DNA of 61,268 nt from an uncultured archaeon (GTDB lineage: Archaea; Aenigmatarchaeota; Aenigmatarchaeia; QMZS01), in the NCBI GenBank assembly GCA_964547015.1, contig CAZJKT010000002.1, positions 5,841 to 67,108 of the forward strand, in the 5' to 3' direction. This document shows positions 1-61,268 of the stretch, piece by piece. Numbering within the stretch: position 1 is the first letter of the stretch; the number at the start of each line of letters is the position of its first letter. The position numbers and the translations under genes were made by a program. Below the pieces are notes generated by a model that was not told where the DNA came from, did not search any database, and was given only the letters and a program-made list of their open reading frames with translations.

Positions 1-85
1 AAGCAAGGAATAAAAATAAGCAAGGAATAAAAATAAGCAAGGAATAAAAATAAGCAAGGAATAAAAATAAGCGAGGAGTAAAAAA
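1..85. repeat. 17-bp tandem repeat AAGCAAGGAATAAAAAT, 4 perfect copies plus 1 degenerate copy; may continue upstream of the window
   Basis: Direct reading: copies at 1-17, 18-34, 35-51 and 52-68 are identical. Copy 69-85 reads AAGCGAGGAGTAAAAAA. Confidence 0.9.
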
Positions 86-340
86 GAAGGCAGCGCTAAC
101 TAAGATAAAAAGAAAACAAAATCGGTCAAGCGCCAAAAGTCAAATCCGATTTCATTATTCGTCGTCTTCCATTACCTAATACGTAAAGTATTTAAATAAA
201 GTGTGTGGTGCATTATATACATTCAATACTACAAATATATCTAAACAGGTATCTTTAAATAAAAAAATTAACCTACCTTAACAGATAAGTATATATATTG
301 GCTAATTTTAGGGTTTTTAAGCTTAAAATTGATTAAAATA

Positions 341-580
341 ATGCCAGAAGAAGTTGAAGAGAAGAAAGGCGCGTCAGAAAAGCTTACAACAACTATTGAA
401 GTAGACAAAGAGTTATTCCTAAGATTCAAGGCGCTATGCGTTCTCAAGGAATTCAAAATGTCCAGCATCATCGAAGACATGATACGGCAATGGGTAGATG
501 CCTCCTCAAAATCAGTATCTATAGAAGACCAGATAGAAGATAAAACTAAGAAAGCCGAAGAGAAAGACAAAAAGAAGTAG
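341..580 (+). CDS. small hypothetical protein, possibly a ribbon-helix-helix-type DNA binder
   Basis: The ORF-track frame 329..580 begins at TTG; the first ATG is at 341. The pattern TIEVDKELFLRFKALCVLKEFKMSSIIEDMIRQWV resembles a beta-strand/helix/helix motif. There is an acidic/lysine-rich tail. Confidence 0.35.
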   Translation: MPEEVEEKKGASEKLTTTIEVDKELFLRFKALCVLKEFKMSSIIEDMIRQWVDASSKSVSIEDQIEDKTKKAEEKDKKK

Positions 581-625
581 GGCAAATTTTATTTTTTGCG
601 ATACAAATAATTTTCCTTTTTAATT

Positions 626-1387
626 ATGGTAGAAACAACATCGCCGGAATTGGTCAGGGAACTGATCACTAAAGGCTCAAGGCTTGAGGGCAGAAGCCCT
701 CTGGAATACAGAAAAATTGAGATAAAGGCAAACAGGCTCAAAAAAGCGGAAGGCTCCTGCGAACTTTCTCTTGGCGACACAAAAGTGATCGCCGGCGTAA
801 AATTCGACACAATGACGCCTTACCCGGACAGCCCGGACAAAGGGGGCCTTATGGTTAATATAAGCTATATCCCCATTGTATTCAAGGAACTGTCCCAAAA
901 CAAGGATATTGAGGCTTCAAGGGTTGTTGACCGAAGCATAAGGGAGAGCAAAGCTCTTGCGCTCGAGGATTTCTGCATAACCCCGGGAGAAAAAGCGTTC
1001 ACAATATTCATTGACGCCTATATCCTCAACTATGACGGAAACCTTATTGATGCAATAAACCTTGCGGCCCTTAAGGCCCTTATGAGCGCAAAAATGCCCG
1101 TCCTTGATGAAAAGGGAAAGGCTGCGCAAAGCGATAAGCCCCTAAAGCTCAATTCAGTGCCTATAATGGTGACAGTCTCAAGCATAGACGGTGAATTTAT
1201 TGCCGACCTTAGCTCCGCTGAAGAGCATGCGCTTGACTACTCGCTATGCCTATCCTACCTTGAAGACGGAAGGATTTGCGCCATGCAAAAGCAGGGTTCC
1301 ATGGGAATACCTAGAGAAGACCTCGAGAAAATATTTGAAATAGGCGCAAAAAAGCAGGCTGAGCTTAGAAAAGCCCTTGAGCAGTAA
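626..1387 (+). CDS. rrp42: exosome complex component Rrp42 (RNase PH-like, non-catalytic)
   Basis: RNase PH-fold sequence, N-terminus LITKGSRLEGRSPLEYRKIEIK...AEGSCELSLGDTKVIAGVKF, typical of archaeal Rrp42. Confidence 0.8.
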   Translation: MVETTSPELVRELITKGSRLEGRSPLEYRKIEIKANRLKKAEGSCELSLGDTKVIAGVKFDTMTPYPDSPDKGGLMVNISYIPIVFKELSQNKDIEASRVVDRSIRESKALALEDFCITPGEKAFTIFIDAYILNYDGNLIDAINLAALKALMSAKMPVLDEKGKAAQSDKPLKLNSVPIMVTVSSIDGEFIADLSSAEEHALDYSLCLSYLEDGRICAMQKQGSMGIPREDLEKIFEIGAKKQAELRKALEQ

Positions 1388-1435
1388 TTTTTTATCGGTT
1401 TTTTATTGGCAATTTTATTTAAACAGTCCTGACGC

Positions 1436-1942
1436 TTATTCGAATATTTTAAGAATTTCCGCCTTAGCCATCGGGCTTCCCGAAGAGATAAATATTGCGC
1501 CCGAAAACCTGCTTTTTGGCAAAATGGAAAATTCCCTGCCCAATACAGAAATATCCGCCCTGCCGGTTAATTTTAATGCGGTTTGGGTTTTATTTGGCAA
1601 GGCGGGGTAATCCTGCCCCTCTAACGAGAAAATCAGAGTCTCATCAAAAAAGTTTGCAAAATAGATTGCGTTCTCGCCCCGGGGGTAAATGATATAATAG
1701 AGCTCCAGGTGGGGATAATTCTCCTTGACAAACCTGCCAAATGATTCCGGCTCATAATCCCCCTCATCCTCAAGCGACAGGTAAGAAAGCCAATAATTAT
1801 ATTCTAAGGCGATATTTTCCAGAATATAAGTGTCGGTTTTAGGAAGAAAAATCTCCTTTTGCATCCCCGGGGCAAGGAGAAATAAGGCAAGGGCAACGGA
1901 AATTGCTCCCAGCAGGAATATCTGCCCCTTCATAGCCCTCAT
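1436..1942 (-). CDS. hypothetical protein with class III (prepilin-like) signal peptide
   Basis: The N-terminus MRAMKG/QIFLLGAISVALALFLL fits the archaeal prepilin motif: [KR]G followed by a hydrophobic helix. Confidence 0.4.
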   Translation of the reverse strand: MRAMKGQIFLLGAISVALALFLLAPGMQKEIFLPKTDTYILENIALEYNYWLSYLSLEDEGDYEPESFGRFVKENYPHLELYYIIYPRGENAIYFANFFDETLIFSLEGQDYPALPNKTQTALKLTGRADISVLGREFSILPKSRFSGAIFISSGSPMAKAEILKIFE

Positions 1943-1965
1943 AATATAAAATTTGCAGATAAATT

Positions 1966-2241
1966 ATGGCTGACGCACCATACAGGAGGGTACATAAACA
2001 TGGAAAGGGAAGAGGCACAGAGCTTACGGTAACCTGCTCTTTTTGCGGAAAAAAAGTCCCTAAATACAAGACTTTCATAAAGAGGAGGGGATTTTCAATA
2101 TCCGACCCCTCCCTAAGAAAAGACCTCTCAGAAGTCGGCTTTTTGACCTCAAACTCAAGGCTTTATGTGTGCCCAAGCTGCGCCCGCCGAAAAAGGATTT
2201 CGGAGCCGGGAAAGTCAAGGAAGTCCAACAAAAGGCAGTAG
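1966..2241 (+). CDS. rps26e: ribosomal protein eS26
   Basis: GKGRG...VTCSFCGKKVPKYKTFIK and LYVCPSCARR align with the eS26 zinc-ribbon pattern (KKGRGHV..IRCTNCARCVPKDKAIKK ... YCVSCAIH). Confidence 0.65.
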   Translation: MADAPYRRVHKHGKGRGTELTVTCSFCGKKVPKYKTFIKRRGFSISDPSLRKDLSEVGFLTSNSRLYVCPSCARRKRISEPGKSRKSNKRQ

Positions 2242-2388
2242 ATTTTGGACTCTTGCAGACTTTGGAAGATTATCATCTATCATAGGCAAGTTTCATGTGC
2301 TTATGATAAATATTTAATATAGCTATTCAAGATATACCGGGTAATATCCTATTACCAATAAAAATATAGCTCATCTCTAGAAAAAATT

Positions 2389-2934
2389 TTACTGGTTCAA
2401 AGGCGCCGCCTTCTCAACTATATAAATCCCGTCCTGAAACCTTCTACGGTCATTTTTGCATTGCCTTGTCGCAAGCTCAAAATTGGCTGCAGTCTGACCC
2501 ACTTTTTCCTTATCGAGCCCGGAAACGGTTATCTCCTGCTTTTCAATTTTTACATCAATGCCTTCAATAATTTTTGATTTCCTTATGTCTTTTTGGCCTA
2601 TAAAATTCTTGATTATAACCTCATTTCCCTTTCTCTCAAGGCTCATTGGGAAGTGAACATGGTGCACCTTAAGGGAATATTTGTACCCCTTTGTAACCCC
2701 TTCTGAAAGGGAATTAACATGGGCTTTAAGAGTCCCTAAAATCGCCTTGACTCTTTTTGACTCTTCCTTTGTGGAAATTGTAACCTCATTTCCGGATAGC
2801 TTCATTTTTATCAGGTTTGCGATTCCCCTGTTGTAGAAATCCCTGTCCAACTCGCCCAAAGGGCCTTTAAGGGTCAATCTAAATCCCTCCAATCGGGCCT
2901 CCACCCCTTCCGGAATACTAACTTTCACCTCCAT
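2389..2934 (-). CDS. rpl6: ribosomal protein uL6
   Basis: MEVKVSIPEGVEARLEGFRLTLKGPLGELDRDF plus the duplicated L6 alpha/beta domain pattern. Confidence 0.85.
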   Translation of the reverse strand: MEVKVSIPEGVEARLEGFRLTLKGPLGELDRDFYNRGIANLIKMKLSGNEVTISTKEESKRVKAILGTLKAHVNSLSEGVTKGYKYSLKVHHVHFPMSLERKGNEVIIKNFIGQKDIRKSKIIEGIDVKIEKQEITVSGLDKEKVGQTAANFELATRQCKNDRRRFQDGIYIVEKAAPLNQ

Positions 2935-3003
2935 TATAGTAGTCCTGAAGAAATTTAAAGTGCTGAAATTGGGGCTTTTTATGGAAATTAAATAGTTCTC
3001 AGG

Positions 3004-4437
3004 CTAAGTGATGATATATGCCCTACCGGCCCTATCTGCATAGGCATATTTTATCCCTATTGGAACTCCGCCGCTCCCCCCAATCAAGGTATATTCTCTG
3101 GATTCTCCTTTCGCATACGGCCCCAAAAGCTCAGCCGAGCCAAATTCGCCGCCCCTCAAAATTTCCGCCTTTTCCAGCTCCAAAATCCCCTGTCCCGTAT
3201 TTTCAAATTTAAGAGTATAAGCATATCGAGCTTCCCCGCCTTTCCTTTCGACAGCCTCTTTTTCGCGGGTGACTTTTATTTCAAGAGGTCCGTGCCTTAT
3301 TGAACTTGTCCCTGCCTGCGCCTCAAAAGAGGCCGTATAAGCAAAATCCGCAAAAACATACTGCTCTTCGGGGTAAATGCCTGATTTTTTGGGATAAATC
3401 TCCCAGCGAAAGCCCATTTCTTTAGAAGTATTCAGCCTATTATCTTCTTTAGCCCCCTCCTGCCTCAATTCAGCCTTCTCAAAACCCTCGCCAAGGCAGG
3501 AAATCCTGCAGTAATCAATTTCAACATCCGAACCCAGCCGGTTTTCAATCTCTAGAAAAAAGTAGGGGTTTGAGCTTTCGGGCCGAAATTTGTATCCGTT
3601 TGCGCCTACCCCAATATTCAGCCGGGAACCTCTTCCCCCAATTTGGTATATATATTCCTTCTGAGGCCTTTTTAGAGCGTCCGCTTTTTTTGATTTTTCG
3701 CTGATTCCGTCAATCTCGCCTTTTTGTATGATTCTGGGAACCCCAAACTCTTCCCACAATATCTTTTGGAAATATTGCCGGGTTTTTTGGTCGGAGGGTA
3801 TGCACCCCTTATCTGCCTCCTTACAAGAGGCGCTGCAATTCCAGCCAAGAGAACTATCTATTTCAGAGCCGTATTTTTTGGCAAGCTCCTCAAATTCGCT
3901 TGGGCTAATATCCGTAAATGCGATTGCGCAAGTGTAGCCTTTCCGGCAGGAAGAACCAAAAGGGTCATCCCTGCAGTCTATCTTCGGGGGGGCGGCTTCT
4001 ATAACTTCCGGCGGCGCTTCTTTTACAATTTCCGGCCCTCTCCTAAGCGCCTCTAAAATATATCTTTCCGGAATATGGCCCTGCTGCTCTAAGGCCATAT
4101 ATATTGCAGGCCCAAAAACGCCCGGCGGAAAGGGATACAGCCCCAATGACCTTAAATCCGACTTGTTGCCTGCCGGAGAGTAGTCTGAAGGCCCAAGGGC
4201 TGCGCCAAAACCGGACGCTGCAAGCAGCACAACCATACCCGCGCCAAGAACCTTCAAGGGAGTGTTTTTGTAAATTATTGGCTGATGTGGTGAAGGCTTG
4301 CCTAAATTTCCGCCGAAACAGCTTTCGCGAATAGAGCTTTTCGAAGCTCTCGCCATCAGCTCCGCAAAGCCTTGCCCGAATTTTCCGTCAATGCCCTTGG
4401 AAGGGATATTCCACATCATACATTTTTCGCTTACCAT
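3004..4437 (-). CDS. hypothetical membrane-anchored/secreted protein
   Basis: Long ORF with one hydrophobic segment (LKVLGAGMVVLLAASGFGAAL) near the N-terminus. No recognisable catalytic motif. Confidence 0.5.
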   Translation of the reverse strand: MVSEKCMMWNIPSKGIDGKFGQGFAELMARASKSSIRESCFGGNLGKPSPHQPIIYKNTPLKVLGAGMVVLLAASGFGAALGPSDYSPAGNKSDLRSLGLYPFPPGVFGPAIYMALEQQGHIPERYILEALRRGPEIVKEAPPEVIEAAPPKIDCRDDPFGSSCRKGYTCAIAFTDISPSEFEELAKKYGSEIDSSLGWNCSASCKEADKGCIPSDQKTRQYFQKILWEEFGVPRIIQKGEIDGISEKSKKADALKRPQKEYIYQIGGRGSRLNIGVGANGYKFRPESSNPYFFLEIENRLGSDVEIDYCRISCLGEGFEKAELRQEGAKEDNRLNTSKEMGFRWEIYPKKSGIYPEEQYVFADFAYTASFEAQAGTSSIRHGPLEIKVTREKEAVERKGGEARYAYTLKFENTGQGILELEKAEILRGGEFGSAELLGPYAKGESREYTLIGGSGGVPIGIKYAYADRAGRAYIIT

Positions 4438-4501
4438 ATACCAAATTATCTTACGATATACTAATAGTTTATAATTTTCATATAGTAGTCCTATTTAGTT
4501 A

Positions 4502-5320
4502 TTATTTGGGAACGCGCGAAGGAATAATCCTGAACGGATAAACCATATCCACAGTGTAGGTATACTTGACCGTAAAGTAAAATATCTCTTCTGTCAAAGA
4601 GTCGGATTTGCCGGAAAAGGTGCATGAAAGGGCCTTGTCAAGCAAAGGGTTATAATCTTTATTGCATTCCATATCCCCATTATCTTCCCAATCCTCCAGC
4701 TTAATAACACCCCCCCCTGACAAAGGTGAAAAATAAATATTGGCGTAAGCTTTTTCTGTGACAACCGGCGGCGCCCGATTGAGGTCAACGGTCATTGTGA
4801 TATAATTATCCGAGAAATGCATAGTCTTTGGGGCATTCGGGACAGGCTCGCCCGCCATCTCCTTTCCCGCCAAGTAATCCCTGCTTGCAAAAAGAATCTT
4901 TATCGGAAAGGTTATCTCCTTATTAATCACCGCCCTCACCCAAACCCGAGTGTTTGTCTCTGACGGAATGTCTGATCTGGGAGTAAGTTTCCATGTAATT
5001 GAGGTCTGCTTTATTCCCTGCAAATTTTCTATTTCTTCTTCTCCCTGCGCCTCGTAGCTTTCAAAGAGGCCTTCATCCACGACACTTGCTTTTATGCCGT
5101 AATCCTCAACAGTATACAAATCATATTCGCTCGGGTTTCTTATGATAAGAGTAAGATATGTATATTCATCCTCGCTCGCCCTCACCTGAGGCAACTCCGA
5201 ATAAAGCTCAAGGGAAAGCGGGCGCTCAGAGGGGTCCGCGTCCCCACCCGGAAAAATATCCGTGCATCCCGAAAGGCCCACAATAAGAAATAGCAAACCA
5301 AGCGGAAAAAGGCGGCCCAT
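4502..5320 (-). CDS. hypothetical lipoprotein-like secreted protein
   Basis: The N-terminus MGRLFPLGLLFLIVGLSGCTD looks like a signal peptide with a lipobox-like LSGC. Confidence 0.5.
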   Translation of the reverse strand: MGRLFPLGLLFLIVGLSGCTDIFPGGDADPSERPLSLELYSELPQVRASEDEYTYLTLIIRNPSEYDLYTVEDYGIKASVVDEGLFESYEAQGEEEIENLQGIKQTSITWKLTPRSDIPSETNTRVWVRAVINKEITFPIKILFASRDYLAGKEMAGEPVPNAPKTMHFSDNYITMTVDLNRAPPVVTEKAYANIYFSPLSGGGVIKLEDWEDNGDMECNKDYNPLLDKALSCTFSGKSDSLTEEIFYFTVKYTYTVDMVYPFRIIPSRVPK

Positions 5321-5343
5321 AAATTAAAGTTGATTTGAATATT

Positions 5344-6408
5344 ATGGACATCAGCCTGATTAAAAAGCTAAGCGAGGCGAGCGGGGTTTCCGGATTTGAA
5401 AGCGAAGTAAGGGAGATTATCAAAAAGGAGGTCGAAAAGTATGCAGATTCTGTTCGGGTCGACAACATGGGAAACCTTATTGCGCTTAAAAAGGGCGCCG
5501 GCAAGAACAAGAAGAAAGTCGCTTTGGTGGCGCATATGGACGAAATCGGACTTCTCGTCAAAAGGTTTGAAAAAGGGTTTGTAGAATTCACAAAAATTGG
5601 GGGCATAGACAACCGAATTCTTTTAAGCCAGAGGGTTATCATTAAAGGAAAAAAAGATATTGAGGGGGTTATAGGCTCAAAGCCCATCCACTTGCAAAAA
5701 AAAGAGGAATGGGAAAAAGTAATAAAACACGACGATATGTATATTGAAGTAGGCCTTGTTGAAGAAAAAAAGAAAAAAGGCGAAAAAAAAGAACCGGAAA
5801 ATCCGGGCCTCGGAATTGAGCTCGGCCTTCCAATTTCATTTAAGTCAGAATTTCGCCAGCTCCAAAAAAACACCTACTGCGGAAAGGCCCTTGACAACAG
5901 GCTTGGGGTTTACGCGCTCATAGACATATTAAAAAGAACAAAAAAGCCCAAAAACGACCTTTATTTCGTGTTCTCAACCCAGGAGGAGGTCGGGCTTAAG
6001 GGGGCGAGAACTGCCACCTACTCGATAAACCCCGACCTTGCAATTATTCTAGATACCTCAATTGCAGGCGATACACCAATGGTGTCGAAAAAAGACTCTG
6101 AACTTGCCCTGGGAAAGGGCGTTTCAATTACGATAATTGAAGCCGGAGGGCAGGGAATAATTGTCCCGGAGGCAATCCGAAATTATTTAGTTAATACCGC
6201 AAAGGAAAATAAAATCAAATATCAGCTGGAAATCGTGGAAGGGGGAATGACAGATGCCGCAATCGTGCAACTCATAAAAGAAGGAATTTTATGCGGCTCT
6301 TTAGGAATACCTGTAAGAAATATCCACACCCCAAACGAGATTTTTGACGGGCGCGACCTCGCCGAAGCCATCAAACTGACTGAGCTTACCGCAGATAATT
6401 GGAAATAG
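5344..6408 (+). CDS. M42-family (TET/FrvX-type) aminopeptidase
   Basis: MDISLIKKLSEASGVSGFESEVREII...VDNMGNLIA...VAHMDEIG is typical of peptidase M42. The first ATG is at 5344 (the track start 5335 is TTG). A Lys/Glu-rich insert (EEKKKKGEKKEPENPG) is present. Confidence 0.8.
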   Translation: MDISLIKKLSEASGVSGFESEVREIIKKEVEKYADSVRVDNMGNLIALKKGAGKNKKKVALVAHMDEIGLLVKRFEKGFVEFTKIGGIDNRILLSQRVIIKGKKDIEGVIGSKPIHLQKKEEWEKVIKHDDMYIEVGLVEEKKKKGEKKEPENPGLGIELGLPISFKSEFRQLQKNTYCGKALDNRLGVYALIDILKRTKKPKNDLYFVFSTQEEVGLKGARTATYSINPDLAIILDTSIAGDTPMVSKKDSELALGKGVSITIIEAGGQGIIVPEAIRNYLVNTAKENKIKYQLEIVEGGMTDAAIVQLIKEGILCGSLGIPVRNIHTPNEIFDGRDLAEAIKLTELTADNWK

Positions 6409-6441
6409 TCCCTTTAAGCTAAATTTCCCTGATTTTTCCGC

Positions 6442-7251
6442 CTATATTGAAAAAGCCAAAAAAACCCCCAAAACATAGAACATCAAAGCTTTTAGCAATT
6501 TCTGCATCTTAGGGGCATTATCAAGTGATATTATATGCAAACAACCTGTTGCCCCAAAAACCGCAAAAATAAGGTATCCTTCGGGGAAAATCCCGCTAAG
6601 GTAAGGGGCAAACAAAGAAGCGGCGGCGACTAAAAGCAGGGCTTTTGCAAACAAAAAGGCGGGGCCTTTGCCTAAAGTTATCGGAAGGGTTTTAGCCCCT
6701 AAAGCCCTATCCCCCTCTGCGTCCTCAATATCCTTAATAATTTCCCTGCTGTAATTAGCAAAAAACGGTATATAAGCCAGAACAAGAAGAGGGGAAGCCA
6801 AAATACCGGAAAATCCCCCTAAGATAAGCGCAGGGGCAATGAAAACCGCAACCGCAAGGTAAGTATCAGCCAAGTTTCCTAAAACAGTTTTTTTAAGGGA
6901 CTTCGAGTAGAAGTAAAGGACTCCTGAATTGAAAAGCGCAAAAATGAAGAAATTTAGCGACACAAAATAGGCAAAAATAAGCCCCATGAAGTTCAGACCT
7001 ATATAGAGGACCCGAACAGAATTCCTGCTAAGCCGGCCCGAAGGAATCGGCCGCTTTGGGCGGTTTATCCGGTCGATTTCAGCGTCAAAATAGTCATTTA
7101 TCGCATTCCCGGCGGCGCATATAAAGGCCGCTGAAAGAATAGGAAAAATCCACAGGCTTTGAGGAATATTTATAAGGCTAAGCCCGATAACCATCCCAAA
7201 AATCGCCAAGAAACAGACGCTTGGTCGGGTAACTTCAAGAAGAGGGTTCAT
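6442..7251 (-). CDS. UbiA-family prenyltransferase, likely digeranylgeranylglyceryl phosphate synthase
   Basis: NAINDYFDAEIDRINRPKRPIPSG is the first Asp-rich motif of the UbiA superfamily. The protein is polytopic, with 8 or more hydrophobic segments. Confidence 0.6.
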   Translation of the reverse strand: MNPLLEVTRPSVCFLAIFGMVIGLSLINIPQSLWIFPILSAAFICAAGNAINDYFDAEIDRINRPKRPIPSGRLSRNSVRVLYIGLNFMGLIFAYFVSLNFFIFALFNSGVLYFYSKSLKKTVLGNLADTYLAVAVFIAPALILGGFSGILASPLLVLAYIPFFANYSREIIKDIEDAEGDRALGAKTLPITLGKGPAFLFAKALLLVAAASLFAPYLSGIFPEGYLIFAVFGATGCLHIISLDNAPKMQKLLKALMFYVLGVFLAFSI

Positions 7252-7290
7252 AAATTAGTTTTTCAGAATAGGTTAAGGCTAATTTGAGGC

Positions 7291-7623
7291 TTATTTCAAA
7301 AACTTCTTCGCCTCGTCGGCGAATTCGCCGAAATCAAGAATTGCAAGAGAAGAACACGAAACAGGCAGTCGGGCAACTTTTCCAAGCTCGGCCTTTGAGG
7401 CAATCTCAAAATAGGCCACGCCTTTCTCCCTGCAGATGATGGGTATGTGCATGGTAAGCTCTTTTGGGTCAACATCCTGGGCCACTATTACAACTTTTGC
7501 CGCGCCTTTTTCAGCCGCCTTTGTGACCTCATTAATCCCCTTGGTTATTTTTCCTGTGTCGCTTCCGGCAACCTTCTCCACAAGGGCGCAAAGCGCTTTC
7601 ATATCCGCATTTTCATCTGCCAT
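7291..7623 (-). CDS. rpl7ae: ribosomal protein L7Ae (kink-turn binding)
   Basis: KGINEVTKAAEKGAAKVVIVAQDVDPKEL..IPIICREKGVAYFEIASKAELG matches the L7Ae/L30e family. Confidence 0.8.
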   Translation of the reverse strand: MADENADMKALCALVEKVAGSDTGKITKGINEVTKAAEKGAAKVVIVAQDVDPKELTMHIPIICREKGVAYFEIASKAELGKVARLPVSCSSLAILDFGEFADEAKKFLK

Positions 7624-7690
7624 AAGAATGATTAGAAAAATATTTAATAAGCTCTAAATGAAAAGGATTTAATAGAAAATTAAAAAGGGA

Positions 7691-8011
7691 TTACTGATAT
7701 TTCTTCTGCCTTACTTTCTCCTCAGCCGCCCCTTTTGCAAATCCAACCCCTATTTTCAGGCCATTCAATGCAAGAGCAAGCAAATAAAGACCCAAGTCCG
7801 CCCCGTATTCATTATCTACAACTCCGGCCAGACCTGCCAAACTATTAAAGAAGTCGCTATTGTGTAGATAGTCCGCATTTCCAGTCAGATATAGAGGTAA
7901 AACTAATGCGGTACCTTCAACAACTGCTGCCGGTAATGTAGACATAGCCCCTAAAGCCAATCCTTTTAAAATATCCTTGTAGTAAGGCAGTCTATTACCC
8001 TCAGGGCCCAT
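7691..8011 (-). CDS. hypothetical small membrane protein
   Basis: Gly/Ala/Leu-rich hydrophobic ORF, 18 nt downstream of the unlisted 37-codon ORF at 8030..8143. Confidence 0.4.
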   Translation of the reverse strand: MGPEGNRLPYYKDILKGLALGAMSTLPAAVVEGTALVLPLYLTGNADYLHNSDFFNSLAGLAGVVDNEYGADLGLYLLALALNGLKIGVGFAKGAAEEKVRQKKYQ

Positions 8012-8029
8012 TATAGATAGCCTACCGCT

Positions 8030-8143
8030 CTATTTAGCGAATTCATAGGGGGCTTTACTAGAAAACTTGAGGATATCCCACACTTTATCTGCTCCATAAG
8101 CTAGATCTCCGCCTAAGTCGCCAACTTTCTCTTTTATACTCAT
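8030..8143 (-). CDS. unlisted 37-aa ORF (MSIKEKVGDLGGDLAYGADKVWDILKFSSKAPYEFAK)
   Basis: Hand translation. ATG at 8143-8141, preceded by AGGTGGT 4 nt upstream (SD-like) and a TTTATA element. Stop codon TAG at 8032-8030. Confidence 0.35.
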   Translation of the reverse strand: MSIKEKVGDLGGDLAYGADKVWDILKFSSKAPYEFAK

Positions 8144-8198
8144 TTTTACCACCTAATTATAATATACCTTAAAACTATAAATACTTTTCTTGACTGCA
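8144..8198 (-). promoter_or_regulatory. promoter/5'-leader cassette (TTTATA ... AATTAGGTGGT ... ATG), near-duplicate of 19473-19524
   Basis: About 40 of about 50 nt are shared with the region upstream of the 19472 start, including CCACCTAATT, TAATA and TATAAATA..TTTTCT (plus-strand reading). Confidence 0.4.
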
Positions 8199-8242
8199 AT
8201 ATACACTATTTAATTATACTGCCTGAAATAAAAAAGCCAAAA

Positions 8243-8824
8243 TTACCTTGCCCCTTCAGCTTCCCTTTCATTTCTCTGCCGCTCCTGGATTGCAAAGCTC
8301 TCCGCCGAATTCTTGTACGCGGCCAAAATCTCCGCCGAAAGGGTTTGAACAATCGGCTTTTTGCCTGAAAAAGACTTTTGGTAAGCCCCCTGCACAAACC
8401 GCCTCATCACAAAGTCAAGCCTTTTTTTAGGGGCGCATAATGCCGGCTTTCTTGCCACAATGCCGCCAATCTGCTGGGAAATTGTAAGCTCATAAGGGGC
8501 GGAATTCTCAACCGCCTTAACAAATACCTTGACAGGATTTTCCTTTGTCTTTTCGGCAATAACATCAAAAGTTTCCTCAACAATTGCATAAACTGTAGAA
8601 TACTTTCCGGTGCACTGCCCTGAGGTTGTCTTGTGCTTCTTTCCTTTGTGGCCCGGGACCATAAGGTGGGTAATCAAAAGCTCAACTATATGCTTATCTC
8701 TCTGCCTGCCGCAGGATTTTGGCAAAACTCTAGGGGAAATATCAACATAAGGCTTTATTCCTAAATCACTCACTTCAGCATCATAATCCCACTTGCCAAA
8801 AAGCTTTGCGTCCATAAAATTCAC
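8243..8824 (-). CDS. rps7: ribosomal protein uS7
   Basis: KLFGKWDYDAEVSDLGIKPYVDI...LPKSCGR and the C-terminal ...ERQRNEREAEGAR fit archaeal S7/S5e. Confidence 0.85.
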   Translation of the reverse strand: MNFMDAKLFGKWDYDAEVSDLGIKPYVDISPRVLPKSCGRQRDKHIVELLITHLMVPGHKGKKHKTTSGQCTGKYSTVYAIVEETFDVIAEKTKENPVKVFVKAVENSAPYELTISQQIGGIVARKPALCAPKKRLDFVMRRFVQGAYQKSFSGKKPIVQTLSAEILAAYKNSAESFAIQERQRNEREAEGAR

Positions 8825-8892
8825 TAAATTTTTAAATTAAGAGCTAAAACTCCTTAATATATTCTATACTTTTTAGAAAATCATAGATAATT

Positions 8893-9483
8893 ATGAGTAT
8901 TCTTGAAAAAAGCGAAATCCGGCTGGAATTTCGGAGAAAGTTCGCCCACATGATTCTCGGGTCGGCAATTATTATTGCCGCATGGGGCCTTGAGCCAATT
9001 CTTGGAAAAATGGTTGCCCTGCCCCTTTTTGCGGCAGTTGTTGCAATCTCAATCCTCCAACAGGAAAGGTTTAGAAGCCACCTGTTTAACAGAATTCTAG
9101 TCACTTTTGAGAGAAAAAAAGACGAAAAAATACTCTACCAGGGGGCCCTTTTTTATGGAATTGGGATAACCCTTCCCCTCCTCTTGCTTGATATACGGGC
9201 GGCAAGCGCAGTAATTGCAATCCTTACCTTTGGGGACGGAGCCTCAACCCTTATCGGAAAAGTTTACGGAAAGCGAAAAATTTGGAAAAATAAGAGCCTT
9301 GAGGGATTCTTTGGATTTTTGCTTCTCGCCATTCCCGCCTCATATATCTTCCTCCAAAGCCTCCCGGCGGCAATCCTCCTCTCCCTTGCGGGGGCGATTA
9401 TTGAGCTTTTTAGCAGTATAGACGACAATTTTGCAATACCCGCGGGCCTCACTATATTATACCTGCTTGCAGGCCTGATTTAG
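8893..9483 (+). CDS. polyprenol (dolichol/phytol) kinase-like CTP-dependent membrane protein
   Basis: RRKFAHM and FGDGASTLIGKVYGKRKI...KSLEGFFGF match the dolichol-kinase/cytidylyltransferase family. The protein is polytopic. Confidence 0.55.
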   Translation: MSILEKSEIRLEFRRKFAHMILGSAIIIAAWGLEPILGKMVALPLFAAVVAISILQQERFRSHLFNRILVTFERKKDEKILYQGALFYGIGITLPLLLLDIRAASAVIAILTFGDGASTLIGKVYGKRKIWKNKSLEGFFGFLLLAIPASYIFLQSLPAAILLSLAGAIIELFSSIDDNFAIPAGLTILYLLAGLI

Positions 9484-9557
9484 ACAAATATATCTTGTAA
9501 TATATCCTTGAATATATATTATATGCTTATTTTAAAGCTTTTCTTTTTTTAAAGTGA

Positions 9558-10079
9558 ATGCCTTATATGGCAGAAAAAGCAAAGGTATCCGAAAAAGAAA
9601 ATCCCATGAGAGCTATTAAGATTGAAAAGCTTGTGATAAATATCGGAATGGGTGGTCCCGGAGAGCGGCTTGAACAGGCAAAAATAATACTTGAGCGGCT
9701 TGCTGAAAAAAAGCCGGTTTACCGAAAGACTTCCAAAAGGTCCACCTTCAATGTCGCAAAAGGCAGAAACATAGGGGTTATTGCCACGCTAAGGGATGAT
9801 GCCGCCGAGAATATGCTAAAAAGGCTTATTTTGGCCAAAGAAGGAAAACTCGCCAAAAAATCATTTTCCGGAAGGACATTTTCATTTGGAATCCCGGAGT
9901 ACCTTGATATCCCGGGAATAGAATATGATCCGAAAATCGGAATCCTCGGAATGGATATATGCGTAACCCTAAAGCGGCCGGGAATCAAAAAAGGCCTAAA
10001 AATCGGAAAAAACCACCAGATAACTTCTGACGAAGCTCGGAAGTTTATCTCAAAGACTTTTGAAGTCGGGCTTATATAG
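9558..10079 (+). CDS. rpl5: ribosomal protein uL5
   Basis: NPMRAIKIEKLVINIGMGGPGERLEQAKIILERL... is typical of archaeal L5. An alternative start (MAEKAK) lies at 9567. Confidence 0.85.
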   Translation: MPYMAEKAKVSEKENPMRAIKIEKLVINIGMGGPGERLEQAKIILERLAEKKPVYRKTSKRSTFNVAKGRNIGVIATLRDDAAENMLKRLILAKEGKLAKKSFSGRTFSFGIPEYLDIPGIEYDPKIGILGMDICVTLKRPGIKKGLKIGKNHQITSDEARKFISKTFEVGLI

Positions 10080-10147
10080 CCTTAAGCAGGCCTAAGCGCA
10101 AAATTATGGCAAAAGCCTAATAACAATAATAAACACAGACATATTTT

Positions 10148-11005
10148 ATGCTTGACTCCTCCATAAGGCGGACTTATATGTTCTATGGCGAAGTTGCCCA
10201 AAAGCTTTCGCCCCACTTCGGCTATCTCAAAGATGACCTGAAAAAAAGCGGCCTTCGCTACACGCCAGAAGAATATTTATCCCTGTCATTCTTTGCGGCA
10301 GTCGTTCTTTTGGTAATAGAAATCCCGATAATCACATTTATATTCTCTTTTTTTACTCATGTGGTATGGGCGCTTCTTTTGTCCATAGCCCTTTCAGCAT
10401 CAATCACATTTACTATCTTTCTTCTCTTCACCACCTATCCTCGCTCCCAGTATGGGGGAATTGCCTCAAATATTGAAAAGGGCCTGCCCTTCTCAGTAAG
10501 CTACATGACTGCAACCGCATCCTCTGATTCGCCCCCTATCGATATTTTTAAGGCTATCTCAAAACTTGACGAATACCCTGAGCTAAAAGAGCAGGCCATG
10601 AATGTAATCCGGGATGTTGAAGGCCTTGGAATGGACCTTAGCAGCGCATTAAGGAGGGAAGCAAAAAGGACCCCATCAAGGCAGTTCAAAGAGCTTCTTA
10701 TGGGGATTGACTCCACCATGCGAAGCGGCGGAGACCTCACCATGTTTTTAAACAACAAATCGGAAAACCTTTTTAATGAATACCAAAGAAGGATTAAGGA
10801 ATACTCCGACCTCCTCTCAATGATTGTTGAAATTTATATCACAATTATAATTGTCGGGTCCATATTTTTTACAATACTCTCAACAGTTATGTCTATGATG
10901 GGAGGCGCCGGAAATATTCTTGTCCTTCAGGTCCTTATTTCATTTGTCATAATGCCCATAGTGTCTTTGGGCCTTGCATATTACATTAATCTTGCCGCGC
11001 CATGA
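10148..11005 (+). CDS. type IV filament platform protein, single T2SS-F domain (TadB/TadC/FlaJ-like)
   Basis: GLPFSVSYMTATASSDSPPIDIFKAIS...LSSALRREAKRTPSRQFKELLMGIDSTMRSGGDLTMFL is a GspF/T2SF-type domain flanked by TM helices. Confidence 0.65.
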   Translation: MLDSSIRRTYMFYGEVAQKLSPHFGYLKDDLKKSGLRYTPEEYLSLSFFAAVVLLVIEIPIITFIFSFFTHVVWALLLSIALSASITFTIFLLFTTYPRSQYGGIASNIEKGLPFSVSYMTATASSDSPPIDIFKAISKLDEYPELKEQAMNVIRDVEGLGMDLSSALRREAKRTPSRQFKELLMGIDSTMRSGGDLTMFLNNKSENLFNEYQRRIKEYSDLLSMIVEIYITIIIVGSIFFTILSTVMSMMGGAGNILVLQVLISFVIMPIVSLGLAYYINLAAP

Positions 11006-11979
11006 AATTCAAAAAGATATTCGGGAGGGAGCTTTCAAAAATGGAAGAGGCTTTTTTGTACTCCGTTGCCCTGACCTGCGCCTTCATTATGATGGGATTT
11101 TTAGCGGCAATAGTCTACAACAATATGAACTTCCTCTACAACTTCCTTTTTATTTCCGTATTTGTATTCATCCTTCCGATATTTTTCGTAAAATATATGG
11201 AATTGCGCGACATTCGCGACTGCGAAAAATATTTTCCGACCTTTCTTGACGACCTGAGAGAGTCAAAAGGCAGCGGAGTGTCCTTTCCTCAGGCAATAAA
11301 AAACTGCCAGGGTGAATATGGCGCCCTAAACAAGCATGTCAAAAAGATACAAAATGACCTTAGCTGGGAGGTAACAATTGACAATTCCCTCAAATATTTC
11401 AGAAAGCAAATGTCCGGGAGCAAACTGCTTTCAAGAAGCCTCTCAATCCTTCTTGAGACTTACAGGTCAGGGGGGAATGTTGAGGGGATTCTCCAAACAT
11501 TGAGGGGGTCTTTGCTCAAAATAATGGAAAGCGAAGACTACAGAAAATCAATGATGCGCCAGCATGTAATGATGATGTATGGCATCTTCATAATGTACAT
11601 CGTGCTTGTTGTGATGCTTGGGCACTTCTTAATACCCATGCTTACAGAAATGTCAAATGCAGGCGCTGAAGGTGACTTTGGGGGAATCCAGATGATGCAA
11701 GTAGCCTCCCCATGCATAGCCTGCGAAGACAGCTTATGCTTTTTTCTTTGCTCAAGCTTTACCCTTATAAGCGGAATGTTTGGGTTTGGAAGCGAGCCTC
11801 TTGAGGTTTATTACAAATCCCTGTTTTTTAGCATGGTTTTGGTTCAGGGGCTTTTTACGGGAATAATCGCCGGGCAGATTGCAAACAAAAGCTGGGTTGA
11901 CGGAATGAAGCACGGCCTCATTATGATGCTGATAGGGTTTGTAGCTATTATGCTTGCAAATGCCGGGGGGCTTTTTTAG
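11002..11979 (+). CDS. type IV filament platform protein, second single T2SS-F domain paralog (TadC/FlaJ-like)
   Basis: FPTFLDDLRESKGSGVSFPQAIKNC...LSRSLSILLETYRSGGNVEGIL plus TM helices. There is a 4-nt ATGA overlap with the preceding gene. Confidence 0.6.
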   Translation: MKFKKIFGRELSKMEEAFLYSVALTCAFIMMGFLAAIVYNNMNFLYNFLFISVFVFILPIFFVKYMELRDIRDCEKYFPTFLDDLRESKGSGVSFPQAIKNCQGEYGALNKHVKKIQNDLSWEVTIDNSLKYFRKQMSGSKLLSRSLSILLETYRSGGNVEGILQTLRGSLLKIMESEDYRKSMMRQHVMMMYGIFIMYIVLVVMLGHFLIPMLTEMSNAGAEGDFGGIQMMQVASPCIACEDSLCFFLCSSFTLISGMFGFGSEPLEVYYKSLFFSMVLVQGLFTGIIAGQIANKSWVDGMKHGLIMMLIGFVAIMLANAGGLF

Positions 11980-11980
11980 T

Positions 11981-12508
11981 ATGCAAAGTAGCAAAAAAAG
12001 CAGGGGACAGATAAATGTGTATTTTCTTATAAGCATCGCGCTTTTTATTTCCCTCTCAATATACCTGATTTATGTTGTCCTAAGCTACTACCCTTCAAAA
12101 AGCGAAACAATCAGGATGAATTCCCTAAACACAAAGGCCTACATTATTTCCGAGCTGATTATCAAAGACGAGGGTTTCCCTGAAAATTGGGATGAAGATA
12201 ACCTAAAGCGTCTGGGCCTTGCATCAAATATGCTTGAGCTCGACAAAAGAAAACTTGAAGAGCTTGAAAAGATATGCAATTCAAAAAGCCTTGAGAAGCT
12301 TGAACGCCTCCGCTCGGCAACCGGCCTGCACAATGAAGACCTTTCAGTTGAAATTCTTTATATGAATTCAACCCGGGACACTGCGCTTGACTGCAAGCCT
12401 TTCGGCGCCCTCGCAGAGTCCCCCTATCTGCAAAGAAGGACCGCTATGATAAAAAGGGTTGCAATGCTTGAAGGTGAATTTGTCGAGGTGAGGGTTTATG
12501 TCAGTTAA
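11981..12508 (+). CDS. prepilin-like protein (class III signal peptide)
   Basis: Starting at the ATG at 11981, the N-terminus is MQSSKKSRG/QINVYFLISIALFISLSIYLIYVV. It lies directly after the platform genes. Confidence 0.5.
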   Translation: MQSSKKSRGQINVYFLISIALFISLSIYLIYVVLSYYPSKSETIRMNSLNTKAYIISELIIKDEGFPENWDEDNLKRLGLASNMLELDKRKLEELEKICNSKSLEKLERLRSATGLHNEDLSVEILYMNSTRDTALDCKPFGALAESPYLQRRTAMIKRVAMLEGEFVEVRVYVS

Positions 12509-13796
12509 GGCATACTTATCCAAAAAGGGGTTTATCAGGGTATTTGAAATAGTCATTTTCTCATTCATGCTTTTTGCAATCCTTCTTCCAAAATTTTTCA
12601 CCTATGATGACCCTAATGAATGGGGGGCGGTAAAAGTCCAGCTTATCGCCAAAGACCTTCTCTTCAGCCTTGAGTCGACCCACCTTCTTGAAGATGCGCT
12701 TATAACCGACCCGCTTTCTGACGGCAGTGACTTGTTTATGGAAAGGGAAAAAGATATTGAGCTGTTAAAAAACCTGACGCGCCCCCTGCTCTCTGCAACT
12801 CAGGACTTTGAATATGAAATCAAAAATATAGGGGCGCCTATTATTTCTGTGGGCTGTATCTGCTCATCAGAACAGGAAGAGTGGCTAAAAAGAAATGCGC
12901 TAACCCCCTCCTACCCTACTCTTGAGTTTGCCGTAAAAAGAATAGAGCTTGAAAATCTCTCCGGAATATTTGACACTTTCATAATATTTGGAAATTACGA
13001 CCTTGATATGAGGCGGCCCGCCATTGAGGAGAGGCTAAAGGAAGGGAAGGGATTTATCTTAATAGCCAACTTTAGCGGCGAGCCCGATAACCTGACAAAA
13101 GAGCTTTTTGATATATCTATTAGCGGAGCGGGGAGCGGGGAGCGCGACCTTGGGTTTAATAACCTTTCCAACAATATAAACGCGGGGCTTGCCAAAAGAT
13201 TTTCCTCAAGCCTGATTAGAGTAAGGGCTTTAGGCCCCGGAAACACAGGTGAGCTTCGGATTTATGATGGAACCTATAGAATAGCCCATGACCCTATAAA
13301 TAACTGCTTTAACATTACATCCTGCTCTGATTGCCTTCGCGAGGGCGAATCCTGCTCCCTCCCTTCAGGAGCCGAAATTAAATTGTTTCAAATAGACCCT
13401 CTGGAAGGGAAATGGATGGACCTTTACCTAAGCTCCTCGGGGGCAAACCCCCGGGATTATAATTTTATAGACGAGGTTCCCCTTAATGCAATTGTAACCG
13501 GCTCAACTGTCCTTTCAGATTCTTCAAAAAATTACGCGCTTGCAAACGCAGGGCTTCCAAACTACGGTCTTTCTTATGATACTATGCCCCGGGCTTTTTG
13601 GATATACGATTATGACCGCTCAAGAGACGACTTGAATCTGCTCCTAAAAGCGGCGATTATATGGACATCCGGGGAGCGCTATTTTATGTTTAGAAAAACA
13701 ATTCCTGAGCAAAGGGTTGTTGCAACCCATTTCTACACAGGGCTTAGGGGAAACGACATACCATTTACAATAAAGCTTTATATATGGGGATACTAG
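12498..13796 (+). CDS. large prepilin-like / pilus-associated protein
   Basis: The N-terminus MSVKAYLSKKG/FIRVFEIVIFSFMLFAILL resembles a class III signal. It overlaps the preceding gene by 11 nt. Confidence 0.4.
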   Translation: MSVKAYLSKKGFIRVFEIVIFSFMLFAILLPKFFTYDDPNEWGAVKVQLIAKDLLFSLESTHLLEDALITDPLSDGSDLFMEREKDIELLKNLTRPLLSATQDFEYEIKNIGAPIISVGCICSSEQEEWLKRNALTPSYPTLEFAVKRIELENLSGIFDTFIIFGNYDLDMRRPAIEERLKEGKGFILIANFSGEPDNLTKELFDISISGAGSGERDLGFNNLSNNINAGLAKRFSSSLIRVRALGPGNTGELRIYDGTYRIAHDPINNCFNITSCSDCLREGESCSLPSGAEIKLFQIDPLEGKWMDLYLSSSGANPRDYNFIDEVPLNAIVTGSTVLSDSSKNYALANAGLPNYGLSYDTMPRAFWIYDYDRSRDDLNLLLKAAIIWTSGERYFMFRKTIPEQRVVATHFYTGLRGNDIPFTIKLYIWGY

Positions 13797-13824
13797 CAGA
13801 TTAGTATTTATGCTTTAATTATTT

Positions 13825-14124
13825 ATGACAGAAGAAATGGGGGAAATTCGGGTAAGATATCCAAAAGAAGGAGAATTTCTTGGGGTAGTTGAAGAGAAAA
13901 TGGGCGGAGCCCACTTTAGGGTTTTGTGCACTGACGATAAAATCAGGCTGTGCCGAATACCCGGCGCAAAAAAGAGAAGCCTCTGGATTGACCTCAATAT
14001 GATTGTGCTTGTTAGGCCTTGGGAAGCCCAGCCGGATGATCGGGGCGATATAATCGCAAAATACAGGGACCAGGAGATTAATGAGCTCAAAAAAAGGGGG
14101 CTTTTAGGGAATATTTCGGATTAA
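13825..14124 (+). CDS. eif1a: translation initiation factor aIF-1A
   Basis: The S1-like OB sequence EGEFLGVVEEKMGGAHFRVLCTDDKIRLCRIPGAKKRSLWI...IVLVRPWE matches aIF1A. Confidence 0.85.
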   Translation: MTEEMGEIRVRYPKEGEFLGVVEEKMGGAHFRVLCTDDKIRLCRIPGAKKRSLWIDLNMIVLVRPWEAQPDDRGDIIAKYRDQEINELKKRGLLGNISD

Positions 14125-14171
14125 AGCAACTTTGCTGAAGTGTAGAATAAATTTCTTCTTAACTAAGTTAT

Positions 14172-14431
14172 GCCCTGGTAGTCTAGTTCGGTCTAGGATA
14201 CAGGACTGTCAATCCTGCGACCCGGGTCAGACTTTCTTTCCTTATAGAAAGAAATTCCGGCGCCCCAAAGAAAGAAACAAATTTCGCAGAACAACCGTGT
14301 AAGGCGCAAGCCTCACATCAGGTGTACTTTGGGGTAAGAAGCCTCGTATAGCAAAAAAGCGTGTTTTGGCTGAAGCCTTTTTAGCCAAAATCTCGAAAAG
14401 GCTTCTGGGTATTCAAATCCCGGCCAGGGCG
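14172..14431 (+). tRNA. tRNA-Asp(GTC) interrupted by an insertion of about 185 nt in the T-loop (about position 53/54 or 54/55)
   Basis: Hand fold: acceptor GCCCTGG/CCAGGGC, D-stem GTCT/GGAT, anticodon arm CAGGA-CTGTCAA-TCCTG, variable CGAC, T-stem CCGGG (14222-14226) and CCCGG (14419-14423). The T-loop TTCAAAT is split by 14228-14412. Discriminator G; no encoded CCA. Confidence 0.75.
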
Positions 14432-14651
14432 TATTTTTAAATTCTTCTGACGCGTTCAGGGCAAATCTCGCTGCATTTTTTATAGAAAACCTCCATTTCG
14501 AAATCGCCGGGAATAAACTGCGTCAGGGTCATCTCCCCGAAGAGGTTCATGCTCCTTAAAACTTTGTCCCGGGTCTTAAAAAGCCTATCATCCTGCCCAA
14601 CTTTTTAGACAAGGGCCATTTTCAAATTCCCACTATACTCTCGACTGCAGC

Positions 14652-14927
14652 CTATATTTTTAGTTTTGAGGCCTTCACAAAATTGAAGAGCAAGGTCAGC
14701 CAAATTTGAATATCTGGCACAGAAATCTTTTCTTTGGAGCATGAAGTTCCAAGATGAAGCCCCGGCCTGTGGATTACAGTGTATTTGACCACGCGATCTC
14801 CAAAATTATCTTCATACACCGTGCCATAGACTGTATGCTCTCCAATATTTAACAGGTCTCTTATGGGGCTGTCCAGTTTTCCCAAAGTTATGCTATCTCC
14901 AGATCCTATTTCGTATATTTCCATCAA
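14652..14927 (-). CDS. hypothetical protein (possibly a gene fragment)
   Basis: ORF only, no recognisable motif. It sits in a poorly coding stretch downstream of tRNA-Asp. Confidence 0.25.
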   Translation of the reverse strand: MMEIYEIGSGDSITLGKLDSPIRDLLNIGEHTVYGTVYEDNFGDRVVKYTVIHRPGLHLGTSCSKEKISVPDIQIWLTLLFNFVKASKLKI

Positions 14928-14982
14928 AAGCTTAGGAAATTTAACTTTAAAGCAGACTTGCAGATTGACTTAAAAAATGCTA

Positions 14983-15834
14983 TTATTTCAAATTCGCAGC
15001 CCCAACAGCCGCGCTCTCGTACTTCCCAAAAACTATTTTCGGCTCCCTAAAATAAATCACCTTCCTCATTTCCTCAATCCCGTATTTCACGAGAAGCTTG
15101 TTTTGGGCAAGCCCGCCGCTAATGGAAATCGCCTCCGGATTTATCAGGTTTGCGACGTTTCCGAGGCAAAGCCCCAAATAAAGCCCGAGCCGCCGGCACA
15201 CTAAATCGGCCAATTTGTCGCCCTTTTTGCAAAGCAGATTTAAGTCGTATGCGTCAACTGCTTTTCCGAAAACCTTTTTTGTCTCCCTCATAAGGGCGCG
15301 TGTCGAAAAATATTCTTCAATGCAGCCCCGGTTTCCGCAAGGACATTTCCAACCGTTGGGGTGGATAATTGTATGGGCAAGCTCGCCCGCGTTTCCAAGC
15401 CCGTGATAGATTTTCCCATGAAGGACGATTCCGCAGCCTATTCCCGTGCCAAGGGTTATCCCAACCAGATTCTTTTTCCCAAGGCGCAATGATTCTCCGA
15501 GGGCAAAGCACGCCGCGTCCCCGTCAATTGAAACTTTTTTGAAGCCGCGCTTTTTGAAAAACTTTTTGAAATCAAATCCCTCCATGAATTGCAGGTTCGC
15601 GGCTTTGAGTAAAATCCCGTTTTCTGAGTAGCCCGGAAGCCCAACACCCATAGTTACTGACTTTGTAGGCTTTCCGTCCAGAAGCAAAGTCACTAGTCCA
15701 GACATTGCCTTTGCAAAAACGTCCTGAGAGGGCTCGCCGACAGCAATCTTTTTTTTCTTCAGAACAACTCCCTTATCCATCGCAACGCCAAGGATTTTTG
15801 TGCCACCGACATCCAAGCCAATCTTAAGAGGCAT
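14983..15834 (-). CDS. ROK-family sugar kinase (glucokinase-like)
   Basis: The N-terminal IGLDVGGTKILGV ATPase motif and the CPCGNRGCIEEY zinc motif are characteristic of ROK kinases. Confidence 0.75.
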   Translation of the reverse strand: MPLKIGLDVGGTKILGVAMDKGVVLKKKKIAVGEPSQDVFAKAMSGLVTLLLDGKPTKSVTMGVGLPGYSENGILLKAANLQFMEGFDFKKFFKKRGFKKVSIDGDAACFALGESLRLGKKNLVGITLGTGIGCGIVLHGKIYHGLGNAGELAHTIIHPNGWKCPCGNRGCIEEYFSTRALMRETKKVFGKAVDAYDLNLLCKKGDKLADLVCRRLGLYLGLCLGNVANLINPEAISISGGLAQNKLLVKYGIEEMRKVIYFREPKIVFGKYESAAVGAANLK

Positions 15835-15894
15835 AATTTACTATTCTTTTAAAAAGCCGCTTTTGGCTTTTAAAGGCCGCAACCAACTAAAATA

Positions 15895-16470
15895 ATGAAA
15901 CTAATCGCTCAAGGTGCCGAGGCGAAAGTCTATCTCACAGACGATGGGAAAATATTGAAGGAGAGAATCAAAAAAAGCTACCGAATCGGGGAGCTTGACG
16001 GTTTTCTTCGGAAATCAAGGACTAAAAAAGAAGCAAAAATCCTCTCAGATGTAAAAAGGCTTGGAATTAGGGCTCCCCTAATGCATGGAGATGAAGAATT
16101 TAAGATTGAAATGGAATACATTGAAGGCGAAAAGCTAAAAGACTCGCTCACACCCCAAAACGCCGGCGCCCTTTGCAGAAAAATCGGCGAAGATGTGGCA
16201 AAAATGCACTCAGGCGACATAATCCACGGCGACCTTACAACTTCAAACATTCTTCTCTCAAGTGGCGAAATCGTATTTATAGATTTCGGGCTTTCAGTAG
16301 AAACAAAGTCCCCTGAGCAAAAGGCCGCAGACCTATTGACGCTTTACCAGAACTTCCATTCGGTCCACCCTGATTTGGAATGCTGGGGGCCTTTTCTTGA
16401 GGGATATGGAAAAGAAGCGGCAGTTTTAAGGGTTTTTGAGAAAATGCTGAAAAGGAGGAGATACCTATAA
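15895..16470 (+). CDS. bud32: KEOPS kinase/ATPase Bud32 (PRPK)
   Basis: LIAQGAEAKVY..., HGDLTTSNILL and FIDFGLS, with a size of about 190 aa, fit archaeal Bud32. Confidence 0.75.
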   Translation: MKLIAQGAEAKVYLTDDGKILKERIKKSYRIGELDGFLRKSRTKKEAKILSDVKRLGIRAPLMHGDEEFKIEMEYIEGEKLKDSLTPQNAGALCRKIGEDVAKMHSGDIIHGDLTTSNILLSSGEIVFIDFGLSVETKSPEQKAADLLTLYQNFHSVHPDLECWGPFLEGYGKEAAVLRVFEKMLKRRRYL

Positions 16471-16575
16471 TCTGCCAGAATTGGCGCCGAATTCCGGAAA
16501 AATCCTTAAATAACCTCTCAAAACTATATTCTTGGATTCACCTAATGCTTTTCTTTTTTTAAAATAAGATGTTTT

Positions 16576-16758
16576 ATGACTGAAAAAGCATGCAAGATTT
16601 GCCACAGGCTCACGGAGGAAAAAGAATGCCCCGCCTGCAAGGTAAAGGAATTGACAGAAAACTGGCAGGGGGTAGCAATAGTGTTTAACCCCGAAAAGTC
16701 AGAGATTGCAAAAGAGCTGGGCTTTGGGTCTCCCGGGACTTATGCGGTGAAGGTATAA
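16576..16758 (+). CDS. spt4: transcription elongation factor Spt4 (RpoE'')
   Basis: A 60-aa zinc ribbon, CKICH...CPAC, followed by NWQGVAIVFNPEKSEIAKELG. Confidence 0.8.
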   Translation: MTEKACKICHRLTEEKECPACKVKELTENWQGVAIVFNPEKSEIAKELGFGSPGTYAVKV

Positions 16759-16796
16759 ACACTTATTTTGCCTATCATTAATTGCATTTAATACTT

Positions 16797-17477
16797 ATGG
16801 AACCTGTAATCGCAAGGCTAAAGAGGGGAAAGACTGTATTTGAGATATTAGTCTACCCTAAAGAAGCCCTGGAATTCAAAAAAGGCAAGGCCCTGCTCGA
16901 GGATGCTCTTGTAAGCAACGAAATCTATATTGACCTTCAGGCAGGAAAAAAGGCCCCAGAAGAAGATTTAAGAAGCGCTTTTAGGACGGAAAATAAAAAA
17001 GAAGCCGCAAAAGCCATAATTTCTGAGGGGGAGGTCCAGATACCAAAAAGCCTCAGGGACGAAATTATAGACAAAAAAAAGCGAAAAATTGCCGCAATCA
17101 TCTCAAAAAACGGGGTAAACCCGCAAACAGGTCTTCCCCACCCACCGGAGAGGATTTTAGGAGTAATTGAAAAATGCGGAGCAAATATTGATTTTGGCAA
17201 AAGCGCGGAAGACCAGGTTCAATCAGTTATTGAAAAAATCCGCCTTATTATCCCAATCTCAATCGAGCAGGCGCGTTTTGAGCTCAAAATCCCTGTAAGC
17301 TATAGTAGAATGGCCTACGGCAAAATAAAGGCCCTTGGAAAAATCGTTCAGGAGAGCTGGAACAGCGACGGGAGCTTCTCTTGCATCCTGGAAATCCCCG
17401 CAGGGCAGAAAAATGAGGTCTATGATGTTTTGGGGCGGCTTACAAAGGGAGAGGCCCAGATTTTGGAGAAAAAGTAA
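16797..17477 (+). CDS. sdo1: SBDS/Sdo1 ribosome maturation protein
   Basis: IARLKRGKTVFEILVYPKEALEFKKGK is the SBDS N-terminal FYSH domain. The first ATG is at 16797 (the track start is TTG). Confidence 0.8.
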   Translation: MEPVIARLKRGKTVFEILVYPKEALEFKKGKALLEDALVSNEIYIDLQAGKKAPEEDLRSAFRTENKKEAAKAIISEGEVQIPKSLRDEIIDKKKRKIAAIISKNGVNPQTGLPHPPERILGVIEKCGANIDFGKSAEDQVQSVIEKIRLIIPISIEQARFELKIPVSYSRMAYGKIKALGKIVQESWNSDGSFSCILEIPAGQKNEVYDVLGRLTKGEAQILEKK

Positions 17478-17590
17478 GAAAATCGCGCCCTAACAGGTAA
17501 CCTGGATTTGCCAGAAACATATTTAAAATACAGTCCTGAAGGGAAAAACCCAAAAAATCCAGCCTTAATAAAATTTCGTGTCGGTATTTT

Positions 17591-18316
17591 ATGGAGAGCG
17601 AAGATAAGGAAAACGATACAAACGAAGAAAAGGAAGACGAAAGGTATATCATAGTAGCGCCCGGAAGCCTTCTTGCCACAAGCGAAAAAATGGGCGAAGG
17701 AGTATTCACTCTAAACGGCAAAACCTATTCAAAATACCTCGGAATCGTAAAAAAGACCGACTACAAGACTTCAGTCGTGCCATTTAACCAAAATTATAGG
17801 GCAAAAAGGGAAGACAAAGTAATCGGCCAGATAAAGGATTTCAAGCACCCGTTCTGGATTGTGGACATTTTTGCGTCGTCAAACGGCTACCTTTTTGTAA
17901 AAGAGGTAAATGCCCGCACAACAAGGCAGGACCAGCTTATGAACATGTTCAAGCCCGGAAGCTGGATATTCGCCGATGTATGCGAGATAACCGACAGGGT
18001 AAAATTGTCCATGCGCGGGCGGGACTCCAAAATCCTAAAAGGGGGGCGAATAATCACAATATCGCCTTCAAAGATTCCAAGGGTGATAGGAAAAAAGGGC
18101 AGCATGATGAAAATCCTTCAGGACAAAACCGGATGCCACATAAAAACAGGGCAGAACGGGCTTATCTGGATTGAAGGGGAAAACACCGACCTTGCCGTAA
18201 AGGCAATACAAAAGATAGAGAGAGAAGCCCATATTAAAGGGCTTACAGACAGGATTGTTGAGATGCTTGACAGCGAAATTATATCAAAAGAGGTGAAAGA
18301 AAATGCCACTGATTGA
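17591..18316 (+). CDS. rrp4: exosome complex RNA-binding subunit Rrp4 (S1 + KH)
   Basis: The S1-like segment (DKVIGQIKD...WIVDI) and the KH segment (IPRVIGKKGSMMKILQDKTGCHIKTGQNGLIWI) fit Rrp4. Confidence 0.8.
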   Translation: MESEDKENDTNEEKEDERYIIVAPGSLLATSEKMGEGVFTLNGKTYSKYLGIVKKTDYKTSVVPFNQNYRAKREDKVIGQIKDFKHPFWIVDIFASSNGYLFVKEVNARTTRQDQLMNMFKPGSWIFADVCEITDRVKLSMRGRDSKILKGGRIITISPSKIPRVIGKKGSMMKILQDKTGCHIKTGQNGLIWIEGENTDLAVKAIQKIEREAHIKGLTDRIVEMLDSEIISKEVKENATD

Positions 18317-19001
18317 AAACGGAAAACGGTTTGACGGAAGAGACTTGGGCGAACTAAGGCCCCTTAACGCAACTTTAAACCCTGTTAAAAACGCAGGGGG
18401 CTCAGCGATGTTTCAGATGGGCGACACCATTGCCGTAGCAACAGTTTACGGCCCAATGGAGGTAATACCCGCTTTTATGGAAAAAAGCGACCGGGCAATA
18501 ATTGATGTCAACTATCAGATGCTCCCTTTCTCGACAGACGACCGAAACAGGCCGGGATTTTCAAGGAGAAACGTTGAGATATCCCTCCTAATCCAAAGGG
18601 TATTTGAAAGCGCAGTATTTGTGGAAGATATGCCGCGAAGCAAAATCCTAATAAACATAGAAATACTTTGCGCCGATGCTTCAACAAGATGCGCGGCAAT
18701 AAATGCGGCTTCCCTTGCTTTAGCTGCCGCAGGAATACCTATGAAGGATTGTGTGGCAAGCTGCGCCGCAGGGATTGTTGAGGGCCAGGTTGTTTTGGAT
18801 GTTGCCGGAAAGGAAGACACAGAAGGCGATGTGGACATGCCAATTGCTTACATGCCTTTGACAGATGAAGTATTACTTCTTCAGATGGACGGCATAATAA
18901 CAAAAGAGCAGTTCAGCCAGATGACTTCAATGTGTATCGAAGGGTGCAAAAAGATTCACGACTTCCAGAAGAAAGTCCTTCTTGACTATAAGAAGGAGTA
19001 A
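18303..19001 (+). CDS. rrp41: exosome complex exonuclease Rrp41 (RNase PH)
   Basis: RFDGRDLGELRPL..., GSAMFQMGDTIAVATVYGP and the RNase PH domains. It overlaps rrp4 by 14 nt. Confidence 0.85.
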   Translation: MPLIENGKRFDGRDLGELRPLNATLNPVKNAGGSAMFQMGDTIAVATVYGPMEVIPAFMEKSDRAIIDVNYQMLPFSTDDRNRPGFSRRNVEISLLIQRVFESAVFVEDMPRSKILINIEILCADASTRCAAINAASLALAAAGIPMKDCVASCAAGIVEGQVVLDVAGKEDTEGDVDMPIAYMPLTDEVLLLQMDGIITKEQFSQMTSMCIEGCKKIHDFQKKVLLDYKKE

Positions 19002-19067
19002 ATATTTTTGATTAGTTTTGGTTTTGGATAGATTTTTTGAAGTATTGGCTATATGCCGGCTTTAGAA

Positions 19068-19472
19068 CTATAACTTGTTATGAAATAGCGGGTCATCTTC
19101 AGGATAAATTGGCGGGAAACCATCTTTTTCATCACCAACAATAAGGCTATGCTCATTATCATAACCGCCCACCTCAATCCTTAGGTCATCTAAATGTAAA
19201 TTATAGGAGTTTAGAAGACTTTTATAGTAGCGGACCTCTTCTTCTGGATATAGGCGGATTAGCTCGGAATAGCTATTAATAACCGCCTCTGAATCACACA
19301 AGGCTCGGTTTAGTTTTATAATCGTATTGCTATCCTGAGGTTGGTTCTTTGCCTCTATAAGATATAGGTGTACCTGACGGAAGGACTGTTCAACTTTCCC
19401 CCCATAGGAGTTTAGATTATCTCTCAAAACCAATCCAGACAAGCCAGGGTCCTTTTCACGACTTTGAAACAT
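19068..19472 (-). CDS. hypothetical protein
   Basis: ORF with the SD-like AGGTGGT leader shared with 8143. No recognisable motif. Confidence 0.45.
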   Translation of the reverse strand: MFQSREKDPGLSGLVLRDNLNSYGGKVEQSFRQVHLYLIEAKNQPQDSNTIIKLNRALCDSEAVINSYSELIRLYPEEEVRYYKSLLNSYNLHLDDLRIEVGGYDNEHSLIVGDEKDGFPPIYPEDDPLFHNKL

Positions 19473-19524
19473 CTAAACCACCTAATTTTAATAGCCTGCA
19501 AAATTATAAATATTTTTCTGTAAT
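19473..19524 (-). promoter_or_regulatory. promoter/5'-leader cassette, near-duplicate of 8144-8198
   Basis: See 8144-8198. The plus strand reads CTAAACCACCTAATTTTAATAGCCTGCAAAATTATAAATATTTTTCTG. Confidence 0.4.
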
Positions 19525-19613
19525 GGATTAAACATACAAAAGTATCCCTCTACTGCAATTGACGAGTTTTCCCCCAAAATTCAGCCCTTATTAAAAATTG
19601 CCCCATTAAAGTT

Positions 19614-19934
19614 ATGTTCCCAAACATGAACCCAAAACAGCTTGAAAAAATGGCCCGGCAAATGGGCATGCAGGTTGAGTCTATCGAGGCGACCGAAGTA
19701 ATTATTAAGTCCCCCGGCGGCGATATTGTTGTCAAAAACCCTCAGGTCTCAAAAGTCCGAATGGGGACAACCGAAACCCTCCAGGTCATGGGCGATTTTG
19801 TAAAAGAAGATGAAGGCAAAGCTGAGGATATAAAAATTCTGATGGAAAAGGTAGGGGTAACTGAAGAGCGGGCAAAAGAGCTTTTGGCGGAAACCGGCGA
19901 CCTTATTTCTGCGATAAAGAGGGCAAAAGAATGA
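19614..19934 (+). CDS. nac: nascent polypeptide-associated complex protein (NAC alpha-like, with UBA tail)
   Basis: NPKQLEKMARQMGMQVESIEATEVIIK...VKNPQVSKVRMGTTETLQVMG is the NAC domain. The C-terminus (VTEERAKELLAETGDLISAI) is UBA-like. Confidence 0.8.
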   Translation: MFPNMNPKQLEKMARQMGMQVESIEATEVIIKSPGGDIVVKNPQVSKVRMGTTETLQVMGDFVKEDEGKAEDIKILMEKVGVTEERAKELLAETGDLISAIKRAKE

Positions 19935-20539
19935 TTTTAGTTATTATAGGCCCACCGGCTTCAGGAAAAGGCACTACCGCTGTCCGAATCGCAAAAAATT
20001 ACGGTCTTGAACATATCGCAACAGGCGACATTTTCAGAAACCTTGATGACGAAGAAATCGCAAAATACCTTATTTCAGGCCGCCTGCTTCCTGACGAGCT
20101 TGTCGCAAAGGCGGTAAACAGGGAAATGGGGGGCAAAAAAAACCTTGTGCTTGACGGCTATCCCCGAAATGTTGCCCAGGCAAAGCTCCTTGACAGCTTT
20201 TTGGAGTCGGAAGGGCAAAAAGTGGATAGGGTGATTTATCTCGACACTAGCGAAGAAACCGTTATTCGGAGGATGACAAACCGAAGGATTTGCCCAAAAT
20301 GCGGCAAGGTATACAATCTGGCCACACTTCCCCCTCCAAAGCCCGGAACCTGCGAGTGCGGCGGCGAGCTTATCCAAAGGGATGATGACAAAGAGCAGAC
20401 AATAAGGGATAGGATAGGAGTTTTTAACCAGCACACAAAGCCTGTTCTTGAGCACTACGAAGAAAAGGTGCTTAAAATTGACGGAAATAATGAAATCGAC
20501 AAGATAATGGAAGATATTGGAAAAGGATTGGAAGAATAG
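19931..20539 (+). CDS. adk: adenylate kinase (long, zinc-lid type)
   Basis: P-loop IIGPPASGKGT and a lid with CPKCGKVYN...CECGG. The ATGA overlaps the end of nac. Confidence 0.85.
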   Translation: MILVIIGPPASGKGTTAVRIAKNYGLEHIATGDIFRNLDDEEIAKYLISGRLLPDELVAKAVNREMGGKKNLVLDGYPRNVAQAKLLDSFLESEGQKVDRVIYLDTSEETVIRRMTNRRICPKCGKVYNLATLPPPKPGTCECGGELIQRDDDKEQTIRDRIGVFNQHTKPVLEHYEEKVLKIDGNNEIDKIMEDIGKGLEE

Positions 20540-21349
20540 CTAAGCATAACATTCCGTGGCGATTAAGCTCTGCATTCTCTCCCTGACTATTCGGTCAAGC
20601 TCAATATATTCCATTGACAGCTCTTCTAAGGCACTCAGAATCTGAGGTGTGTAGCCGTCTTTAACAAGCTTGGACACCACATTATATTTAGCGCCCCTAA
20701 CAATTTCTTCGCTCCCCAGAGGATAAAATTCTGCGCCTTTAGGAAAATTTTTAGCCAAATGGCCTATAATACTGCAGGTTTTGTCCTCAAGGGAAACCGG
20801 GGGCTGAAATCCGCACACTTCAATTAAGCCCGGAAGGACAGCATCTATATGCTCAGTCCTTCCTGCAATATAATCCTTTGGTTCCGGATGCAATTTTGAA
20901 TCAACTGCAAGATATACCGGATACCTGAAGAAATTTGGTTCCTCATTTGAAGCATTTAGGGTAGGCCCATACAATATCTCCAAAGGATATACACTTATGC
21001 TTCCTCTCGTGTCTGCAAAAGGGAGCCCAAAAATATTCAGGGGAGCCTCATGGTCAGTTAAGCAAAACCTCATAAGCATAAGCTCACCATAGGCTTCGCC
21101 ACTATCAGGACTGCAAGAAAGCCTTTCAGGATATTTTTCAAGGTAGAAAATTGTATTTATCAGACCAAAAACCTTATGGCTCACCCCGGTCTCTTCTATA
21201 AAAAGATTAAGTATTTCATCAGCCTTTGTCTTTCTTTCCCTAAGCAAATTATCAGAATGCATTATTTCTAAATATTGTTCGGTTTGCCATCCATCCAAAG
21301 GCCCCTTAAAATAGTCTTGACAGCCCATAATCCAAAATTTAGCAAACAC
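20540..21349 (-). CDS. hypothetical protein
   Basis: Long ORF with normal-looking composition and no recognisable motif. Confidence 0.5.
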   Translation of the reverse strand: MFAKFWIMGCQDYFKGPLDGWQTEQYLEIMHSDNLLRERKTKADEILNLFIEETGVSHKVFGLINTIFYLEKYPERLSCSPDSGEAYGELMLMRFCLTDHEAPLNIFGLPFADTRGSISVYPLEILYGPTLNASNEEPNFFRYPVYLAVDSKLHPEPKDYIAGRTEHIDAVLPGLIEVCGFQPPVSLEDKTCSIIGHLAKNFPKGAEFYPLGSEEIVRGAKYNVVSKLVKDGYTPQILSALEELSMEYIELDRIVRERMQSLIATECYA

Positions 21350-21386
21350 TTAAAAGTAACAATTGTAGTATCGGCAATTGCCTAAT

Positions 21387-21698
21387 TTATTCTTCAGTTT
21401 CTCCGGTGTCTGCGGCTTTCCTTGCCTTGTCCGCGAGGTACTTGAGCCTCTGCACCCGAATAAGCCTATCGCAAGCTCCGCACTTTATTGAAAAAGGTCT
21501 TTTAAACATCTTTTTTGTATATTCATAGTGGCCGCAGTAAGGGCAAATATATTCGACATGAGCCTCATCCTCACCTTTTACCAATAGGACCCTTATTTTG
21601 CCCCCATTTTCAAGGCTTCTTTGGGTGTGGTACCCGCTCTCTGAAGGGCCGATATTTTTTTCGCTTATTAGCTTTTGGATTTTTCCGAAGTCTGCCAT
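21387..21698 (-). CDS. small zinc-ribbon protein
   Basis: Trimmed to the internal start MADFGKIQ (ATG at 21698-21696). It carries CPYCGH...CGAC. The track ORF extends to 21935 only by reading through tRNA-Ile. Confidence 0.5.
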   Translation of the reverse strand: MADFGKIQKLISEKNIGPSESGYHTQRSLENGGKIRVLLVKGEDEAHVEYICPYCGHYEYTKKMFKRPFSIKCGACDRLIRVQRLKYLADKARKAADTGETEE

Positions 21699-21743
21699 AT
21701 TATTCTTACACGCAAATACTATAAATCCCAGTATAATCAAAAA

Positions 21744-21951
21744 TGGACCAGGCAAGATTCGAATTCGCAGGAACCCTCTTTCGCCAAATTCACGGTAATA
21801 TCCTGCGGAGCAGGAATTACTTTCTTGGGATTGAACACTTTCTTTCTCTGAAATAAAGGGCTCACTTGCGACCTCCACGTTATCAGCGTGGCGCTCTAAT
21901 TGCCCGGCGCCCATGCATTCGCAAAGGGCCTCCAAGCTGAGCTACTGGTCC
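21744..21951 (-). tRNA. tRNA-Ile(GAT) with two insertions: about 30 nt in the D-loop and 101 nt in the T-loop (about position 53/54)
   Basis: Hand fold of the minus strand: acceptor GGACCAG/CTGGTCC, D-stem GCTC/GAGC enclosing a 42-nt 'loop', anticodon arm CCACG-CTGATAA-CGTGG, variable AGGTC. T-stem GCAAG (21869-21865) and CTTGC (21756-21752), with the T-loop TTCGAAT preceded by the insertion 21864-21764. Discriminator A. Confidence 0.75.
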
Positions 21952-21972
21952 ATAAAATACACTGGATTAAAA

Positions 21973-22869
21973 TTACATATTCCTTAATCTCTCAATCCTC
22001 TCATCGGTTGGCGGATGGGTTGACCAGAAAGAGGACTTTTTGGACCTTGAAAACGGATTTGAAATGTAAAGCGAAGCAACGGTTTTTGAGCCTTTTGGCT
22101 TTACCGGAACGCTTTTTTGGATTTTCTCAAGAGCTGAGGCAAGCCCGCCCGGATTTCTTGTCATGTGCGCCCCTGAAGCATCAGCCAGATATTCCCGTTT
22201 TCTTGAAATGGCAAGATGGGTCATGTGGGCAAAGATAGGGGCAAGAATAGCAAATAAAATGCCAAGGAGAATGAGATAGATATGTTTTCCCTCCCTGCTA
22301 GAGCCGCCTCCCCACAAAAAAGACCGCAAAAGAATCTCTGAAATTAATGCAATCGAGCCGACAACCCCAATAGTAACTGTTGCAAGGAGGACATCACGGT
22401 TTTGAATGTGGGCTAATTCGTGGGCAAGCACGCCTTCAAGCTCCTCTCCTGTAAGCTTCTCTAAAGCCCCCATTGTAACGCACACAACGCTGTTTTCAGG
22501 CTTTTTTCCGGTAGCAAAAGCATTTATATCCTGCGTATCCTGAATATAAACCCTAGGCTTAGGGAGCCCTGAAGCAATGCAAAGCTCCTCCACCTTATTG
22601 TCAAGGAGCTTTTCCTGCCTGACACTTAGGTCAACAGGCCTTGCCCCTGAAGCCTTAATAACCGCCTCAACAGAGAACCGATAGGACATCAAAATATATA
22701 CAAGCGCAATAGGGATACCAATAACTGTCGCGTAAAGAGGCTCGCCAAACCAGATATAGCCCATCACAGAGATTACCCCAAACAGGAGAATAAACATCAG
22801 GGCGCAGATAATTACGGTGTTGCGCTTATTTCTCGAAATCTGATCCTCAAGGAGAAGCCTTTTTGCCAT
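21973..22869 (-). CDS. htpX: HtpX-like M48 zinc metalloprotease
   Basis: HELAHIQNRD (HExxH) and N-terminal TM helices, in the HtpX architecture. Confidence 0.8.
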   Translation of the reverse strand: MAKRLLLEDQISRNKRNTVIICALMFILLFGVISVMGYIWFGEPLYATVIGIPIALVYILMSYRFSVEAVIKASGARPVDLSVRQEKLLDNKVEELCIASGLPKPRVYIQDTQDINAFATGKKPENSVVCVTMGALEKLTGEELEGVLAHELAHIQNRDVLLATVTIGVVGSIALISEILLRSFLWGGGSSREGKHIYLILLGILFAILAPIFAHMTHLAISRKREYLADASGAHMTRNPGGLASALEKIQKSVPVKPKGSKTVASLYISNPFSRSKKSSFWSTHPPTDERIERLRNM

Positions 22870-22908
22870 AACTAAGGTATATAATAAAAATCAAATAGAT
22901 AAAAAAGA

Positions 22909-23457
22909 TTAGAAAGACACTTTAGGGACTTTTCTGTCGGCCTCCTCCGCCTTTAGCATTTCCCGCTCCTTTTTGCCCATTAATTTTGCAAACAGGTTGC
23001 CCGGAATCGCCTCAATAGTGTTATTGAAGAGAAGCACCGAATCGTTGAAGTGCTGCCTTGAGTAGGCCACTTTGTTCTCTGTTGTGGTAAGCTCATCTTG
23101 AAGCTGAAGGAAGTTCTGGCTTGCTTTTAGGTCAGGGTAGTTCTCTGAAACCGCAAAAAGCGACTTTAGAGCCCCCGTAAGCATGTTATCAGCATCAATG
23201 CTTTCTTGAGGGGTTTTTGCGCTCATCAGGGCGGACCTGGCTTTTGTAACATTCTCCAAAACTGTCTTTTCGTGCTTCATATATCCCTTTACTGCCTCCA
23301 TGAGGTTAGGGATAAGGTCTGCCCTCCGCTTAAGCTGGACATCAATCTGCGCCCACGAGTTGTCTATCCGATTCTCAAGCCTGACGATTTTGTTGTAGTA
23401 GTAGACCGAAATCACTAAGAACAGCACTGCCGCAACCGCAATCAATATCGTTTCCAT
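22909..23457 (-). CDS. lemA: LemA-family protein
   Basis: [51 protein letters not shown] is the LemA signature. It is paired with htpX. Confidence 0.8.
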
Positions 23458-23513
23458 AACATACTCCTTTAAATAATCTTATCTGTCGCAGGCTTACTGC
23501 CCTAGCCAATCGC

Positions 23514-24161
23514 CTAAAAATCAAGCCCTACAAGAGCCTTTTTTTCCGTGTGGAAGTAATGCTTAACTTCAGAAATCTCCGAAACTAAATCCGCAAGCTT
23601 GATTATGCTTTCAGGGGCATATCTTCCTGTAAGAATTATATGCGTGTTTTTCCGCCTTTCAATAAGGGATATTACTTCCCTCTCGCTGACCAGCTTAAAC
23701 TTTATTGCATACAGCAATTCGTCAAGAACCAAAAGCTTGTGCTTTTGCCCCCTAATAATCTTATTTGCGCACTCCATTCCCTTTTTTGCCTTTTTTTTGT
23801 GGGCCTCAAAAGAGCAGGATTTTAGGGTTGAAGCCACTTTATCTGCGGCAACCTTCTTTGCCGCCTTTTTCTCCTTTTCCCTTTTTATAAGGCTTCCCGA
23901 ACTCACATATTCTATATTTCCGCCGTTAATCCACCCCGTAAGTATGGCCTGAGTTGTGGCAAGAAAATAAGGCGGGCCGTAGAGATAGACGCTTATTAGG
24001 GGGTTATTTTCGAGGAATTTGAATTCCCCCGTCCGCCTCCCCTTCATAAAATGCAGAACCGCAACAGGCTTTCCGTGGCCCGCAAACCTTATGGCATGGC
24101 CAAGGGACGCGGTGGTCTTTCCTTCGCCGTCTCCTGTGTAAACAAGAACTTTTCCGGGCAT
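23514..24161 (-). CDS. cobO: cob(I)yrinic acid a,c-diamide / cob(I)alamin adenosyltransferase (CobA/CobO/BtuR family)
   Basis: VYTGDGEGKTTASLGHAIRFAGHGKPVAVLHFMKG and VLDELLYAI...ILTGRYAP...LADLVSEISEVKH. A lysine-rich insert lies in the middle. Confidence 0.75.
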   Translation of the reverse strand: MPGKVLVYTGDGEGKTTASLGHAIRFAGHGKPVAVLHFMKGRRTGEFKFLENNPLISVYLYGPPYFLATTQAILTGWINGGNIEYVSSGSLIKREKEKKAAKKVAADKVASTLKSCSFEAHKKKAKKGMECANKIIRGQKHKLLVLDELLYAIKFKLVSEREVISLIERRKNTHIILTGRYAPESIIKLADLVSEISEVKHYFHTEKKALVGLDF

Positions 24162-24220
24162 AATGTAATTTGGGAATAAGTATTTGATTGGTTTTTGCTT
24201 ATATAGGCTGAAGGGATATT

Positions 24221-24439
24221 ATGGAAGATTCAGATAAACAGGATACTTGGGACATGGAATATAGCCGTGAATTTCCAGACAAAGAGACAATAAGGCAGCA
24301 TATTAGGGGTCGGACCCGGGGAGACGGAACAGCTATGAGGCACTATCTGGAGCTGGTTGCCACAGAAGAGGATTTAAAAAAGCCAAGAATGTGGGTTTAT
24401 GGGAAGTTTGGGACAGAATATATAGAAGAAATCCCTTAA
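24221..24439 (+). CDS. hypothetical small protein
   Basis: ORF only. Confidence 0.35.
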   Translation: MEDSDKQDTWDMEYSREFPDKETIRQHIRGRTRGDGTAMRHYLELVATEEDLKKPRMWVYGKFGTEYIEEIP

Positions 24440-24463
24440 AAAATATAACTAATTACTTAACTT

Positions 24464-24691
24464 ATGGTAGCACCATATTCCAGTAAGCCCGAATGCAAAG
24501 AACTCACAGAAATAGACCTTTGGAATATAGACCCTCCATCCAGGCACATCTACAGAAAAGAATCGGTAATTGAACAGATAGAAAAATATGGATGTGGGGA
24601 CGATGGCGTACCTCTTGCTATGGGAAGAATCATTACTAGGGATGGCTTCCAAATCTATCGGGAAGCTGTTTTAAGCCGCAGTCTGCCCTAA
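24464..24691 (+). CDS. hypothetical small protein
   Basis: ORF only; in tandem with 24221..24439. Confidence 0.35.
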   Translation: MVAPYSSKPECKELTEIDLWNIDPPSRHIYRKESVIEQIEKYGCGDDGVPLAMGRIITRDGFQIYREAVLSRSLP

Positions 24692-24706
24692 TTGATATTC
24701 CCTTAG

Positions 24707-25552
24707 TTACCCTCTGCCTTTTGCGGCAGCCATTATCAGGTTCGTTATAAATTCAAGACCTCCTCGGCAATGACCCTTTAATGAGGGATCATACTCAGGC
24801 CGATACTCCCAGATGCCGAGCTTATCTATATCTAAAGTGCCTGCAATCCCTAAAACCTCCCTCTTTGTTGCCTTTGCAGGACCATCTGTCTCAGGATATA
24901 CCTTTTTATCTATCAACCTGTCCGTTCCGCCAAGACAATCTATATCTATATCCAGATGATTTGTGGACTGAGGCAATATAGTGCTATCGGCAGATCTTCC
25001 AAAAAGATGCTTATTCTCACATACAAAAAGATTATATACTTCTATATTTTTCAAATTATTCTCAACCCAATTAAGATAAGTTGCATAATTTGGAATTGTC
25101 CTTAATCCCTGGTCTGAATAATCTGCATGATAATCCATCCTGCAAACAACATCCCCGCCACCATATAAAAAAATCGCCCCTAAGTGGCTTGGGCCAATCA
25201 ATACCAATAAGCCATATTCTTTTGACAGTACCTGTATTTTCTCCCTATTGCTCTCAAAAGAGCCGTCCGCTACATCCAGAAAACGAATATTCTCTCTTTT
25301 TAAATAATTTCCCCAATAGGACAGAAATTTAGGGTTTTTAATTGTAGCCAGAGGATAAGGCTCGCCCAATTCAAGTTCACCCAAATCTTCAGCGTAGACC
25401 TCACGCTGTCTCAAATGCGGGATTATCTCTTTTCTTAAGGCGTCGGTAATGCCTGGCAAATATACTGTACGAGACATAGTGCCCCATTCAGGATGGTCAG
25501 TTATCCTTAAATCCTCAGCGGGAACACCTAAAATCCCAATAGACTTGACCAT
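24707..25552 (-). CDS. divergent ureohydrolase-fold (arginase/agmatinase-like) protein
   Basis: The ordered motifs GPSHL, CRMDYHADY, HLDIDIDCLGG and WEYRPEYDP resemble GGDHS, DAHxD, SxDxDxxDP and ExNP of the arginase family, but they are degenerate. Confidence 0.35.
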   Translation of the reverse strand: MVKSIGILGVPAEDLRITDHPEWGTMSRTVYLPGITDALRKEIIPHLRQREVYAEDLGELELGEPYPLATIKNPKFLSYWGNYLKRENIRFLDVADGSFESNREKIQVLSKEYGLLVLIGPSHLGAIFLYGGGDVVCRMDYHADYSDQGLRTIPNYATYLNWVENNLKNIEVYNLFVCENKHLFGRSADSTILPQSTNHLDIDIDCLGGTDRLIDKKVYPETDGPAKATKREVLGIAGTLDIDKLGIWEYRPEYDPSLKGHCRGGLEFITNLIMAAAKGRG

Positions 25553-25570
25553 AATTCAATTAACCTAAAA

Positions 25571-26194
25571 TTACTTCACCCTCAACCCGTTTTTAATATC
25601 CCTCTCGTAAATATTCCCTCCGGGGTCGGACTCCGAAAAGACCTGCGCCCCGAATCTGTAAAGCTCAACAGGCTTTACAACCCATGTGTCGCAGTCAAGC
25701 CCTGCTTTTCTGCAAAGCTCGCAAATATATTCCTTTTTGCTCCATTTCTGCTCAACGGGCACCTGAGGGAGAAAAACCGCGCAGTTGTTGCGCCGCCGGA
25801 TAAAAAGCCCGTCGCGGCCGACCTCAATAAGGCTTAGGTAATCTCTTGGCTCAAACACTGAAAGTTTTTCCATTTGCCCCAAAACAGTAACTTCAAGAGT
25901 TACCTGCTCAAGCTCAAGATTATGCAGGGGGAAAAACCTCGGGTCCTGCGTTGCAGAACAGCTCGCCTCAATCAGGGCATTTAGAAGAGGCTTTTCCGGA
26001 AAAATCGAGCCGATGCATCCCCTAAGGCTTCCCTTAGGATAGGTTAATATTGTGCAAAAAACCCCCCTCTTTTCTGTAAGCCCTCTCGGAACGTCTTTAG
26101 GGGGCCTTAACGGAACAAGATTGTCCAAATAATATTTAATAGAATCTCTTGCCAGGCGAACCAGATACTCGCCGCCCTTAGGTGAAATCTCCAT
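25571..26194 (-). CDS. AMMECR1-domain protein
   Basis: GVFCTI...LRGCIGSIFPEKPLLNALIEASCSATQDPRFFPL is the AMMECR1 signature. Confidence 0.8.
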   Translation of the reverse strand: MEISPKGGEYLVRLARDSIKYYLDNLVPLRPPKDVPRGLTEKRGVFCTILTYPKGSLRGCIGSIFPEKPLLNALIEASCSATQDPRFFPLHNLELEQVTLEVTVLGQMEKLSVFEPRDYLSLIEVGRDGLFIRRRNNCAVFLPQVPVEQKWSKKEYICELCRKAGLDCDTWVVKPVELYRFGAQVFSESDPGGNIYERDIKNGLRVK

Positions 26195-26305
26195 AATTAA
26201 TCCTATAATCCATTATTATCTGTGCTATAGCTGACGGCTCTGTAAAATTTTCCGCCTTGTTTTTTATCCGCCAGACATTCCCTAAATATTATAACTAATG
26301 TAGTT

Positions 26306-26800
26306 ATGGATAATGGCAAGTCCGTTATTTTCCTTCCCCCTTTAAGGGAAAGGTGGGCCCTTGCTTTAGACGGGGGCCATGCTAAAGAGGATATCGGCCC
26401 TAAAGGCCCTATAAAAATTGAATTCAAAGGCCTGCCTATTGAGATTGGCTATGAGGAAGGGGGAGGGGGATGCTCTTTTGTCGGATACCATGACCCCCAT
26501 GTTCATATTGTCCTAAAGGTCGGCGACTTCCATATGGAATGCAAGGAACACTACAGGCCAAAAGAATTCAGCATATTTAACGGCAGAAGAATTTTTGGCG
26601 AGGAAAAGGAGGCGCATTACCGGATTAAAACCCCTGTCGGGACAATCCTCCTTATCCCCAGAGAAAGCCTCTGGGATAAATACTGGACATACACTAAAGG
26701 CCCGAAATGGAAATATGAAAAAAACTGCACCGAATATTTCCTTGTCCTAGGCGCTGAGGAAAGCGAAGCAAAGCACTTTGCAAAGCTCTACGGTAATTGA
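26306..26800 (+). CDS. hypothetical protein
   Basis: ORF only. Confidence 0.4.
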   Translation: MDNGKSVIFLPPLRERWALALDGGHAKEDIGPKGPIKIEFKGLPIEIGYEEGGGGCSFVGYHDPHVHIVLKVGDFHMECKEHYRPKEFSIFNGRRIFGEEKEAHYRIKTPVGTILLIPRESLWDKYWTYTKGPKWKYEKNCTEYFLVLGAEESEAKHFAKLYGN

Positions 26801-26809
26801 ATTTCCTGT

Positions 26810-27547
26810 TTAATTTCCACCCTTCTTCTTGATTTTACCCTTCTGCAAATCGCGCATTATTTTCTTGCTCATCTCAGACGTGTTCGGGGCTCCGCCTTTT
26901 TTTAGGACATTCTCCTTGATTGCAATTTTCTCAATTGCCTCAAACGGGTCGCCAAAATCATCAACCCCGTAATGCCTCTCAATTAAGCCATTCATTTTTG
27001 AAATTATTTGGGCGGCAACAAGCTCAGGATCCTTTAAATTGTCAGGATCCTTTGCCCCGTATATAACATAATCCGCATCATCGCCGGACTTTGAAAACAC
27101 CCCCGGCGTATCTATAATATAAATGCCCTCTGCAATTTTTATCTTCTGGATACTTTTAGTATATCCGCTTTTAGGGCTGACCCCCGCGCTTTTTTTTCCG
27201 GCAAGGGCGTTTATAATGCTTGACTTCCCTGTATTCGGGTATCCCACAACACCGACTGTCGCGGGCTTCCCTTTAGAAATCTCCTTTATTTTCCTCAAAA
27301 GCCGCATATTGCCCCAGTGGAGCTTTGAGCTAACCTGCACTGAATTTTCAAGCCGGATTTTTTTTTGCTCCTCTTTTTCCAAAAGGTCCACCTTGTTTAT
27401 AATATAGAGAAATTTTTTTCCCTCCGCCTTTATCTTCTCTTCAATCTCCGGGTTTATGCTCTCCCTGACCGCCCTTGCATCAATCACCATCAGGACGATA
27501 TCTGATTTCTCAATGACCCCATCCACCATATTTTTGAATCCTGCCAT
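26810..27547 (-). CDS. circularly permuted ribosome-biogenesis GTPase (YlqF/Nug1/MMR_HSR1-type)
   Basis: G4 (INKVDLL) precedes G1 (GYPNTGKSSIINAL) and G3 (IDTPG), which is the permuted order. Confidence 0.65.
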   Translation of the reverse strand: MAGFKNMVDGVIEKSDIVLMVIDARAVRESINPEIEEKIKAEGKKFLYIINKVDLLEKEEQKKIRLENSVQVSSKLHWGNMRLLRKIKEISKGKPATVGVVGYPNTGKSSIINALAGKKSAGVSPKSGYTKSIQKIKIAEGIYIIDTPGVFSKSGDDADYVIYGAKDPDNLKDPELVAAQIISKMNGLIERHYGVDDFGDPFEAIEKIAIKENVLKKGGAPNTSEMSKKIMRDLQKGKIKKKGGN

Positions 27548-27610
27548 AATATGTTTTTGGCTATTGCTTAAGACTTAATTATAAAAATCTTGCCCCTTCC
27601 GAAAAAAATT

Positions 27611-28810
27611 CTAAATCCCCGCAAAAAACAAAAGGGTCGGGACAATCAAGACTCCCATCATAAGGCTTCTCCTTGCCCCGGTGGATATGCAAAAAATCCC
27701 TATTGAAAGCCCTGTTGCCGCAACCCAAAGCCCAATCCAACCGGTAAAGAAAAATACAAGCAGGGTAAGCAGCGCAAAAATCAGCTTTGTCAGCTTGCCG
27801 TATTTCACCCGATGTATATTTCTTATTACCGCCTTTGACAGCCTCAAAGTTATCAAAGCAGAAATTCCCCCTGCCGCAAGAATCATGAAAAAAATCAGAA
27901 AAAGCGTTTGGACATTATATTCAAATTGCAGGGCCTGGATTGCGACCGAAGTCCCGCTTCTCGGGTTCCCTATTGTCCAGAGGGCAACAATGGAAAAAAG
28001 TGATGATGCGGTCGTTATCCCCCCAATAGACACCATAAAATCCTTTAAATTATCCTCCATCTTTGCAAGCTGCTGGGCCATAACCGTAACCTGGCTTGAG
28101 CCTACCCCGGGAAGAATACCCGCCATAAGGCCCGCCGCAACCGAAATCAAAGACGCCCTCTTAGGTGAAGACTCGGAAAAGTCCGCATCAATTTCCTGCT
28201 CGGGCGCCTCATTTGTTTTTGAGGCGAAAAAAAGGGAGGCAAGCCCGAAAAGCCCGCAAAAGGCCGGAAAGAGAACTTCGCTCCCTGAAAGGGGCAGGCG
28301 AAAAATCAATATGCCAAACGCCGCAGAGGAGAAAAATACAGCAAGTGCAGGCAAAAGCTTTTTTCTGCTCGACCAGAGAAGGTGGCCGACGGTGAAGAGC
28401 AAAAGAAGGGCAATCGCAGGCTTCACAAAATCATAAAATCTTGGAATCGCCAGGACAAAAAGCGGGAAAAGTATTGCGATAATAATTGTTGAAAAAAGCC
28501 CGCCATAAGTCGCAAGAGCTATTGCCTCATAACCCCTTCCCATCAGGAGGAATTTTTGGCCCGGAAGGACTGAGAGCGCCGAGTCCTCCTCAGGGGCGGA
28601 AAAAAGGATAGATGGGATAAAATTTACAAAAGAATTTGAGATTTCCGACCCCACCAAAAGGGCGATTAGGCAAAAAACGCTAATCGGAAGAAACGGTGAA
28701 GCTGAAATAAGGATGAAGGCAAGGGTGTTTGGGTGAAGCCCGGGAATCATTCCCGCTATAGACCCGAGAATTATGCCAAAAAAAAGGAACAGGGCTAGTT
28801 CAAAAATCAT
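27611..28810 (-). CDS. TctA/DUF112-family polytopic membrane transporter-like protein
   Basis: The repeated GMIPGLHPNT / GILPGVGSSQ motifs and 10 or more TM segments fit this family. Confidence 0.5.
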   Translation of the reverse strand: MIFELALFLFFGIILGSIAGMIPGLHPNTLAFILISASPFLPISVFCLIALLVGSEISNSFVNFIPSILFSAPEEDSALSVLPGQKFLLMGRGYEAIALATYGGLFSTIIIAILFPLFVLAIPRFYDFVKPAIALLLLFTVGHLLWSSRKKLLPALAVFFSSAAFGILIFRLPLSGSEVLFPAFCGLFGLASLFFASKTNEAPEQEIDADFSESSPKRASLISVAAGLMAGILPGVGSSQVTVMAQQLAKMEDNLKDFMVSIGGITTASSLFSIVALWTIGNPRSGTSVAIQALQFEYNVQTLFLIFFMILAAGGISALITLRLSKAVIRNIHRVKYGKLTKLIFALLTLLVFFFTGWIGLWVAATGLSIGIFCISTGARRSLMMGVLIVPTLLFFAGI

Positions 28811-28811
28811 C

Positions 28812-29111
28812 CTAAAGATCGTCAGCGGGGCTCTTTATATTCCTCAGCGAAGAAGAGCTTATATGCGTATATAGTTGAGTTGTGGCAATGTTTTGATGAC
28901 CAAGCAGTTTTTGGATAATGCGTATATCCGTCCCGGATTCCAAAAGGTGAGTAGCAAAGGAGCGCCTTGGTGTGAGGCTTGCTTTTTTGCAGATTCCTGC
29001 CTTTTTGTAGAAATTCAAAAAATTCCTTTCAGGAAACAGGCAGGCTTTATTGATTTTCGGGCTAAATCCTCTTGAGTTGAGCTTGAGCATTTCAAGTTCG
29101 TCCATAACCAT
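28812..29111 (-). pseudogene. truncated tyrosine recombinase (Xer/phage-integrase C-terminal fragment)
   Basis: Only 99 codons. [36 protein letters not shown] is the box II region (HxxR...Y). The N-terminal core-binding domain and catalytic box I are absent, and the usual H-x-L-R-H is shortened to P-R-R. Confidence 0.7.
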
Positions 29112-29385
29112 ACTTAAATTTAAATATATTCATTAAGACCTATGTATTAAAGTTTAGGTTATGCGAAACTTTGTTAATAACCGTAAAATATTTGGTAGAG
29201 TAGAGTGGGGTTTGTTAGAACGGTTGTTATGTCTAATTAAAATTACCCCTAAAAACAGAAAAACTTCTCTAAATCCAGATGTTATACGCAATTCAAAGGT
29301 TGGCTTACAAGTAAAGAAAAACTGTGTATTACCCTACCTTAATTGCAAAAAATACCGCTTATATACCATATACAGGGATAATATA

Positions 29386-31014
29386 ATGAAAGGAACAAAA
29401 GCCAAATGGATAGCGGTAGCATTGACTAGCCTAATGCTGGCTCTTGGAGCGGTAATTGCAGGAGGGGTGGAAAAGGGCCCCGCCGTTCTTGAGCCTGTGT
29501 CAATAAAGCTGAATTTGCCTAATGTTGCAATTGAAAACTCGCCTGTTTTAGAAGAAAGATGGATTATTGCAGGCGGCTATTCTACAGACAGGGGGCGGCT
29601 GAAATCGGTTGGCTGCGAAGTGGCGCATGAGCTTAGCGATTCTTTAGCTGTAAAATGCCCAAAGGGAGTTTCGGTAACCGGAGCAATTGAAGACCGAATT
29701 GTTTACGCAATGGACATGGGGGCAAATATACAGACCGGATCAGACAGGGTCTGGAACGATTTAGGGTATGACGGAAGCGGAATAGTTGTGGCAGTTTTAG
29801 ACACAGGAGTTGACTATAATCACCCCGAACTCAAAAACGATATTATTGGCGGAAAGAGCTTCATAATAAGGGTAAAGGATTACCGGGATGACAACGGCCA
29901 CGGAACACACTGCGCAGGGATCATAACCTCGAACGGAGCAGTACAGGACTACTCCAGAGGAGCGGCTCCGGGAACAAAGATATGGGCCGGAAAAGTCCTT
30001 GACAGAAATGGCAGAGGATACACCTCAGACATAGCGGCGGCAATTGAATATGTTGTCAAAAACGAGATAGCAGAAATCATAAGCCTAAGCCTTGGCGGAG
30101 GAGGATACACAACGGAAAACTGCGACGGCGATTATCTTGCAGAAAAGGTGAACTGGGCAGTAAGCCGGGGTGTAACTGTTGTTGCGGCTGCGGGAAACAC
30201 TGACGGAGTAATATCGAGCCCCGGATGCGCTTCAGGAGCAATAGCTGTCGGAGCGGTTGACAAGAATGATGTTAGGGCAGGGTGGTCGGGAACAGGTCCG
30301 GCATTGGACATAATGGCCCCGGGAGTCGGCATATACTCAACAATCCCAAACTCCGGTTATGCCTATTACTCAGGAACCTCGATGGCAACGCCTCATGTGG
30401 CGGCAGTAGTAGCGATGATGATGCAAGCAAATGCCGAGACAACAGATAGCGAGATAAAAGATGCGCTCTACAGCACCGCAGTCGACTTGGGAGCCTTTGG
30501 GTATGACAATTACTATGGACAGGGAAGAGTTGATGCATATGGAGCGGTGAAGAAGCTTATAACCTCCGCAACCTGCGAATCTGATTATAACTGCGATGAT
30601 GGACTTTATTGCAATGGCGCTGAAACCTGCCAAAGCGGGATTTGCGTAGCGGGAGCGCCAGTAGACTGCAGCGTAACTCAAGGAGCTGATGAATGCAACA
30701 TCGGAGTATGCGATGAAAATGCAAAAGCCTGCGCTACCGAGCCAAAGCCGGACCAAACAGCCTGCGGCGATAACGGGATATGCTGCAGCGGAATATGCTC
30801 CGAGCCGTTTTGCCGGACAGACTCTGACTGCAATGACGGAGATGACTCAACAAAAGACACCTGCATTAACGGCGGAACTTGCAATGCCTACTGCCAAAAT
30901 GATTCTGTCTCCGAGGAGCCTTCAGAATGCGCGCCTAACGGAAGGTTCTGCAACTGCGACGGCAAGTGCAATGCAAGAGAAACAAAAGATACCTGCCCTT
31001 GGGACTGCATATAA
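29386..31014 (+). CDS. secreted subtilisin-like serine protease (S8) with a Cys-rich C-terminal extension
   Basis: Catalytic triad motifs VAVLDTGVD, HGTHCAG and GTSMATPHVAA. The signal peptide MKGTKAKWIAVALTSLMLALGAVIAG starts at the ATG at 29386. The last approximately 160 aa hold more than 25 Cys. Confidence 0.85.
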   Translation: MKGTKAKWIAVALTSLMLALGAVIAGGVEKGPAVLEPVSIKLNLPNVAIENSPVLEERWIIAGGYSTDRGRLKSVGCEVAHELSDSLAVKCPKGVSVTGAIEDRIVYAMDMGANIQTGSDRVWNDLGYDGSGIVVAVLDTGVDYNHPELKNDIIGGKSFIIRVKDYRDDNGHGTHCAGIITSNGAVQDYSRGAAPGTKIWAGKVLDRNGRGYTSDIAAAIEYVVKNEIAEIISLSLGGGGYTTENCDGDYLAEKVNWAVSRGVTVVAAAGNTDGVISSPGCASGAIAVGAVDKNDVRAGWSGTGPALDIMAPGVGIYSTIPNSGYAYYSGTSMATPHVAAVVAMMMQANAETTDSEIKDALYSTAVDLGAFGYDNYYGQGRVDAYGAVKKLITSATCESDYNCDDGLYCNGAETCQSGICVAGAPVDCSVTQGADECNIGVCDENAKACATEPKPDQTACGDNGICCSGICSEPFCRTDSDCNDGDDSTKDTCINGGTCNAYCQNDSVSEEPSECAPNGRFCNCDGKCNARETKDTCPWDCI

Positions 31015-31051
31015 CGACATTTTGCCTTTTTTGTAGTTTTTATTTTAATTT

Positions 31052-31327
31052 ATGAAAATACACCATACTATCGACTGGGATACTTATAGAACTCCTGAGC
31101 CTAATCTATCCCAAATTGATTTTTCGATCCTTTATCATCCGATTCAGGAAATCCCTAAAAATATGGAGGGGCTCTGCTATGAAGCCCAAAAATCTGTTGA
31201 AAGCCTCTACTTCAGCCTTCCCCAAAACAGAAGCCAAAATACATTTAATGAGTATCCTAAGCGTATAAAACAAATAATTGATTATGCCCTTAAGAAAGAT
31301 CGAGGAAGGAAAACTAAAAATATATGA
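31052..31327 (+). CDS. hypothetical small protein (doubtful)
   Basis: ORF only; it overlaps the probable trm1 start by 50 nt. Confidence 0.2.
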   Translation: MKIHHTIDWDTYRTPEPNLSQIDFSILYHPIQEIPKNMEGLCYEAQKSVESLYFSLPQNRSQNTFNEYPKRIKQIIDYALKKDRGRKTKNI

Positions 31328-32393
31328 GTCAATTGAAGACATCCCCACAAAGAAAATGGGGGCGTTCTACAACCCCGAAATGAGTTTTGATCGAAGCCTC
31401 TCTGAGATTATTATCCAAATAATCAATCCAAAAAAAGCCCTTGACGGAATGTCGGCAAGCGGGGTGCGGGGGCTTCGCTACGCCTCGGTTTTGCCTGATT
31501 CTGAAGTTGTGCTAAATGAACTGAACCCAAAAGCAGTTAAATTGATTGAAAAAAACCTTGCAGAAAACAAGGCTATACTAAACCCCCAAAATATCCGAAT
31601 AGAGAACAAAAATCTCTACACAATTTTGGGCGAGGAGATGTTTGACTTTATTGACATTGACCCTTTCGGCTCGCCGATTTACTTTTTGGACTCTGCCGCG
31701 CGCTCCATAAGAAACAAGGGGGTCGTTGCCTTCACCGCAACCGACACAGCCGCGCTTTTTGGCACCTCCCCAAACGCGGGGCTTAGAAAATACGGAATAA
31801 AAAGCCTTCGCTGCGACTTCTCAAAGGAGCTTGGCCTTAGAATTCTGATAACCGCCGCGATAAGGAAGTTTGCCGAATACGAAATTGAAATGGTTCCTGT
31901 TTTTTCCTACTGCCGCAGGCATTACTTCCGGGTTTTCGGGCAGGTTCGCCGCGGAGCAAAACGGGCAGACCGGCTTTTGGAAAGTTTTGAATATATAAGC
32001 TACTGCCAAAAGTGCGGATGGCGGGACTACGGAATTTTTGGGAAGTGCAAAAACTGCAAGAGTCAAATAAACCTGATTGGTCCAATTTTCACAGGCGACT
32101 TCGCGTCAATTGGAATGTGCGGCGAGATGCTGAAATATTGGTGGCCAACGGCAAAAGAAGACGACGAAAAAGGAAAATTCGTCCCGGACTACACAAGATT
32201 CATCCAGATGGTTTCAAGGGAACAAGGCTACCCTCCATACTACGACATCCACCACATATGCAAGCTCAACAAGTGCGAAATCAAGAAGACAGAAGTTTTG
32301 CTAAAAGAACTTGAAGGCGTAAGGACGCATTTCCTCGGAACAGGAATAAAGACAAAAAAGGGATTTAAGGAAGCGCTTAAATCCTTAAAATAA
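31278..32393 (+). CDS. trm1: tRNA (guanine26-N2)-dimethyltransferase Trm1
   Basis: IEEGKLKIY...GAFYNPEMSFDRSLS...ALDGMSASGVRGLRYA and the C-terminal Cys cluster (YCQKCGW...CKNCK) fit Trm1. Confidence 0.8.
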   Translation: MIMPLRKIEEGKLKIYESIEDIPTKKMGAFYNPEMSFDRSLSEIIIQIINPKKALDGMSASGVRGLRYASVLPDSEVVLNELNPKAVKLIEKNLAENKAILNPQNIRIENKNLYTILGEEMFDFIDIDPFGSPIYFLDSAARSIRNKGVVAFTATDTAALFGTSPNAGLRKYGIKSLRCDFSKELGLRILITAAIRKFAEYEIEMVPVFSYCRRHYFRVFGQVRRGAKRADRLLESFEYISYCQKCGWRDYGIFGKCKNCKSQINLIGPIFTGDFASIGMCGEMLKYWWPTAKEDDEKGKFVPDYTRFIQMVSREQGYPPYYDIHHICKLNKCEIKKTEVLLKELEGVRTHFLGTGIKTKKGFKEALKSLK

Positions 32394-32404
32394 GTTAGAG
32401 CAAC

Positions 32405-33595
32405 TTAAGCGTCGATCTCTTTTTGTTTCCTTCTCCTAAGGATATTATTGACCTTGCTTTTTGCAATGGAAAGTTTTGACCCTTTATTTTTCATTTCTGC
32501 GGATTTTTGTATTTGGGATTCATACATTAAAAGAACTTTCTCAATCGTCTTGTCGGCTGAATGTTTTGACACCTCTTTTAGGCAAAGTTTTGAGAGCTTT
32601 TTTCGGTTGGCATACGCCAAATCTATTTTTCGGCTCAAGTCATCAATATTTCCGCTTTCATAAAGGTAGCCGGTCCTTGCATTTTTTATAGTTTCCTCAA
32701 GGGCCATTTCGCTCGCCCCGACAACCGGAGTCCCGCAAGCCATAGCTTCCAGTGCAACAAGCCCCTGGGTTTCGGCAATGGAAGGAAAAACAAATACATC
32801 AAGCGCAGAATAAAAAGCCCTCTGGTCTTCCTTGCTCAAAAAACCGAAAAAAGATATATTCTTTTTTCTCTTTGCAAGCCTTCGGTAATGGGCCTCAGCG
32901 GGCCCGTTCCCAATAATCACAATTTTTCCCTCAAACTTTCCGGAAACATTTATCAAATCCTCAAGCCTTTTTTCATGGCACAGCCTTCCGCAGTACCCTA
33001 TAAGCTTTTCATCGCCAATGCAGTATTTTTCCCTGAATAAATCCCTATCGACCGGCCGAAAAAAGTCCAGATCCACCCCGTTAGAGAGGACAACCGGATT
33101 TTTTATGCCTTTCTGTATGAGCCGTTTTTTTATGACTTTGGAGGGGCAGGTTACAATATCAAATGAATTAAGGAGCTTTCTTTCCCAAAGGTTATATAAC
33201 TTGGTAAGCCCTTTTTTGAGGGGCTTTCTTTTTGTAAGGTATCCCACATATTCGTCACCGGGTGTGTGGAATGTATGAAGCTTTGGGACTCCAAGCAATT
33301 TTGAAACATAAGCCCCCATTATCGCCTGCGAAAAAAGCCCATGGATATGGACAACATCAAGGCCCCTTGCATTTCTAAGGACCCATGAAGGGATTGCAAT
33401 TTTGTATCCCTCGTAATACCTAAATCCGACAGACCTTAAGGGAAACTCGTTTTTTTGCGGAACATATTCACCTGACGGGTAAAATAAAATGACCTCATGT
33501 CCCGCCTCTTCAAGCTTTCTTTTCCACAGATTGATTGTGTAGGTTACCCCGTTTATCTGCGGGAAATATGTGTCTGTAAAGATTCCAATTCTCAT
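32405..33595 (-). CDS. GT4-family glycosyltransferase
   Basis: MRIGIFTDTYFPQINGVTYTI... and the C-terminal E..G...LEAMACGTPVV motif fit GT4. Confidence 0.7.
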   Translation of the reverse strand: MRIGIFTDTYFPQINGVTYTINLWKRKLEEAGHEVILFYPSGEYVPQKNEFPLRSVGFRYYEGYKIAIPSWVLRNARGLDVVHIHGLFSQAIMGAYVSKLLGVPKLHTFHTPGDEYVGYLTKRKPLKKGLTKLYNLWERKLLNSFDIVTCPSKVIKKRLIQKGIKNPVVLSNGVDLDFFRPVDRDLFREKYCIGDEKLIGYCGRLCHEKRLEDLINVSGKFEGKIVIIGNGPAEAHYRRLAKRKKNISFFGFLSKEDQRAFYSALDVFVFPSIAETQGLVALEAMACGTPVVGASEMALEETIKNARTGYLYESGNIDDLSRKIDLAYANRKKLSKLCLKEVSKHSADKTIEKVLLMYESQIQKSAEMKNKGSKLSIAKSKVNNILRRRKQKEIDA

Positions 33596-33680
33596 ATTTT
33601 TAGGCTTTGGCCCATAATAAACCTAAAAAAGGCTATTCTAATATATATTGCAGGGGGTTTATTTAAATGATAATCGATTT

Positions 33681-34394
33681 ATGGAAATCTCGGTAATAAT
33701 CCCGACGCTAAATGAGGAGAAATATATTGAGGACTGCCTAAAGGCTATTTCTACTCAGGATTTTCCAAGGGAGAAATATGAGGTGATAGTATCTGACGGG
33801 GCGAGCACAGACAAAACCGCAAAGATTGCAAAAAAATATGCTGATAAGGTGGTTGTTTCAAAAAAAAGAGGGATTTGGTGGGGAAGGAATTATGGGGCGA
33901 AGTTTGCAAAAGGGAAATACCTTGTATTCATCGATGCGGACACTATTATTGACAGGGATTACCTTAAAACAGTCCACCCATACCTTGAGAGGGGATATAT
34001 TGGGGTTTCAACATATTTCAATTTTTCGGGCAAAACTAAAACAATCCGGATCGCAAACCAAGTCAGCAATATTTACTGGATACTCAGCGACGCCATCCGG
34101 AGAAAAGGGCTATTTGGATTCAATCTCTGCACCCCTCAAAAAATATTTGCCCGGGTTGGAGGCTTCAAGGATACCGACCTAGAAGATGTGAGGATGTATA
34201 GAGAGCTGTCAAAAGTCGGCAAGACGATAAGGTTACGGGAAAGGAAAGTAGTAACTTCATCTCGCAGACTGGAGAAATTCGGCTCTTGGGGAGCTTTAAG
34301 GTACTACATAGAACTATTTTACTTGGAGATAATACGATCAAAAGGTAAGAGTAAGGCAAGATTTCTCAAGTATGGGAGATATATAAAAACATAA
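33681..34394 (+). CDS. GT2-family glycosyltransferase (paralog A)
   Basis: ISVIIPTLNEEKYIEDCL...VSDGASTDKT...FIDADT. The first ATG is at 33681. Confidence 0.75.
   Translation: MEISVIIPTLNEEKYIEDCLKAISTQDFPREKYEVIVSDGASTDKTAKIAKKYADKVVVSKKRGIWWGRNYGAKFAKGKYLVFIDADTIIDRDYLKTVHPYLERGYIGVSTYFNFSGKTKTIRIANQVSNIYWILSDAIRRKGLFGFNLCTPQKIFARVGGFKDTDLEDVRMYRELSKVGKTIRLRERKVVTSSRRLEKFGSWGALRYYIELFYLEIIRSKGKSKARFLKYGRYIKT
33792..34013 (+). repeat. 222-bp segment about 93% identical to 35411-35632 (inside the GT2 paralogs)
   Basis: Hand alignment gives 15 mismatches in 222 nt, with an identical run of more than 50 nt. The flanking coding sequence is far more diverged. Confidence 0.85.
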
Positions 34395-34599
34395 AGTTCT
34401 GGAAAAACAAAAGGTATTTGGCTAGTCGGGAATAGTTAGGATACTCTCAGTCAGGACTACATTAGACGATGTGTTTATTTTCGGAGCAAGTTACCTCAAA
34501 ATATCTACAAACAAATTAGGTAATTCTTCATTTCTGGGGTTGAACCAAACCCCCTTTTGAAGAGCATATACTTTATAATTTCCCTGTTTACCTCGTGAT

Positions 34600-35230
34600 A
34601 TAATGAAGGGTGTATATAGGAGTACAAAACCAATTTTCAGATATTGGTAAGAATGCGGTTTGGGTTTCTTCTGGGCTTTCTAACAAAAACTTCATAAATA
34701 TTTGTGAAACTAATTACACCAATTATGTCCTATAATTATACCTGCAGAATATTTCCTCACAAAGCTCCAAAACTCTTCAATACCGTTTAGGCAGTTATGG
34801 ACATTCTCAAAACATCTTGCCTGCTCTATCCTGCTTTGCTTGCCATATAACCCCAAATCCTTGTAGGATTTGAAATAATCGGAGTAGTAGGCGGGCTAGT
34901 CTATACCCTCTAATATATAAATTAAAAAAATCTTGGCGGAAACATCTTCAACCAGGATTATAAAAATATTCTCTTGCATTCTAAAATGCCAAATACGGGC
35001 TGTTTGTTAGAGGTATCTTTTCCTCAACTTCCCTTTCTTCTGTCGCCAAAGTGAGATTCATCGGCATCTATGTAGCCACCGAATTTGGTGAAGTTTCTGT
35101 TTCAGTAAGCAGACAGTAACTTACTAAAAACAATCTACTTTCCTGACACGGCATTGCAACCTAGGTCTAACTCCTTAGCGCACTTGTACGCGCTAACCTC
35201 AAAATAAGCGAATTACAATAAAGAGAATAT
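34600..35230 (-). pseudogene. decayed IS1595-family (ISXO2-like) transposase remnant
   Basis: Minus-strand translation gives CAKELDLGCNAVSGK*, GGYIDADESHFGDRRKGKLRK, ARIWHFRMQENIFIILVEDVSAKIF, YYSDYFKSYKDLG and NCLNGIEEFWSFVRKYSAG...FHKYL*SFC*KAQKK. This is colinear with the HTH and DDE_Tnp_IS1595 domains but broken by several stops and frame changes. No ORF of 60 aa or more exists in 34395-35299. Boundaries are approximate. Confidence 0.65.
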
Positions 35231-35299
35231 GTTAAGAGAAGGGCTTGCTACCCCTAATCTGAAGCAATTACCATATATTATTATCTACCCTGTTCAGTT

Positions 35300-36016
35300 A
35301 TGGAGTTCTCAGTTATAATCCCTGCACTAAATGAAGAAAAATGCATTGAAAACTGCATCAACTCTGTCTTAAATCAAACCTACCCAAGAGACAGGTACGA
35401 GATTATTGTGTCTGACGGGGCGAGTAAAGACAAGACCGCAAAGATTGCAAAAAAATATGCTGATAAGGTGGTTGTTTCAAAAAAAAGAGGGATATGGTGG
35501 GGGAGGAATTATGGAGCGAAATTTGCAAAGGGGAAATACTTGGTATTCATCGATGCAGATACCATTATTGACAGGGATTACCTTAAAACAGTCCACCCAT
35601 ATCTTGAGAGGGGATATGTTGGGGTTTCAACAGGGTTTAGGTTCTCGGAACGAAACTTAAGAATAAGATTAATTGAGGGCTACCTTACCTTATTCTGGAA
35701 GATCGCCTCTGCAACAGGGTTCAAACAATTACTAGGTTTTAGCTTATGTATTCCAAAAAAGACATTCAAGGAAGTTGGGGGATTTAAGGATTTTTACATG
35801 GAAGACGCGATGATTAACAGAGACCTTAAAAAATTTGGAAAAATCAAATACATCTCTGAAAAGAAGGTAACCACCTCTCCAAGAAAATATGAAAAGCAAG
35901 GGTTCATCCTTGCGAGCCTGAGATATAATAAATGTGAAATAGTGGATATATTAAGGTCTAGGAGCAAGCTACTACACAAAAAACTATCATCAGAGAAATA
36001 TCTGGAAATCCGATGA
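35300..36016 (+). CDS. GT2-family glycosyltransferase (paralog B)
   Basis: FSVIIPALNEEKCIENCI...VSDGASKDKT...FIDADT; a paralog of 33681..34394. Confidence 0.75.
   Translation: MEFSVIIPALNEEKCIENCINSVLNQTYPRDRYEIIVSDGASKDKTAKIAKKYADKVVVSKKRGIWWGRNYGAKFAKGKYLVFIDADTIIDRDYLKTVHPYLERGYVGVSTGFRFSERNLRIRLIEGYLTLFWKIASATGFKQLLGFSLCIPKKTFKEVGGFKDFYMEDAMINRDLKKFGKIKYISEKKVTTSPRKYEKQGFILASLRYNKCEIVDILRSRSKLLHKKLSSEKYLEIR
35411..35632 (+). repeat. 222-bp segment about 93% identical to 33792-34013
   Basis: See 33792-34013. Confidence 0.85.
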
Positions 36017-36055
36017 TCGACTTAAATAACCTGTTTTAAATTATAACTTTAAGTT

Positions 36056-36874
36056 ATGAATATCGCACCTTACCTACGACTTATTCGGATGCCTCATTGG
36101 TGGGTTTACTTTGGGGTTGGAATTTATGGTCTGATACTTGCAGAAGGGCTTTTACAGCCCGCCATAGCCATACTTTTCCTTCTTACAACCCTTGCTTTTT
36201 ATCTCGCATTCAGTTTCTCAATAAACGAGTGTTTTGATGTAGCCGAAGACAAACTAAACCCAAAAAAGAAAAACCCTATTGCAAGAGGAAAAATCAGTTT
36301 CAAGAAAGCATACATCTATTCAATCCTTTTGGCATTATCGGGGATGATTATTTCTTCATATTTCGGGTCCACAACCCTAATTTATGTCACTGCAATGGCG
36401 GCAATAGCCTATTTCTATTCCGCAACCCCTTTAAGGTTAAAATCAAGGTTCCTGCTCGACATCTTTTCCCACGGACTTTTCTTTGGAGCGATGATATTTC
36501 TTCTCCCATTCGTCGCCTTTGGAAGCCCAATCGGGCATATAAACCTTATAATTGCGGCAACAATATTTCATCTCTCCCTTATATGGGAGATACGGAACCA
36601 TCTAAGCGACTACGAATCCGACAAAAAAGCAGACCTGAAAACTACAGTCTGCGTCCTTGGAAAAGGGAAATCTGAAAAGCTTTTTTGGTGGCTGGTCGCT
36701 TTATATCCCGTCTCCTTATTATTATTTCTCACCGAAATACAGGGGATTCTAATTGCTATTTATTTAATCGCTACAATTGCATACTATTTCCGGATTTTCC
36801 TCAAAAAAGAGGTAAACACAGAAATATATGCGGGAGTGATTTACTGTGCGTACTTATTGAGCATTATTATCTGA
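36056..36874 (+). CDS. UbiA-superfamily prenyltransferase (paralog 1)
   Basis: The Asp-rich motifs NECFDVAEDKLNPKKKNPIARG and NHLSDYESDKKADLKT, in a polytopic protein. Confidence 0.6.
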   Translation: MNIAPYLRLIRMPHWWVYFGVGIYGLILAEGLLQPAIAILFLLTTLAFYLAFSFSINECFDVAEDKLNPKKKNPIARGKISFKKAYIYSILLALSGMIISSYFGSTTLIYVTAMAAIAYFYSATPLRLKSRFLLDIFSHGLFFGAMIFLLPFVAFGSPIGHINLIIAATIFHLSLIWEIRNHLSDYESDKKADLKTTVCVLGKGKSEKLFWWLVALYPVSLLLFLTEIQGILIAIYLIATIAYYFRIFLKKEVNTEIYAGVIYCAYLLSIII

Positions 36875-37077
36875 ACGGTGTAAGGATTTGGTCTCCAAAG
36901 ACACCAACAAATATAAGGATTAAAAAATTTAAAATATGCCTAATTTTCAAAATAGGTTTCACTTTATATATAGTGCCCCCTCCTACTTTAAAGCTCCGAA
37001 TGCTATTGCAATACATAACCAAAAATCCGCCCTAGAGGGGGGGTATTTAGACAAAATAATTTATCTGTCCGTATATT

Positions 37078-37935
37078 ATGAACATTTTCTCAAAATACCT
37101 CAAAGTCATCCGATTCGAGAACTGGATGAGTCACCTATTCCTCAAGGCCATCCTGGGCGCAGTAATTGCCGGCGGAACTCTCCCTGAAATATTTTTGGTA
37201 GGTATAATCTACTTCTGCGTCCTTGGGTATGGCTTTCTCATAAACGACTATTACGATGTTGAAATTGACCGCCGCCATCTAGGAAAAATGAAAAAAAAGC
37301 AGAATACCATTGCTTCTGGAATTATCTCAAAAAGAAAAGCCAAGGCAATTCTTGCCTTTCTCGCCGCAACCCCGCTTTTATTAAGCTATTATATGAGCCA
37401 AATCGGATCTATTATAGTTCTTGTTGGAATAATAAGCTTTAGCGCATATTCGGCAAGAGGAATCCGGCTCAAGGAAAGGTTTGGCTTAGATATATTTTCG
37501 CACGGAATAATGTTCTCTTCATACTTTCTTGGCGGTGTGCTTCTTATAACCTCAGAGATATCATTTGGTATTGCCCTTTTGGCCGCAATTATGTTTCTAT
37601 GGAGCCAGGTTTCACTAATTGTCCACCAACTTAAAGATTATGAAGAGGACAAAAAATCCTCAAAGCACACAATTATAAAAATAGGCCTCAAAAAAGGCTG
37701 GGTCCTATTCATGTCCCACCTTCTTCTTATGGCCTTGGTAACCGAAGCGGGAATATTTTTTGGGCTAAACCCTCTTTTGCGGCTTCTCAGCTTATTCTAT
37801 ATAGCTTATGTTATCAGATACCATAATTATTCTGATTTTGGAAATAGCGTTTCGAGAGCTAAAACCGCAGACAAAATATATTGGGAAACCGCTACAGTAA
37901 GCATCCTCGGGACAGCTCTCCTTATATCTCTTTAA
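37078..37935 (+). CDS. UbiA-superfamily prenyltransferase (paralog 2)
   Basis: NDYYDVEIDRRHLGKMKKKQNTIASG and QLKDYEEDKKSSKHT, in a polytopic protein. Confidence 0.6.
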   Translation: MNIFSKYLKVIRFENWMSHLFLKAILGAVIAGGTLPEIFLVGIIYFCVLGYGFLINDYYDVEIDRRHLGKMKKKQNTIASGIISKRKAKAILAFLAATPLLLSYYMSQIGSIIVLVGIISFSAYSARGIRLKERFGLDIFSHGIMFSSYFLGGVLLITSEISFGIALLAAIMFLWSQVSLIVHQLKDYEEDKKSSKHTIIKIGLKKGWVLFMSHLLLMALVTEAGIFFGLNPLLRLLSLFYIAYVIRYHNYSDFGNSVSRAKTADKIYWETATVSILGTALLISL

Positions 37936-37978
37936 ACGCCTGATTACTTAAATCATTTAGATAAAAATAACATTTATT

Positions 37979-38719
37979 ATGCAAGAGCGCCAAGTTGCAA
38001 GGAAGGCCGACATAAAAACCCTGCATATGGGGGATTATATAGTCCAGGAAGGCTTTAACCCCAACTATATTGAGGTGAATGGAGAGAAATACTCAAGGGT
38101 TGTCGTCCTTGCCGTAGTAATCGACAAATTTGTCTCTGAAGACGGAAATTATGCCGCCCTGACCCTTGACGACGGGACAGACACGATAAGGCTAAAGGCC
38201 TTTCAGGACCTAAGGATTTTAGATAAGGCGGAAAAAGGCGATGTAGTGGATGTTGTAGGGAAAATAAGGGAATACAATGAAGAAAGATATATTCAGCCCG
38301 AAACCATTGCAAAAATAGAAAACCCCAATTATGAAGTTTTAAGGAAGCTTGAGCTCTCTAAACTAAGCATTGCAAAAAAAGCCTCTTCAGGCTCAGTGAG
38401 TCTGCCTTCAGAGGCCCAAACACCCGAATATTCTAAAAGCCCTCCAGTTTCAGAGCCAAAAGAAGTTTTGGGATTAGAGGAAAATGAAGAGCCTCCAGAA
38501 GCCCAATTGCCTGAAGAGGCCGATGAAATTCAAGAGCCTGCAAAAAAAGAAGCTCTACCCAATCCGGAACAGGATATTATGATATCCCGCGCCTCAGATC
38601 TTGAAAAATCCCCGGCTACTGAATTTGTCGCCTCAGAGACGCAAAAACAGGGGAACTCTACCGAAAAAGAGCCCTCCCCCGAGAAAAAAGCTCAGGCCAC
38701 CCAAAAAAAGCTGGTTTAG
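37979..38719 (+). CDS. OB-fold (RPA-like) nucleic-acid-binding protein with an acidic Pro/Glu-rich tail
   Basis: YSRVVVLAVVIDKFVSEDGNYAALTLDDGTDTIRLKAF...GDVVDVVGKIREYNEERYIQPE resembles the RPA32/Stn1-type OB fold. The C-terminal half is low complexity. Confidence 0.45.
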   Translation: MQERQVARKADIKTLHMGDYIVQEGFNPNYIEVNGEKYSRVVVLAVVIDKFVSEDGNYAALTLDDGTDTIRLKAFQDLRILDKAEKGDVVDVVGKIREYNEERYIQPETIAKIENPNYEVLRKLELSKLSIAKKASSGSVSLPSEAQTPEYSKSPPVSEPKEVLGLEENEEPPEAQLPEEADEIQEPAKKEALPNPEQDIMISRASDLEKSPATEFVASETQKQGNSTEKEPSPEKKAQATQKKLV

Positions 38720-38755
38720 GGTAAGCAAGGGAATTTCAAAAAAACATCTAATTTA

Positions 38756-39712
38756 ATGAAGACCGCCTTAAGCATCATCTTTGGAATCCTGCTAATAGCA
38801 ATTATAATTTACGCCATAGGTGCAGAAGAAGTCCTAACGGTTATATCTCAGGCAGATATTGCCTGCCTTCTGCCCGCCCTTCTTGCAACCCCCCTAATCT
38901 GGGCGCTACAAAGCATAAGGCTAAAAATGATTTTAGACCTGCAAAAATATCAGGTTTCCCTAAAGGACACCGCAAAAATCCATATTGCAAGCGTAATTGT
39001 AAGCGCGCTTACCCCTTTTATAAAAGTCAGCGGAACCCCCCTCAAAATATTTGCCCTCACCCGAAGAAACATTCCCGCATCAAGGGCATTTGCGTCAGTT
39101 ACCGCCGAAGCCCTTCTTGATGCCTTCCTTTTTATCGCAGTATTCACTCTCCTTTTGGCAGGAATTTATTTTGAAGGCCCTCTTCCAAGCCAGCTACTAT
39201 ATATTGGCGCTTCAATCAGCCTTGCCCTACTCATAGCAGCCCTTTCTCTACCAAAGATTTTTTCAAGAAAAAATCTGGAAAATCTCCTCAAATTTATCGC
39301 AAAAAGATATCCTAATCTTCGCCCGGAACAGGACTCAAAAAATTTCCGCCTGACAGTATCCCGTGTAATAAAAGACCGAAAAATTATAGCCGCGTCTGCG
39401 GCGGTCTCAACCGCAACCTGCATCATTGACCTTGCAAGAATATGGCTTATACTCTCAGCCTTAGGCATATCCGCAGGCCTGACTCTTGTAATTGCGGCAT
39501 GGATAGCAATAATGGCCTTAGCATCAGTGCCGGGGCTTCCCGGCGGGCTTGGGATAGTTGAAGGGGGAACCGCCTCTTTTATGGCTTTTTTAGGAGTCCC
39601 TCCTGCGGCCGCCCTTTCTTTTGCAATAATCGACCGGCTGGTAAGCATTTGGCTTCCGATGCTGCTTGGGATTCCGATTACCGCAAATCTTGACCTTAAG
39701 AACAAAGTATAG
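38756..39712 (+). CDS. UPF0104 / lysyl-PG-synthase-TM-region family (flippase-like) membrane protein, paralog 1
   Basis: The polytopic topology and the VPGLPGGLGIVEGG motif fit this family. Confidence 0.55.
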   Translation: MKTALSIIFGILLIAIIIYAIGAEEVLTVISQADIACLLPALLATPLIWALQSIRLKMILDLQKYQVSLKDTAKIHIASVIVSALTPFIKVSGTPLKIFALTRRNIPASRAFASVTAEALLDAFLFIAVFTLLLAGIYFEGPLPSQLLYIGASISLALLIAALSLPKIFSRKNLENLLKFIAKRYPNLRPEQDSKNFRLTVSRVIKDRKIIAASAAVSTATCIIDLARIWLILSALGISAGLTLVIAAWIAIMALASVPGLPGGLGIVEGGTASFMAFLGVPPAAALSFAIIDRLVSIWLPMLLGIPITANLDLKNKV

Positions 39713-39753
39713 GCATTCTGCAAAAGCTTATTTCAATATTTTCTCAATTTCTT

Positions 39754-40737
39754 ATGAAGACTTTGGCCGGGATTTTGGCAGGGCTGGTTTTGCTTCTGGC
39801 AGTATTCCATTTAATAGGGTTTTCCTCTGTTGCTTTAGCCTTGTCTGAGGCAAGCCCAATCGGCCTGTTATCTGCGCTTGGGATAAGCCTTTCAATCATT
39901 CTCCTCCACTCCTACCGCCTAAAGCTGATATTAAGGGCGCAAAAATATAAGCCTGCCTTTTGGAATGTGGCAAAAATACATGCGGCAAGCAACACGGTAA
40001 ATATGCTTACACCTGTAGTAAAGGTTGGGGGAATTCCATTAAAGGTGCATTACCTTTCAAGAAGCAACATCCCCCCGGCGCTTTCCTGCGCATCTGTTGT
40101 CGGGGAAATTGCGATAGAGACTTTCTCTTTTTATTTTACCTTTGCATTTCTCCTAATCGCCCTCCTGGTCTCAAACCAACTTCCGGATATTTATATTTAT
40201 CTCGGGTTTTTGGCAGTTCTCGCCGTAATTATCGGAGCCTTTACATCCGCAAGAGTGCTTTTTTCCCAAAAAAGGCTTGAGAGGTTTACAAGAAATTTCC
40301 TTATGAAATTCGCAACAGTTGACGCAAAGTCAGCCTCAAAAATCTTCAACTGCAGCGTAAGGTCCTTTTTAAAAGATAGGGAATTGTGCGCAAAGGTTAT
40401 TACTATTTCCTTTTTTTGTAGGCTGCTTGAATTTGCGAGAATATATCTTGTGTTTATGGCTCTCGGCTTTCAGGCGGGGCTTGCAATAGTTCTGACCGTC
40501 TGGGTGGTTGAGAGCTTTCTTTCGGGAATTCCCTGGCTTCCCGGCGGGATGGGGCTTGTAGAGGGGGGGGCAATTTCACTTCTGGTCCTGCTCAATCTCC
40601 CTTTAGCGGTCGCATCAGCCTTTATATTGCTTGACCGGATTATAGGGCTTTGGGTCCCAATCATTATCGGCGCATTTGCCGCCGCAAGCCTCAGAAAAAA
40701 AGGGGTAAATCTTCGCATGGAAGACGAAATGAGATAG
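39754..40737 (+). CDS. UPF0104 / flippase-like membrane protein, paralog 2
   Basis: IPWLPGGMGLVEGG, with the same topology as the upstream paralog. Confidence 0.55.
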   Translation: MKTLAGILAGLVLLLAVFHLIGFSSVALALSEASPIGLLSALGISLSIILLHSYRLKLILRAQKYKPAFWNVAKIHAASNTVNMLTPVVKVGGIPLKVHYLSRSNIPPALSCASVVGEIAIETFSFYFTFAFLLIALLVSNQLPDIYIYLGFLAVLAVIIGAFTSARVLFSQKRLERFTRNFLMKFATVDAKSASKIFNCSVRSFLKDRELCAKVITISFFCRLLEFARIYLVFMALGFQAGLAIVLTVWVVESFLSGIPWLPGGMGLVEGGAISLLVLLNLPLAVASAFILLDRIIGLWVPIIIGAFAAASLRKKGVNLRMEDEMR

Positions 40738-40807
40738 TATAAGAGGGTTAAAAATGCGACAAAGCGGATTCTAAAAAATATTGCAAAACACTTCAGGGAA
40801 TTGCCCC

Positions 40808-41401
40808 CTAAAATACCAAAAACATTGTAAATGCAATCCCTGCCGCAACAATCCAAACAAGCTTATTATACCTTAAAACCTTTGAGCCGTCAAGAGGGGG
40901 AACCGGAATAAGGTTGAATAGCGCCAGCCAGATATTTATCCTTGCGGCCATTAAAAGAGTATTGCTTGTCCCCCCAAAAGCAAAATAGGCTATAAACAAA
41001 ACGGCGCCCAAGACAAGGTTTACAGCTATCCCCGCAATTGAAATCCTAAGCATTATAGAATCCAGCCTCTCGCGAGTTCCCGTAAATATACCCCTCTGCC
41101 TTATGACAACCGCTCCGGGAGCCGCAAAAAGAAACCCGAAAAGAGACGAGGCAACCGCAATCAGAATTCCCGTGGGCCACATTTCATAATTTGCCTTAAA
41201 CCCGTATTTTCTTGCGGCCTGCCGATGGCCAAATTCATGGGACAGAAAAGAAACCGCAACAATGAAAAGATACATCAGCATTAGGCTGACGGCAGGGATT
41301 CCGACCCCTTCAAACAGAAACATAAATGCCGCACTCAGGGCAATCCACGACAACAAAATATCATTAATTTCCTGCCTCTCCATAACTAAAATTATAATCA
41401 T
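40808..41401 (-). CDS. small M50-family (site-2 protease-like) metalloprotease
   Basis: HEFGH (HExxH) in a TM helix and NLIPVPPLDGSKV (the LDG motif). Confidence 0.65.
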   Translation of the reverse strand: MIIILVMERQEINDILLSWIALSAAFMFLFEGVGIPAVSLMLMYLFIVAVSFLSHEFGHRQAARKYGFKANYEMWPTGILIAVASSLFGFLFAAPGAVVIRQRGIFTGTRERLDSIMLRISIAGIAVNLVLGAVLFIAYFAFGGTSNTLLMAARINIWLALFNLIPVPPLDGSKVLRYNKLVWIVAAGIAFTMFLVF

Positions 41402-41410
41402 TGGTTAAAT

Positions 41411-42715
41411 ATGGATATTGGCGCGATAAGCTTCATTGCCTTTATTGTTGCGATGGGGCTTTTGGTTTACTGGAAGCGCGACAAGGTCGAAATCCACGGG
41501 CCTGTTGTGATGGCGCGCACAAAAAAATTCAAAAAAGACATTGAATCCTTTGCCCTGAAATATCGCGGGTTCTGGAAGATATATTTTAGTATTGGGGTTA
41601 TTGTAGCTATTCTTGCAGGGCTTTTGGGGACAGGCTATATGGTTTTCGAAACATATAATATTGTTTCAGGTAGCTCGGTCCCGACTTTAGGCTTGGTAAT
41701 CCCCTATCCAAGCTCTGAGGTTTCAATAAGGCCGGGACTTGTAACCCTTCCCCCATGGATTTGGCTAATCGCCATTATTATTCTCCTTATCCCACACGAG
41801 CTTTCCCACGGGCTTGCCCTTGCAATGAACAAACTAAAGATAAAATCCCTCGGCCTCATATCCTTCTTCATTATCCCCGGCGCATTTGTCGAGCCTGATG
41901 AAAAACAGCTCAAAAAAGCCAAACTTTGGAATAAGCTTCAGGTTTATTGCGCAGGAAGCTTCTCAAACATAGTTACCGCAATCCTGCTGATATTTGTGTT
42001 CCACGGCTTTATTGCCAGCTTCTATTCCCCTGCAGGAGCATACTATTTTATAGAAACCCGGGGGTTTGAATTGGAAAAATCGGATATTCTTGAGCTGAAT
42101 AATCTCTCCTCCGAGTGGATTGAGGTTGTCTCTAAAAACGGGACATTTCTGACAAACGAGGCAACCCTAAACGCTACCCTGAATAAGACCTACATTTTGG
42201 CCACAAAAGACCTTCCCTCGCTTAGAGGGGGAATGCCCAGAGGCGGCGCAATTCTCAGCATTGACGGGGTAAAAACTATTGGCCCAAAGGAAATAGATTC
42301 TGAGCTATCGAAGAGGCTTCCCGGAGAAACAATCCTTGTAGAGACAAGTTCAGGGGCCTATAATATAACTCTTGCGGACAGGAACGGAACAGGATATATC
42401 GGGATAAATATTGATAAAGGCAGCTGGATTTTTGGCGCGCTAAACCCGACAAATCGGCAATATTATGAGGTTAAAGAAGGCCGAAGTGAGCAGACAGCAA
42501 AATCCTTAGGCCTGCTCTTGTCCCTCACAATTGCAATATGCCTCGGCGTTGCAATATTTAACATGTTTCCGATGAAGCCCCTTGACGGGGGGCATGTCAT
42601 TGATGCGATTTTTGGGCAGAAAGCGGCAAAATACAGCAGTATCGCAATATTTATCATGGTTCTTTTAAGCTTGGGGGCCGCTTTGCTTATAAATTTTGGA
42701 ATTATGATTTTTTAG
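41411..42715 (+). CDS. M50-family site-2 protease with a central PDZ-like insert
   Basis: HELSHG, ...FNMFPMKPLDGGHV, and a soluble insert between the TM blocks. Confidence 0.75.
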   Translation: MDIGAISFIAFIVAMGLLVYWKRDKVEIHGPVVMARTKKFKKDIESFALKYRGFWKIYFSIGVIVAILAGLLGTGYMVFETYNIVSGSSVPTLGLVIPYPSSEVSIRPGLVTLPPWIWLIAIIILLIPHELSHGLALAMNKLKIKSLGLISFFIIPGAFVEPDEKQLKKAKLWNKLQVYCAGSFSNIVTAILLIFVFHGFIASFYSPAGAYYFIETRGFELEKSDILELNNLSSEWIEVVSKNGTFLTNEATLNATLNKTYILATKDLPSLRGGMPRGGAILSIDGVKTIGPKEIDSELSKRLPGETILVETSSGAYNITLADRNGTGYIGINIDKGSWIFGALNPTNRQYYEVKEGRSEQTAKSLGLLLSLTIAICLGVAIFNMFPMKPLDGGHVIDAIFGQKAAKYSSIAIFIMVLLSLGAALLINFGIMIF

Positions 42716-42824
42716 CTTACCAGTCATTCTTTTGCTCAATTGACTGATTTGGCAATATTAGCTCCGGATTAACCTGTGTATATCTTATAACCAAAATCAG
42801 CCCAAAACTAATCTCCGGATTAAT

Positions 42825-43280
42825 CTACCTCATCAAAAGCTCGGCCTTCTCATGCTTGTATTTCCAGCCTTCGGGAAGGGCCCCTTTTCGGACATAATAT
42901 TTTCCAAGGCGCCTGACTTTGGACTCGGTAAGCTGGAGCGCCCTTTTGTTGTGGTAGTCCATCTTATTATCCAAAAGGTGCTTTCTTAATTTTACCGCCT
43001 TTTTCATAAGGTTCATAATATCTTCGGGGTATTCGTCTTTTTGTCCCTCTGTCTCAAGGATACTTTTGAGCCTTTTGCCTGTTGTAAGCTTGATTGATGC
43101 AACTCCATACGCATCCCTCAAAATCTGGCCTATTTCCGCCATTTTTTTGCCGCTCTCCCTTAATTCAACAGCCTTTTTAGCCACATCTTTTTCTCCAAGG
43201 GTTTGCCAGTCAGGGGCCTTATTTCTGTATATTTTTTTAGAGCCGCTTTGCCCCTTCTTTCTTGCATACATTCGAGCCAT
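42825..43280 (-). CDS. rps15: ribosomal protein uS15 (S13e-type)
   Basis: MARMYARKKGQSGSKK...APDW and the C-terminal S15 helix bundle. The start is taken at MARMY. Confidence 0.85.
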   Translation of the reverse strand: MARMYARKKGQSGSKKIYRNKAPDWQTLGEKDVAKKAVELRESGKKMAEIGQILRDAYGVASIKLTTGKRLKSILETEGQKDEYPEDIMNLMKKAVKLRKHLLDNKMDYHNKRALQLTESKVRRLGKYYVRKGALPEGWKYKHEKAELLMR

Positions 43281-43437
43281 AAAATAGATGAGCAAAAATA
43301 TAAGTTATTGGTTTATTTGGTTTGATTTATAGCAATAAAGGTTATTTAACCCCAATCCGCCAAATAATTAGGCCCAAACCGGGCAAGCTGTCAGAAATTG
43401 CCTAAAAAATGCCTAAAAAAGCTTAACATCCCATATT

Positions 43438-44718
43438 ATGGGGCGAATATATTCAACTGAGGCCAAAAACCATTCGGATAAGGAAATTACCCTAAACGGA
43501 TGGGTAGATACTATAAGAGCCCTTGGAAAAATCAGCTTCGTCATCATAAGGGACCGATGCGGCAAAATCCAGGCGGTAGCAAAGGCCGACTCACCTGTAT
43601 TTGAGAAGATAAAGGGCCTTTCCCGGGAAGATGTGATTGAGGCCAAAGGGACAGTAAAGCTCAACGAAAATGCGGCGGGCGGCGCGGAAGTCCTTCTCTC
43701 CTCAATAGATATCCTAAACAAGTCCGAGCCCATACCCATTGAATTCTCGGGCAAAATAGAGACCAGCCTGTCAAAAAGGCTTGATTACCGCTACATTGAC
43801 CTAAGAAACCCCCAAAACAGGCTTATTTTTGAAATTAAGTCGAAAATCACAGGGCTTTTTTGCGAATTCCTCCACAAGCAGGGCTTCATTGAGATGCACA
43901 CACCAAAAATCGTCTCTTTAGGGGCAGAGGGGGGAAGCGAGCAGTTCCCTATCCTCTACTATGACAAGGAGGGCTACCTTGCCCAAAGCCCGCAACTCTA
44001 CAAGCAGTTAATGCAGGGGGCGGGATTTGAAAAAGTCTTTGAAATCGGTCCGGTTTATCGCGCTGAAAAAAGCCACACCGTCCGCCATATTTCCGAGTAT
44101 TGGGGCCTTGACTGCGAAATCTCATTTATCAAAAGCTATGAAGAAGTCATGGACCTTCTTGAAGCCGTAATCAGGTTTGCCCTCGACCGCCTGAAAGCCG
44201 AAAATATGGAGGATATCAAGTCTTTCGGAGTTGATTTCCCAAAATACAGCACGCCTTTCCCAAGGCTCACCCTTGAAGAAGCATTCAGCCTTATAGGCCG
44301 CCCTGCAAGCGACCCGACTCCTGAGGAAGAAAAATTGATAAGCCAGAAAATCCTTGAAAAATACGGCTCAGACTTCGCCTTCATCACACAGTACCCCGTC
44401 GAAGCAAGGCCTTTTTACACGCATAAAAACCCCAAAAACCCTCAGTTGACAGATTCCTTTGATGTTTTTTTCAGGGGGATTGAAATCACAACCGGCGGGC
44501 AAAGGGAACACAGGTCAGAATTTCTCGAACTCCAGGCCAAAGAAAAAAACATTTCCATAAGCTCACTTTCCTCATATATGGAAGCCTTTAAGTACGGCAT
44601 GCCGCCTCACGGGGGTTTCGGGCTTGGAATAGAGCGGTTTGTAATGCAGCTTTTGGGAATTGAAAACATCAGGGAAGCCGTCCTTTTCCCAAGGGACACC
44701 GAACGGCTGACACCTTAG
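43438..44718 (+). CDS. aspS: aspartyl-tRNA synthetase, archaeal type
   Basis: OB-fold LNGWVDTIRALGKISFVIIRD, motif 2 YRAEKSHTVRHISEYWGLDCE, and motif 3 GGFGLGIERFVMQLLG..NIREAVLFPRD. Confidence 0.85.
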   Translation: MGRIYSTEAKNHSDKEITLNGWVDTIRALGKISFVIIRDRCGKIQAVAKADSPVFEKIKGLSREDVIEAKGTVKLNENAAGGAEVLLSSIDILNKSEPIPIEFSGKIETSLSKRLDYRYIDLRNPQNRLIFEIKSKITGLFCEFLHKQGFIEMHTPKIVSLGAEGGSEQFPILYYDKEGYLAQSPQLYKQLMQGAGFEKVFEIGPVYRAEKSHTVRHISEYWGLDCEISFIKSYEEVMDLLEAVIRFALDRLKAENMEDIKSFGVDFPKYSTPFPRLTLEEAFSLIGRPASDPTPEEEKLISQKILEKYGSDFAFITQYPVEARPFYTHKNPKNPQLTDSFDVFFRGIEITTGGQREHRSEFLELQAKEKNISISSLSSYMEAFKYGMPPHGGFGLGIERFVMQLLGIENIREAVLFPRDTERLTP

Positions 44719-44772
44719 GAGCAAATCCGCTAAAAAGTATTAATAGTAAAAATATTAAATATAGTATAGGTT

Positions 44773-46089
44773 ATGCCTAAAAAAACTCAAAATGATAAAA
44801 AAATTGTTGGAAAGAATCCGGCCGAAAAAGAAAAAAACCCTGAGAGAGAGAATAAAGGCAAAATTGCGAAACCTAAGGCGCAAAAAGTAGCCGCCCCAAA
44901 ACCCGCCGCAAAGGCAAAAAAGCCCCTTTCACCTAAGCAGAAAGAGGCTGTTAAGAAAAAGATTTTTGAAAAAGCCGAAACCTTCAAAAAAGAAATCCTA
45001 AAGCGCTACAAGGACCTTATAAAAACGGTATTTGTATTCGGCTCTTACTTAAGGAACGACTTTACCGCAGAAAGCGATCTCGATGTGCTTATCCTTTTAG
45101 ATGACACAAAAATGCTTATTACCCCGGAATTCAAAAACAAGATAACCCAGGATGCCTACCAGATCGCAAAAAACACAGATCCTCTTTTGCATGTCCAGCC
45201 TGCATGGACAGTAACAGAATTCTGGGACATGGTCAGGCTATCCCATCCCCTTTTGCACACTGTCCTTAGGGACGGCTGGGCGCTCTACGACGAGGGTTTC
45301 TTCATACCTATGAAAAAGCTTCTTGAAAGGGGAAAAATCCCCGCAAGCCTTGAGGCAATTGAGCTTTTGATGGCCTCGGCCCCCCAAAAAATTGAAAGGG
45401 CGCGAAGCGTAAAGCTCTACCAGATATCCGAGGACTGCTACGGGGCAATGCTTAACTCAAGCCAGGCTGTCCTGATGTACTTAGGCAAGCCCGTTCCGGA
45501 CCCTAAAAACACCCCGCAGGCAGTAAAAGATTACCTTGTTGACACAAAGCTCTTGCCCCTAAAATACTTCAAAATGCTTCAGGATGTGATAAAGCTCAGA
45601 AAAGACATTGAGCATAAGCATGTTAAAGATATTCGCGGAGCGGAAGTTGACCTGTGGATGAAAAAAGCGGAAGACTACTCAAACAAAATGCGCTCAATCT
45701 ATCAGGGGCTGCAAAACCAAAAGAAAATGGCAATAATTGACAGGAATTACGAAATTCTGTTAAAGTCCACCATATACACACTCAAGAAAATGGAAAAGTT
45801 GCCCCCAGACCCGAAAAACCTCCCTATGGCAATAAAGAATCACCTTATTAACAAAAATTACCTGCCAAAAAGCTACCTTGAAACTTTCAATAAAGTTGTC
45901 GGGATGAAAAAAGCCGCTGAGGAAGACCTCTCAAAAATCACGGAAAGGGATGTTGAGCTTACCCGAAGCTATGTAAAGAAATTTGTTGACATCCTCGACC
46001 AGATGGCAAAAATGGAGGGAGCTTCAGCCGCCCAAGCGCCCCCTATCCCTATTCCAAAAAAACCTGCAAGCCGCAAGGCAAAGAAATGA
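44773..46089 (+). CDS. nucleotidyltransferase (MNT/Pol-beta-type) fused to two HEPN-like helical repeats, with Lys-rich tails
   Basis: VFVFGSYLRNDFTAESDLDVLILLDD is the GS...DxD NTase motif. There is an internal duplication: GKPVPDPKNTPQAVKDYLVDTKLLPLKYFKMLQDVIKLRK versus EKLPPDPKNLPMAIKNHLINKNYLPKSYLETFNKVVGMKK. Confidence 0.5.
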   Translation: MPKKTQNDKKIVGKNPAEKEKNPERENKGKIAKPKAQKVAAPKPAAKAKKPLSPKQKEAVKKKIFEKAETFKKEILKRYKDLIKTVFVFGSYLRNDFTAESDLDVLILLDDTKMLITPEFKNKITQDAYQIAKNTDPLLHVQPAWTVTEFWDMVRLSHPLLHTVLRDGWALYDEGFFIPMKKLLERGKIPASLEAIELLMASAPQKIERARSVKLYQISEDCYGAMLNSSQAVLMYLGKPVPDPKNTPQAVKDYLVDTKLLPLKYFKMLQDVIKLRKDIEHKHVKDIRGAEVDLWMKKAEDYSNKMRSIYQGLQNQKKMAIIDRNYEILLKSTIYTLKKMEKLPPDPKNLPMAIKNHLINKNYLPKSYLETFNKVVGMKKAAEEDLSKITERDVELTRSYVKKFVDILDQMAKMEGASAAQAPPIPIPKKPASRKAKK

Positions 46090-46442
46090 AATAATCCCTG
46101 TTTTCCAATTTTACAGAAATAATGAGCGAGGTTTATGGACCCACTGGGAGTTGATTCCAGAACCCTTTCCGTTTTGGGGTTCAGACCTTTTTGGCCAATT
46201 TACCGGAAAAGGGTTGACCCAGAGTCTCCGCCATTTTCGAAGAATCTTTTTCTTTTGGGGTGAAGGCCTTTTCTTCAAAAGAAAAGGGATTCATGCGAAG
46301 GCGGCGTGTTGCCATTGCACCATGGGCCCATATATTATTAATGAAAATAACTACTTGAGCCTAAATTTTGGACCTGAAGAACACCCACTCTCAATCAATC
46401 AAAGCGGAGTGGAATTAACTTTTAAAAACAACCTTTTAAATT

Positions 46443-47225
46443 ATGGACGAATTATCAAGCCTCGAAAAAGAAATTGAAAATACACAGGTAATCCTGCTTG
46501 CCGGCGGACGTGCAAAAAGGATGGGCACAATAGACAAGCCAAAGGCCCTTTTGGAAATCAACGGAAGCACTCTTCTGGACGAAACCCTAAAATATCTCAC
46601 AAGCTGCGGATTCAAAGACTTTCGGTTTTTAATAGGCTACAAGGCTGAAGAAATAAAAAGCCATGTCGGTGACGGCTCAAAGTACGGAATAAAGGCAACC
46701 TATTCTGTTGAGCCCGAAACAATTAAGGGGAGGGCAAAGGCTATGAAATATGCTCTTGAAAACGGAAAAATAGACAAGACTAGGCGGGCATTAATATGCT
46801 TCCCCGACGACCTCTTCCTTGACCGAAGGCTTCCTATAAGGCTTTTGCTGCAGCACCTTCAGGGCGCGGAAGAGAAAGGAACCCTTGTAACTTTCTTATT
46901 AACTTCCGGCACAAATTACCCTTACGGAGTTGCCGAGCTAAACTCAGACATGCAAATAACAAAGTTTATTGAAAAGCCGTTTATCCCGCAATACACAAGC
47001 ACCGGCCAGTATATTATGGAGCCGGAAGTTTTTGGCAGAATTGAAAAAGAAATACAGCTTGAATCCAAAGAAAGCCCCGAGCTTGAGCACAATATTCTGC
47101 CAAGCCTCGCCTCTGAAGGAAGGATTCAGGGAATGGTTGTCCCCTCTTCAGTCTGGCACTCGGTCAATACCATGAAAGAAAAGGAGTCGGCAGAAAAAAT
47201 GCTTGCAAAAAGAAAAGGGCTTTAA
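46443..47225 (+). CDS. sugar-phosphate nucleotidyltransferase (NTP_transferase family)
   Basis: VILLAGGRAKRMG...KPKALLEING is the typical GxGxR(L) signature. Confidence 0.7.
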   Translation: MDELSSLEKEIENTQVILLAGGRAKRMGTIDKPKALLEINGSTLLDETLKYLTSCGFKDFRFLIGYKAEEIKSHVGDGSKYGIKATYSVEPETIKGRAKAMKYALENGKIDKTRRALICFPDDLFLDRRLPIRLLLQHLQGAEEKGTLVTFLLTSGTNYPYGVAELNSDMQITKFIEKPFIPQYTSTGQYIMEPEVFGRIEKEIQLESKESPELEHNILPSLASEGRIQGMVVPSSVWHSVNTMKEKESAEKMLAKRKGL

Positions 47226-47256
47226 TAAAGAGCTTTAATTAAATTCCAATCTTTTT

Positions 47257-47928
47257 ATGAAAGCGGCCCGCCTCTCCTCAAACTCAAAACATTTAGACGA
47301 GCTTTTGGGCGGCGGGATTGAAAATGGCGTGGTTACAAATTTCTACGGCCCGGCAGGTTCGGGAAAGACAAACCTGTGCCTGCTTTTTGCGCTTTCGGCC
47401 CTAAAAAGCGGAAAAGTTGCCTATGTTGACACAGAAAACGGATTTTCCACCGAAAGGTTTTTTCAGATGGGCGGAAGCGAAGAAGACCTCAAAAATATAA
47501 TCTATGAAAACCCGGGAAATTTTTCCGAGCAGGAAAAGTCCATCCAAAAGCTCAAAAAAATGGATGTTCGCCTGATTGTTGTCGATTCTTTTGTGTCCCT
47601 TTACCGGCTTGCCCTCTCCGATGAGAATGCAACAGAAGTCAACAAAAACCTTGCAAACCAGCTTGCCCTACTCTCTCAGCTCGCAAAGGAAAAAGATGCG
47701 CCCGCAATTATAACCAATCAAGTCTACAGCGTCAACTCAAACGAAATTGAGCTTTCGGGGCGGGATGTTGTAAAATACTGGAGCAAGTGCCTTGTTGAGC
47801 TTAAAAAAGTGGATGAGAACCGCAGGGTGGCAATATTGAGGCGGCACCGAAGCCTGCCTGAGGGCAAAAAGCTGGAGTTTGAATTAACCGCGACAGGAAT
47901 TGAAAAAGCGAAGTTCAAGATATTCTAA
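47257..47928 (+). CDS. radB: DNA repair/recombination protein RadB
   Basis: LDELLGGGIENGVVTNFYGPAGSGKTNLCL, Walker B LIVVDS, and a size of about 220 aa without the N-terminal HhH domain. Confidence 0.75.
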   Translation: MKAARLSSNSKHLDELLGGGIENGVVTNFYGPAGSGKTNLCLLFALSALKSGKVAYVDTENGFSTERFFQMGGSEEDLKNIIYENPGNFSEQEKSIQKLKKMDVRLIVVDSFVSLYRLALSDENATEVNKNLANQLALLSQLAKEKDAPAIITNQVYSVNSNEIELSGRDVVKYWSKCLVELKKVDENRRVAILRRHRSLPEGKKLEFELTATGIEKAKFKIF

Positions 47929-48212
47929 AAATTCAGTAAAGATGCAGATTCCCTCCCCCCAACAGTATTTAGGTGTTCGCTGATTAAAATATAATAGTAT
48001 CTGACTTCGCCCCTAACCCCTGCATATTCAAGATATATCTCCTTGTATTCTGGATTAAGCAACATTTCATCCAGCAGCCTCTCAACAGATAACAAGCGTT
48101 TCCTTGCTTCTATAGGGTCTTCTCTCCAACCGCCCCTTACCCTGTCCATAAGGATACCTATCCTTTCGGGGGGTGGAAGTGGCTTATATCCTAAATCGTA
48201 ACTCATAAGCAA
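47925..48212 (-). CDS. hypothetical protein
   Basis: ORF only. Confidence 0.35.
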   Translation of the reverse strand: MLMSYDLGYKPLPPPERIGILMDRVRGGWREDPIEARKRLLSVERLLDEMLLNPEYKEIYLEYAGVRGEVRYYYILISEHLNTVGGRESASLLNF

Positions 48213-48254
48213 TATACATTTAATTTAATGAAAATTGGCCATAATTCCTATATT

Positions 48255-48806
48255 CTACTCAAAAGACTTTACTTCATCAAATCCGCGACGAACCATCTCC
48301 AGATTCTTTTCTACAATCGGGCCGCCATACTTCTTGGAAAAAAGCCCCTCTGTAATCTTTAGCAGAGTATCTATCCTCACAGCCTTGCTTACCCGGGCAA
48401 ACGAACCGACCATTACAGTATTTGGAACCGCCTTTTGGAGAATATCATAGGAAATTGAGGTTGCATCAACCGAAAAATTTTTCCTGAAATGGCTTTTAGG
48501 CTCTTTTGAGTTAACTATCCCTATAGCGTCTTTCATTGTTATAAGGCTTAGCAGAGTGCTGTCGAGAACAACCACATAATCAGGGTTCAGAATTGGCTCG
48601 TGCGTCCTTATTTCCTTGTTTGAAATCCTTACAAAAGCCCTCGTAGGGGCGCCCCTTCTCTCAGGGCCATATTCCGGAAAGGCCTGGGCAAATTTTCCTT
48701 CCATCAGCGCAGCCTGAGCAACCAATTCTCCGGCAGTCTTGGCTCCCTGCCCTCCCCGGCCATATATCACCACCTCTACAATTCCACTATCTTTTTTATC
48801 AGGCAT
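48255..48806 (-). CDS. porG: 2-oxoacid:ferredoxin oxidoreductase gamma-subunit homolog (stand-alone)
   Basis: IYGRGGQGAKTAGELVAQAALMEGKFAQAFPEYGPERRGAP is the POR/KOR gamma signature. No alpha, beta or delta genes are nearby. Confidence 0.65.
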   Translation of the reverse strand: MPDKKDSGIVEVVIYGRGGQGAKTAGELVAQAALMEGKFAQAFPEYGPERRGAPTRAFVRISNKEIRTHEPILNPDYVVVLDSTLLSLITMKDAIGIVNSKEPKSHFRKNFSVDATSISYDILQKAVPNTVMVGSFARVSKAVRIDTLLKITEGLFSKKYGGPIVEKNLEMVRRGFDEVKSFE

Positions 48807-48812
48807 GATTAC

Positions 48813-49181
48813 CTATTTGTCGGGGAAACCTCGCCTCCCCTCCACTTCAATATAAAGCACCTCTTCCCCCTCGGAGAACTCCCTGTCTCCCGGAACGGAA
48901 AGGTCAAACATCTCATAAGACTCCAAATCCATAAGCTGGACAATATCTCCCTGAACGCTTACGACCTGAGCCTTTTTTTTCAAAATCATTGGTATATGAA
49001 TGCTTCCTGTAACCGGCTTTACAATACTCCTCTTTTTCCGGTCAAAAAGCCCGATAACTTCAATTCTTGCCTTGGCTTCGCCATGCTTTCCCGGCTTTGA
49101 TTTAACTAAATCGAGGATTTTGCATGCCTCTCCGTCAATCATAACATAGCTCCCAACCCTTAAATCTCTCATCTCAGCCAT
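48813..49181 (-). CDS. eif5a: translation initiation factor aIF-5A
   Basis: VGSYVMIDGEACKILDLVKSKPGKHGEAKARIEVIGLF contains the hypusine loop KPGKHG. Confidence 0.85.
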   Translation of the reverse strand: MAEMRDLRVGSYVMIDGEACKILDLVKSKPGKHGEAKARIEVIGLFDRKKRSIVKPVTGSIHIPMILKKKAQVVSVQGDIVQLMDLESYEMFDLSVPGDREFSEGEEVLYIEVEGRRGFPDK

Positions 49182-49289
49182 ATCTAGATTAGTTTTTTAA
49201 GAATTAATAGGTATTTGGGGGGTAATTTAATACTTGAGGCGATAGCAAGCTGCAATTGTGTGGGCTTAAATTAAAGCAGCATATACAAT

Positions 49290-50285
49290 CTAATCCGCAT
49301 CCAGCCTCCAATTAGGCCTAATATCCTCAGGGTAATTCCCAACCCCTCTTTTTAATCCCAAAAGGGCGCAGGCCGCAATCATTGCGCCGTTATCCCGGTT
49401 ATATTCCCCGGGAGCCGCATATAACTTAGCTCCCCTCTCACGGCACATAATTTCAAGCATTTCCTGCAGCCTTTTGTTTTGCGCAACCCCTCCGACTAAA
49501 AGAAGCTCTTTTTTCCCAACCGCGGCCATCGCCCTTTCCGCAGCCTCAGCAAGCATAGCAAAGCTGACTTCCTGAAATGAGTAACTTATATCCGCCTGGG
49601 CCTTTTTAGGGGATTTTTCAGCCATATTCTTGAACTTCCTTGTTGCATCTGCCACAAGCCCCGAAAAGTTCATATCCATGCCCTTAACATAGTATGGCAG
49701 GGGAACATACTCCCCGCCTCTCGCCAATCCCTCCACCTTTGGCCCGGCAGGAAATCTCAGCCCCATTGACCGGCCAAGCTTATCTATCGCATTCCCGATA
49801 CCTATATCCTGCGTTTCCCCCAAAATCCGATAATTGCCCCCGATATCCAAGAAAACAACCTGTGTATTGCCCCCTGAAACATAAAGGACAACCGGGTCGG
49901 CTATCGGGAGAAGAAATTTTCCAATCTCAATATGCGCCCGGCAGTGGTTTACACCTATAAGGGGCTTTTTGAGGCTTTCTGCAAGGTTTTTGGCAATTTT
50001 AAGGCCGACAGACAGGCTTGGGGCAAGCCCCGGCCCCTGGGAAAACCCAATTAAGTCAATTTCTTTGGCTCTAATCTGCCCTTCTGCCTCCTTAAGAACT
50101 AAAGGCGCATTTTCCTCCAAAAAACGGGCGCACTCTGCAGGGATTATACCCTCCTTTTCAGGTCGATAGGATAGGCTCCTATTAATCTCAATGCAATTCT
50201 CTCCGGTCTTTTCATCAAAAGCTGCAATCCCCACCCCAAAAGTATGGGCGGTGCACTCAAGTCCTATTGCTCTCATATTATTCAA
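49290..50285 (-). CDS. kae1: tRNA N6-adenosine threonylcarbamoyltransferase Kae1
   Basis: GLECTAHTFGVGIA..., VNHCRAHIEIG and the ASKHA fold. It is not fused to Bud32. Confidence 0.85.
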   Translation of the reverse strand: MNNMRAIGLECTAHTFGVGIAAFDEKTGENCIEINRSLSYRPEKEGIIPAECARFLEENAPLVLKEAEGQIRAKEIDLIGFSQGPGLAPSLSVGLKIAKNLAESLKKPLIGVNHCRAHIEIGKFLLPIADPVVLYVSGGNTQVVFLDIGGNYRILGETQDIGIGNAIDKLGRSMGLRFPAGPKVEGLARGGEYVPLPYYVKGMDMNFSGLVADATRKFKNMAEKSPKKAQADISYSFQEVSFAMLAEAAERAMAAVGKKELLLVGGVAQNKRLQEMLEIMCRERGAKLYAAPGEYNRDNGAMIAACALLGLKRGVGNYPEDIRPNWRLDAD

Positions 50286-50340
50286 AACTTATTAAAAAGT
50301 TATGCTGTTGTCTCATATTTATTAAATTCGAGAAAATATT

Positions 50341-50784
50341 ATGATAGTCCCGATTAGAGTAGTGATAGGAAGGGAAAAAATTGCCCTGAAATATATTGAG
50401 GATGAAATAAAGCTCAGAAACCTCGATATAAGCGCAATACTCTATCTAGATGAGCTTAAAGGCTATATCTTCCTTGACGGGGAGCAAGAAGACATCAACC
50501 GCGCAATATACGGCGCTCCACATGTAAAGGGAATCATAAAAAAGCCGGTTACTGTTCAAGACATCCGAAAATACCTTGAAAAGGAAAAGCCTTCTATTGA
50601 GCTGGATATGGGGGATATTATTGAAATCCTTAACGGACCGTTTAAAGGCGAAAAAGGAAGAATTGTGCGGCTAAATGAAGCTAAAAAAGAGGTGACAATT
50701 GAGCTTTTGGAGGCGGTAGTCCCAATACCCCTTACAATCTCCACAAGCATTATACGGGTTATAGAGAAAAACAAAAGCGCCTAA
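50341..50784 (+). CDS. spt5: transcription elongation factor Spt5 (NusG)
   Basis: An NGN domain, then the KOW segment GDIIEILNGPFKGEKGRIVRL. Confidence 0.8.
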   Translation: MIVPIRVVIGREKIALKYIEDEIKLRNLDISAILYLDELKGYIFLDGEQEDINRAIYGAPHVKGIIKKPVTVQDIRKYLEKEKPSIELDMGDIIEILNGPFKGEKGRIVRLNEAKKEVTIELLEAVVPIPLTISTSIIRVIEKNKSA

Positions 50785-50842
50785 TCGGGCTTTTGTATAG
50801 CTTATAGACTAATATTAACAGACCTATCAAAACAAAAATAAA

Positions 50843-51631
50843 TTATCGAACCAACAGGAAGTTAGGCCTCATCCCAAGAGTTCTTACCCATGCGAAAAGA
50901 TTATCTAAAAATTCGCTAAGAGTGTGCGAACTTCTCCTCACAGGTGATTTTATTGAAGTCAATGTGCAGACCTCGTTGTTTCCGTCCCCAGTCACATCAA
51001 TGCAGACGCATTCCCTGCCCACAGCATTTTCCTCTCCGCAGGGAGTTGCGTCAAAACATTCAAGGCAGTTTCTTGGGGCAGGTGTTTGGGGCCGTGGCGT
51101 CTGAGGCATACTCATCATAAGCTGGCAGATTTCCATATTACCGTCATTATTGATATCCCGGCAAGTGCACTGAAAATTATTTGCGTTTGTCTCTCCGCAG
51201 GGAGTTCCGTCAGCGCACTCTGCGCACTGCGGCATTTGCGGTGTGTTTGAAGGGTTTGTCCTCAAAAAGCAGATTTCGGTATTCCCGTCCCTGTTTGTGT
51301 CAATGCAATGGCAAAGCTGATTTCTTGCATTAGTGTCTCCGCAGGGAGTTCCGTCAGCGCATTCAGAGCATATAGGCATTGATCCCATTCCGCAGCAAGC
51401 CATACACTCTCCGTTCCTGCAAACAGTTGAAACTGAGCTTGATTCACAAGTCAGGCTGTGCTCGGTTCCATCGCAGATTATCACGCAGTCTCCGTTCACG
51501 CAATTTGAGCTTATGCTTGAGCATTCCAGATTCAGGCAGTTATCCTGTCCTTGCGCTAAAACCACTGAGGATGCCGCCGCAAACACTAACATAGCTATAC
51601 AAGTCATTAAAAATTGCCTTTGTATATTCAT
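50843..51631 (-). CDS. secreted Cys-rich repeat protein with DxNxDGNxE (Ca-binding-like) loops
   Basis: Signal peptide MNIQRQFLMTCIAMLVFAAASSVVLAQG. Three repeats of about 45 aa: C(S/A/L)EC(A/F)D(G/A)TPCG(D/E)(T/E)NA...C.C.D.(N/T).DGN.E.C.L. Confidence 0.6.
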   Translation of the reverse strand: MNIQRQFLMTCIAMLVFAAASSVVLAQGQDNCLNLECSSISSNCVNGDCVIICDGTEHSLTCESSSVSTVCRNGECMACCGMGSMPICSECADGTPCGDTNARNQLCHCIDTNRDGNTEICFLRTNPSNTPQMPQCAECADGTPCGETNANNFQCTCRDINNDGNMEICQLMMSMPQTPRPQTPAPRNCLECFDATPCGEENAVGRECVCIDVTGDGNNEVCTLTSIKSPVRRSSHTLSEFLDNLFAWVRTLGMRPNFLLVR

Positions 51632-51804
51632 AATATTATATATTATATTTATTGAGTCACTTATTCCTTCAGTTTATGGGTTATGGATAATGAATTAAGC
51701 GTTCTACACTACCGCCAACTCGCGCTACTATCCGAAAAAATACCCGGCCCACCCATAAACAAAAAATCATGCAAGCGGATATATATGTATATGCATATTA
51801 TCTT

Positions 51805-53040
51805 ATGAGGATTGCCTACTTCGTTTGGGAGTACCCTCCCCTGATAGTCGGCGGGCTAGGCACTTACGCATCCCAAATGGTTCCCCAATTGGAGCTTTTG
51901 GGAAACACTATTGATGTTTTTACAATTAATGACGGAAGCCTCAATAGATGCGAAAAAAAAGGCAACATACAAATACATCGGCCCATTCTCCTAAGGGGAG
52001 CCGAAACCCTCAAAAAAATTTCCTGCGAAGAGCTCAAAAAGTGGGGGGACAACGGCGAGCTTTTCAATAAAATATTCTCATATAATTACCTTTCGGCATC
52101 CAAATTCATAAGCGAGCTTTCCAAGAAAGAAAAATATGACCTTGTTGTCGTGAACGATTGGCTGTCCGCCATCTCCGGCCTGCTTATCAAAGAAAATATG
52201 GATATGCCTGTAGTATTCCATGTCCACTCAACCGAACAGCAAAGGTCAGGCGGGGGCAGTGAACTCATCCGCGGCCTTGAAAGAGAAATGTATTTCCAAT
52301 CGGACCTTGTAATAACAGTTTCTAAGGCTATGAAGGAGCACCTGATAAGCATCGGATGCCCCGAAGAAAAGCTGAATTCTGTATGGAACGGATGCGTCCC
52401 TGAAGAGTACAGCGAAAAGCGCGTGAACAGCGAAACCCTAAAAAGCCTTATTGAGAGATATGATATTCGGGATGATGAAAAAATCGCGCTTTTTGTCGGA
52501 AGGCTGACTTCTGTAAAGGGAGCAGTAAGCTTAGTGAAAGGCTTTCCAAAAGTCCTAAAGGAATTTCCAAACACCAAATTAATTATACTGGGCATGGGTG
52601 AAGATGAAGGCGAAATATCGAGGATAATTAAAGAGCAGGGAATGGAAGATAAAGTTAGGCTCAGGACAGAATTTGTATCTGTTGAGGAGCGGATCACTCA
52701 TTATGCCCTAGCCGACCTGTGTGTTTTTCCAAGCACCTCCGAGCCTTTCGGCCTTGTTTCGCTTGAGGCGATGTGCATGGAAAGGCCGATTGTTGTTGGG
52801 GCCTCAGGAATTTCCGGGTTTAGGGAGCAGGTCATCCCCGAAGGCCCTGAGCAGACCGGCGTCCATGTTGACGGAAACAGCTCCGATGACATTGCATGGG
52901 GAATAAAAGAGCTTTTGGGGGACTGGGAAGAGGCGATTAGAATGGGCAAGCGGGGAAGGAAAAGGGCCGAGAAAATATTCAACATAAAAAAAGTTGCCCA
53001 AGACACAAACTTCTTGTATGAGGAGGCCGCCGGAATTTAA
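51805..53040 (+). CDS. GT4/GT5-type glycosyltransferase (archaeal glycogen-synthase-like)
   Basis: MRIAYFVWEYPPLIVGGLGTYA... and the C-terminal PSTSEPFGLVSLEAMCMERPIV. The start is taken at the ATG at 51805. Confidence 0.65.
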   Translation: MRIAYFVWEYPPLIVGGLGTYASQMVPQLELLGNTIDVFTINDGSLNRCEKKGNIQIHRPILLRGAETLKKISCEELKKWGDNGELFNKIFSYNYLSASKFISELSKKEKYDLVVVNDWLSAISGLLIKENMDMPVVFHVHSTEQQRSGGGSELIRGLEREMYFQSDLVITVSKAMKEHLISIGCPEEKLNSVWNGCVPEEYSEKRVNSETLKSLIERYDIRDDEKIALFVGRLTSVKGAVSLVKGFPKVLKEFPNTKLIILGMGEDEGEISRIIKEQGMEDKVRLRTEFVSVEERITHYALADLCVFPSTSEPFGLVSLEAMCMERPIVVGASGISGFREQVIPEGPEQTGVHVDGNSSDDIAWGIKELLGDWEEAIRMGKRGRKRAEKIFNIKKVAQDTNFLYEEAAGI

Positions 53041-53055
53041 ATAAATTTTGAAGTC

Positions 53056-53111
53056 TGCGCTGGCAGGGATTACGATAATTGCGTTTATGCGCCAACCTGT
53101 AGTTATCCGGC
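53056..53111 (-). pseudogene. decayed copy of the 3' half of tRNA-Gly(GCC) (putative distal att repeat)
   Basis: The minus strand reads GCCGG-ATAACTA-CAGGT-TGGCGCATAAACGCAATTA-TCGTAATCCCTGCCAGCGCA. The intact tRNA reads GCCGG-CGAC-CCGGG-[intron]-TTCGAATCCCGGCCAGCGCA. The last 16 nt match 15/16, in the same orientation. Confidence 0.6.
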
Positions 53112-53140
53112 ATGTTTAATAAACATTATCAACCGGGGGC

Positions 53141-54286
53141 TTAAACTAGCGTTCTCACGGCCCATTCCGTAAAATCCTTGAAAAAGCTGCACTTTTCAGG
53201 ATCATTTACCAGTTGACCGCAATTGGCATGCCTCTTCATGCTTTGCATCGGGCAAATGCCTCCACAGATAAAAACCGCAATGCAGTCCCTGCAACTTTCG
53301 TTATCCAAAACAGACCTTGAAAACCAGTTTTGCAGACTCTCTGAGTCTAAGTCTTTTCTGGATCTCAAAGTTTCATCGAATATGTCCCTGCCAAAATAGA
53401 TAGTGCAGTAGCCAAGTCTGCCATCCGCAGTGACAACAAGCGTGGCGGTATCAAAGTCCGAGGCGCAGGTTCTTAGAGCAGTAGATTGATATTTTAGTGC
53501 GCTGACGACCTGGGAAGCCGGAGAATTCAGCTTAATTCCTTCCTTTTCGCAAAAAAGAAGGACACTTTTCATTTTTTCCGAAAACAATTTTCCATTTACG
53601 CCCCAGCCATAGTCGTACTGGGGCCTATTGACCGTCAGCGAATCCGGTTTAAGTTCCAATACAGCCCACCTGCAAATTTTATCCAAATTATTCAGAGTCG
53701 CCTCCGAAGGGGTAATTAGTATAAAGTTCTCGACTTCGTTTGACTTAAGCAGATTAAAGCCTTTCAATGAAACTTCAAACGTGCTTCTGCCGTCGGAAAA
53801 CCTTCGATTCATATCATTTACTTCCCTGGGGCCGTCAAGCGAAACGCCCACCCGAAAGTTGTGCTTCTTAAAATACCCGACTTTATCATCGTCTATGAGG
53901 GAGCCATTTGTAGTAATATGATACTTTGGAATCAAATCGCCTTTATTTGAATCTACATAATCCACAGACCTTTGAATGATATCGAACTTCAGCAATGGCT
54001 CTCCTCCAAAAAAGTGGATGTGTATTCCTTTATCTTTGGCATCTTTGTTATGCCTTATGAGCAATTCAAGGGCTTTCCTTAAGGAATCCCAATCCAACTC
54101 TCCCTCCAATTTTTTTGGAGATTCAAAGCAATAAGTGCAATTGTAATTACATTTTTCAGTCAAAACCAATCTGAGATGATTCACCCTCACTTTTGAATGC
54201 TTGACCTGTGCCAGCCTATCTATAAAGAATTCATCTTCCGAGAAATCGGCATCCACAAGAAGGCCATTTTCAACCAGAAAGTCCAA
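53141..54286 (-). CDS. radical SAM enzyme with a complete C-terminal SPASM domain (peptide-maturase type)
   Basis: CNYNCTYCF (CxxxCxxC). SPASM motifs: C-x14-G-x4-C (CASDFDTATLVVTADGRLGYC), CRDCIAVFICGGIC (Cx2Cx5Cx3C), and a further Cys. The only available start is TTG, which is in frame with the upstream small ORF across one TAA. Confidence 0.8.
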   Translation of the reverse strand: MDFLVENGLLVDADFSEDEFFIDRLAQVKHSKVRVNHLRLVLTEKCNYNCTYCFESPKKLEGELDWDSLRKALELLIRHNKDAKDKGIHIHFFGGEPLLKFDIIQRSVDYVDSNKGDLIPKYHITTNGSLIDDDKVGYFKKHNFRVGVSLDGPREVNDMNRRFSDGRSTFEVSLKGFNLLKSNEVENFILITPSEATLNNLDKICRWAVLELKPDSLTVNRPQYDYGWGVNGKLFSEKMKSVLLFCEKEGIKLNSPASQVVSALKYQSTALRTCASDFDTATLVVTADGRLGYCTIYFGRDIFDETLRSRKDLDSESLQNWFSRSVLDNESCRDCIAVFICGGICPMQSMKRHANCGQLVNDPEKCSFFKDFTEWAVRTLV

Positions 54287-54292
54287 AGTCTC

Positions 54293-54478
54293 TTAGGCCA
54301 TAACAGATTTTCCAAGATTATCCGGGCATATTGCCTGTGATTTCTCAAAGCACTTCAGTAGCTTTTTTAATTCTTTGTCACATGAATAAATTGATAGATA
54401 TGTTCTATGGAATAGAATACAACCATCACCCTTATCGAATATTCTCACAAACGGAGAAAGCTTAAAATTTCTCCCCAT
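54293..54478 (-). CDS. small protein, possibly a PqqD/RRE-like peptide-recognition module (or the detached N-terminus of the SPASM enzyme)
   Basis: MGRNFKLSPFVRIFDKGDGCILFHRTYLSIYSCDKELKKLLKCF resembles the beta-strands plus helix at the start of PqqD-like domains. It is in frame with 53141..54286. The alternative start at 54508 overlaps the upstream gene. Confidence 0.35.
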   Translation of the reverse strand: MGRNFKLSPFVRIFDKGDGCILFHRTYLSIYSCDKELKKLLKCFEKSQAICPDNLGKSVMA

Positions 54479-55844
54479 GACCCTTTGATCTTTGCCTTTG
54501 CTCTTCATAATACCTATATGACTTTCTCTCCAAGGCTTCCTGAATACACCTGAATAAATCAGTAAATTCTTCCCTATCCATCTCGCGCGTCAAAATCGGT
54601 CTGCCTCTAAATGGATCCTCTCCCGCCTCAATCTTATGATGCAGGTAGGTCGCATAGCCAGACCAATTTACGGTATTAGGATCAATAATTCCGCTTGCTA
54701 CCGCATAATCCCAGAGTTTTGTGCCGGGAAAAGCCAATACGGGGCTAACCCAACCGGTATCCAGTGGCTCTTCCTCAATAAATCTGATTGTATCTTGCAG
54801 GTCCTGCTTGGTCTCAAATGGAGACCCTGCCATAAAGCCAGAAGCCACTCTTATCCCATTATCCTTACATACCCTTATTGCCTTACGATTATCCTCGACA
54901 GAAACGGTATTGTTTTTAAGATATCCCAGGGTTCTATCGGATCCGGTCTCGAAGCCAAAAACTATAGAGATTACATTCATATCCCCGAGATACTGAGCCG
55001 TCTCATTATCCATAGTATCTGCTCTCGAAAAGCATCCAAACATAGCCTCTTTATCCAAGCCTCTTTCTTTAATCAGAGCGCTAATCTTTTTGACCCTCGG
55101 TTTACTCAGAGCAAAATTGTCATCAAAAAATAAGACCGAGTCTATGCCGTATTTGTTTACAAGTTCCTCCACTTCACCGACCACATATTCAGGCGAAAAG
55201 TATCTGACCTTGTTTCCCCAAAATGCAGAACTTGCGCAATATTTGCACGAATGGGGGCACCCTCTTGAACTGATGATTTGTGTTTCCCTCGCAATCCTCC
55301 CCGTATCGCTCTGGATGGGCTGCGCATAATATGCCATGTCGAAGAGATCTCTGTTCGGATATGGTATCGCATCCAGATTAGAGATAACTTCCCTTTTATC
55401 TGTAGTTTTGATATATCCGGCTTCGTCCCTAAATGAAATGCCCTTTATCTTTCCAAGATTGGTGACCTCTCCATCATGAGTGTTATTGAGGATATCTAAA
55501 AATGTTCTTTCGCCTTCTCCTTTAACCACGATGTCGATATACTCCTCAAAACCGTTCCAAGCGCTATAATGGGTGCCACCAACGATAAGGGGCTTTCCGA
55601 GATCTTCCCGGTTTTTCCTGGCAAAATCCTGCAGCAAACCATGCTCCATCGTCAAGCATGAGACACCGATCAGATCCGGGTCATAGGCCGAAACATCAGA
55701 ATACATATTTTTTGAGGTGGCTGCGTCATGAATCCTGATATCCAGATTCCTCGGATAATATTTCTGCGCATAAGAAGCCAGGTATCCTAAACCCAACTTT
55801 GGATATCTGGACTCGGGGTTCAAATTTATTAAAGAAACCTTCAT
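54462..55844 (-). CDS. B12-binding-domain radical SAM enzyme (class B)
   Basis: An N-terminal Rossmann-like B12-binding region (MKVSLINLNP...LGLGYLASY...DLIGVSC), then SSRGCPHSCKYCAS (CxxxCxxC). Confidence 0.75.
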   Translation of the reverse strand: MKVSLINLNPESRYPKLGLGYLASYAQKYYPRNLDIRIHDAATSKNMYSDVSAYDPDLIGVSCLTMEHGLLQDFARKNREDLGKPLIVGGTHYSAWNGFEEYIDIVVKGEGERTFLDILNNTHDGEVTNLGKIKGISFRDEAGYIKTTDKREVISNLDAIPYPNRDLFDMAYYAQPIQSDTGRIARETQIISSRGCPHSCKYCASSAFWGNKVRYFSPEYVVGEVEELVNKYGIDSVLFFDDNFALSKPRVKKISALIKERGLDKEAMFGCFSRADTMDNETAQYLGDMNVISIVFGFETGSDRTLGYLKNNTVSVEDNRKAIRVCKDNGIRVASGFMAGSPFETKQDLQDTIRFIEEEPLDTGWVSPVLAFPGTKLWDYAVASGIIDPNTVNWSGYATYLHHKIEAGEDPFRGRPILTREMDREEFTDLFRCIQEALERKSYRYYEEQRQRSKGHGEKF

Positions 55845-55848
55845 AGGG

Positions 55849-56613
55849 CTATACCTCTACGGGAAAATCAACGAATCTTATATCTAAAGAGAACTTTTTC
55901 TCAAGCGGTTCCTTTAATGCACTGATGCCTACAGTTTCGGTTGCATGATGCCCCGCATCTATCAAATTCAGTTTGGCTTCTTTGGCAACAAGATACTCCG
56001 CAAGGCGGGCATCCCCTCCTATGAAAACATCCACTTTGCTTTTTACGGCTTCATTTACCAGATGCCCGGATGCTCCTGAACTGAACGCAATGGATTTTAC
56101 CTTTGCCTTTCCCAAAGGGAAAACTTTACAGTGGGCATTCAGCACCTTATTGACCCTATCAGCAAACTTGTTAAGATCTTCCTCCTTGGCCAACTCTCCG
56201 ATATAGCCTAGTGGAGAATCCCCATACATATAAAATGGCTTTTTGATGGCCATGTCCATTTTCCTGAAAAACTGTACTGCGTTGCTTATCTCAGGATGTA
56301 TATCTAGAGGTATATGTGCGCCGTATAGAGAGATACCATTATCCAAAAGTATTTTGATCCTGTTTTTCATAACTCCAGTCACCGGTTCGGAGTTGGTTGA
56401 AAACATTCCATGGTGAACGATTACAATATCGAACTTCTCTTCAGCGGCGTACTCAAAAGTTTCCTGTGAGGAATCTACTGCCAAGAGAATCTTTTTAACC
56501 TCGGGCTTACCTTCAACCAATAAACCATTCAGCAGATATGGGTCTCTAACTGCATTTATCCTGAAATATCCGTCCAGGAATCCTACGACCTCTGCCAATC
56601 GTGCCATAATCAA
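55849..56613 (-). CDS. NIF3-family (YbgI / 'GTP cyclohydrolase 1 type 2') dinuclear-metal protein
   Basis: The DPYLLNGLLVEG...ILLAVDSS...DIVIVHHG and ...DAGHHATE motifs fit NIF3. Confidence 0.75.
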   Translation of the reverse strand: MIMARLAEVVGFLDGYFRINAVRDPYLLNGLLVEGKPEVKKILLAVDSSQETFEYAAEEKFDIVIVHHGMFSTNSEPVTGVMKNRIKILLDNGISLYGAHIPLDIHPEISNAVQFFRKMDMAIKKPFYMYGDSPLGYIGELAKEEDLNKFADRVNKVLNAHCKVFPLGKAKVKSIAFSSGASGHLVNEAVKSKVDVFIGGDARLAEYLVAKEAKLNLIDAGHHATETVGISALKEPLEKKFSLDIRFVDFPVEV

Positions 56614-56647
56614 AAACTACCGATTATTTATATAGGTGAGAACTATT

Positions 56648-56716
56648 ATGGAAATAGCAAAGAAAGAAGTAAAAATGGGGTCAGTAGATGCCACAAGGAA
56701 TTGCGGGTCTATCTAA
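56648..56716 (+). CDS. unlisted 22-aa ORF MEIAKKEVKMGSVDATRNCGSI (candidate precursor peptide)
   Basis: Hand translation. GGTGA lies 9-13 nt upstream of the ATG. The stop codon TAA is 20 nt before the radical-SAM ATG at 56737. The ORF is too short for the ORF track. Confidence 0.35.
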   Translation: MEIAKKEVKMGSVDATRNCGSI

Positions 56717-56736
56717 ATGTTTTATTTTAGGTTTTT

Positions 56737-57630
56737 ATGGTTCATCATTCTTTAAAGAGCCCGTTTGTTATATTATCCAGCAAATGCAATCTAAACTGCA
56801 AATATTGTTTCTATAATCAAAACAAGGACCGGAATAACCTCGAATTAGATTCTAATGTCCTGGTCGATTTCCTGTCATTTAATTCAGGTATCATAAAAGA
56901 TATTATTCTCACCGGAGGAGAGCCTTTTATGTATAAAGATATCTATGTCCTATTAGATGCTCTTTCCAATAGCAATATCAAGGCACGAATAAACTCAAAC
57001 CTAACCGTTCTGGACAAACGAAAATTGACAAGAAACTTGGGGATTTTGTCCAGAGTAGACACTACGATAGACCACATTGATCCGGAGATAAATGACAAAA
57101 TCAGAGGATTTTCTGAAAAGACTATGTCTAACTTAAGATGGTTCAAATCCAAGAATATACCCCTAGAGATTACGATTCCCTTGTCAAAGAAGAACTGCTT
57201 TGATATAGAAAGAATCTATCTCGAACTGCGCAAACTTAAGCCTAAAGAGATTTTTATACAGCCGGTTGATATCTTCACCAAATCACTTGATGAAGACTAC
57301 AGCTTAGCTTCGCTTGGAAAAGCCGAGCTAAAAATTATACTGGACCGGTTGAAGCCCTGGGCAAGGGATTATCATCGCACAAGAGAATTGGGATTAATGA
57401 GAAACTATTATCTTAAAGATAAGTTTCCTGAAGGGGATTGCCAAATGAAAAAAGATCTGTTTGTTATCGACTCTGACGGCGCAGTCTATCCGTGCTTTCA
57501 CAGGCACGATCTCCGCTGCGGAAATATCTACTCGGATCCTCCTAAATCGATTATGGATGATTTAGCAATAAAACAGAACTCAATTGACATTAAAAAGTGT
57601 TTTGGTCCAAAATGCATTCCCCTATTCTGA
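56737..57630 (+). CDS. radical SAM enzyme with a twitch/partial-SPASM C-terminus
   Basis: CNLNCKYCF, GGEP, and the C-terminal C-x12-G-x4-C (CQMKKDLFVIDSDGAVYPC) plus CFGPKC. Confidence 0.75.
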   Translation: MVHHSLKSPFVILSSKCNLNCKYCFYNQNKDRNNLELDSNVLVDFLSFNSGIIKDIILTGGEPFMYKDIYVLLDALSNSNIKARINSNLTVLDKRKLTRNLGILSRVDTTIDHIDPEINDKIRGFSEKTMSNLRWFKSKNIPLEITIPLSKKNCFDIERIYLELRKLKPKEIFIQPVDIFTKSLDEDYSLASLGKAELKIILDRLKPWARDYHRTRELGLMRNYYLKDKFPEGDCQMKKDLFVIDSDGAVYPCFHRHDLRCGNIYSDPPKSIMDDLAIKQNSIDIKKCFGPKCIPLF

Positions 57631-58401
57631 CAGGAGCTCCCGTATTTTCTGCACATCCGCATCAATTATTATTTCTTCGAATATTTTCCCGAGTTCCTTG
57701 GAAGCCAGAGTAGGATCACCTAATATGCCATTGGGCGAAAATTCTTTTACATCTCCCTTCTCAAGAAGTTCCTTATGATCAAAGGGTTTTGTCCTGCCCG
57801 CAACTATTTTGCTCTTTCTCACCTTTTCAGGACACCTATATAGCATAGCAGAAGTTTCGTGCAGGCAGGCGTGGCATGAATGTAACCGGCAATCATCTAA
57901 TCTGTTTCCGAGGAATTTTCTTGCGGCGGTATCGACCAGATCATCGAAATCATCTAATCTCACAAAAATAATTTTGGCAGAAACATTTTCTCGGATTCCC
58001 TTCAAAGCATTCTCGATGGGCCCCATATTGCCTCCGTGGGTGGTTATTATGATTATATTTCTAAATCCATGCTTGTCCAGAGATATACAAACTTCCCGAA
58101 GAACCTGTTGAAACGTTTTTTCTGTCAAGCTTATAGTACCCGGAAAGCTCATATGATATTTCGAGCAGCCTAGAGACAATACCGGAGCCACCAAGGCATT
58201 GCCTAATTTATGCGCCACGCCTCTGGCGATAATATATGCATCAAGTGTGTCAGTATTTAACGGCAAATGCGGTCCATGCTGCTCCATTGCGCCTATCATC
58301 ACTAAAACATTCTTCTTACCCCCATCCATCTCATTTTTTATCTCTTCCCAAGTCATATCTTCTATGAACATTTTCTCACACCAATGGGAACATGACGACA
58401 T
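57622..58401 (-). CDS. creatininase-family amidohydrolase (MftE/ArfB-like)
   Basis: GAMEQHGPHLPLNTDT, TTHGGN and HACLHETS are the metal-binding motifs of the creatininase family. The likely start is MFIEDMTWEEI at 58371. Confidence 0.75.
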   Translation of the reverse strand: MSSCSHWCEKMFIEDMTWEEIKNEMDGGKKNVLVMIGAMEQHGPHLPLNTDTLDAYIIARGVAHKLGNALVAPVLSLGCSKYHMSFPGTISLTEKTFQQVLREVCISLDKHGFRNIIIITTHGGNMGPIENALKGIRENVSAKIIFVRLDDFDDLVDTAARKFLGNRLDDCRLHSCHACLHETSAMLYRCPEKVRKSKIVAGRTKPFDHKELLEKGDVKEFSPNGILGDPTLASKELGKIFEEIIIDADVQKIRELLSE

Positions 58402-59599
58402 CGCGAATATCTGCCTTCCCGGATAGATTCTGAATCATCCGGTCTATACCCAAGCCGAGCCCTCCGGTTGGAGGCATACCATAAAGTAGAGCTTCTCTGA
58501 ATGAGGAATCATATCTTTTTTGGTCTTTATCCCTTGAAGCCATTTGGCCTTCTTCCAATTTGGAAATAGTATCATAATCCGTCTCAACAGTGTAGCCATG
58601 AAAGATATCTACCCCATTAAGATACAGCCTAAATTCCTCCGAATAGATTTTATCAGAACTCTTGGCTAGGGGACATACTTCCAAAGGAAAATCATAAATT
58701 AGGGTTGGTGATGCCAGTTTTGGCAAAACCTGTCGACGAAATTCGACAAAACGCTCTGTGGGATTCTTAAAAGAGTGTCCTACCTCTTCCATAACACCTT
58801 CGAACGAGAACCTCTTGACCGGACTATTTATACCAAATATCGGAGAAACGTGAGCGAATAGAGTTTCTGAGAGATCCATCATATCATAATAATTTGAATA
58901 AGCCTTGAAAATATCCATTTCTAAAAACTCGGGAAGATATCCTTTAGATAATCCTTCGTTCCTATATACAGGCCCCACTTCATATATCTTCTCCAATCCC
59001 CCTATAATCAACAGCTTTAATTTTGGCTCAAGTGCCTTTCTCAAATAAACTTCTCTATCCTTAGCCAACCATTTTGCGGAGAACTCATTTGATTTTGAAG
59101 AGTAACTCTTGCTGAGAAGTGTTGGTGTGGACACCTCCAGATAACCTTCTTCGGACATCACATTCCTAAGAATTGCCAGAGCTTTCGACCTTTTCTTAAA
59201 CAGATCAAGCGTATCTGAATTCATCATAATCGATTCATGGGTATTGGCTCGGTTGGCTGGATTATTAAAATAGCCTGTGTTTGGAAGAAGTTTACCTGAT
59301 CTTTCAATCACACTAAGTTCGGTGATATCTAAATAAGGAAGTCCGTTCTTTCCATTATACACCCTGCCTTTAACTTCTACAAGGTCCCCATTTTTTACTT
59401 CGGGAGGTAATTCTAATCCATCTATGGAATGCCTCATCCTCAGCCCGCCAGATTCGTTGTTTAGGAAGTAATAATGAATCTCTTTGCTGGATCTATTTGA
59501 AGACACTATTCTTCCCTGAGCCAAAACCTCCTCGGCAGAAATCTCTCCACTCAAAAAGTGGGCTGCGCTGACAGTCAGCCCATCTTTTAACCCTATCAT
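58376..59599 (-). CDS. shortened, divergent class II lysyl-tRNA-synthetase-like protein
   Basis: OB-fold (GDLVEVKGRVYNG...LDITELSVI), motif 1 (RSKALAILRNVMSEEGYLEVSTPTL), motif 2 (YRNEGLSKGYLPEFLEMDIFKAY), and the LysRS-type motif 3 (ALLYGMPPTGGLGLGIDRM...IRDVVMFP). It is 407 aa, against about 500 for typical LysRS-II. Confidence 0.7.
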   Translation of the reverse strand: MIGLKDGLTVSAAHFLSGEISAEEVLAQGRIVSSNRSSKEIHYYFLNNESGGLRMRHSIDGLELPPEVKNGDLVEVKGRVYNGKNGLPYLDITELSVIERSGKLLPNTGYFNNPANRANTHESIMMNSDTLDLFKKRSKALAILRNVMSEEGYLEVSTPTLLSKSYSSKSNEFSAKWLAKDREVYLRKALEPKLKLLIIGGLEKIYEVGPVYRNEGLSKGYLPEFLEMDIFKAYSNYYDMMDLSETLFAHVSPIFGINSPVKRFSFEGVMEEVGHSFKNPTERFVEFRRQVLPKLASPTLIYDFPLEVCPLAKSSDKIYSEEFRLYLNGVDIFHGYTVETDYDTISKLEEGQMASRDKDQKRYDSSFREALLYGMPPTGGLGLGIDRMIQNLSGKADIRDVVMFPLV

Positions 59600-59680
59600 A
59601 CTTATAAATTCTTAGTAAATAATTATATGCTACTTCCTTTGAATTATTATTATTGACAGCGCATCAATAAAAATATGATT

Positions 59681-59883
59681 TGCGCTGGCCGGGATTCGAA
59701 AACCCTTTCCAACGCCAAAATTGCAGTAAATTTTGCGCGAAGCGCGAATCTGCTTTCTTTGACGTAAAGGACTTTCTTTTGCAAAGAAAGTCTTTTCCCG
59801 GGTCGCCGGCTTGGCAAGCCGGTATCATAGCCAATGTCCTAAGACCAAAATCATGGGATTTTGGCTATCTAGACGACCAGCGC
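59681..59883 (-). tRNA. tRNA-Gly(GCC) with a 96-nt T-loop insertion (about position 53/54) and about 33 extra nt in the D-arm region
   Basis: Hand fold of the minus strand: acceptor GCGCTGG/CCAGCGC, anticodon arm CCGGC-TTGCCAA-GCCGG, variable CGAC. T-stem CCGGG (59801-59797) and CCCGG (59693-59689); T-loop TTCGAAT (59700-59694); insertion 59796-59701. The D region reads GTCTAG-[AUAGCCAAAAUCCCAUGAUUU]-UGGUCUUAGGAC-A-[UUGGCUAUGAU]. Discriminator A. Confidence 0.7.
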
Positions 59884-59927
59884 ATAACTATAATTCCCCA
59901 TTAACTATATATTGTGGAATTAGGATT

Positions 59928-61268
59928 ATGGAGATTACGGCCACAGCAGAGCTCAGGATCGCTTTTTCAGAAGAATTAGGCGTGCAGGCCTCATCTCGGA
60001 TACTTGAAAAAATCAAAAAGCATTCGGGGCCCAATTACCAAAGCGGGGTCTACACAGCAGGGCGGTTTTTTTTAGTATTGCAGGGAGATGAGGAATTGTC
60101 CTGCCTTATATTGTCCCTTGTAAAAAACATATCCGAATGGATAAGAGATTACCGGATTGGGCTAAGAGATTACTACATCCCAAATTATGAAATTAGCTTT
60201 GAGTGCGACCATGTCGGAAAGCTGGATATCCCACACACAGAAACAGTTATCTGCAACGGAAAGGAATGCAAGGCTGTTTTCAAAGACATTGAAAAGGACT
60301 TCTTAAAAAGCGGAGGGGTGAAAAGAATAATTTGCCTTATTCTCTCAAAAACTTCAGGCAAGAAATGGGGTATGGTAGCCCAACCCCAAAGTCCCCCTGC
60401 GCAAGGGCCAAACCCCTACGAAGAAGTTGAAAGCCTCCGGCTTGCAAAAAAAGGCCTTACCAAAGGGGAATATTTCTATCGGCCACGGGGCATGAAAATG
60501 CTTTTGGAAATAAAAAAAAGCGTTCGTCGGGAATTTGCTTCATTCGGATTGGAGGAATATTTCCCGACCACCTACACAAACTTCAGGGCCCTTGAAAAAA
60601 AAGGGCTTATCGAAATATTGCCTCCCGAAACCTTTTTTCTTCTTGCATCTGAACCAATTGACGCCGCAAAGGCTTATGAGCAATACTATCTCAAGGGCAA
60701 AGTCCCCCCCATCCCGCAAAAGCCCAAAGGGGCGATATACCACGAAATACCTTTCAATCTTTACCATGCCCTGCAAAAAACCCGCATAAAAAATCCCCAC
60801 TACCTCTACACACTCCAAAATTCAAAAATGCTAGTAACTTTCTTCGAGAAAGAGGGAAATTACGCTTCGGCTAAAGAGGCGATTTTGGAAAAGCTAAAAT
60901 CCCTATGCAACGGGCACGGGCTTTCATTTCGAATTATTTCGCGGCCGCTTAATGGGGAAATTCTGCGTTTCCAGTGCCTTCTCCCCCACAATAAAACATG
61001 GCTTACCGTTGCCGAAGCCTACTTTTCTGAAAGCCACTATACCCGGCCCTTTAAAATCCGCGGCATGAGCGGCCAAGTAAACATAAGCCTGGAAAATATT
61101 TTGCTCTCCCTCATCGGACAGGGGCTGCCAAAAAAAGAAAAATTATTGGGGCCCGAAACGGAAATCAAATTCCATGAAGACCCCTTGCCCGAAGAATCAA
61201 CAGATATAGAGGACAGTAAACCTCCCCCCAGCAAGCCGGGGGGCTTCAACTATCTTATAAATTCCTGC
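59928..61268 (+). CDS. large unlisted ORF, 447 codons open to the window end; faint class II aaRS-like core without canonical motif 2/3 arginines
   Basis: I translated it codon by codon from the ATG at 59928 and found no stop through 61268. It is absent from the track, presumably because it has no stop. KGEYFYRPRGMKMLLEIKKSVRREFASFGLEEYFPT..NFRALEKKG...PETFFL resembles aaRS motif 1 and its surroundings. PFNLYHALQK...NPHYLYTL and GQVNISLENILLSL resemble the motif 2/3 regions, but the Arg residues are missing. Confidence 0.6.
   Translation, partial: MEITATAELRIAFSEELGVQASSRILEKIKKHSGPNYQSGVYTAGRFFLVLQGDEELSCLILSLVKNISEWIRDYRIGLRDYYIPNYEISFECDHVGKLDIPHTETVICNGKECKAVFKDIEKDFLKSGGVKRIICLILSKTSGKKWGMVAQPQSPPAQGPNPYEEVESLRLAKKGLTKGEYFYRPRGMKMLLEIKKSVRREFASFGLEEYFPTTYTNFRALEKKGLIEILPPETFFLLASEPIDAAKAYEQYYLKGKVPPIPQKPKGAIYHEIPFNLYHALQKTRIKNPHYLYTLQNSKMLVTFFEKEGNYASAKEAILEKLKSLCNGHGLSFRIISRPLNGEILRFQCLLPHNKTWLTVAEAYFSESHYTRPFKIRGMSGQVNISLENILLSLIGQGLPKKEKLLGPETEIKFHEDPLPEESTDIEDSKPPPSKPGGFNYLINSC

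Follow-up and report, generated by a model that had tools for sequence, protein, structure and literature searches.

We propose that the interval 53112-59680 of the window (the whole 61,268-nt stretch of DNA analysed here) is, on balance, the remnant of DNA that a site-specific recombination event placed in the 3' part of a tRNA-Gly gene. The block, which belongs to a DPANN (Aenigmatarchaeota-like) archaeon, is probably a tRNA-targeted island of old date that has become immobilised, and as such it is a degenerate and fairly ordinary instance of a familiar layout. It is well documented for archaea that integrated elements can be flanked by a partial tRNA copy, for example in PYG1 of Pyrococcus yayanosii (a tRNA-Gln target with 44-bp direct repeats) and in the integrated elements listed for the Thermococcaceae (PMC9897764).

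One boundary of the interval is formed by a functional tRNA-Gly(GCC) gene and the other by a direct repeat of its 3' segment, which is short and becomes degenerate upstream:

59681..59883, minus strand: tRNA-Gly(GCC) gene with two non-canonical introns, the proposed intact tRNA on the attL side
59883-59868, minus strand: exon 1 of the tRNA-Gly gene
59867-59834, minus strand: intron 1, in the D-loop, 34 nt
59833-59797, minus strand: exon 2
59796-59701, minus strand: intron 2, between tRNA positions 53/54, 96 nt
59700-59681, minus strand: exon 3
53056..53111, minus strand: decayed tRNA-Gly 3' portion, the proposed remnant on the attR side, with a solid core at 53071-53056

In the raw window sequence ARAGORN detected nothing, and Rfam returned nothing at either gathering or permissive thresholds, because the gene is interrupted by two non-canonical introns. 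Spliced in silico, it yields a 73-mer which ARAGORN recognises as a perfect tRNA-Gly(gcc). The initial annotation had described an intact tRNA-Gly with its 3' end at 59681 on the minus strand; the position is correct, but the gene is intact only once both introns have been removed. Its exons are identical across 6-7 lineages, and the introns have diverged with compensatory changes. Multiple non-canonical BHB introns, together with intron transposition among tRNA genes, have been described in Thermoproteales and ARMAN (context in PMC5829648). The tRNA-Gly of the window resembles these cases in having D-loop and 53/54 introns, and in that the 53/54 introns of tRNA-Gly and tRNA-Asp are homologous. 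It differs from them in its Aenigmatarchaeota-like host, its introns are read from sequence, and the parallel concerns the tRNA gene, not the island.

The distal fragment (53111..53056, minus strand) reads GCCGG-ATAACTA-CAGGT-[19 nt]-TCGTAATCCCTGCCAGCGCA. It lies in direct orientation, on the same strand as the intact tRNA-Gly and 6.6 kb downstream of it, and its final 16 nt (53071-53056) are identical to the tRNA-Gly 3' end at 15 of 16 positions; the sequence, the coordinates and the degree of identity are all as initially described. The fragment starts at tRNA position 39 and comprises, in order, the anticodon-stem 3' strand GCCGG, an expanded variable region (7 nt), the T-stem 5' strand CAGG(T), a 19-nt insert, a defective T-loop (TCGTAAT), the T-stem 3' strand CCCTG, the acceptor strand CCAGCGC and the discriminator A. 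The insert is placed exactly at the lineage-specific 53/54 intron site. The distal element is derived from tRNA-Gly. The T-stem CCGGG/CCCGG has become CAGG./CCCTG in the fragment, with pair 50-64 kept (C-G to A-T), and this pair-preserving double change suggests that the fragment was once part of a working tRNA allele. As it now reads, the distal copy would not serve as part of a functional tRNA, since its T-loop is TCGTAAT rather than TTCRAAT and, however 53111-53056 is parsed, pair 53-61 is T·C. The stop codon of the adjacent GT4 glycosyltransferase gene, at 53040, lies 15 nt before the end of the fragment (the adjacency had been recognised at the outset, with the distance given as 16 nt), and no further copies of the fragment were found elsewhere in the window.

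It is almost inconceivable that this match arose by chance. What might suggest it is that the exactly repeated stretch is short, and that unguided local alignment of the whole tRNA gene with the distal site gave a score of 30, barely above the background of 28-29. The colinear upstream part (GCCGG, followed by 4/5 of the T-stem complement) is also much weaker, with 0.63% of native 60-mers passing a post-hoc test; together with the near-background alignment, this indicates that the solid repeat is approximately the size of exon 3. Against chance, the number of 16-mers with at most one mismatch predicted from base composition is 5.8e-4 for the window, 3.3e-5 for the relevant span (7 kb, same strand only) and 0.011 for a genome of 1.2 Mb, and the colinear upstream features add to this. 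The initial annotation had held that random matches of equal quality would speak against its reading, and had proposed shuffling as a check on the significance of the repeat. With up to two mismatches, the pattern AATCCCKGCCAGCGCA has 3 matches in the window against 0.12 expected (the third being the 3' end of a tRNA-Asp-like gene), a count reached in 0 of 100 shuffles. The shuffles and the base-composition expectation together effectively refute chance similarity.

The genes of the interval and its two flanks are as follows:

51769..53040, plus strand: GT4 glycosyltransferase, flanking gene, convergent on the distal fragment
53141..54508, minus strand: radical SAM/SPASM peptide-maturase-like gene with one in-frame TAA, split into an N-terminal 71-aa ORF (54508-54293) and a 381-aa catalytic ORF (54286-53141)
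54462..55844, minus strand: B12-binding radical SAM protein, 460 aa (Pfam and NCBIfam scans)
55849..56613, minus strand: NIF3/YbgI-family dinuclear metal protein (Pfam 4e-54; NCBIfam above cut-off)
56737..57630, plus strand: radical SAM/SPASM protein, 297 aa (Pfam and NCBIfam scans)
57622..58401, minus strand: creatininase-family protein, closest to MftE-type peptidase (Pfam Creatininase 5e-63; NCBIfam MftE 1e-41, below cut-off)
58376..59599, minus strand: class II LysRS-like protein, 407 aa, first gene after the tRNA (Pfam tRNA-synt_2; NCBIfam LysRS below cut-off)
59928..61268, plus strand: SerRS-like protein with a tRNA_bind_4 domain, divergent from tRNA-Gly and running off the window end

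The radical SAM set (RiPP-like) and the orphan LysRS-like gene appear to be accessory in type. For the LysRS-like protein no homologue above 34% identity was found among 5.8 billion proteins, and its best listed matches carrying a source name are bacterial LysRS. NIF3, on the other hand, is elsewhere normally a single-copy core gene, and its nearest homologues (<=44% identity) occur in ribosomal-protein operon or housekeeping contexts in other genomes. The interval had at first been said to hold only radical SAM, creatininase and LysRS-like genes; all of these are present, but so are the genes for NIF3 and the B12-binding radical SAM protein. Pfam and NCBIfam scans of all ORFs of the interval revealed no integrase, excisionase or other mobility gene in or beside it, in agreement with the first description of the locus as lacking an integrase, and the intergenic gaps (<=175 nt) leave no room for an integrase remnant.

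The co-location of a radical SAM/SPASM maturase with a creatininase-family peptidase and a B12-binding radical SAM protein is reminiscent of the MftC/MftE logic of mycofactocin clusters, from which the interval differs in its LysRS-like and NIF3 genes and in the in-frame stop of one maturase. Assignment to a mycofactocin-type cluster (MftA/MftB/MftC/MftE) was rejected: the MftE match, at 143 bits, fell short of the cut-off (172), the radical SAM proteins scored far under every equivalog cut-off, and no RiPP precursor peptide was found in the interval.

The composition of the interval is distinct from that of the host chromosome, as represented by the 61 kb of the window. Its tetranucleotide distance is 0.255; all 6.6-kb windows together average 0.144 (SD 0.027), and the interval ranks 1 of 110. 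The 3-kb tetranucleotide profile peaks over 54-60 kb, and the edges of the deviation coincide with the two repeats, that is, the tRNA and the distal fragment. A composition indistinguishable from the flanks, which had been named beforehand as an argument against an island, was therefore not observed. Pooled synonymous-codon G was 231 for the interval and 35-103 for sets of 6 genes outside it. Third codon positions depend strongly on strand, which inflated the first codon test; when genes of the same strand only were compared, G was 153.5 versus 50 +/- 13 (maximum 123 over 2000 random sets), and the five minus-strand genes of the interval rank 2, 3, 5, 6 and 8 of 29 in codon deviation. With strand controlled, the codon deviation is moderate and three ordinary genes are equally island-like, so low expression could contribute to it. 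The flanking GT4 and SerRS-like genes show host-like codon usage.

The block is present in every one of the 23 conspecific contigs that carry the GT4 or the LysRS-like gene, and these contigs are 99.99-100% identical. Neither an empty site (tRNA-Gly, then directly GACTTCAAAATTT...GT4) nor a presence/absence polymorphism was found among these 23 contigs, other relatives being too distant. In the only other relatives found, the neighbouring gene is ~50% identical and synteny has been lost to either side, which makes the break at the tRNA uninformative. Gene order is scrambled everywhere in this lineage, and the linkage of the SerRS-like gene and tRNA-Gly is the only one conserved in relatives. 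The idea that the same cassette might be found beside other tRNAs was not borne out, as no donor or second instance of the gene set was detected there or anywhere searched. In one relative (L009, MAG JBNGEE010000016.1), tRNA-Gly is followed by two 55-nt repeats and then, 142 nt after the gene, by another copy of the 3' exon, identical to the first and followed by the same trailer; this arrangement is situated 39 nt from the contig end and could be an assembly artefact. In another relative (L010), the DNA after tRNA-Gly encodes HEPN/MNT, MazE, D12 methylase, ParB-like and Bro-N phage-family proteins, apparently a cargo of defence/MGE type.

The integration into a tRNA 3' half put forward in the initial annotation is thus consistent with the tRNA-derived direct repeat, the deviant composition, the L009 copy and the L010 cargo, whereas an integrase and an empty site were not found in the material described above and NIF3 is a core gene elsewhere. 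The absence of an integrase, the 16-nt repeat with its one mismatch, the fixation of the block and the core nature of NIF3 are points which weigh against integration, as are the merely moderate codon deviation after strand control, the small share of the genome (61 kb) behind the comparison, and the lack of a donor or second instance of the gene set in the searches. Some of them would equally suit a true tRNA-Gly relic which is independent of the arrival of the six genes, an explanation we regard as possible, though rather unlikely. The relic would then stem from an older, lost element or from local duplication or rearrangement of the tRNA 3' region, and the six genes would be native, their odd codon usage resulting from low expression and unusual protein families. 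In addition to the status of NIF3, the lack of an integrase in the interval and the fixed state of the block, such an origin is in keeping with the strand effect that inflated the first codon test, with the several ordinary genes that are as deviant as those of the interval after strand control, and with the scrambled gene order of the lineage. It is harder to reconcile with a compositional anomaly which coincides with the tRNA-to-fragment interval, is the largest in the 61 kb by two measures and survives strand control, or with an orphan LysRS-like protein whose nearest matches are of bacterial type. Moreover, the fragment is oriented and placed exactly as an att scar would be.

Two further explanations concern the fragment itself. 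Split and tri-split tRNA genes occur in Nanoarchaeum equitans and, in the case of tri-split tRNA-Gly, in Caldivirga maquilingensis, and the usual point of division in split tRNAs lies directly after the anticodon loop. The fragment likewise begins just past this loop and stands alone, at a great distance from the 5' portion, and the archaeon is a DPANN member whose tRNA genes are heavily disrupted. The fragment is nevertheless highly unlikely to be a working gene for the 3' half of a split (trans-spliced) tRNA. Its T-arm is not canonical (loop TCGTAAT rather than TTCRAAT; 53-61 = T·C), and whichever plausible excision of the 19-nt insert is assumed, no G53-C61 pair forms. Its variable region has 7 nt, the fragment starts 30 nt past a CDS stop without a properly spaced promoter, Rfam gave no tRNA match at E up to 10, and neither a second 5' half (GCGCTGG...) nor a complementary leader was found in the 61-kb window. 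The distal fragment does not qualify as a split tRNA. It also appears improbable that, in this lineage, an intron-linked process in which no integrase takes part copies the 3' exon of tRNA genes with a T-arm intron and gave rise to both the window fragment and the L009 duplicate, for instance when two tRNA genes recombine at their homologous BHB introns, or by reverse splicing followed by retro-insertion. To our knowledge, no mechanism of this kind has been established for BHB introns. Such a process would agree with the homology of the 53/54 introns of tRNA-Gly and tRNA-Asp, and with the fact that in both the window and L009 the well-preserved part of the repeat begins at or near the intron 2/exon 3 junction; furthermore, the L009 spacer repeats hold GTTAAGTTTACTTTGGGGT, the 3' helix strand of the L010 T-arm intron and of the window tRNA-Asp intron. 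However, it leaves 6.6 kb of compositionally deviant genes between the copies unexplained, the fragment also includes exon 2 sequence further upstream (GCCGG...CAGG), as would suit an att site on the anticodon side, and the L009 evidence lies so close to a contig end that it may be artefactual.

The tRNA, the non-random repeat, the gene content, the deviant composition and the fixation are observations; the integration event, its direction and the role of the present genes as its cargo are deductions. According to the integration reading, which we prefer, the event would have rebuilt a functional tRNA beside the conserved SerRS-like neighbour and left a second, unselected copy of the tRNA 3' part at the far end, beside GT4. 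The copy left behind would have extended from the anticodon-stem 3' strand to the discriminator, including a vestige at the 53/54 intron site, and would then have decayed, save for a stretch of about the size of exon 3. The cargo may have been a peptide-modification (RiPP-like) set (two radical SAM/SPASM proteins, the B12-binding radical SAM protein and the MftE-like peptidase) plus the orphan LysRS-like and NIF3 genes, with one maturase already carrying an in-frame stop. Loss of the recombinase is proposed to have rendered the block immobile, and hence fixed in the sampled population.

As in archaeal tRNA-targeted islands such as PYG1 and those of the Thermococcaceae, the enclosed DNA has an atypical composition and a cargo that appears to be, in part, accessory. 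Unlike those islands, which have repeats of 40-50 identical bp and sizes of 9-23 kb, the block has a repeat of 16 nt with one mismatch plus weak traces, measures 6.6 kb, lacks an integrase, and is fixed and apparently immobile; its target tRNA has two non-canonical introns, and the repeat corresponds approximately to the 20-nt 3' exon. Williams (in 2002, a study which PMC9897764 cites) reportedly sorted the integrase att sites of tRNA genes into sublocation classes. The fragment, which runs from just past the anticodon loop to the discriminator, resembles sites of the anticodon-loop type, although it does not allow the crossover point to be placed or an integrase subfamily to be named.

A more far-reaching idea, which we consider distinctly improbable, is that in this Aenigmatarchaeota-like lineage the short 3' exon after the long T-arm (53/54) intron of tRNA genes acts as a recombination module, copied to new sites together with intron-derived sequence in an integrase-independent manner, and that the window fragment and the JBNGEE010000016.1 tandem are its products. 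If this were true, intron-linked copying of 3' exons would create boundaries for the capture of foreign DNA.

The tRNA-Gly(GCC) gene next to the six-gene interval (53112-59680) was read on the minus strand, at 59883..59681, as GCGCTGGTCGTCTAGA[34 nt]TGGCTATGATACCGGCTTGCCAAGCCGGCGACCCGGG[96 nt]TTCGAATCCCGGCCAGCGCA, with its 3' part ending in ...CCAGCGCA. The initial annotation called this gene intact, but it is not uninterrupted, as it contains two introns:

59867-59834, minus strand: intron 1, in the D-loop (34 nt)
59796-59701, minus strand: intron 2, between tRNA positions 53 and 54 (96 nt)

The 73 nt left after both introns had been spliced out by hand are drawn by ARAGORN as a flawless tRNA-Gly(gcc). 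When run on the window, with or without the anticodon-intron option, the same program called no tRNA, and Rfam, at gathering and at permissive thresholds, detected neither this gene nor the distal fragment. A tRNA-Gly with introns at the same two places and with the same neighbour gene was found in six other lineages (L006, L008, L009, L010, L011 and L012). Aligning all seven shows identical exons and diverged introns, with 17 predicted pairs being kept through changes on both sides. This indicates a real gene under selection, and in that respect the original description stands. Such non-canonical introns agree with those known from DPANN and TACK tRNA genes and with broad-specificity splicing endonucleases (PMC5829648).

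ARAGORN and Rfam also miss a tRNA-Asp(GTC)-like gene at 14172-14431 (+), which has an intron of about 170 nt at 53/54. The start of this intron (TCAGACTTTCTTTCC...CCCCAAAGAAAGAAA) and its ACTTTGGGGTAAG motif have homologues in the T-arm introns of the L011 and L010 tRNA-Gly genes; judged from this homology, different tRNA genes appear to have a single intron family in common. The window's sole Rfam match at the gathering threshold is SNORA17 (32801-32923, minus strand; 36.4 bits, E = 0.0024), which is probably an archaeal H/ACA guide RNA.

At the other end of the interval, beside a GT4 glycosyltransferase gene, the minus strand at 53111..53056 reads GCCGG ATAACTA CAGGT [TGGCGCATAAACGCAATTA] TCGTAATCCCTGCCAGCGCA, exactly as first described, and its final 16 nt agree with the tRNA 3' end at 15/16 positions. 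From the fragment toward the GT4 3' end the sequence is GACTTCAAAATTTATTTAAATTCCGG. With two mismatches allowed, the 16-mer has three sites in the window (tRNA-Gly, the distal copy and the tRNA-Asp-like 3' end at 14416-14431) against 0.12 expected, and 0/100 shuffles gave as many as three. For at most one mismatch, base composition predicts 5.8e-4 occurrences in the window, 3.3e-5 in 7 kb of a single strand and 0.011 in a 1.2-Mb genome. These statistics stand against a match by chance, which is barely conceivable. A search of the window for additional copies of the repeat found none.

The colinear part of the fragment upstream of the 16-mer is weaker. The post-hoc test applied to it (GCCGG, then within 3-9 nt a 4-of-5 complement of CCCTG) is passed by 0.63% of native 60-mers, and a plain local alignment of the whole tRNA-Gly gene scores 30 at the distal site and 28-29 elsewhere. 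Three features of the sequence nevertheless argue that this part would also be homologous to tRNA-Gly: the fragment begins at tRNA position 39, immediately past the anticodon loop; its extra 19 nt are placed exactly at 53/54, the site of the T-arm intron in this lineage; and its T-stem differs from that of the intact gene by a double change which preserves pair 50-64 (C-G to A-T). A T·C at pair 53-61, the T-loop TCGTAAT and a variable region of 7 nt make the fragment unable to work as a tRNA. It was on this T-arm anatomy that we rejected the fragment as a functional split-tRNA half, an explanation to which we assign very little probability.

The genes between the tRNA and the fragment, and those flanking them, are as follows:

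58376-59599, minus strand: class II LysRS-like protein (407 aa), first gene of six, 81 nt downstream of tRNA-Gly
57622-58401, minus strand: creatininase-family protein, closest to the mycofactocin peptidase MftE, second gene from the tRNA
56737-57630, plus strand: radical SAM (rSAM)/SPASM protein, third gene
55849-56613, minus strand: NIF3, fourth gene
54462-55844, minus strand: B12-binding rSAM, fifth gene
53141-54286, minus strand: rSAM/SPASM peptide-maturase-like gene, sixth gene (53141-54508 with the upstream ORF)
fragment-side flank: GT4, hypothetical gene, Spt5, Kae1
59928-61268, plus strand: tRNA-side flank, SerRS-like gene with a tRNA_bind_4 domain

The absence of an integrase from the interval, noted initially, was borne out: domain scans of its ORFs revealed neither a recombinase or transposase domain nor any other domain linked to mobility, and the spaces between genes leave no room for a hidden mobility gene. 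Upstream of the maturase-like gene lies a 71-aa ORF in the same frame, separated from it by one TAA (...GKSVMA*ETLDFLVENGLL...). It provides the N-terminal part absent from the gene and looks like the N-terminal peptide-binding part. Given this arrangement, the maturase-like gene is either a nonsense-mutated pseudogene or a two-piece enzyme; the TAA region is identical across all conspecific contigs.

The interval is distinct in composition from its flanks. Its GC content is 0.411, against a window mean of 0.433, and its strand-symmetrised tetranucleotide deviation is 0.255, against a mean of 0.144 (SD 0.027) for all 6.6-kb windows within the 61-kb window, among which it ranks 1/110. The 3-kb tetranucleotide profile has its highest values between 54 and 60 kb, dropping at both ends. 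Pooled synonymous codons of the six genes gave G = 231 against the rest (non-overlapping six-gene sets, 35-103), with GAT at 76% vs 48%, TAT at 82% vs 56% and CTT at 19% vs 41%. This first codon test was confounded, because third positions show a C/T strand asymmetry across the window and five of the six genes lie on the minus strand. Among two-fold pyrimidine codons, NNC accounts for 41-72% in the NNC-rich plus-strand genes and mostly for 15-43% in the NNT-rich minus-strand genes (one gene reaching 0.70); the cumulative GC skew declines steadily along the window. Asymmetry of this kind can confound codon-based island tests in general. With minus-strand genes only, the signal persists but is smaller (G = 153.5; 2000 random sets drawn from that strand gave 50 +/- 13, with a maximum of 123). 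By leave-one-out likelihood, the interval's five minus-strand genes rank 2, 3, 5, 6 and 8 of 29, and three ordinary genes outside it are similarly atypical. The compositional signal is thus real, with edges at the repeats, yet moderate, and low expression could contribute to the codon deviation.

Elsewhere in the window, two genes without a Pfam domain, at 24707-25552 (-; GC3 0.36) and 19068-19472 (-), are as atypical in codon usage as the interval genes. The region 33648-37935 (+), with a GC content of 0.38-0.40 and deviant tetranucleotides, carries two GT2 glycosyltransferase and two UbiA prenyltransferase genes adjoining a GT4, and looks like a surface-glycosylation cluster.

An empty site, with tRNA-Gly followed directly by the GT4 gene, had been put forward as the expected trace of integration. 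None occurs among the 23 contigs, from many samples, recovered by exact-protein look-ups of the LysRS-like and GT4 proteins: every one carries the block in the same layout, and the five aligned LysRS-like loci (L001-L005) are 99.99-100% identical to the window. Samples in which this organism occurs include SRR10872669, SRR10872671, SRR12613930, ERZ27252303, and JGI 3300033161 and 3300033163. In a scan of genome collections, the sole species-level genome with the intron-bearing tRNA pattern was a Candidatus Aenigmatarchaeota MAG (JBNGEE010000016.1, locus L009), and the SerRS-like protein is 48-51% identical between the window and L006-L012, so the organism is a sparsely sampled DPANN archaeon. 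A metagenome scan with a neighbour-gene profile yielded eight loci, none with synteny past the tRNA; the L009 contig breaks off 39 nt past the region of interest. In these distant relatives the SerRS-like/tRNA-Gly pair alone is conserved, and other genes within 10 kb on either side are matched neither in the window nor in the extended contig L001. As synteny is lost on both sides, a change of gene content after the tRNA is by itself no evidence.

The SerRS-like protein (431 aa) weakly matches the methanogen-type SerRS and has only two relatives (~50% identity) among 5.8 billion proteins; its gene is divergently oriented from tRNA-Gly in every relative found. In L006 (1-198, -) and L012 (1-70, -) the ORF right after tRNA-Gly begins MAIDLYHADRNL..., and the approximately 40 nt between the tRNA and the position of this ORF are conserved in L006, L012 and L008. 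The ORF was considered as a tyrosine recombinase N-terminal domain and rejected, since it had no match in Pfam, PHROGs, the 5.8 billion proteins or PDB sequences.

The initial annotation had proposed looking for the same cassette beside other tRNAs. The gene set was not found together in IMG/VR, among plasmids or at NIF3-homologue loci, and no donor was identified; it follows that these six genes do not form a conserved cassette elsewhere. For the LysRS-like protein, 5.8 billion proteins include no homologue exceeding 34% identity, and its scores lie under every NCBIfam cut-off. Its best hits are mostly unnamed, those with a source name being bacterial LysRS, and its plasmid matches are ordinary lysS genes (~30% identity). 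It may be the LysRS of the cell itself, or a paralogue that acts on a different substrate. IMG/VR contained no relatives of the LysRS-like or MftE-like proteins, and the distal arm had no exact copy there; the 3'-exon pattern had one exact match, in a giant-virus MAG. NIF3, a kind of gene usually regarded as core, has homologues of at most 44% identity, the named ones from one DPANN archaeon and one bacterium. In those genomes it lies among housekeeping genes, once between L2 and S19 within a ribosomal-protein operon; rSAM genes and the rest of the cassette never accompany it.

On the strength of the fragment's layout, orientation, start and statistics, together with the coincident compositional anomaly, we lean modestly towards the view that an element integrated site-specifically into the 3' part of tRNA-Gly long ago, an event that would have given rise to both the interval and the distal fragment; the element would now be dead and may be a mosaic. 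Archaeal elements integrated in this way are known to be bounded by a complete tRNA copy on one side and a partial one on the other (PMC9897764). The uninterrupted attB would have been exon 3 (the 3' exon) followed by the GACTTCAAAA... flank, and the attP circle junction would have read ...CGCAATTATCGTAATCCC[T/G]GCCAGCGCA plus AATCATATTTTTATTG. The lack of an integrase, the short degenerate repeat, fixation in the population, the nonsense codon in the maturase and the presence of NIF3 all indicate that such an event would be old. The fragment's trailer GACTTCAAAAT resembles the L009 tRNA trailer GATTTCCAAAAT, that of the intact tRNA-Gly being unlike both; this fits integration, yet so short and T-rich a stretch carries no weight.

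It is unlikely, but deserves serious consideration as the main alternative, that the fragment is a real tRNA relic and the present six genes are not its cargo. We regard as improbable a process linked to introns which duplicates the 3' exons behind T-arm introns, although the homologous 53/54 introns common to tRNA-Gly and tRNA-Asp speak for it, as does a second exon copy in L009. There (86-193 and 40-59), two 55-nt tandem repeats come directly after tRNA-Gly, with a second, identical CTTCGAATCCCGGCCAGCGCAGATTT plus trailer behind them; the repeats include GTTAAGTTTACTTTGGGGT, the 3' helix strand of L010's T-arm intron. As the contig ends 39 nt away, this structure could represent either an att scar or an artefact of assembly. 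The 9.7 kb downstream of the tRNA in L010 hold defence and mobile-element-type cargo (HEPN/MNT, MazE, Bro-N, and a D12 methylase next to a ParB-like phage-family protein). For integration, the L009 exon copy and the L010 cargo are suggestive.

Compared with a tRNA-targeted genomic island, the interval has the boundaries and the composition but lacks the integrase; the term degenerate island remnant suits it better than integrative element. Nothing in it is categorically new: it is a weakly supported further case of a known, textbook layout in a poorly sampled phylum, and the gain in knowledge is incremental. As the target tRNA is split by two non-canonical introns, the repeat amounts to roughly one 20-nt exon. 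Because standard finders miss both tRNA and fragment, searches for islands that start from tRNA calls would fail in such lineages, and intron-blind tRNA finders hide islands of this type. DPANN archaea have tiny genomes, and to our knowledge their routes of gene gain are poorly documented. If correct, the integration reading would make this a case of a DPANN archaeon acquiring genes at a tRNA target, and would mark the peptide-modification set and the orphan LysRS-like enzyme as probable acquired accessory functions.

Follow-up and report, generated by a model that had tools for sequence, protein, structure and literature searches.

A candidate RiPP-type peptide-maturation cluster with a synthetase-like ligase in an uncultured archaeon

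We analyzed a 61,268-nt stretch of DNA from an uncultured archaeon (hereafter the window), which carries a compact gene cassette between positions 53141 and 59599. All eight features of the cassette lie where a preliminary description had placed them, and their domains were confirmed by Pfam and NCBIfam profile searches, including those of the three radical-SAM enzymes (SPASM, B12 and twitch), which are borne out by their Pfam scores; three corrections were needed, to the RRE-like ORF, the mini-ORF coordinates and the divergent spacer. The features, together with the divergent spacer, are as follows.

53141-54286, minus strand: SPASM-type radical SAM, the catalytic radical-SAM and SPASM part of a peptide maturase (381 aa as called; Radical_SAM 68 bits)
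54293-54508, minus strand: RRE-like fragment, the peptide-binding N-terminus of the maturase (71 aa; 61 aa if started at Met11)
54462-55844, minus strand: class-B (B12-binding) radical SAM, 460 aa (B12-binding 39.8 bits, Radical_SAM 88.5 bits)
55849-56607 (ORF to 56613), minus strand: NIF3 family protein, whose gene opens the minus-strand operon (TIGR00486 172 bits, cutoff 130.6)
56608-56647, no strand: divergent spacer of 40 nt between the NIF3-B12-maturase operon and the peptide-twitch operon, from sequence
56648-56716, plus strand: precursor mini-ORF, 22 aa, MEIAKKEVKMGSVDATRNCGSI, from sequence and from homologues beside homologous radical-SAM genes
56737-57630, plus strand: twitch-type radical SAM, 297 aa (Radical_SAM 67.7 bits, partial SPASM 25.2 bits)
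57622-58401, minus strand: creatininase-family amidohydrolase, 259 aa (249 aa if the ATG at 58371 is the start; creatininase family 213 bits)
58376-59599, minus strand: diverged class-II LysRS-like ligase, 407 aa (tRNA-synt_2 185 bits)

The mini-ORF product is basic towards its N-terminus and has CGSI as its core, with Cys19 invariant; 20 nt separate the ORF from the downstream twitch gene. Homologues, recognized by position and sequence, adjoin homologous radical-SAM genes in the related loci L008, L004, L005, L010, L098-L100, L104-L107 and L007, always beside two such genes, one for a twitch-type enzyme and one for an RRE-radical-SAM-SPASM maturase. Every related locus whose upstream DNA is available shows a short ORF for a basic peptide, in which a Cys placed 18-20 residues from Met1 never varies; its core is CGSI (the window and L008), CQSGS or CMQSGG, and some precursors extend far beyond the core. 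Between relatives, the cores differ by synonymous changes only, with five synonymous and no non-synonymous changes over 21 codons for L098 and L099, and six and none over 13 codons for L104 and L106; the leaders of the same two pairs carry six and nine non-synonymous changes, respectively. This pattern indicates purifying selection on the core, and the 22-codon ORF, earlier a candidate peptide, is supported as a real, conserved precursor. The start of NIF3 is most likely the ATG at 56607, so the truly non-coding spacer measures 40 nt and not the 123 nt first assigned to a divergent control region; it contains a candidate TATA-like element, TTTATATA, at 56627-56634.

The 71-codon RRE-like ORF and the SPASM ORF share one frame and are separated by a single TAA (54293-54295), situated just ahead of the last RRE helix, and two codons. 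The RRE-like ORF had been taken for a gene of its own; we rejected this because the two ORFs are in frame and the homologues are all intact single proteins of 400-470 aa that span the position of the TAA, which thus cuts off the N-terminus of the maturase. One tblastn HSP between the window and the L008 maturase continues across the TAA. The same sequence, TAA included, occurs in contigs from three samples at an identity of at least 99.99%, so the stop is not a sequencing artefact; TAA is also the commonest ordinary stop in the window. With an in-frame stop inside its RRE, the maturase copy in the window may be inactive, and the pathway in the source genome may operate from two maturase fragments or be recently disabled. 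All seven SPASM cysteines are strictly conserved across alignment A1. The top NCBIfam matches of the maturase are the PapB, SCIFF, QhpD and nif11 maturases, of which PapB is the best full-length curated match (118.8 bits, cutoff 340), and a structure model of the intact homologue P0002 (pLDDT 90.8) matches CteB and TigE over their full length with a TM of 0.74.

In the twitch enzyme, residues 17-24 form CX3CX2C, and four C-terminal Cys, also conserved, are assigned to one auxiliary cluster. Orthologues from L008 and L010 are 42-45% identical to it, those from L005 and L096-L107 about 30%, and the family is rare, with 94 representatives among 1.84 billion (E<=1e-30). The B12 gene overlaps the RRE fragment by 17-47 nt, depending on the start chosen. 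Neither the B12 enzyme nor any other radical-SAM protein of the cassette scored above a curated equivalog cutoff in NCBIfam, including those of all non-peptide families. Homologues of the B12 enzyme with 26-28% identity adjoin creatininase and SPASM genes in L070 and L122, but the gene is absent from L004, L005, L008 and L010, which include the closest relatives; its proposed place in the cassette therefore stands as that of an accessory, recurring in two more distant clusters, and it is probably a tailoring enzyme sharing an operon with the maturase. NIF3 was found by tblastn in none of the related loci, which leaves its proposed membership unsupported, and it is most likely a housekeeping passenger in the operon.

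The hydrolase retains the metal-binding and catalytic motifs EQHG, D, HGGN and H..ETS. Its best curated model in NCBIfam is that of MftE, an enzyme that releases a small modified fragment, with 143 bits (cutoff 172), and it scores 124 bits on the creatininase model and 33 bits on the ArfB model (cutoff 180). The L008 orthologue is 49% identical and lies in the same position, and the creatininase family is also encoded in L010, L122 and L070. Immediately upstream of the hydrolase gene, with a 4-nt gap or a 26-nt overlap, lies the LysRS-like gene. Its product reaches 236 and 225 bits on LysRS models with cutoffs of 468 and 428 (NCBIfam); motifs 2 and 3 are retained, the stretch between them lacks about 70 residues, and different residues occupy the positions that align with the lysine pocket. 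The closest non-self relatives are ordinary bacterial LysRS at 31-34% identity, and none above 34% was found among 5.8 billion proteins.

We found 11 sequence-distinct related loci in archaea and bacteria in which genes for an RRE-SPASM and a twitch radical-SAM enzyme are paired. The archaeal clusters, the window included, are located among housekeeping genes. A peptidase of the creatininase or S51 family nearly always accompanies the pair, though none adjoins the cluster in L098-L100. A diverged class-II aminoacyl-tRNA-synthetase paralog, whose type is Lys, Asp, Ala or Phe, is present in nine of the 11 loci, and in two a different ATP-dependent ligase takes its place; the 13-kb contig of L007 contains no ligase. 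The gene orders vary: a GCS2 ligase is directly followed by a creatininase gene in L010, a creatininase gene by a PaaK-like adenylating enzyme in L122, and an AlaRS-like gene by an S51 peptidase in L005. Among distant archaea and bacteria, hydrolases and ligases of varied kinds thus turn up repeatedly next to the radical-SAM pair, and both the creatininase-family hydrolase and the LysRS-like paralog hold their proposed places in the cassette as more than chance neighbours.

The synthetase paralogs, found in L004, L005, L008 and L098-L107, all score under their curated cutoffs; the AlaRS-like ones reach only 141-161 bits on the Pfam AlaRS family model, and the PheRS-like ones consist of a 240-aa core. 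L004 has a bona fide class-I LysRS alongside its LysRS-II-like gene, and L008 a bona fide AspRS alongside its AspRS-like gene. On these sequence grounds, we conclude that the paralogs, probably including the one in the window, are not the housekeeping enzymes. Their type differs despite a nearly unchanged core peptide, being Lys-like in the window and Asp-like in L008 with CGSI in both, a variation that immunity or decoy roles would fit no less well than tailoring. Bona fide housekeeping synthetase genes also adjoin several related clusters (L004, L005, L008, L070 and L126), which hints at a link to translation that a RiPP-type model leaves unexplained.

We interpret the cassette as a RiPP-type, sacti-/ranthipeptide-like peptide-maturation cluster that has, as an additional conserved component, a synthetase-like amino-acid ligase, at a probability of roughly 55%, and hold it somewhat likelier to belong than not to belong to a small, undescribed family present in archaea and bacteria. 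The idea of peptide maturation put forward in the preliminary description is supported, as the radical-SAM genes group among peptide maturases, the core genes are found together in other genomes, and a conserved small ORF accompanies them there. Its remark that no known pathway has such a gene set also agrees with our searches, in which no curated model or searchable paper covered the combination.

In such a maturation pathway, the basic leader would be bound by the RRE domain, and the SPASM enzyme, modelled on its nearest relatives PapB, CteB and the SCIFF maturase, would join the thiol of Cys19 to a carbon atom further downstream, in Ser21 or in the C-terminal Ile22. The twitch enzyme would make a second radical modification and, in the source genome, the B12 enzyme would supply a C-methyl group. 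The hydrolase would then cleave an amide bond near the modified core, resulting either in leader removal or in an MftE-like release of the short modified C-terminus. The LysRS-like enzyme may form the aminoacyl-adenylate of lysine or a related amino acid and transfer the aminoacyl group to the peptide or the freed fragment, at an amine, hydroxyl or thiol; since the paralog type (Lys, Asp, Ala, Phe) differs between loci, the products would be lineage-specific. The thioether, the cleavage site and the aminoacyl acceptor are proposed here from family resemblance.

The mini-peptide could instead be a reusable carrier, onto which the ligase loads an amino acid that the radical-SAM enzymes remodel, before the hydrolase frees a small metabolite or cofactor derived from that amino acid and the peptide is regenerated. 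The adjacency of ligase and hydrolase in the window, L008, L010, L122 and L005, the variable ligase type over a near-constant core, the best score of the hydrolase on MftE and the housekeeping surroundings of the archaeal clusters would suit this scheme, and the PEARL logic behind it has been described (PMC12945691). We nevertheless consider it unlikely: synthetase-type enzymes activate the amino acid and not the peptide carboxylate, so a PEARL-like C-terminal extension is not expected, the Pfam and NCBIfam searches revealed no LanB-like PEARL in the cassette, some precursors bear long post-core extensions, and the strict conservation of the Cys and the core motif points to the peptide itself as the modified substrate. 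It is more doubtful still that the paralogs serve self-protection, as resistant copies or decoys against a mature peptide or fragment that, in the manner of microcin C-like and ascamycin-like compounds, inhibits an aminoacyl-tRNA synthetase. Truncated or strongly diverged as they are, the paralogs would be poor candidates to replace the housekeeping enzyme; moreover, unrelated ligases occupy the same position in L010 and L122, no MccB/ThiF-type adenylyl-transferase is present, and a near-identical core peptide would need a different synthetase target in each locus. Yet producer clusters are known to include resistant synthetase copies, genuine synthetase genes neighbour several clusters, and just upstream of the L106 precursor lies a peptidase of S66, which we take to be the family of the microcin C immunity peptidase MccF.

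That a small peptide/radical-SAM pair merely sits by chance among the housekeeping genes (NIF3, LysRS, amidohydrolase) of a compact archaeal genome would agree with the lack of conservation of NIF3 with the module and with the density of translation-related genes in the window (AspRS, aIF5A, Kae1, Spt5 and S15). For the hydrolase and ligase, this is largely refuted by their recurrence in distant genomes, the altered pocket and far sub-cutoff LysRS scores, and the true housekeeping synthetases that relatives retain beside the paralogs, and overall we regard it as very improbable. Hardly any weight falls on the pterin/deazaflavin-type cofactor branch once offered as an alternative, with NIF3 as a GTP cyclohydrolase, an ArfB-like formamide hydrolase and radical-SAM methylases. 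ArfB does belong to the creatininase family, but the hydrolase scores far below the ArfB cutoff and much better on MftE and creatininase; NIF3 also matches the 'type 2 GTP cyclohydrolase I' model in NCBIfam, but with 152 bits against a cutoff of 414, and is missing from all related loci, where the conserved partners are the peptide and an RRE-bearing peptide maturase.

Compared with known systems, the cluster most resembles sacti-/ranthipeptide maturation (CteB, PapB, the SCIFF maturase ScfB and QhpD), whose maturases are the best sequence and structure matches, share the N-terminal RRE, radical-SAM core and full SPASM, and likewise adjoin a short Cys-containing precursor. However, the window maturase falls under every curated cutoff, the precursors of the present family are short, at about 21-39 aa, and have one invariant Cys whose spacing from Met1 is fixed, and the family adds an obligate twitch-type radical-SAM partner, with a peptidase and a synthetase-like ligase as conserved companions. 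Mycofactocin biosynthesis (MftA-F) also combines a short precursor with Cys-Gly near its C-terminus, an RRE, a SPASM radical-SAM enzyme and a creatininase-family hydrolase, but membership in that system, suggested by the earlier parallel, was rejected: the peptide ends in CGSI and not in Val-Tyr, MftD, MftF and an MftC-level match are lacking in the cassette, the hydrolase is sub-cutoff for MftE, the RRE is fused to the maturase, and twitch and B12 enzymes and a synthetase paralog are added.

Diverged synthetase homologues inside biosynthetic clusters are known from AcmF (AlaRS-like) in ascamycin and SbzA (IleRS-like) in SB-203208, which add an amino acid to a non-tRNA acceptor (PMC12945691); radical SAM enzymes and RiPPs are absent from that review of synthetase-like tailoring enzymes. 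Their acceptors are nucleoside sulfamates or sulfonamides in actinomycetes, whereas the partners here are a ribosomal mini-peptide and radical-SAM maturases, with four class-II types in one slot. In the PEARL/pearlin systems (TglB, AmmB and BhaB), an amino acid is likewise attached to a small, ribosomally made scaffold peptide, undergoes enzymatic remodelling and is then cleaved by a protease, but PEARLs are LanB-like, use aminoacyl-tRNA and phosphorylate the peptide C-terminus, whereas the ligase here is itself synthetase-like. EpmA/PoxA, whose partner EpmB is a lysine aminomutase, and the amino acid:carrier-protein ligases are class-II cores whose acceptor for the activated amino acid is a side chain of a protein and not tRNA. 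The window protein shares the class-II catalytic core and, by analogy, probably a non-tRNA acceptor, but differs from EpmA in its score (109 bits, cutoff 287), its weakly retained N-terminal OB domain and its setting in a radical-SAM peptide cluster.

The genes around the cassette are archaeal housekeeping genes (aIF5A, Spt5, Kae1, and the S15 ribosomal protein). The gene list of the preliminary description was borne out by the ORF map and by the Pfam and NCBIfam scans, with three revisions: the 71-codon ORF described there as a separate RRE-like gene shares the reading frame of the SPASM ORF and constitutes the N-terminal part of the maturase, the RRE-radical-SAM-SPASM enzyme; the 22-codon mini-ORF is placed at 56648-56716; and the supposed 123-nt control region shrinks to a non-coding divergent spacer of 40 nt. 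The features are as follows.

43438-44718: bona fide AspRS
53141-54286, minus strand: radical-SAM/SPASM enzyme (ORF map and Pfam/NCBIfam)
54293-54508, minus strand: 71-codon ORF (ORF map)
54462-55844, minus strand: B12-binding radical-SAM enzyme (ORF map and Pfam/NCBIfam)
55849-56607/56613, minus strand: NIF3 (ORF map and Pfam/NCBIfam)
56608-56647: non-coding divergent spacer, 40 nt, with a TATA-like TTTATATA element (sequence)
56648-56716, plus strand: 22-codon mini-ORF (sequence)
56737-57630, plus strand: twitch radical-SAM enzyme with a partial SPASM domain, 297 aa (ORF map and Pfam/NCBIfam)
57622-58401, minus strand: creatininase-family gene (ORF map and Pfam/NCBIfam)
58376-59599, minus strand: LysRS-like gene, with the creatininase-family gene downstream (ORF map and Pfam/NCBIfam)

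Homologous genes were compared in their genomic contexts (loci labelled L), and a small ORF was found in every related locus that has upstream DNA. The predicted precursor peptides are listed below.

Window (56648-56716, plus strand): MEIAKKEVKMGSVDATRNCGSI
L008: MKIKQKEIKLKIESHKTCGSI
L004: MEIREKTSELENIETHKSCG (the contig end interrupts the ORF)
L005: MKVKKIKKLKRSIKGNSCQSGS
L104/L105/L107: MKIKRKKQVKINTSTSVKLCMQSGGCAEKPAKNR
L106: MKAKRRKKSKVKVSSRVKLCMQSGGCAEK
L098/L100: MKLKVKKPTINKKILLSHACMQSGGLAEGPRTPKPIKSQ
L099: MKLIKKGKARNKKILLSHACMQSGGLAEGPRNPKPVKSK
L007: precursor-like N-terminus …SVKLCMRSHGCQEE…, part of a longer 110-aa ORF
L010: MESKFNPEIEGINAENLPELSCTMSCQ

In all of these except L010, a Cys is located 18-20 residues from Met1. 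The window peptide ends in NCGSI and its relatives in CGSI, CQSGS, or CMQSGG plus an extension, and none has a C-terminal Tyr. The cores of L098 and L099 differ by five synonymous and no non-synonymous substitutions over 21 codons, with six non-synonymous substitutions in the leader; those of L104 and L106 differ by six synonymous and no non-synonymous substitutions over 13 codons, with nine non-synonymous ones in the leader. Since the core substitutions are synonymous only and the leaders have diverged, the mini-ORF appears to encode a translated peptide under selection. The candidate mini-peptide proposed earlier is accordingly retained as an adjacent, short, Cys-containing precursor that is conserved across loci. 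Eight of the mini-peptides were compared with the curated precursor models of NCBIfam and gave no match.

The 71-codon ORF and the SPASM ORF are separated only by a TAA (54293-54295) and two codons. Each maturase homologue is a single protein of 400-470 aa that aligns with the 71-codon ORF over its N-terminal 80-100 residues, and the tblastn match of the L008 homologue continues through the window TAA, which sits immediately ahead of the final RRE helix. The same in-frame TAA occurs in near-identical contigs from three samples and is therefore not a read error. Recoding of this stop was considered and rejected as unlikely, because TAA is the commonest ordinary stop among the long ORFs of the window (23 of 48). 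With the two ORFs in frame, the protein intact in homologues, and the stop genuine, the window maturase is either made as two pieces or has recently been disabled in this population. The AlphaFold model of P0002, an intact homologue of the window maturase, has a pLDDT of 90.8 and an N-terminus of three strands and helices, and its whole length superposes on TigE and on CteB, a sactisynthase that carries an RRE, with a TM-score of 0.74. In the maturase alignment A1, the CX3CX2C motif (C120, C124, and C127) and the seven-Cys SPASM motif (C348, C368, C406, C409, C415, C419, and C440) are invariant. The best NCBIfam matches of the window SPASM enzyme are all peptide maturases (nif11 maturase, CcpM, PapB, SCIFF maturase, and QhpD), with scores under the cutoffs: 138 vs 519 bits for nif11, 127 vs 500 for CcpM, 119 vs 340 for PapB, and 115 vs 425 for SCIFF. 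The maturase family is rare; a word-indexed search returned 46 relatives at E ≤ 1e-10.

The maturase and twitch genes are adjacent in eleven sequence-distinct loci, namely the window, L005, L007, L008, L010, L096, L098/L100, L099, L102, L104/L105/L107, and L106. The count of independent loci is modest; L004 ends at a contig edge that leaves the pair incomplete, and L125 was excluded as too short to be informative. A peptidase is present with the radical-SAM pair in most loci. It belongs to the creatininase family in the window, L008 (49% identical, in the same position), and L010, and the window protein has the catalytic motifs of such a hydrolase. An S51 peptidase lies beside the pair in L004, L005, L008, L096, L102, and L104-L107, and M29 and M1 peptidases do so in L007, where the region 1924-12917 holds three paralogous RRE-SPASM maturases, a twitch homologue, an MFS transporter, and two oxidoreductases. 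In L106, a gene of the S66 LD-carboxypeptidase family (2945-3934) is located immediately upstream of the precursor; the microcin C immunity peptidase MccF also belongs to S66, and this gene may hint at a role in immunity.

The twitch family is also rare: the word-indexed search gave eight relatives at E ≤ 1e-8, and searching 1.84 billion proteins exhaustively gave 94 representatives at E ≤ 1e-30. It is the 297-aa version of the ORF that aligns with the homologues; the public gene call on identical contigs is a 233-aa protein that starts at an internal Met and lacks the CX3CX2C motif. The structure model of the twitch enzyme is of mediocre quality (pLDDT 74.6) and matches anSME, CteB, SkfB, and viperin with TM-scores of about 0.55, and these predicted similarities do not single out one reaction. 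No similar mini-ORF was found in the loci that carry the twitch gene only (high-GC bacterial loci, L013, and L126), and the module of mini-ORF, maturase, twitch enzyme, peptidase, and ligase hence covers a subset of the twitch family. When a genome collection was scanned with the twitch alignment, the generic CX3CX2C pattern dominated the matches, all of which were distant radical-SAM genes, among them those of L070.

In nine loci, the module is accompanied by a diverged class-II aminoacyl-tRNA-synthetase copy (paralog), whose type varies as follows.

Window: LysRS-like, 407 aa
L004: LysRS-II-like, 438 aa, adjoining a bona fide class-I LysRS
L008: AspRS-like, 394 aa, 214 bits vs a cutoff of 353, adjoining a bona fide AspRS
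L005: AlaRS-like, 378 aa
L102 and L104-L107 (including L106): AlaRS-like, 400-442 aa
L098-L100: PheRS-alpha core only, 240 aa

The window LysRS-like protein scores at roughly half the cutoffs of the LysRS models (PRK00484, 235.7 vs 468; TIGR00499, 224.7 vs 427.6 over two separate stretches). It retains motif 2 (YRNEG) and motif 3 (GGLGLGIDR) without about 70 residues between them, and at the aligned lysine-pocket positions, with roles assigned after E. coli LysU, ELY is replaced by DIF and N.F.E by H.Y.V. Its closest relative among 5.8 billion proteins shares at most 34% identity. In two loci without a synthetase paralog, an ATP-dependent ligase of another kind adjoins the creatininase gene: L010 has a GCS2 carboxylate-amine ligase, and L122 a PaaK-like adenylating enzyme, assigned from a TSGTMGKPK motif and weak PaaK matches (E = 5e-4). 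Because a ligase and a hydrolase recur beside the radical-SAM pair across loci and the ligase type varies, both are conserved components of the module, the ligase family being interchangeable. The synthetase paralog and the hydrolase, which the preliminary description had counted as cassette members, therefore keep their place.

The B12 enzyme and NIF3, also placed in the cassette by that description, show the expected domains, and their conservation is narrower. The B12 enzyme matches PF02310 at 39.8 bits (cutoff 32.1) with an N-terminal B12-binding domain, and PF04055 at 88.5 bits; it stays under the equivalog cutoffs of HpnJ (126 vs 578) and ApyD (112 vs 750), as do all window radical-SAM proteins against the curated NCBIfam equivalogs. 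It is absent from the closest relatives, and homologues of 26-28% identity recur beside creatininase and SPASM genes only in L070 and L122; we read it as a recurrent accessory tailoring enzyme. NIF3 passes its model (TIGR00486, 172.3 vs 130.55 bits), was found in none of the related loci, and is probably a housekeeping passenger. A GT4 glycosyltransferase (51769-53040) is not conserved with the module. L122 (6762-13571 of the archaeal metagenome contig Ga0207433_10001575) is a more distant archaeal cluster, with a 42-aa precursor ending in SGACNCDCEAAEGD, a maturase homologue, a B12-like radical SAM, an uncharacterised 233-aa protein, the creatininase-family and PaaK-like genes, and, upstream, a 359-aa protein without an assigned family. 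L070 (6096-11799 of the Patescibacteria MAG contig JBDRHU010000033.1) is a separate cluster of similar ingredients: a creatininase-family gene, an RNHCP-domain protein, B12, SPASM, and twitch-like radical SAMs, and a split further radical-SAM gene. The C-terminus of its SPASM protein resembles PqqD weakly (14 bits, E 0.058), and no mini-ORF of similar type was found in the cluster.

Housekeeping synthetases also lie beside several of the related clusters.

L004, 2196-3767: bona fide class-I LysRS (352 bits vs 148), next to the LysRS-II-like gene
L005, 7814-8881: bona fide TrpRS
L008, 6514-7827: bona fide AspRS, with a 4-nt overlap with the S51 gene
L070, 2172-5854: ValRS and GlyRS, assigned from reading the sequences
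L126, 6078-7922: ThrRS-type gene by Pfam domains

By impression, such neighbors seem commoner than expected by chance, and they may indicate a closer link with translation. In the window, the LysRS-like gene is transcribed divergently from a second odd synthetase-like gene (59928-61268, plus strand), an ORF of at least 446 aa that continues past the window end and has a faint likeness to methanogen-type SerRS (PRK00960, 31 bits vs 611; tRNA_bind_4, 30 bits). It was found in none of the diverged related loci and, as a candidate member, was therefore left out of the module. The 328-nt spacer between these two genes contains a GC-rich, highly structured element of about 200 nt (59683-59884), with a 10-bp closing stem (GCGCUGGUCG/CGGCCAGCGC) and four or five perfect hairpins; its RNAfold z-scores are -6.3 on the plus strand and -5.5 on the minus strand, and the copies found are identical only. 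Rfam gave no match in this intergenic region, and ARAGORN, run with and without introns, gave no credible tRNA there or in the whole window. It might act as a leader or in the manner of a riboswitch, or it might be a small RNA associated with the synthetase paralogs. The sole Rfam match at gathering level in the window, to the eukaryotic H/ACA snoRNA SNORA17 (32801-32923, minus strand; 36 bits, E 0.002), is probably a false positive since it is contained in a 396-aa ORF that resembles glycosyltransferases.

The genes and their conservation are established, as are the precursor, the RRE-SPASM layout of the maturase, and the catalytic motifs in the hydrolase, and a pathway can be outlined from them. 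The RRE would bind the basic leader, and the SPASM enzyme, by analogy with its nearest relatives, would link the invariant Cys through a thioether to a residue further downstream. PapB reportedly joins a Cys thiol to a C-terminal residue (PMC12373016), and such a linkage fits the window core of Cys plus three residues. The twitch enzyme would perform a second modification, the B12 enzyme would methylate, and the hydrolase would cleave near the core. The synthetase-like enzyme would then move an activated amino acid onto the peptide or the released fragment; AcmF and SbzA are precedents for synthetase-like tailoring enzymes (PMC12945691). The most far-reaching reading, less likely than not with a probability of about 0.3, is a new class of ribosomal-peptide pathways, in which free-standing class-II synthetase cores (of Lys, Asp, Ala, or Phe type) would aminoacylate a mini-peptide modified by radical-SAM enzymes, or the core released from it. 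The transfer might be tRNA-free or might run via the ~200-nt structured RNA, and the synthetase fold would have been repeatedly recruited as the diversity-generating step of a peptide pathway common to archaea and bacteria.

There are two rival readings: the peptide might be a scaffold from which the pathway releases a small metabolite, or the synthetase paralogs might serve as immunity or decoy proteins. Chance adjacency of the cassette genes is disfavoured. So is the pterin-cofactor branch that the preliminary description offered as its alternative, as the hydrolase scores only 33 bits on ArfB, against a cutoff of 180.

The maturation of peptides by radical-SAM enzymes is well documented, and a few small-molecule pathways of actinomycetes are known to use synthetase-like tailoring enzymes. 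In the full text of the open-access literature, nothing comparable was found for radical-SAM/RiPP clusters with synthetase-like genes or a creatininase, nor any account of peptides whose single invariant Cys keeps a fixed spacing from Met1 and which are served by a radical-SAM pair, a peptidase, and synthetase paralogs of interchangeable type. If the ligase aminoacylates the peptide or a fragment of it, peptide tailoring would have drawn on the synthetase fold independently at least four times, which bears on how synthetase paralogs gain non-translational roles. Furthermore, annotation pipelines might score these paralogs as housekeeping synthetases, and the translational gene sets of poorly studied lineages could then possibly be overstated. 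The whole system is small, with a peptide of 21-39 residues and four or five soluble enzymes, and is directly testable.

Compared with mycofactocin, several features differ. MftA-type peptides end in Val-Tyr (...CGVY) whereas the window peptide ends in ...NCGSI. The MftC model TIGR03962 does not rank among the top 25 families for either radical-SAM protein of the window, and the L107 twitch enzyme scores 42.9 bits on it vs a cutoff of 265. MftE (TIGR03964) is still the best curated model for the window hydrolase, at 143.0 bits vs a cutoff of 172 (127 for the L008 orthologue). MftD (FMN dehydrogenase) and MftF (GT2) are absent among the ORFs scanned at 42.8-61.3 kb, where the neighboring glycosyltransferase is a GT4. 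The precursor end, MftC, the MftE cutoff, and MftD/MftF thus all speak against membership of the mycofactocin system, to which the preliminary description had likened the cassette. In the case of EpmA/PoxA, the LysRS-like protein scores 109.1 bits on TIGR00462 vs 286.9, and in the PEARL/pearlin pathways the ligase is LanB-like, whereas no cluster protein has a lantibiotic-dehydratase-like domain. The likeness to HxsB/HxsC is limited to the pairing of a long and a short radical-SAM gene: the window maturase scores 102.6 on HxsB vs 370, and the L107 pair 133.8 vs 370 and 46.3 vs 268. PADLOC gave only generic matches of the N-terminal radical-SAM core to pVip (46-58 bits, spanning about 110 residues) and, for the B12 protein, a weak match to the candidate model PDC-M51A (35 bits); the ligase, the hydrolase, and NIF3 match nothing there. 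The cluster is not a member of mycofactocin, PEARL, HxsB/C, EpmA, or any known defence system, and it passes no named family model of the sacti-/ranthipeptide type despite the shared architecture. We class it as a radical-SAM RiPP cluster of sacti-/ranthipeptide architecture with an unusual, conserved synthetase-paralog component.

Follow-up and report, generated by a model that had tools for sequence, protein, structure and literature searches.

A 22-codon open reading frame conserved upstream of a small radical-SAM gene in four lineages, a likely precursor-peptide gene from an uncultured archaeon

We analysed a 61,268-nucleotide stretch of DNA from an uncultured archaeon (hereafter the window), in which a 22-codon ORF lies directly upstream of the gene for a small radical-SAM enzyme. 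The frame, length, position and C-terminal tail of this mini-ORF are conserved, under selection acting at the amino-acid level, in four deeply diverged lineages. That it is a real coding gene, functionally tied to the radical-SAM enzyme, is very likely, in the absence of any expression, translation or mass spectrometry evidence. We infer that it is most probably a translated small gene, whose product serves as precursor, or scaffold, in a rare pathway of peptide modification by radical-SAM enzymes. An earlier note, made from the sequence alone, had proposed a candidate RiPP precursor at this place; this reading is supported, and it remains an inference, as no modification of the peptide has been shown.

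The mini-ORF and its conservation

The mini-ORF, as read from the sequence, runs on the plus strand from an ATG at 56648-56650 to a TAA at 56714-56716 and encodes the 22-residue peptide MEIAKKEVKMGSVDATRNCGSI. Its N-terminal half is rich in Lys and Glu, and its C-terminal tail, [K/R]-[N/T/S]-C-G-S-[I/T], is conserved. The stop codon is found 20 nt ahead of the radical-SAM ATG at 56737, on the same strand. The longest form given by the ORF listing starts at a GTG (56636) and is 26 residues long; this start was rejected, as the homologous peptides start at the position equivalent to the ATG. Features of the locus and of its relatives are collected in Table 1.

Table 1. Features of the window and of related loci (window positions unless a locus is named)
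Feature	Location	Strand	Remarks
Larger SPASM-type radical-SAM peptide-maturase homolog	53141..54508	-	NCBIfam, synteny
B12-binding radical-SAM protein	54462..55844	-	same gene string as larger maturase
TATA box, archaeal-type, perfect, TTTATATA	56627..56634		8/8 match
SD-like GGTGA	56635..56639	+	9-13 nt before mini-ORF ATG, 8-nt spacer; function uncertain
Mini-gene, 22-aa peptide MEIAKKEVKMGSVDATRNCGSI	56648..56716	+	sequence, orthologous ORFs, codon pattern, shuffles
T-rich spacer ATGTTTTATTTTAGGTTTTT, 20 nt	56717..56736	+	peptide stop to radical-SAM start
Small radical-SAM enzyme, 297 aa, no RRE domain	56737..57630	+	Pfam, alignments, structure searches
Creatininase-family metal amidohydrolase	57622..58401	-	Pfam Creatininase, E 5e-63
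Class-II LysRS-like paralog, divergent, 407 aa	58376..59599	-	motif 2 (YRNE) and motif 3 (GLGLGIDR) kept
Orthologous ORF MKIKQKEIKLKIESHKTCGSI	L001:5908-5973		upstream of orthologous small radical-SAM gene
Orthologous ORF MELHVRKSKLSLKENHKTCGST	L014:142-210		upstream of orthologous small radical-SAM gene
Orthologous tail ...SCGST*	L178:6730-6713	-	upstream of orthologous small radical-SAM gene
Short Cys-containing ORF	L101		34 aa
Short Cys-containing ORFs	L003		27/38 aa, ...SCTMSCQ
Short Cys-containing ORF	L115		18 aa, ...TCARTSCQSN; strong AAGGAGG SD, hairpin terminator

The ORF alone is not significant, because an ATG ORF of at least 22 codons ending no more than 30 nt from the next gene was obtained in 6.4% of shuffles of the 123-nt spacer. 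Nor did five candidate peptides match any curated precursor family in NCBIfam and Pfam searched at E ≤ 10, and an exact look-up of eight versions of the peptide among some 15 billion predicted proteins found none of them. At the level of RNA, the predicted fold of 56640-56745 was not significant (z = -1.1), an Rfam scan gave no match at the mini-ORF site, and a tRNA search found none.

The case for a coding gene rests on comparison between lineages. The peptide has so far been found in only four: the window, L001, L014 (same organism as L179) and L178, the latter represented by its last five codons only. The orthologous small radical-SAM proteins of the other three lineages are 41-45% identical to that of the window, GC content spans 26% to 50% across the four, and the housekeeping AspRS of the window shares no more than 39% identity with that of L001. 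The ORF is 21 to 22 codons long and ends in K/R-[N/T/S]-C-G-S-[I/T]-stop throughout (tail codons only for L178), with the stop 20 (window), 27 (L001), 20 (L014) and 30 nt (L178) from the radical-SAM start. The codons used differ: in the four lineages, Gly is encoded by GGG, GGT, GGC and GGT, Ser by TCT, TCA, TCG and TCT, and Cys by TGC, TGC, TGC and TGT. Over the last 9 sense codons, pairwise differences amount to 0.19, 0.37 and 0.81 at codon positions 1, 2 and 3, respectively. Third positions thus diverge while amino acids are kept, which points to selection on the peptide and not on the DNA. A tripeptide common to positions -4 to -2 was never obtained in 200,000 shuffles of the three fully sequenced upstream regions, and the fourth lineage shows the same tail. 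The resemblance between the N-terminal halves, which are Lys-rich, may be merely compositional.

Signals around the mini-ORF are harder to interpret. The 5′ edge of the TATA box TTTATATA is 21 nt before the mini-ORF ATG and, on the other strand, the box lies some 25-27 nt before the divergent NIF3 ATG at 56607. It is the sole 8/8 match within 30 nt of a start among 42 upstream regions, and its position fits the -19 to -27 range of other genes of the window. Which direction it serves is ambiguous, as a single box is present between divergent ATGs 41 nt apart. A canonical TATA spacing of about 26 nt would place the transcript start a few nucleotides inside the mini-ORF. Most first genes of the window have no SD and a TATA-like box about 19-27 nt ahead of their ATG; internal operon genes have GAGGTGA with spacers of 6-8 nt. 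With a perfect TATA box at -21, the GGTGA of the mini-ORF may therefore not be transcribed at all. This motif recurs 5 nt before the L014 start and is absent in L001. The spacer that follows the peptide gene is T-rich in all four lineages (T makes up 0.55-0.78 of it, compared with 0.25-0.37 per base, taken as (A+T)/2, in the corresponding sequences). By inference only, it could terminate transcription in part, as an oligo-T stretch, or hold the promoter of the enzyme gene; no clear SD precedes the radical-SAM gene itself.

Most claims of the earlier note on this site held. It had placed the ORF at 56648-56716 with a GGTGA 9-13 nt before the ATG and the stop 20 nt before the radical-SAM gene, which is correct, and had remarked that the ORF was absent from the ORF track supplied with the sequence; the peptide gene is indeed overlooked by gene callers. 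It had also taken the GGTGA as an SD, an argument that turned out weak, most first genes here being without SD. Conservation of the frame and C-terminus at syntenic loci had been proposed as a test, and it is passed (L001, L014 and L178 all carry the ORF). A non-coding substitution pattern would have refuted the reading, and is not what is seen, the variation sitting at third-codon positions.

Not all relatives of the enzyme are preceded by the peptide. Orthologs of the small enzyme in L003, L013 and L175 sit in operons without the mini-ORF. In L003 and L013 (43-44% identity) the creatininase gene ends 14 nt upstream and leaves no space for it, and the pairing of peptide and small enzyme is therefore not universal; it may be that these two loci use a different peptide encoded elsewhere in the operon. 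Upstream of the more distant homologs L181 (35%) and L182 (32%), an ORF of this kind is missing. In clusters whose small radical-SAM homologs are less closely related (L101, L003 and L115) there are also short Cys-containing ORFs, which precede or follow the larger maturase and are not uORFs of the small enzyme. Each of these clusters encodes a peptidase of C-terminal type (S51, S66 or creatininase), together with an aaRS paralog or a GCS2 ligase.

The small enzyme belongs to a very rare family, for which a set of 1.84 billion proteins gave 9 representatives at E ≤ 1e-30. When the GTDB representative genomes were scanned with the enzyme alignment, all radical-SAM relatives obtained were remote (≤ 31% identity), and no syntenic locus came up. 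In a scan of JGI metagenomes, full-length relatives were found at 25-32% identity only, and a regular expression for small ORFs with a CG[ST] tail returned nothing relevant among them; L101/L102 alone have a small ORF whose N-terminus resembles that of the peptide.

The small radical-SAM enzyme and its neighbours

The 297-residue enzyme matches Pfam Radical_SAM, Fer4_12 and SPASM, the last with 25.2 bits for a cutoff of 21.5. Its CxxxCxxC motif consists of C17, C21 and C24; beyond it, only C235, C253, C288 and C293 are invariant among 26 homologs. These four C-terminal cysteines fit one auxiliary cluster, so that the enzyme is likely twitch-like, and not a SPASM protein with seven cysteines and two clusters, an inference from sequence alone. 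The best sequence match among solved structures in the PDB is SkfB (E 1.3e-15). An AlphaFold2 model was obtained with a pLDDT of 94, and a Foldseek search of the PDB placed CteB, SuiB, SkfB and anSME in the lead, with TM values of 0.65-0.72. The nearest structural relatives of the small enzyme all act on peptides. Scores against the 25 best of the 60 NCBIfam families passing E ≤ 0.001 were all far below the family cutoffs (best ScmE, 61.8 against 400 bits); MftC is not among these 25. Both alignment and model show that the protein begins straight at the radical-SAM core, without an N-terminal RRE. In public gene calls the protein begins only at Met65 (233 aa, P0001) and is thereby deprived of the CxxxCxxC motif; alignment of homologs supports the ATG at 56737 instead.

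The creatininase gene converges on the radical-SAM gene, their 3′ ends overlapping by 9 nt. Its top NCBIfam family is MftE (TIGR03964), with 143 bits for a cutoff of 172, and it scores 124.5 bits against the creatininase model TIGR04448 (cutoff 235). Orthologues of this group, 49-58% identical, always adjoin the small radical-SAM gene. The convergent arrangement is found in the window, L001, L014/L179 and L178, with a LysRS-like gene behind the creatininase in three of these. The gene cannot be an operon partner of the radical-SAM gene, as it is on the opposite strand. We regard its product as a possible C-terminal peptidase of the MftE kind.

The LysRS-like paralog is an extra copy beside the canonical AspRS-type enzyme of the window (43438..44718), and it adjoins the creatininase gene in the window, L001, L175/L180 and L179. 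Such aaRS paralogs evolve fast, being 23-39% identical between lineages against 49-58% for the creatininase, and that of L001 has no recognisable motifs 2 and 3.

On the other side, the larger maturase is broken in the window by one in-frame TAA at 54293-54295, and part of the pathway may perhaps be defective here. In L001, an unbroken ortholog (44% identity) is divergent from the mini-ORF and adjoins it. The best NCBIfam matches of the larger maturase are the nif11-type, CcpM, PapB and SCIFF maturases, all below cutoff. It has an extra N-terminal region of about 90 residues, predicted at low confidence to adopt a beta-beta-beta-helix, RRE-like arrangement; a single-sequence AlphaFold2 model of a 71-residue N-terminal fragment reached a pLDDT of 61 only. 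A Pfam search of the N-terminal regions of the large maturases gave no PqqD match, the only signals being weak winged-helix matches in the L003 homolog. The B12-binding radical-SAM gene is specific to the window and absent from the related loci; its product might be a tailoring C-methyltransferase. Other neighbours are NIF3 and a GT4 glycosyltransferase 4 kb away on the other side, which is not conserved in the related loci.

Two claims of the earlier note bear on these genes. The enzyme had been called twitch-type, which held, given the four invariant C-terminal cysteines and SkfB as best match among solved structures. A creatininase/MftE-like gene had been placed downstream: the likeness to MftE held, and the placement has to be corrected, the gene being convergent, on the minus strand and not downstream in the same operon.

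Proposed pathway and alternative explanations

Two general features of radical-SAM RiPP loci are present, namely a short precursor gene that adjoins a maturase gene and has a tail conserved in four lineages, and a maturase of the SPASM/twitch peptide-modifying type. The peptide is likely a substrate of the radical-SAM enzyme or enzymes, although this too is inferred. The Lys/Glu-rich N-terminal half would be a leader, probably bound by the RRE-like N-terminal domain of the larger maturase, a role we propose for this protein because the small enzyme has no RRE. The small enzyme would then modify the invariant tail. Its chemistry may be centred on the Cys at -4, with a thioether product as for SkfB and CteB; alternatively, the last two residues after Cys-Gly may be modified, as MftC does on the ...CGVY end of MftA. 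The creatininase homolog would subsequently cleave off the modified C-terminal piece, and the end product would be a small peptide-derived molecule, not a long peptide. This logic of modifying the tail and then clipping it, as in mycofactocin, is drawn by analogy, and we lean slightly against it on present evidence. The LysRS-like paralog may ligate an amino acid in the pathway, or else be a resistant spare copy.

A bolder reading, which we hold as no more than possible, is that the mini-ORF is the founding example of an undescribed class of pathways in archaea and some other uncultured lineages. A ribosomal peptide of 20-35 residues would serve as a handle, and two radical-SAM enzymes, a large one with an RRE and a small twitch-like one lacking it, would together rework its Cys-containing tail. 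Release of the product would fall to a dedicated C-terminal hydrolase (MftE-like creatininase, S51 or S66), a class-II aaRS paralog of Lys, Ala or Pro type (a GCS2 ligase in one lineage) would append or recharge an amino acid, and the product would be a peptide-derived cofactor or antimetabolite, with aaRS paralogs in place of PEARL enzymes.

One alternative to the precursor reading, which we consider unlikely, is a regulatory uORF. The peptide would be translated only to control the radical-SAM gene, for instance if ribosomes stall at the conserved tail or if translation is coupled to the terminator-like spacer, and would not be a substrate. In favour of this are the position directly upstream on the same strand, the T-rich spacer of 20-30 nt in all four lineages and the lack of a clear SD for the radical-SAM gene; arrest peptides, moreover, can have conserved C-termini. 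Against it, the conserved Cys-Gly-Ser tail adjoins an enzyme whose nearest relatives modify Cys-containing peptides, the orthologous enzymes of L003, L013 and L175 run from operons without this ORF, and the short Cys ORFs of related clusters flank the larger maturase rather than the small enzyme.

Alternatively, the mini-ORF could encode a small protein that does something else, for example as an accessory subunit, as a donor of metal or Fe-S, or as a carrier binding the radical-SAM enzyme or the creatininase, its Cys being a ligand or an attachment site (for instance for CaaX-like lipidation, with Cys at -4). The Cys is invariably at -4 from the C-terminus, and with a small enzyme lacking an RRE a classical leader-guided mechanism is not evident. 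However, Pfam detected no prenyltransferase or carrier-loading enzyme in the conserved neighbourhood, and a variable charged N-terminal half followed by an invariant short tail is how RiPP precursors are typically built. We judge this role improbable.

A third possibility, also unlikely, keeps the peptide as a precursor and changes only the end product, to a Trojan-horse antimetabolite or aaRS inhibitor similar to microcin C, or to a non-canonical amino acid. A toxic amino-acid analogue would be delivered by the peptide or built on it as a scaffold; the aaRS paralog would act as a resistant spare, and the peptidase would serve in immunity or processing. Class-II aaRS paralogs (LysRS-like here, AlaRS- and ProRS-like in related clusters) do recur together with S51 and S66 peptidases, the S66 family being that of MccF. 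In biosynthetic clusters for amino-acid-derived products, tRNA-metabolism genes have been documented as markers of resistance (PMC13149037). On the other hand, there is neither an MccB-like adenylyltransferase nor a C-terminal Asn, the paralogs evolve fast compared to the creatininase, and the loss of motifs 2 and 3 in L001 would be odd for a functional spare synthetase.

Finally, a chance ORF in a divergent promoter spacer, whose conserved bases would be promoter or terminator DNA, is all but excluded: about 6% of shuffled spacers do hold such an ORF in one genome and promoter-like elements are present, but length, frame and C-terminal tetrapeptide agree in four lineages of 26-50% GC, variation falls at third-codon positions, none of the 200,000 shuffles gave the shared tail, and no conserved RNA fold was found.

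We therefore retain the precursor reading. Our literature searches found no account of clusters combining a creatininase, a radical-SAM enzyme and an aaRS paralog, the nearest published concept being tRNA-deacylase-guided mining (PMC13149037). No curated family, database entry or paper found in our searches covers it; the pathway is likely new, rare and partly archaeal. To our knowledge, next to nothing has been established on radical-SAM RiPPs or peptide-derived cofactors of archaea, and the locus offers a minimal testable archaeal system, made of a 22-residue peptide, a 297-residue enzyme and an MftE-like hydrolase. Since gene callers miss the peptide and the enzyme family is very rare, homology-driven mining would not find such a pathway. 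The example also shows that ORFs far shorter than annotation thresholds allow can be validated through a C-terminal motif kept between lineages. Were the tail to be clipped in the mycofactocin manner, the pathway could yield a new small redox cofactor or an antimetabolite. That aaRS paralogs recur hints that synthetase-like enzymes act in RiPP-type pathways, either in biosynthesis or in self-resistance.

Comparison with known systems

The locus is not a mycofactocin system, even if it recalls one in several respects. The precursor is very short, with Cys-Gly followed by exactly two last residues (CGVY in mycofactocin, CGSI or CGST here), it adjoins a radical-SAM enzyme of the SPASM/twitch group, the hydrolase is of the creatininase family with MftE as top curated family, and a logic of modifying the C-terminal residues before clipping would fit. 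The earlier note had remarked on a loose echo of the MftA ...CGVY end, which held in part: the Cys-Gly and two residues are shared, yet tests of membership fail. The tail is CGS[I/T] without GVY and the peptide matches no curated MftA model, the 297-residue enzyme has one auxiliary-cluster motif and is no MftC equivalog, and the creatininase is short of the MftE cutoff. No MftB, MftD or MftF is found among the neighbours, whereas the window adds the LysRS-like paralog, a second, larger maturase and the B12 radical-SAM gene; the host, moreover, is archaeal, an assignment for which the analysis itself drew only on gene content and promoter pattern.

With the sactipeptide and ranthipeptide systems (SkfB, CteB, PapB) the locus shares a small enzyme having SkfB as top sequence match and CteB, SuiB and SkfB as top folds, a candidate substrate with an invariant Cys, and a larger maturase scoring best against ranthipeptide, SCIFF and nif11-type models. 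It differs in that the small enzyme lacks the N-terminal RRE found in SkfB and CteB, the single Cys is four residues from the end with a core of only about 5 residues, family scores are all far below curated cutoffs, and the transporter and immunity genes typical of bacteriocin clusters are missing.

Microcin C (MccA heptapeptide, MccB, MccF) is comparable by its extremely small precursor gene and its link to aaRS, and one related cluster, L108, has an S66 peptidase of the MccF family. There is, however, no MccB adenylyltransferase here, the precursor does not end in Asn, and radical-SAM enzymes are central.

Scaffold-peptide ('pearlin') pathways, such as that of 3-thiaglutamate with TglA and TglB (Ting et al. 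2019, cited in PMC13149037), possibly share a short ribosomal peptide used as a handle, a small molecule built on its C-terminus and release by a peptidase, and aminoacyl-tRNA metabolism is likewise represented in the cluster by an enzyme. No LanB-like PEARL turned up when the neighbours in the window and the related loci were scanned with Pfam; class-II aaRS paralogs (LysRS-, AlaRS- or ProRS-like) or a GCS2 ligase are found instead, and two radical-SAM enzymes would, by inference, replace the TglHI-type chemistry.

The mini-ORF and its counterparts in other lineages

The earlier note had described a 22-codon ORF encoding MEIAKKEVKMGSVDATRNCGSI, with GGTGA upstream and its stop 20 nt ahead of a radical-SAM gene. 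Placement, peptide and gap all held (the gene opens at ATG 56737 and encodes 297 aa), and GGTGA was found at 56635-56639. By itself, without comparison, the mini-ORF is unremarkable, since, when the 123-nt spacer is shuffled, 6.4% of trials yield an ATG-initiated ORF of 22 codons or more that stops no further than 30 nt from the next gene. The mini-ORF peptides are unannotated: none of 8 peptide versions occurs among some 15 billion predicted proteins, and no NCBIfam or Pfam model matched them.

The contigs compared were those carrying relatives of the small enzyme and those of the creatininase orthologue group (49-58% identity, separated by a distinct gap from the rest, at 45% or less). The small enzyme family is very rare: among 5.8 billion proteins, a word-indexed search returned four relatives at 42-45% identity, the next being at 33% or less, and exhaustive phmmer on 1.84 billion cluster representatives gave only nine proteins at E <= 1e-30. 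The same layout was found in four independent lineages, the window and contigs L001, L014 and L178, one of them with a partial peptide, as the L178 contig starts within the ORF. Contigs L014 and L179 belong to one organism (100% identity over 1028 nt), and their composite locus (mini-ORF, radical-SAM gene, convergent creatininase gene, LysRS-like gene) is identical in layout to the window. The organisms carrying the mini-ORF are far apart, as their housekeeping AspRS are just 39% identical.

Features of the mini-ORF locus and of related clusters (L-numbers are contigs; positions without contig refer to the window)
Feature	Position	Strand	Remarks
Mini-ORF, window	ATG 56648 to TAA 56716	+	MEIAKKEVKMGSVDATRNCGSI; 20 nt from stop to enzyme start
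Mini-ORF, L001 (NCBI GCA_964384425.1, 26% GC)			MKIKQKEIKLKIESHKTCGSI; 27 nt from stop to enzyme start
Mini-ORF, L014 (50% GC)			MELHVRKSKLSLKENHKTCGST; 20 nt from stop to enzyme start
Mini-ORF, L178 (GCA_964589765.1)			partial, ...SCGST; 30 nt to enzyme start, T-rich, GTG start
Creatininase-family hydrolase	57622..58401	-	converges on small-enzyme gene, 9-nt overlap
LysRS-like class-II paralog	58376-59599	-	behind creatininase gene
Large maturase	53141-54508	-	larger SPASM radical-SAM protein
aaRS paralog, L101	4299-5627	-	AlaRS catalytic domain
aaRS paralog, L095	2033-3238	-	AlaRS catalytic domain
aaRS paralog, L108	3301-4485	+	AlaRS catalytic domain
aaRS paralog, L115	1037-2515	+	ProRS-like
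Short ORF, L101	1284-1388		34 aa, MKIKRKKQVKINTSTSVKLCMQSGGCAEKPAKNR; ahead of large maturase
Short ORF, L003	86-169 (or 53-169)		27 aa, MESKFNPEIEGINAENLPELSCTMSCQ
Short ORF, L115	4787-4843		18 aa, MKKFVFKVTCARTSCQSN; strong AAGGAGG SD, hairpin terminator

Aligned from the stop, Cys-Gly-Ser is invariant, yet its codons vary: across the four lineages Gly is encoded by GGG/GGT/GGC/GGT, Ser by TCT/TCA/TCG/TCT, and Cys by TGC three times and TGT once. Further from the stop, residues are N/T/T/S at -5, R/K/K at -6 and D/E/E at -9. For the last nine sense codons, lineages differed pairwise by fractions of 0.19 at first, 0.37 at second and 0.81 at third codon positions. In none of 200,000 shuffles of the three complete upstream regions did every region have an ORF with the same tripeptide at -4 to -2. 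The mini-ORF region had no significant RNA fold (z = -1.1) and no Rfam match. From the conserved tail, the codon-position pattern, the shuffle result and the absence of RNA fold or Rfam match, we conclude that the mini-ORF is very likely a real gene selected for its peptide product, albeit without expression data. Small-enzyme orthologs on L003 and L013, contigs with related clusters, lack this peptide beside them.

The radical-SAM enzymes and their neighbours

The small enzyme matches Pfam Radical_SAM, Fer4_12 and SPASM. Public calls begin it at Met65 (P0001, 233 aa), dropping the CxxxCxxC motif (affected stretch 56737-56929); alignment with homologs leaves little doubt that ATG 56737 is the true start. 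Calls also truncate the L178 ortholog (to 266 aa), whose actual start is a GTG. Invariant in 26 homologs are CxxxCxxC (C17, C21, C24), a GGEP motif and four C-terminal Cys (C235, C253, C288, C293). Since four such Cys suffice for one auxiliary cluster, the enzyme is inferred to be most likely twitch-like, not full SPASM. A profile search of PDB sequences gave SkfB first (E 1.3e-15, residues 7-283), then anSME, MoaA, viperins and PqqE. The AlphaFold2 model was confident (pLDDT 94), and its top Foldseek matches were the peptide maturases CteB, SuiB, SkfB and anSME (TM 0.65-0.72), from which the small enzyme differs in having no N-terminal RRE (leader-binding) domain. It belongs to no curated family, because every NCBIfam match fell far under its cutoff.

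Two further claims of the earlier note bear on this locus. Its "twitch-type" label held, as twitch-like, on the four invariant Cys; its creatininase/MftE-like gene downstream held in part, being present but on the minus strand and convergent. A convergent creatininase-family hydrolase was found in every lineage, its best curated family being the mycofactocin peptidase MftE (143 bits, cutoff 172). Behind it, a divergent class-II LysRS-like paralog is found in the window, L001, L175/L180 and L179. This paralog is fast-evolving (23-39% identity between lineages), with motifs 2 and 3 kept in 4 of 5 cases, and is an extra copy, because a canonical AspRS-type enzyme is encoded in the window as well. 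Taken at their longest ORFs, the paralog and the creatininase gene share 26 nt (58376-58401); public calls give a creatininase protein of 249 aa, not 259, and its actual start is probably a downstream Met.

The top matches of the large maturase are peptide maturases (nif11-type, CcpM, PapB, SCIFF), all under cutoff. In L001 an ortholog with 44% identity lies next to the mini-ORF in divergent orientation, and in L175 a large maturase lies directly ahead of the small enzyme; in the window it is 2.4 kb off, in a minus-strand string of NIF3, B12 radical-SAM and large maturase genes. Its one reading frame carries a single in-frame TAA (54293-54295, minus strand; ...GKSVMA*ETLDFLVENGLLV...) within the N-terminal RRE-like domain, so that the 71-aa "ORF" 54293..54508 is the first half of this domain. 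The L001 ortholog is uninterrupted, and the window's split is repeated in independent assemblies. The window's large maturase may be inactive; pseudogene, read-through or split protein all remain. Elsewhere in the window, a gathering-level Rfam match to SNORA17 (H/ACA snoRNA; 32801-32923, minus strand, 36.4 bits, E 0.0024) sits within, and on the same strand as, the coding sequence of a GT4 glycosyltransferase (ORF 32405..33595). The match is probably spurious, but an archaeal H/ACA-like sRNA stays possible.

More distant clusters, with small enzymes at 25-32% identity, have the same module built from other parts. In L101/L102, L095/L096 and L108, large maturase and small enzyme are joined by a peptidase (S51 or S66) and a paralog of the AlaRS catalytic domain; a ProRS-like gene occurs in L115; L003/L013 contain Amidohydro_2, PP-loop ATPase and GCS2 ligase genes, with a creatininase gene directly ahead of the small enzyme. 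Several have their own unannotated short Cys-containing ORFs; those of L101, L003 and L115 are likely precursors of sister systems, and the L003 and L115 peptides have a common [S/T]C...SCQ motif. At many independent loci, class-II aaRS paralogs of varied type (LysRS-like, AlaRS catalytic domain only of about 400 aa, ProRS-like) adjoin the radical-SAM pair together with a peptidase of C-terminal type (creatininase, S51, S66). In L003 the GCS2 ligase stands in place of the aaRS paralog.

Promoter and spacer signals

Judged from gene content only, the window appears to be archaeal, with genes for Trm1, a class-I-type CCA-adding enzyme and an archaeal-type AspRS. EF-1alpha is on contigs of the same organism, and aCPSF1 and a proteasome subunit are in the L001 genome. 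In the upstream regions of about 40 genes, an SD was almost never present at first genes of operons, which have an A/T-rich TATA-like octamer (5' edge about 19-27 nt ahead of the ATG) and usually a "tt" abutting the ATG; only internal operon genes are preceded by GAGGTGA, at a spacing of 6-8 nt (e.g. 12498, 18303, 54462). This first-gene pattern points to mRNAs that mostly have no leader or a very short one. The mini-ORF fits the pattern, with a perfect TTTATATA at -21 and "ttATG". The box is near-palindromic and also lies 25-27 nt ahead of the divergent NIF3 ATG (56607); the two ATGs are a mere 41 nt apart. The geometry, inferred from sequence alone, is ambiguous, because, at the canonical TATA-to-start spacing of ~26 nt, transcripts would begin a few nt into either ORF. 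The SD role given to GGTGA in the earlier note is not settled: the motif is possibly untranscribed, yet it recurs 5 nt ahead of the L014 start, and it is absent at L001.

Archaeal transcription can terminate at oligo-T. The spacer behind the mini-ORF stop is T-rich in 4 of 4 lineages (T fraction 0.55-0.78) and, by inference from such termination, might be a leaky terminator, which would yield a short precursor RNA in abundance along with read-through.

Proposed pathway and known systems

The proposal that the mini-ORF encodes a RiPP precursor is supported by conservation, enzyme class and synteny, which are shown; each chemical step is inferred. We infer that the radical-SAM enzyme(s) likely take the peptide as substrate, be it a precursor or a reusable scaffold. 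A regulatory uORF, in which the mini-ORF is not a substrate, an accessory small protein and a Trojan-horse antimetabolite each appear unlikely. A chance ORF, against which stand the conserved tail and the shuffle result, is all but excluded.

Under the substrate reading, the variable Lys/Glu-rich N-half would be the leader and the conserved tail [K/R]-[N/T/S]-C-G-S-[I/T]-COOH the core, on which the small RRE-less enzyme would work. Chemistry may occur at Cys, e.g. a thioether, consistent with the SkfB/CteB-like fold, or at the last two residues after Cys-Gly, like MftC on MftA ...CGVY. The MftE-like hydrolase would next clip off the modified C-terminal fragment, a cut after Gly being predicted by analogy. 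The LysRS-like paralog may be an amide-forming ligase, consistent with a GCS2 ligase replacing it in L003. It may instead be a spare synthetase that is resistant, an option raised because tRNA-metabolism genes serve as resistance markers (PMC13149037).

No account of this cluster type was met in the literature searched. Pearlin-type pathways differ by their PEARL (LanB-like) enzyme and microcin C by MccB, both missing here. Sactipeptide/ranthipeptide maturases are the closest relatives of the small enzyme, which lacks their RRE and scores far under the family cutoffs. Mycofactocin is the closest analogue in logic, yet membership tests failed: the peptide has no GVY tail, there is no MftC equivalog, the hydrolase is under the MftE cutoff, and the cluster has no MftB, MftD or MftF gene. 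The system is likely a rare radical-SAM RiPP or peptide-derived small molecule, probably largely archaeal (taxonomy from gene content only), for which an MftE-like hydrolase and an aaRS paralog form an unusual partner set.
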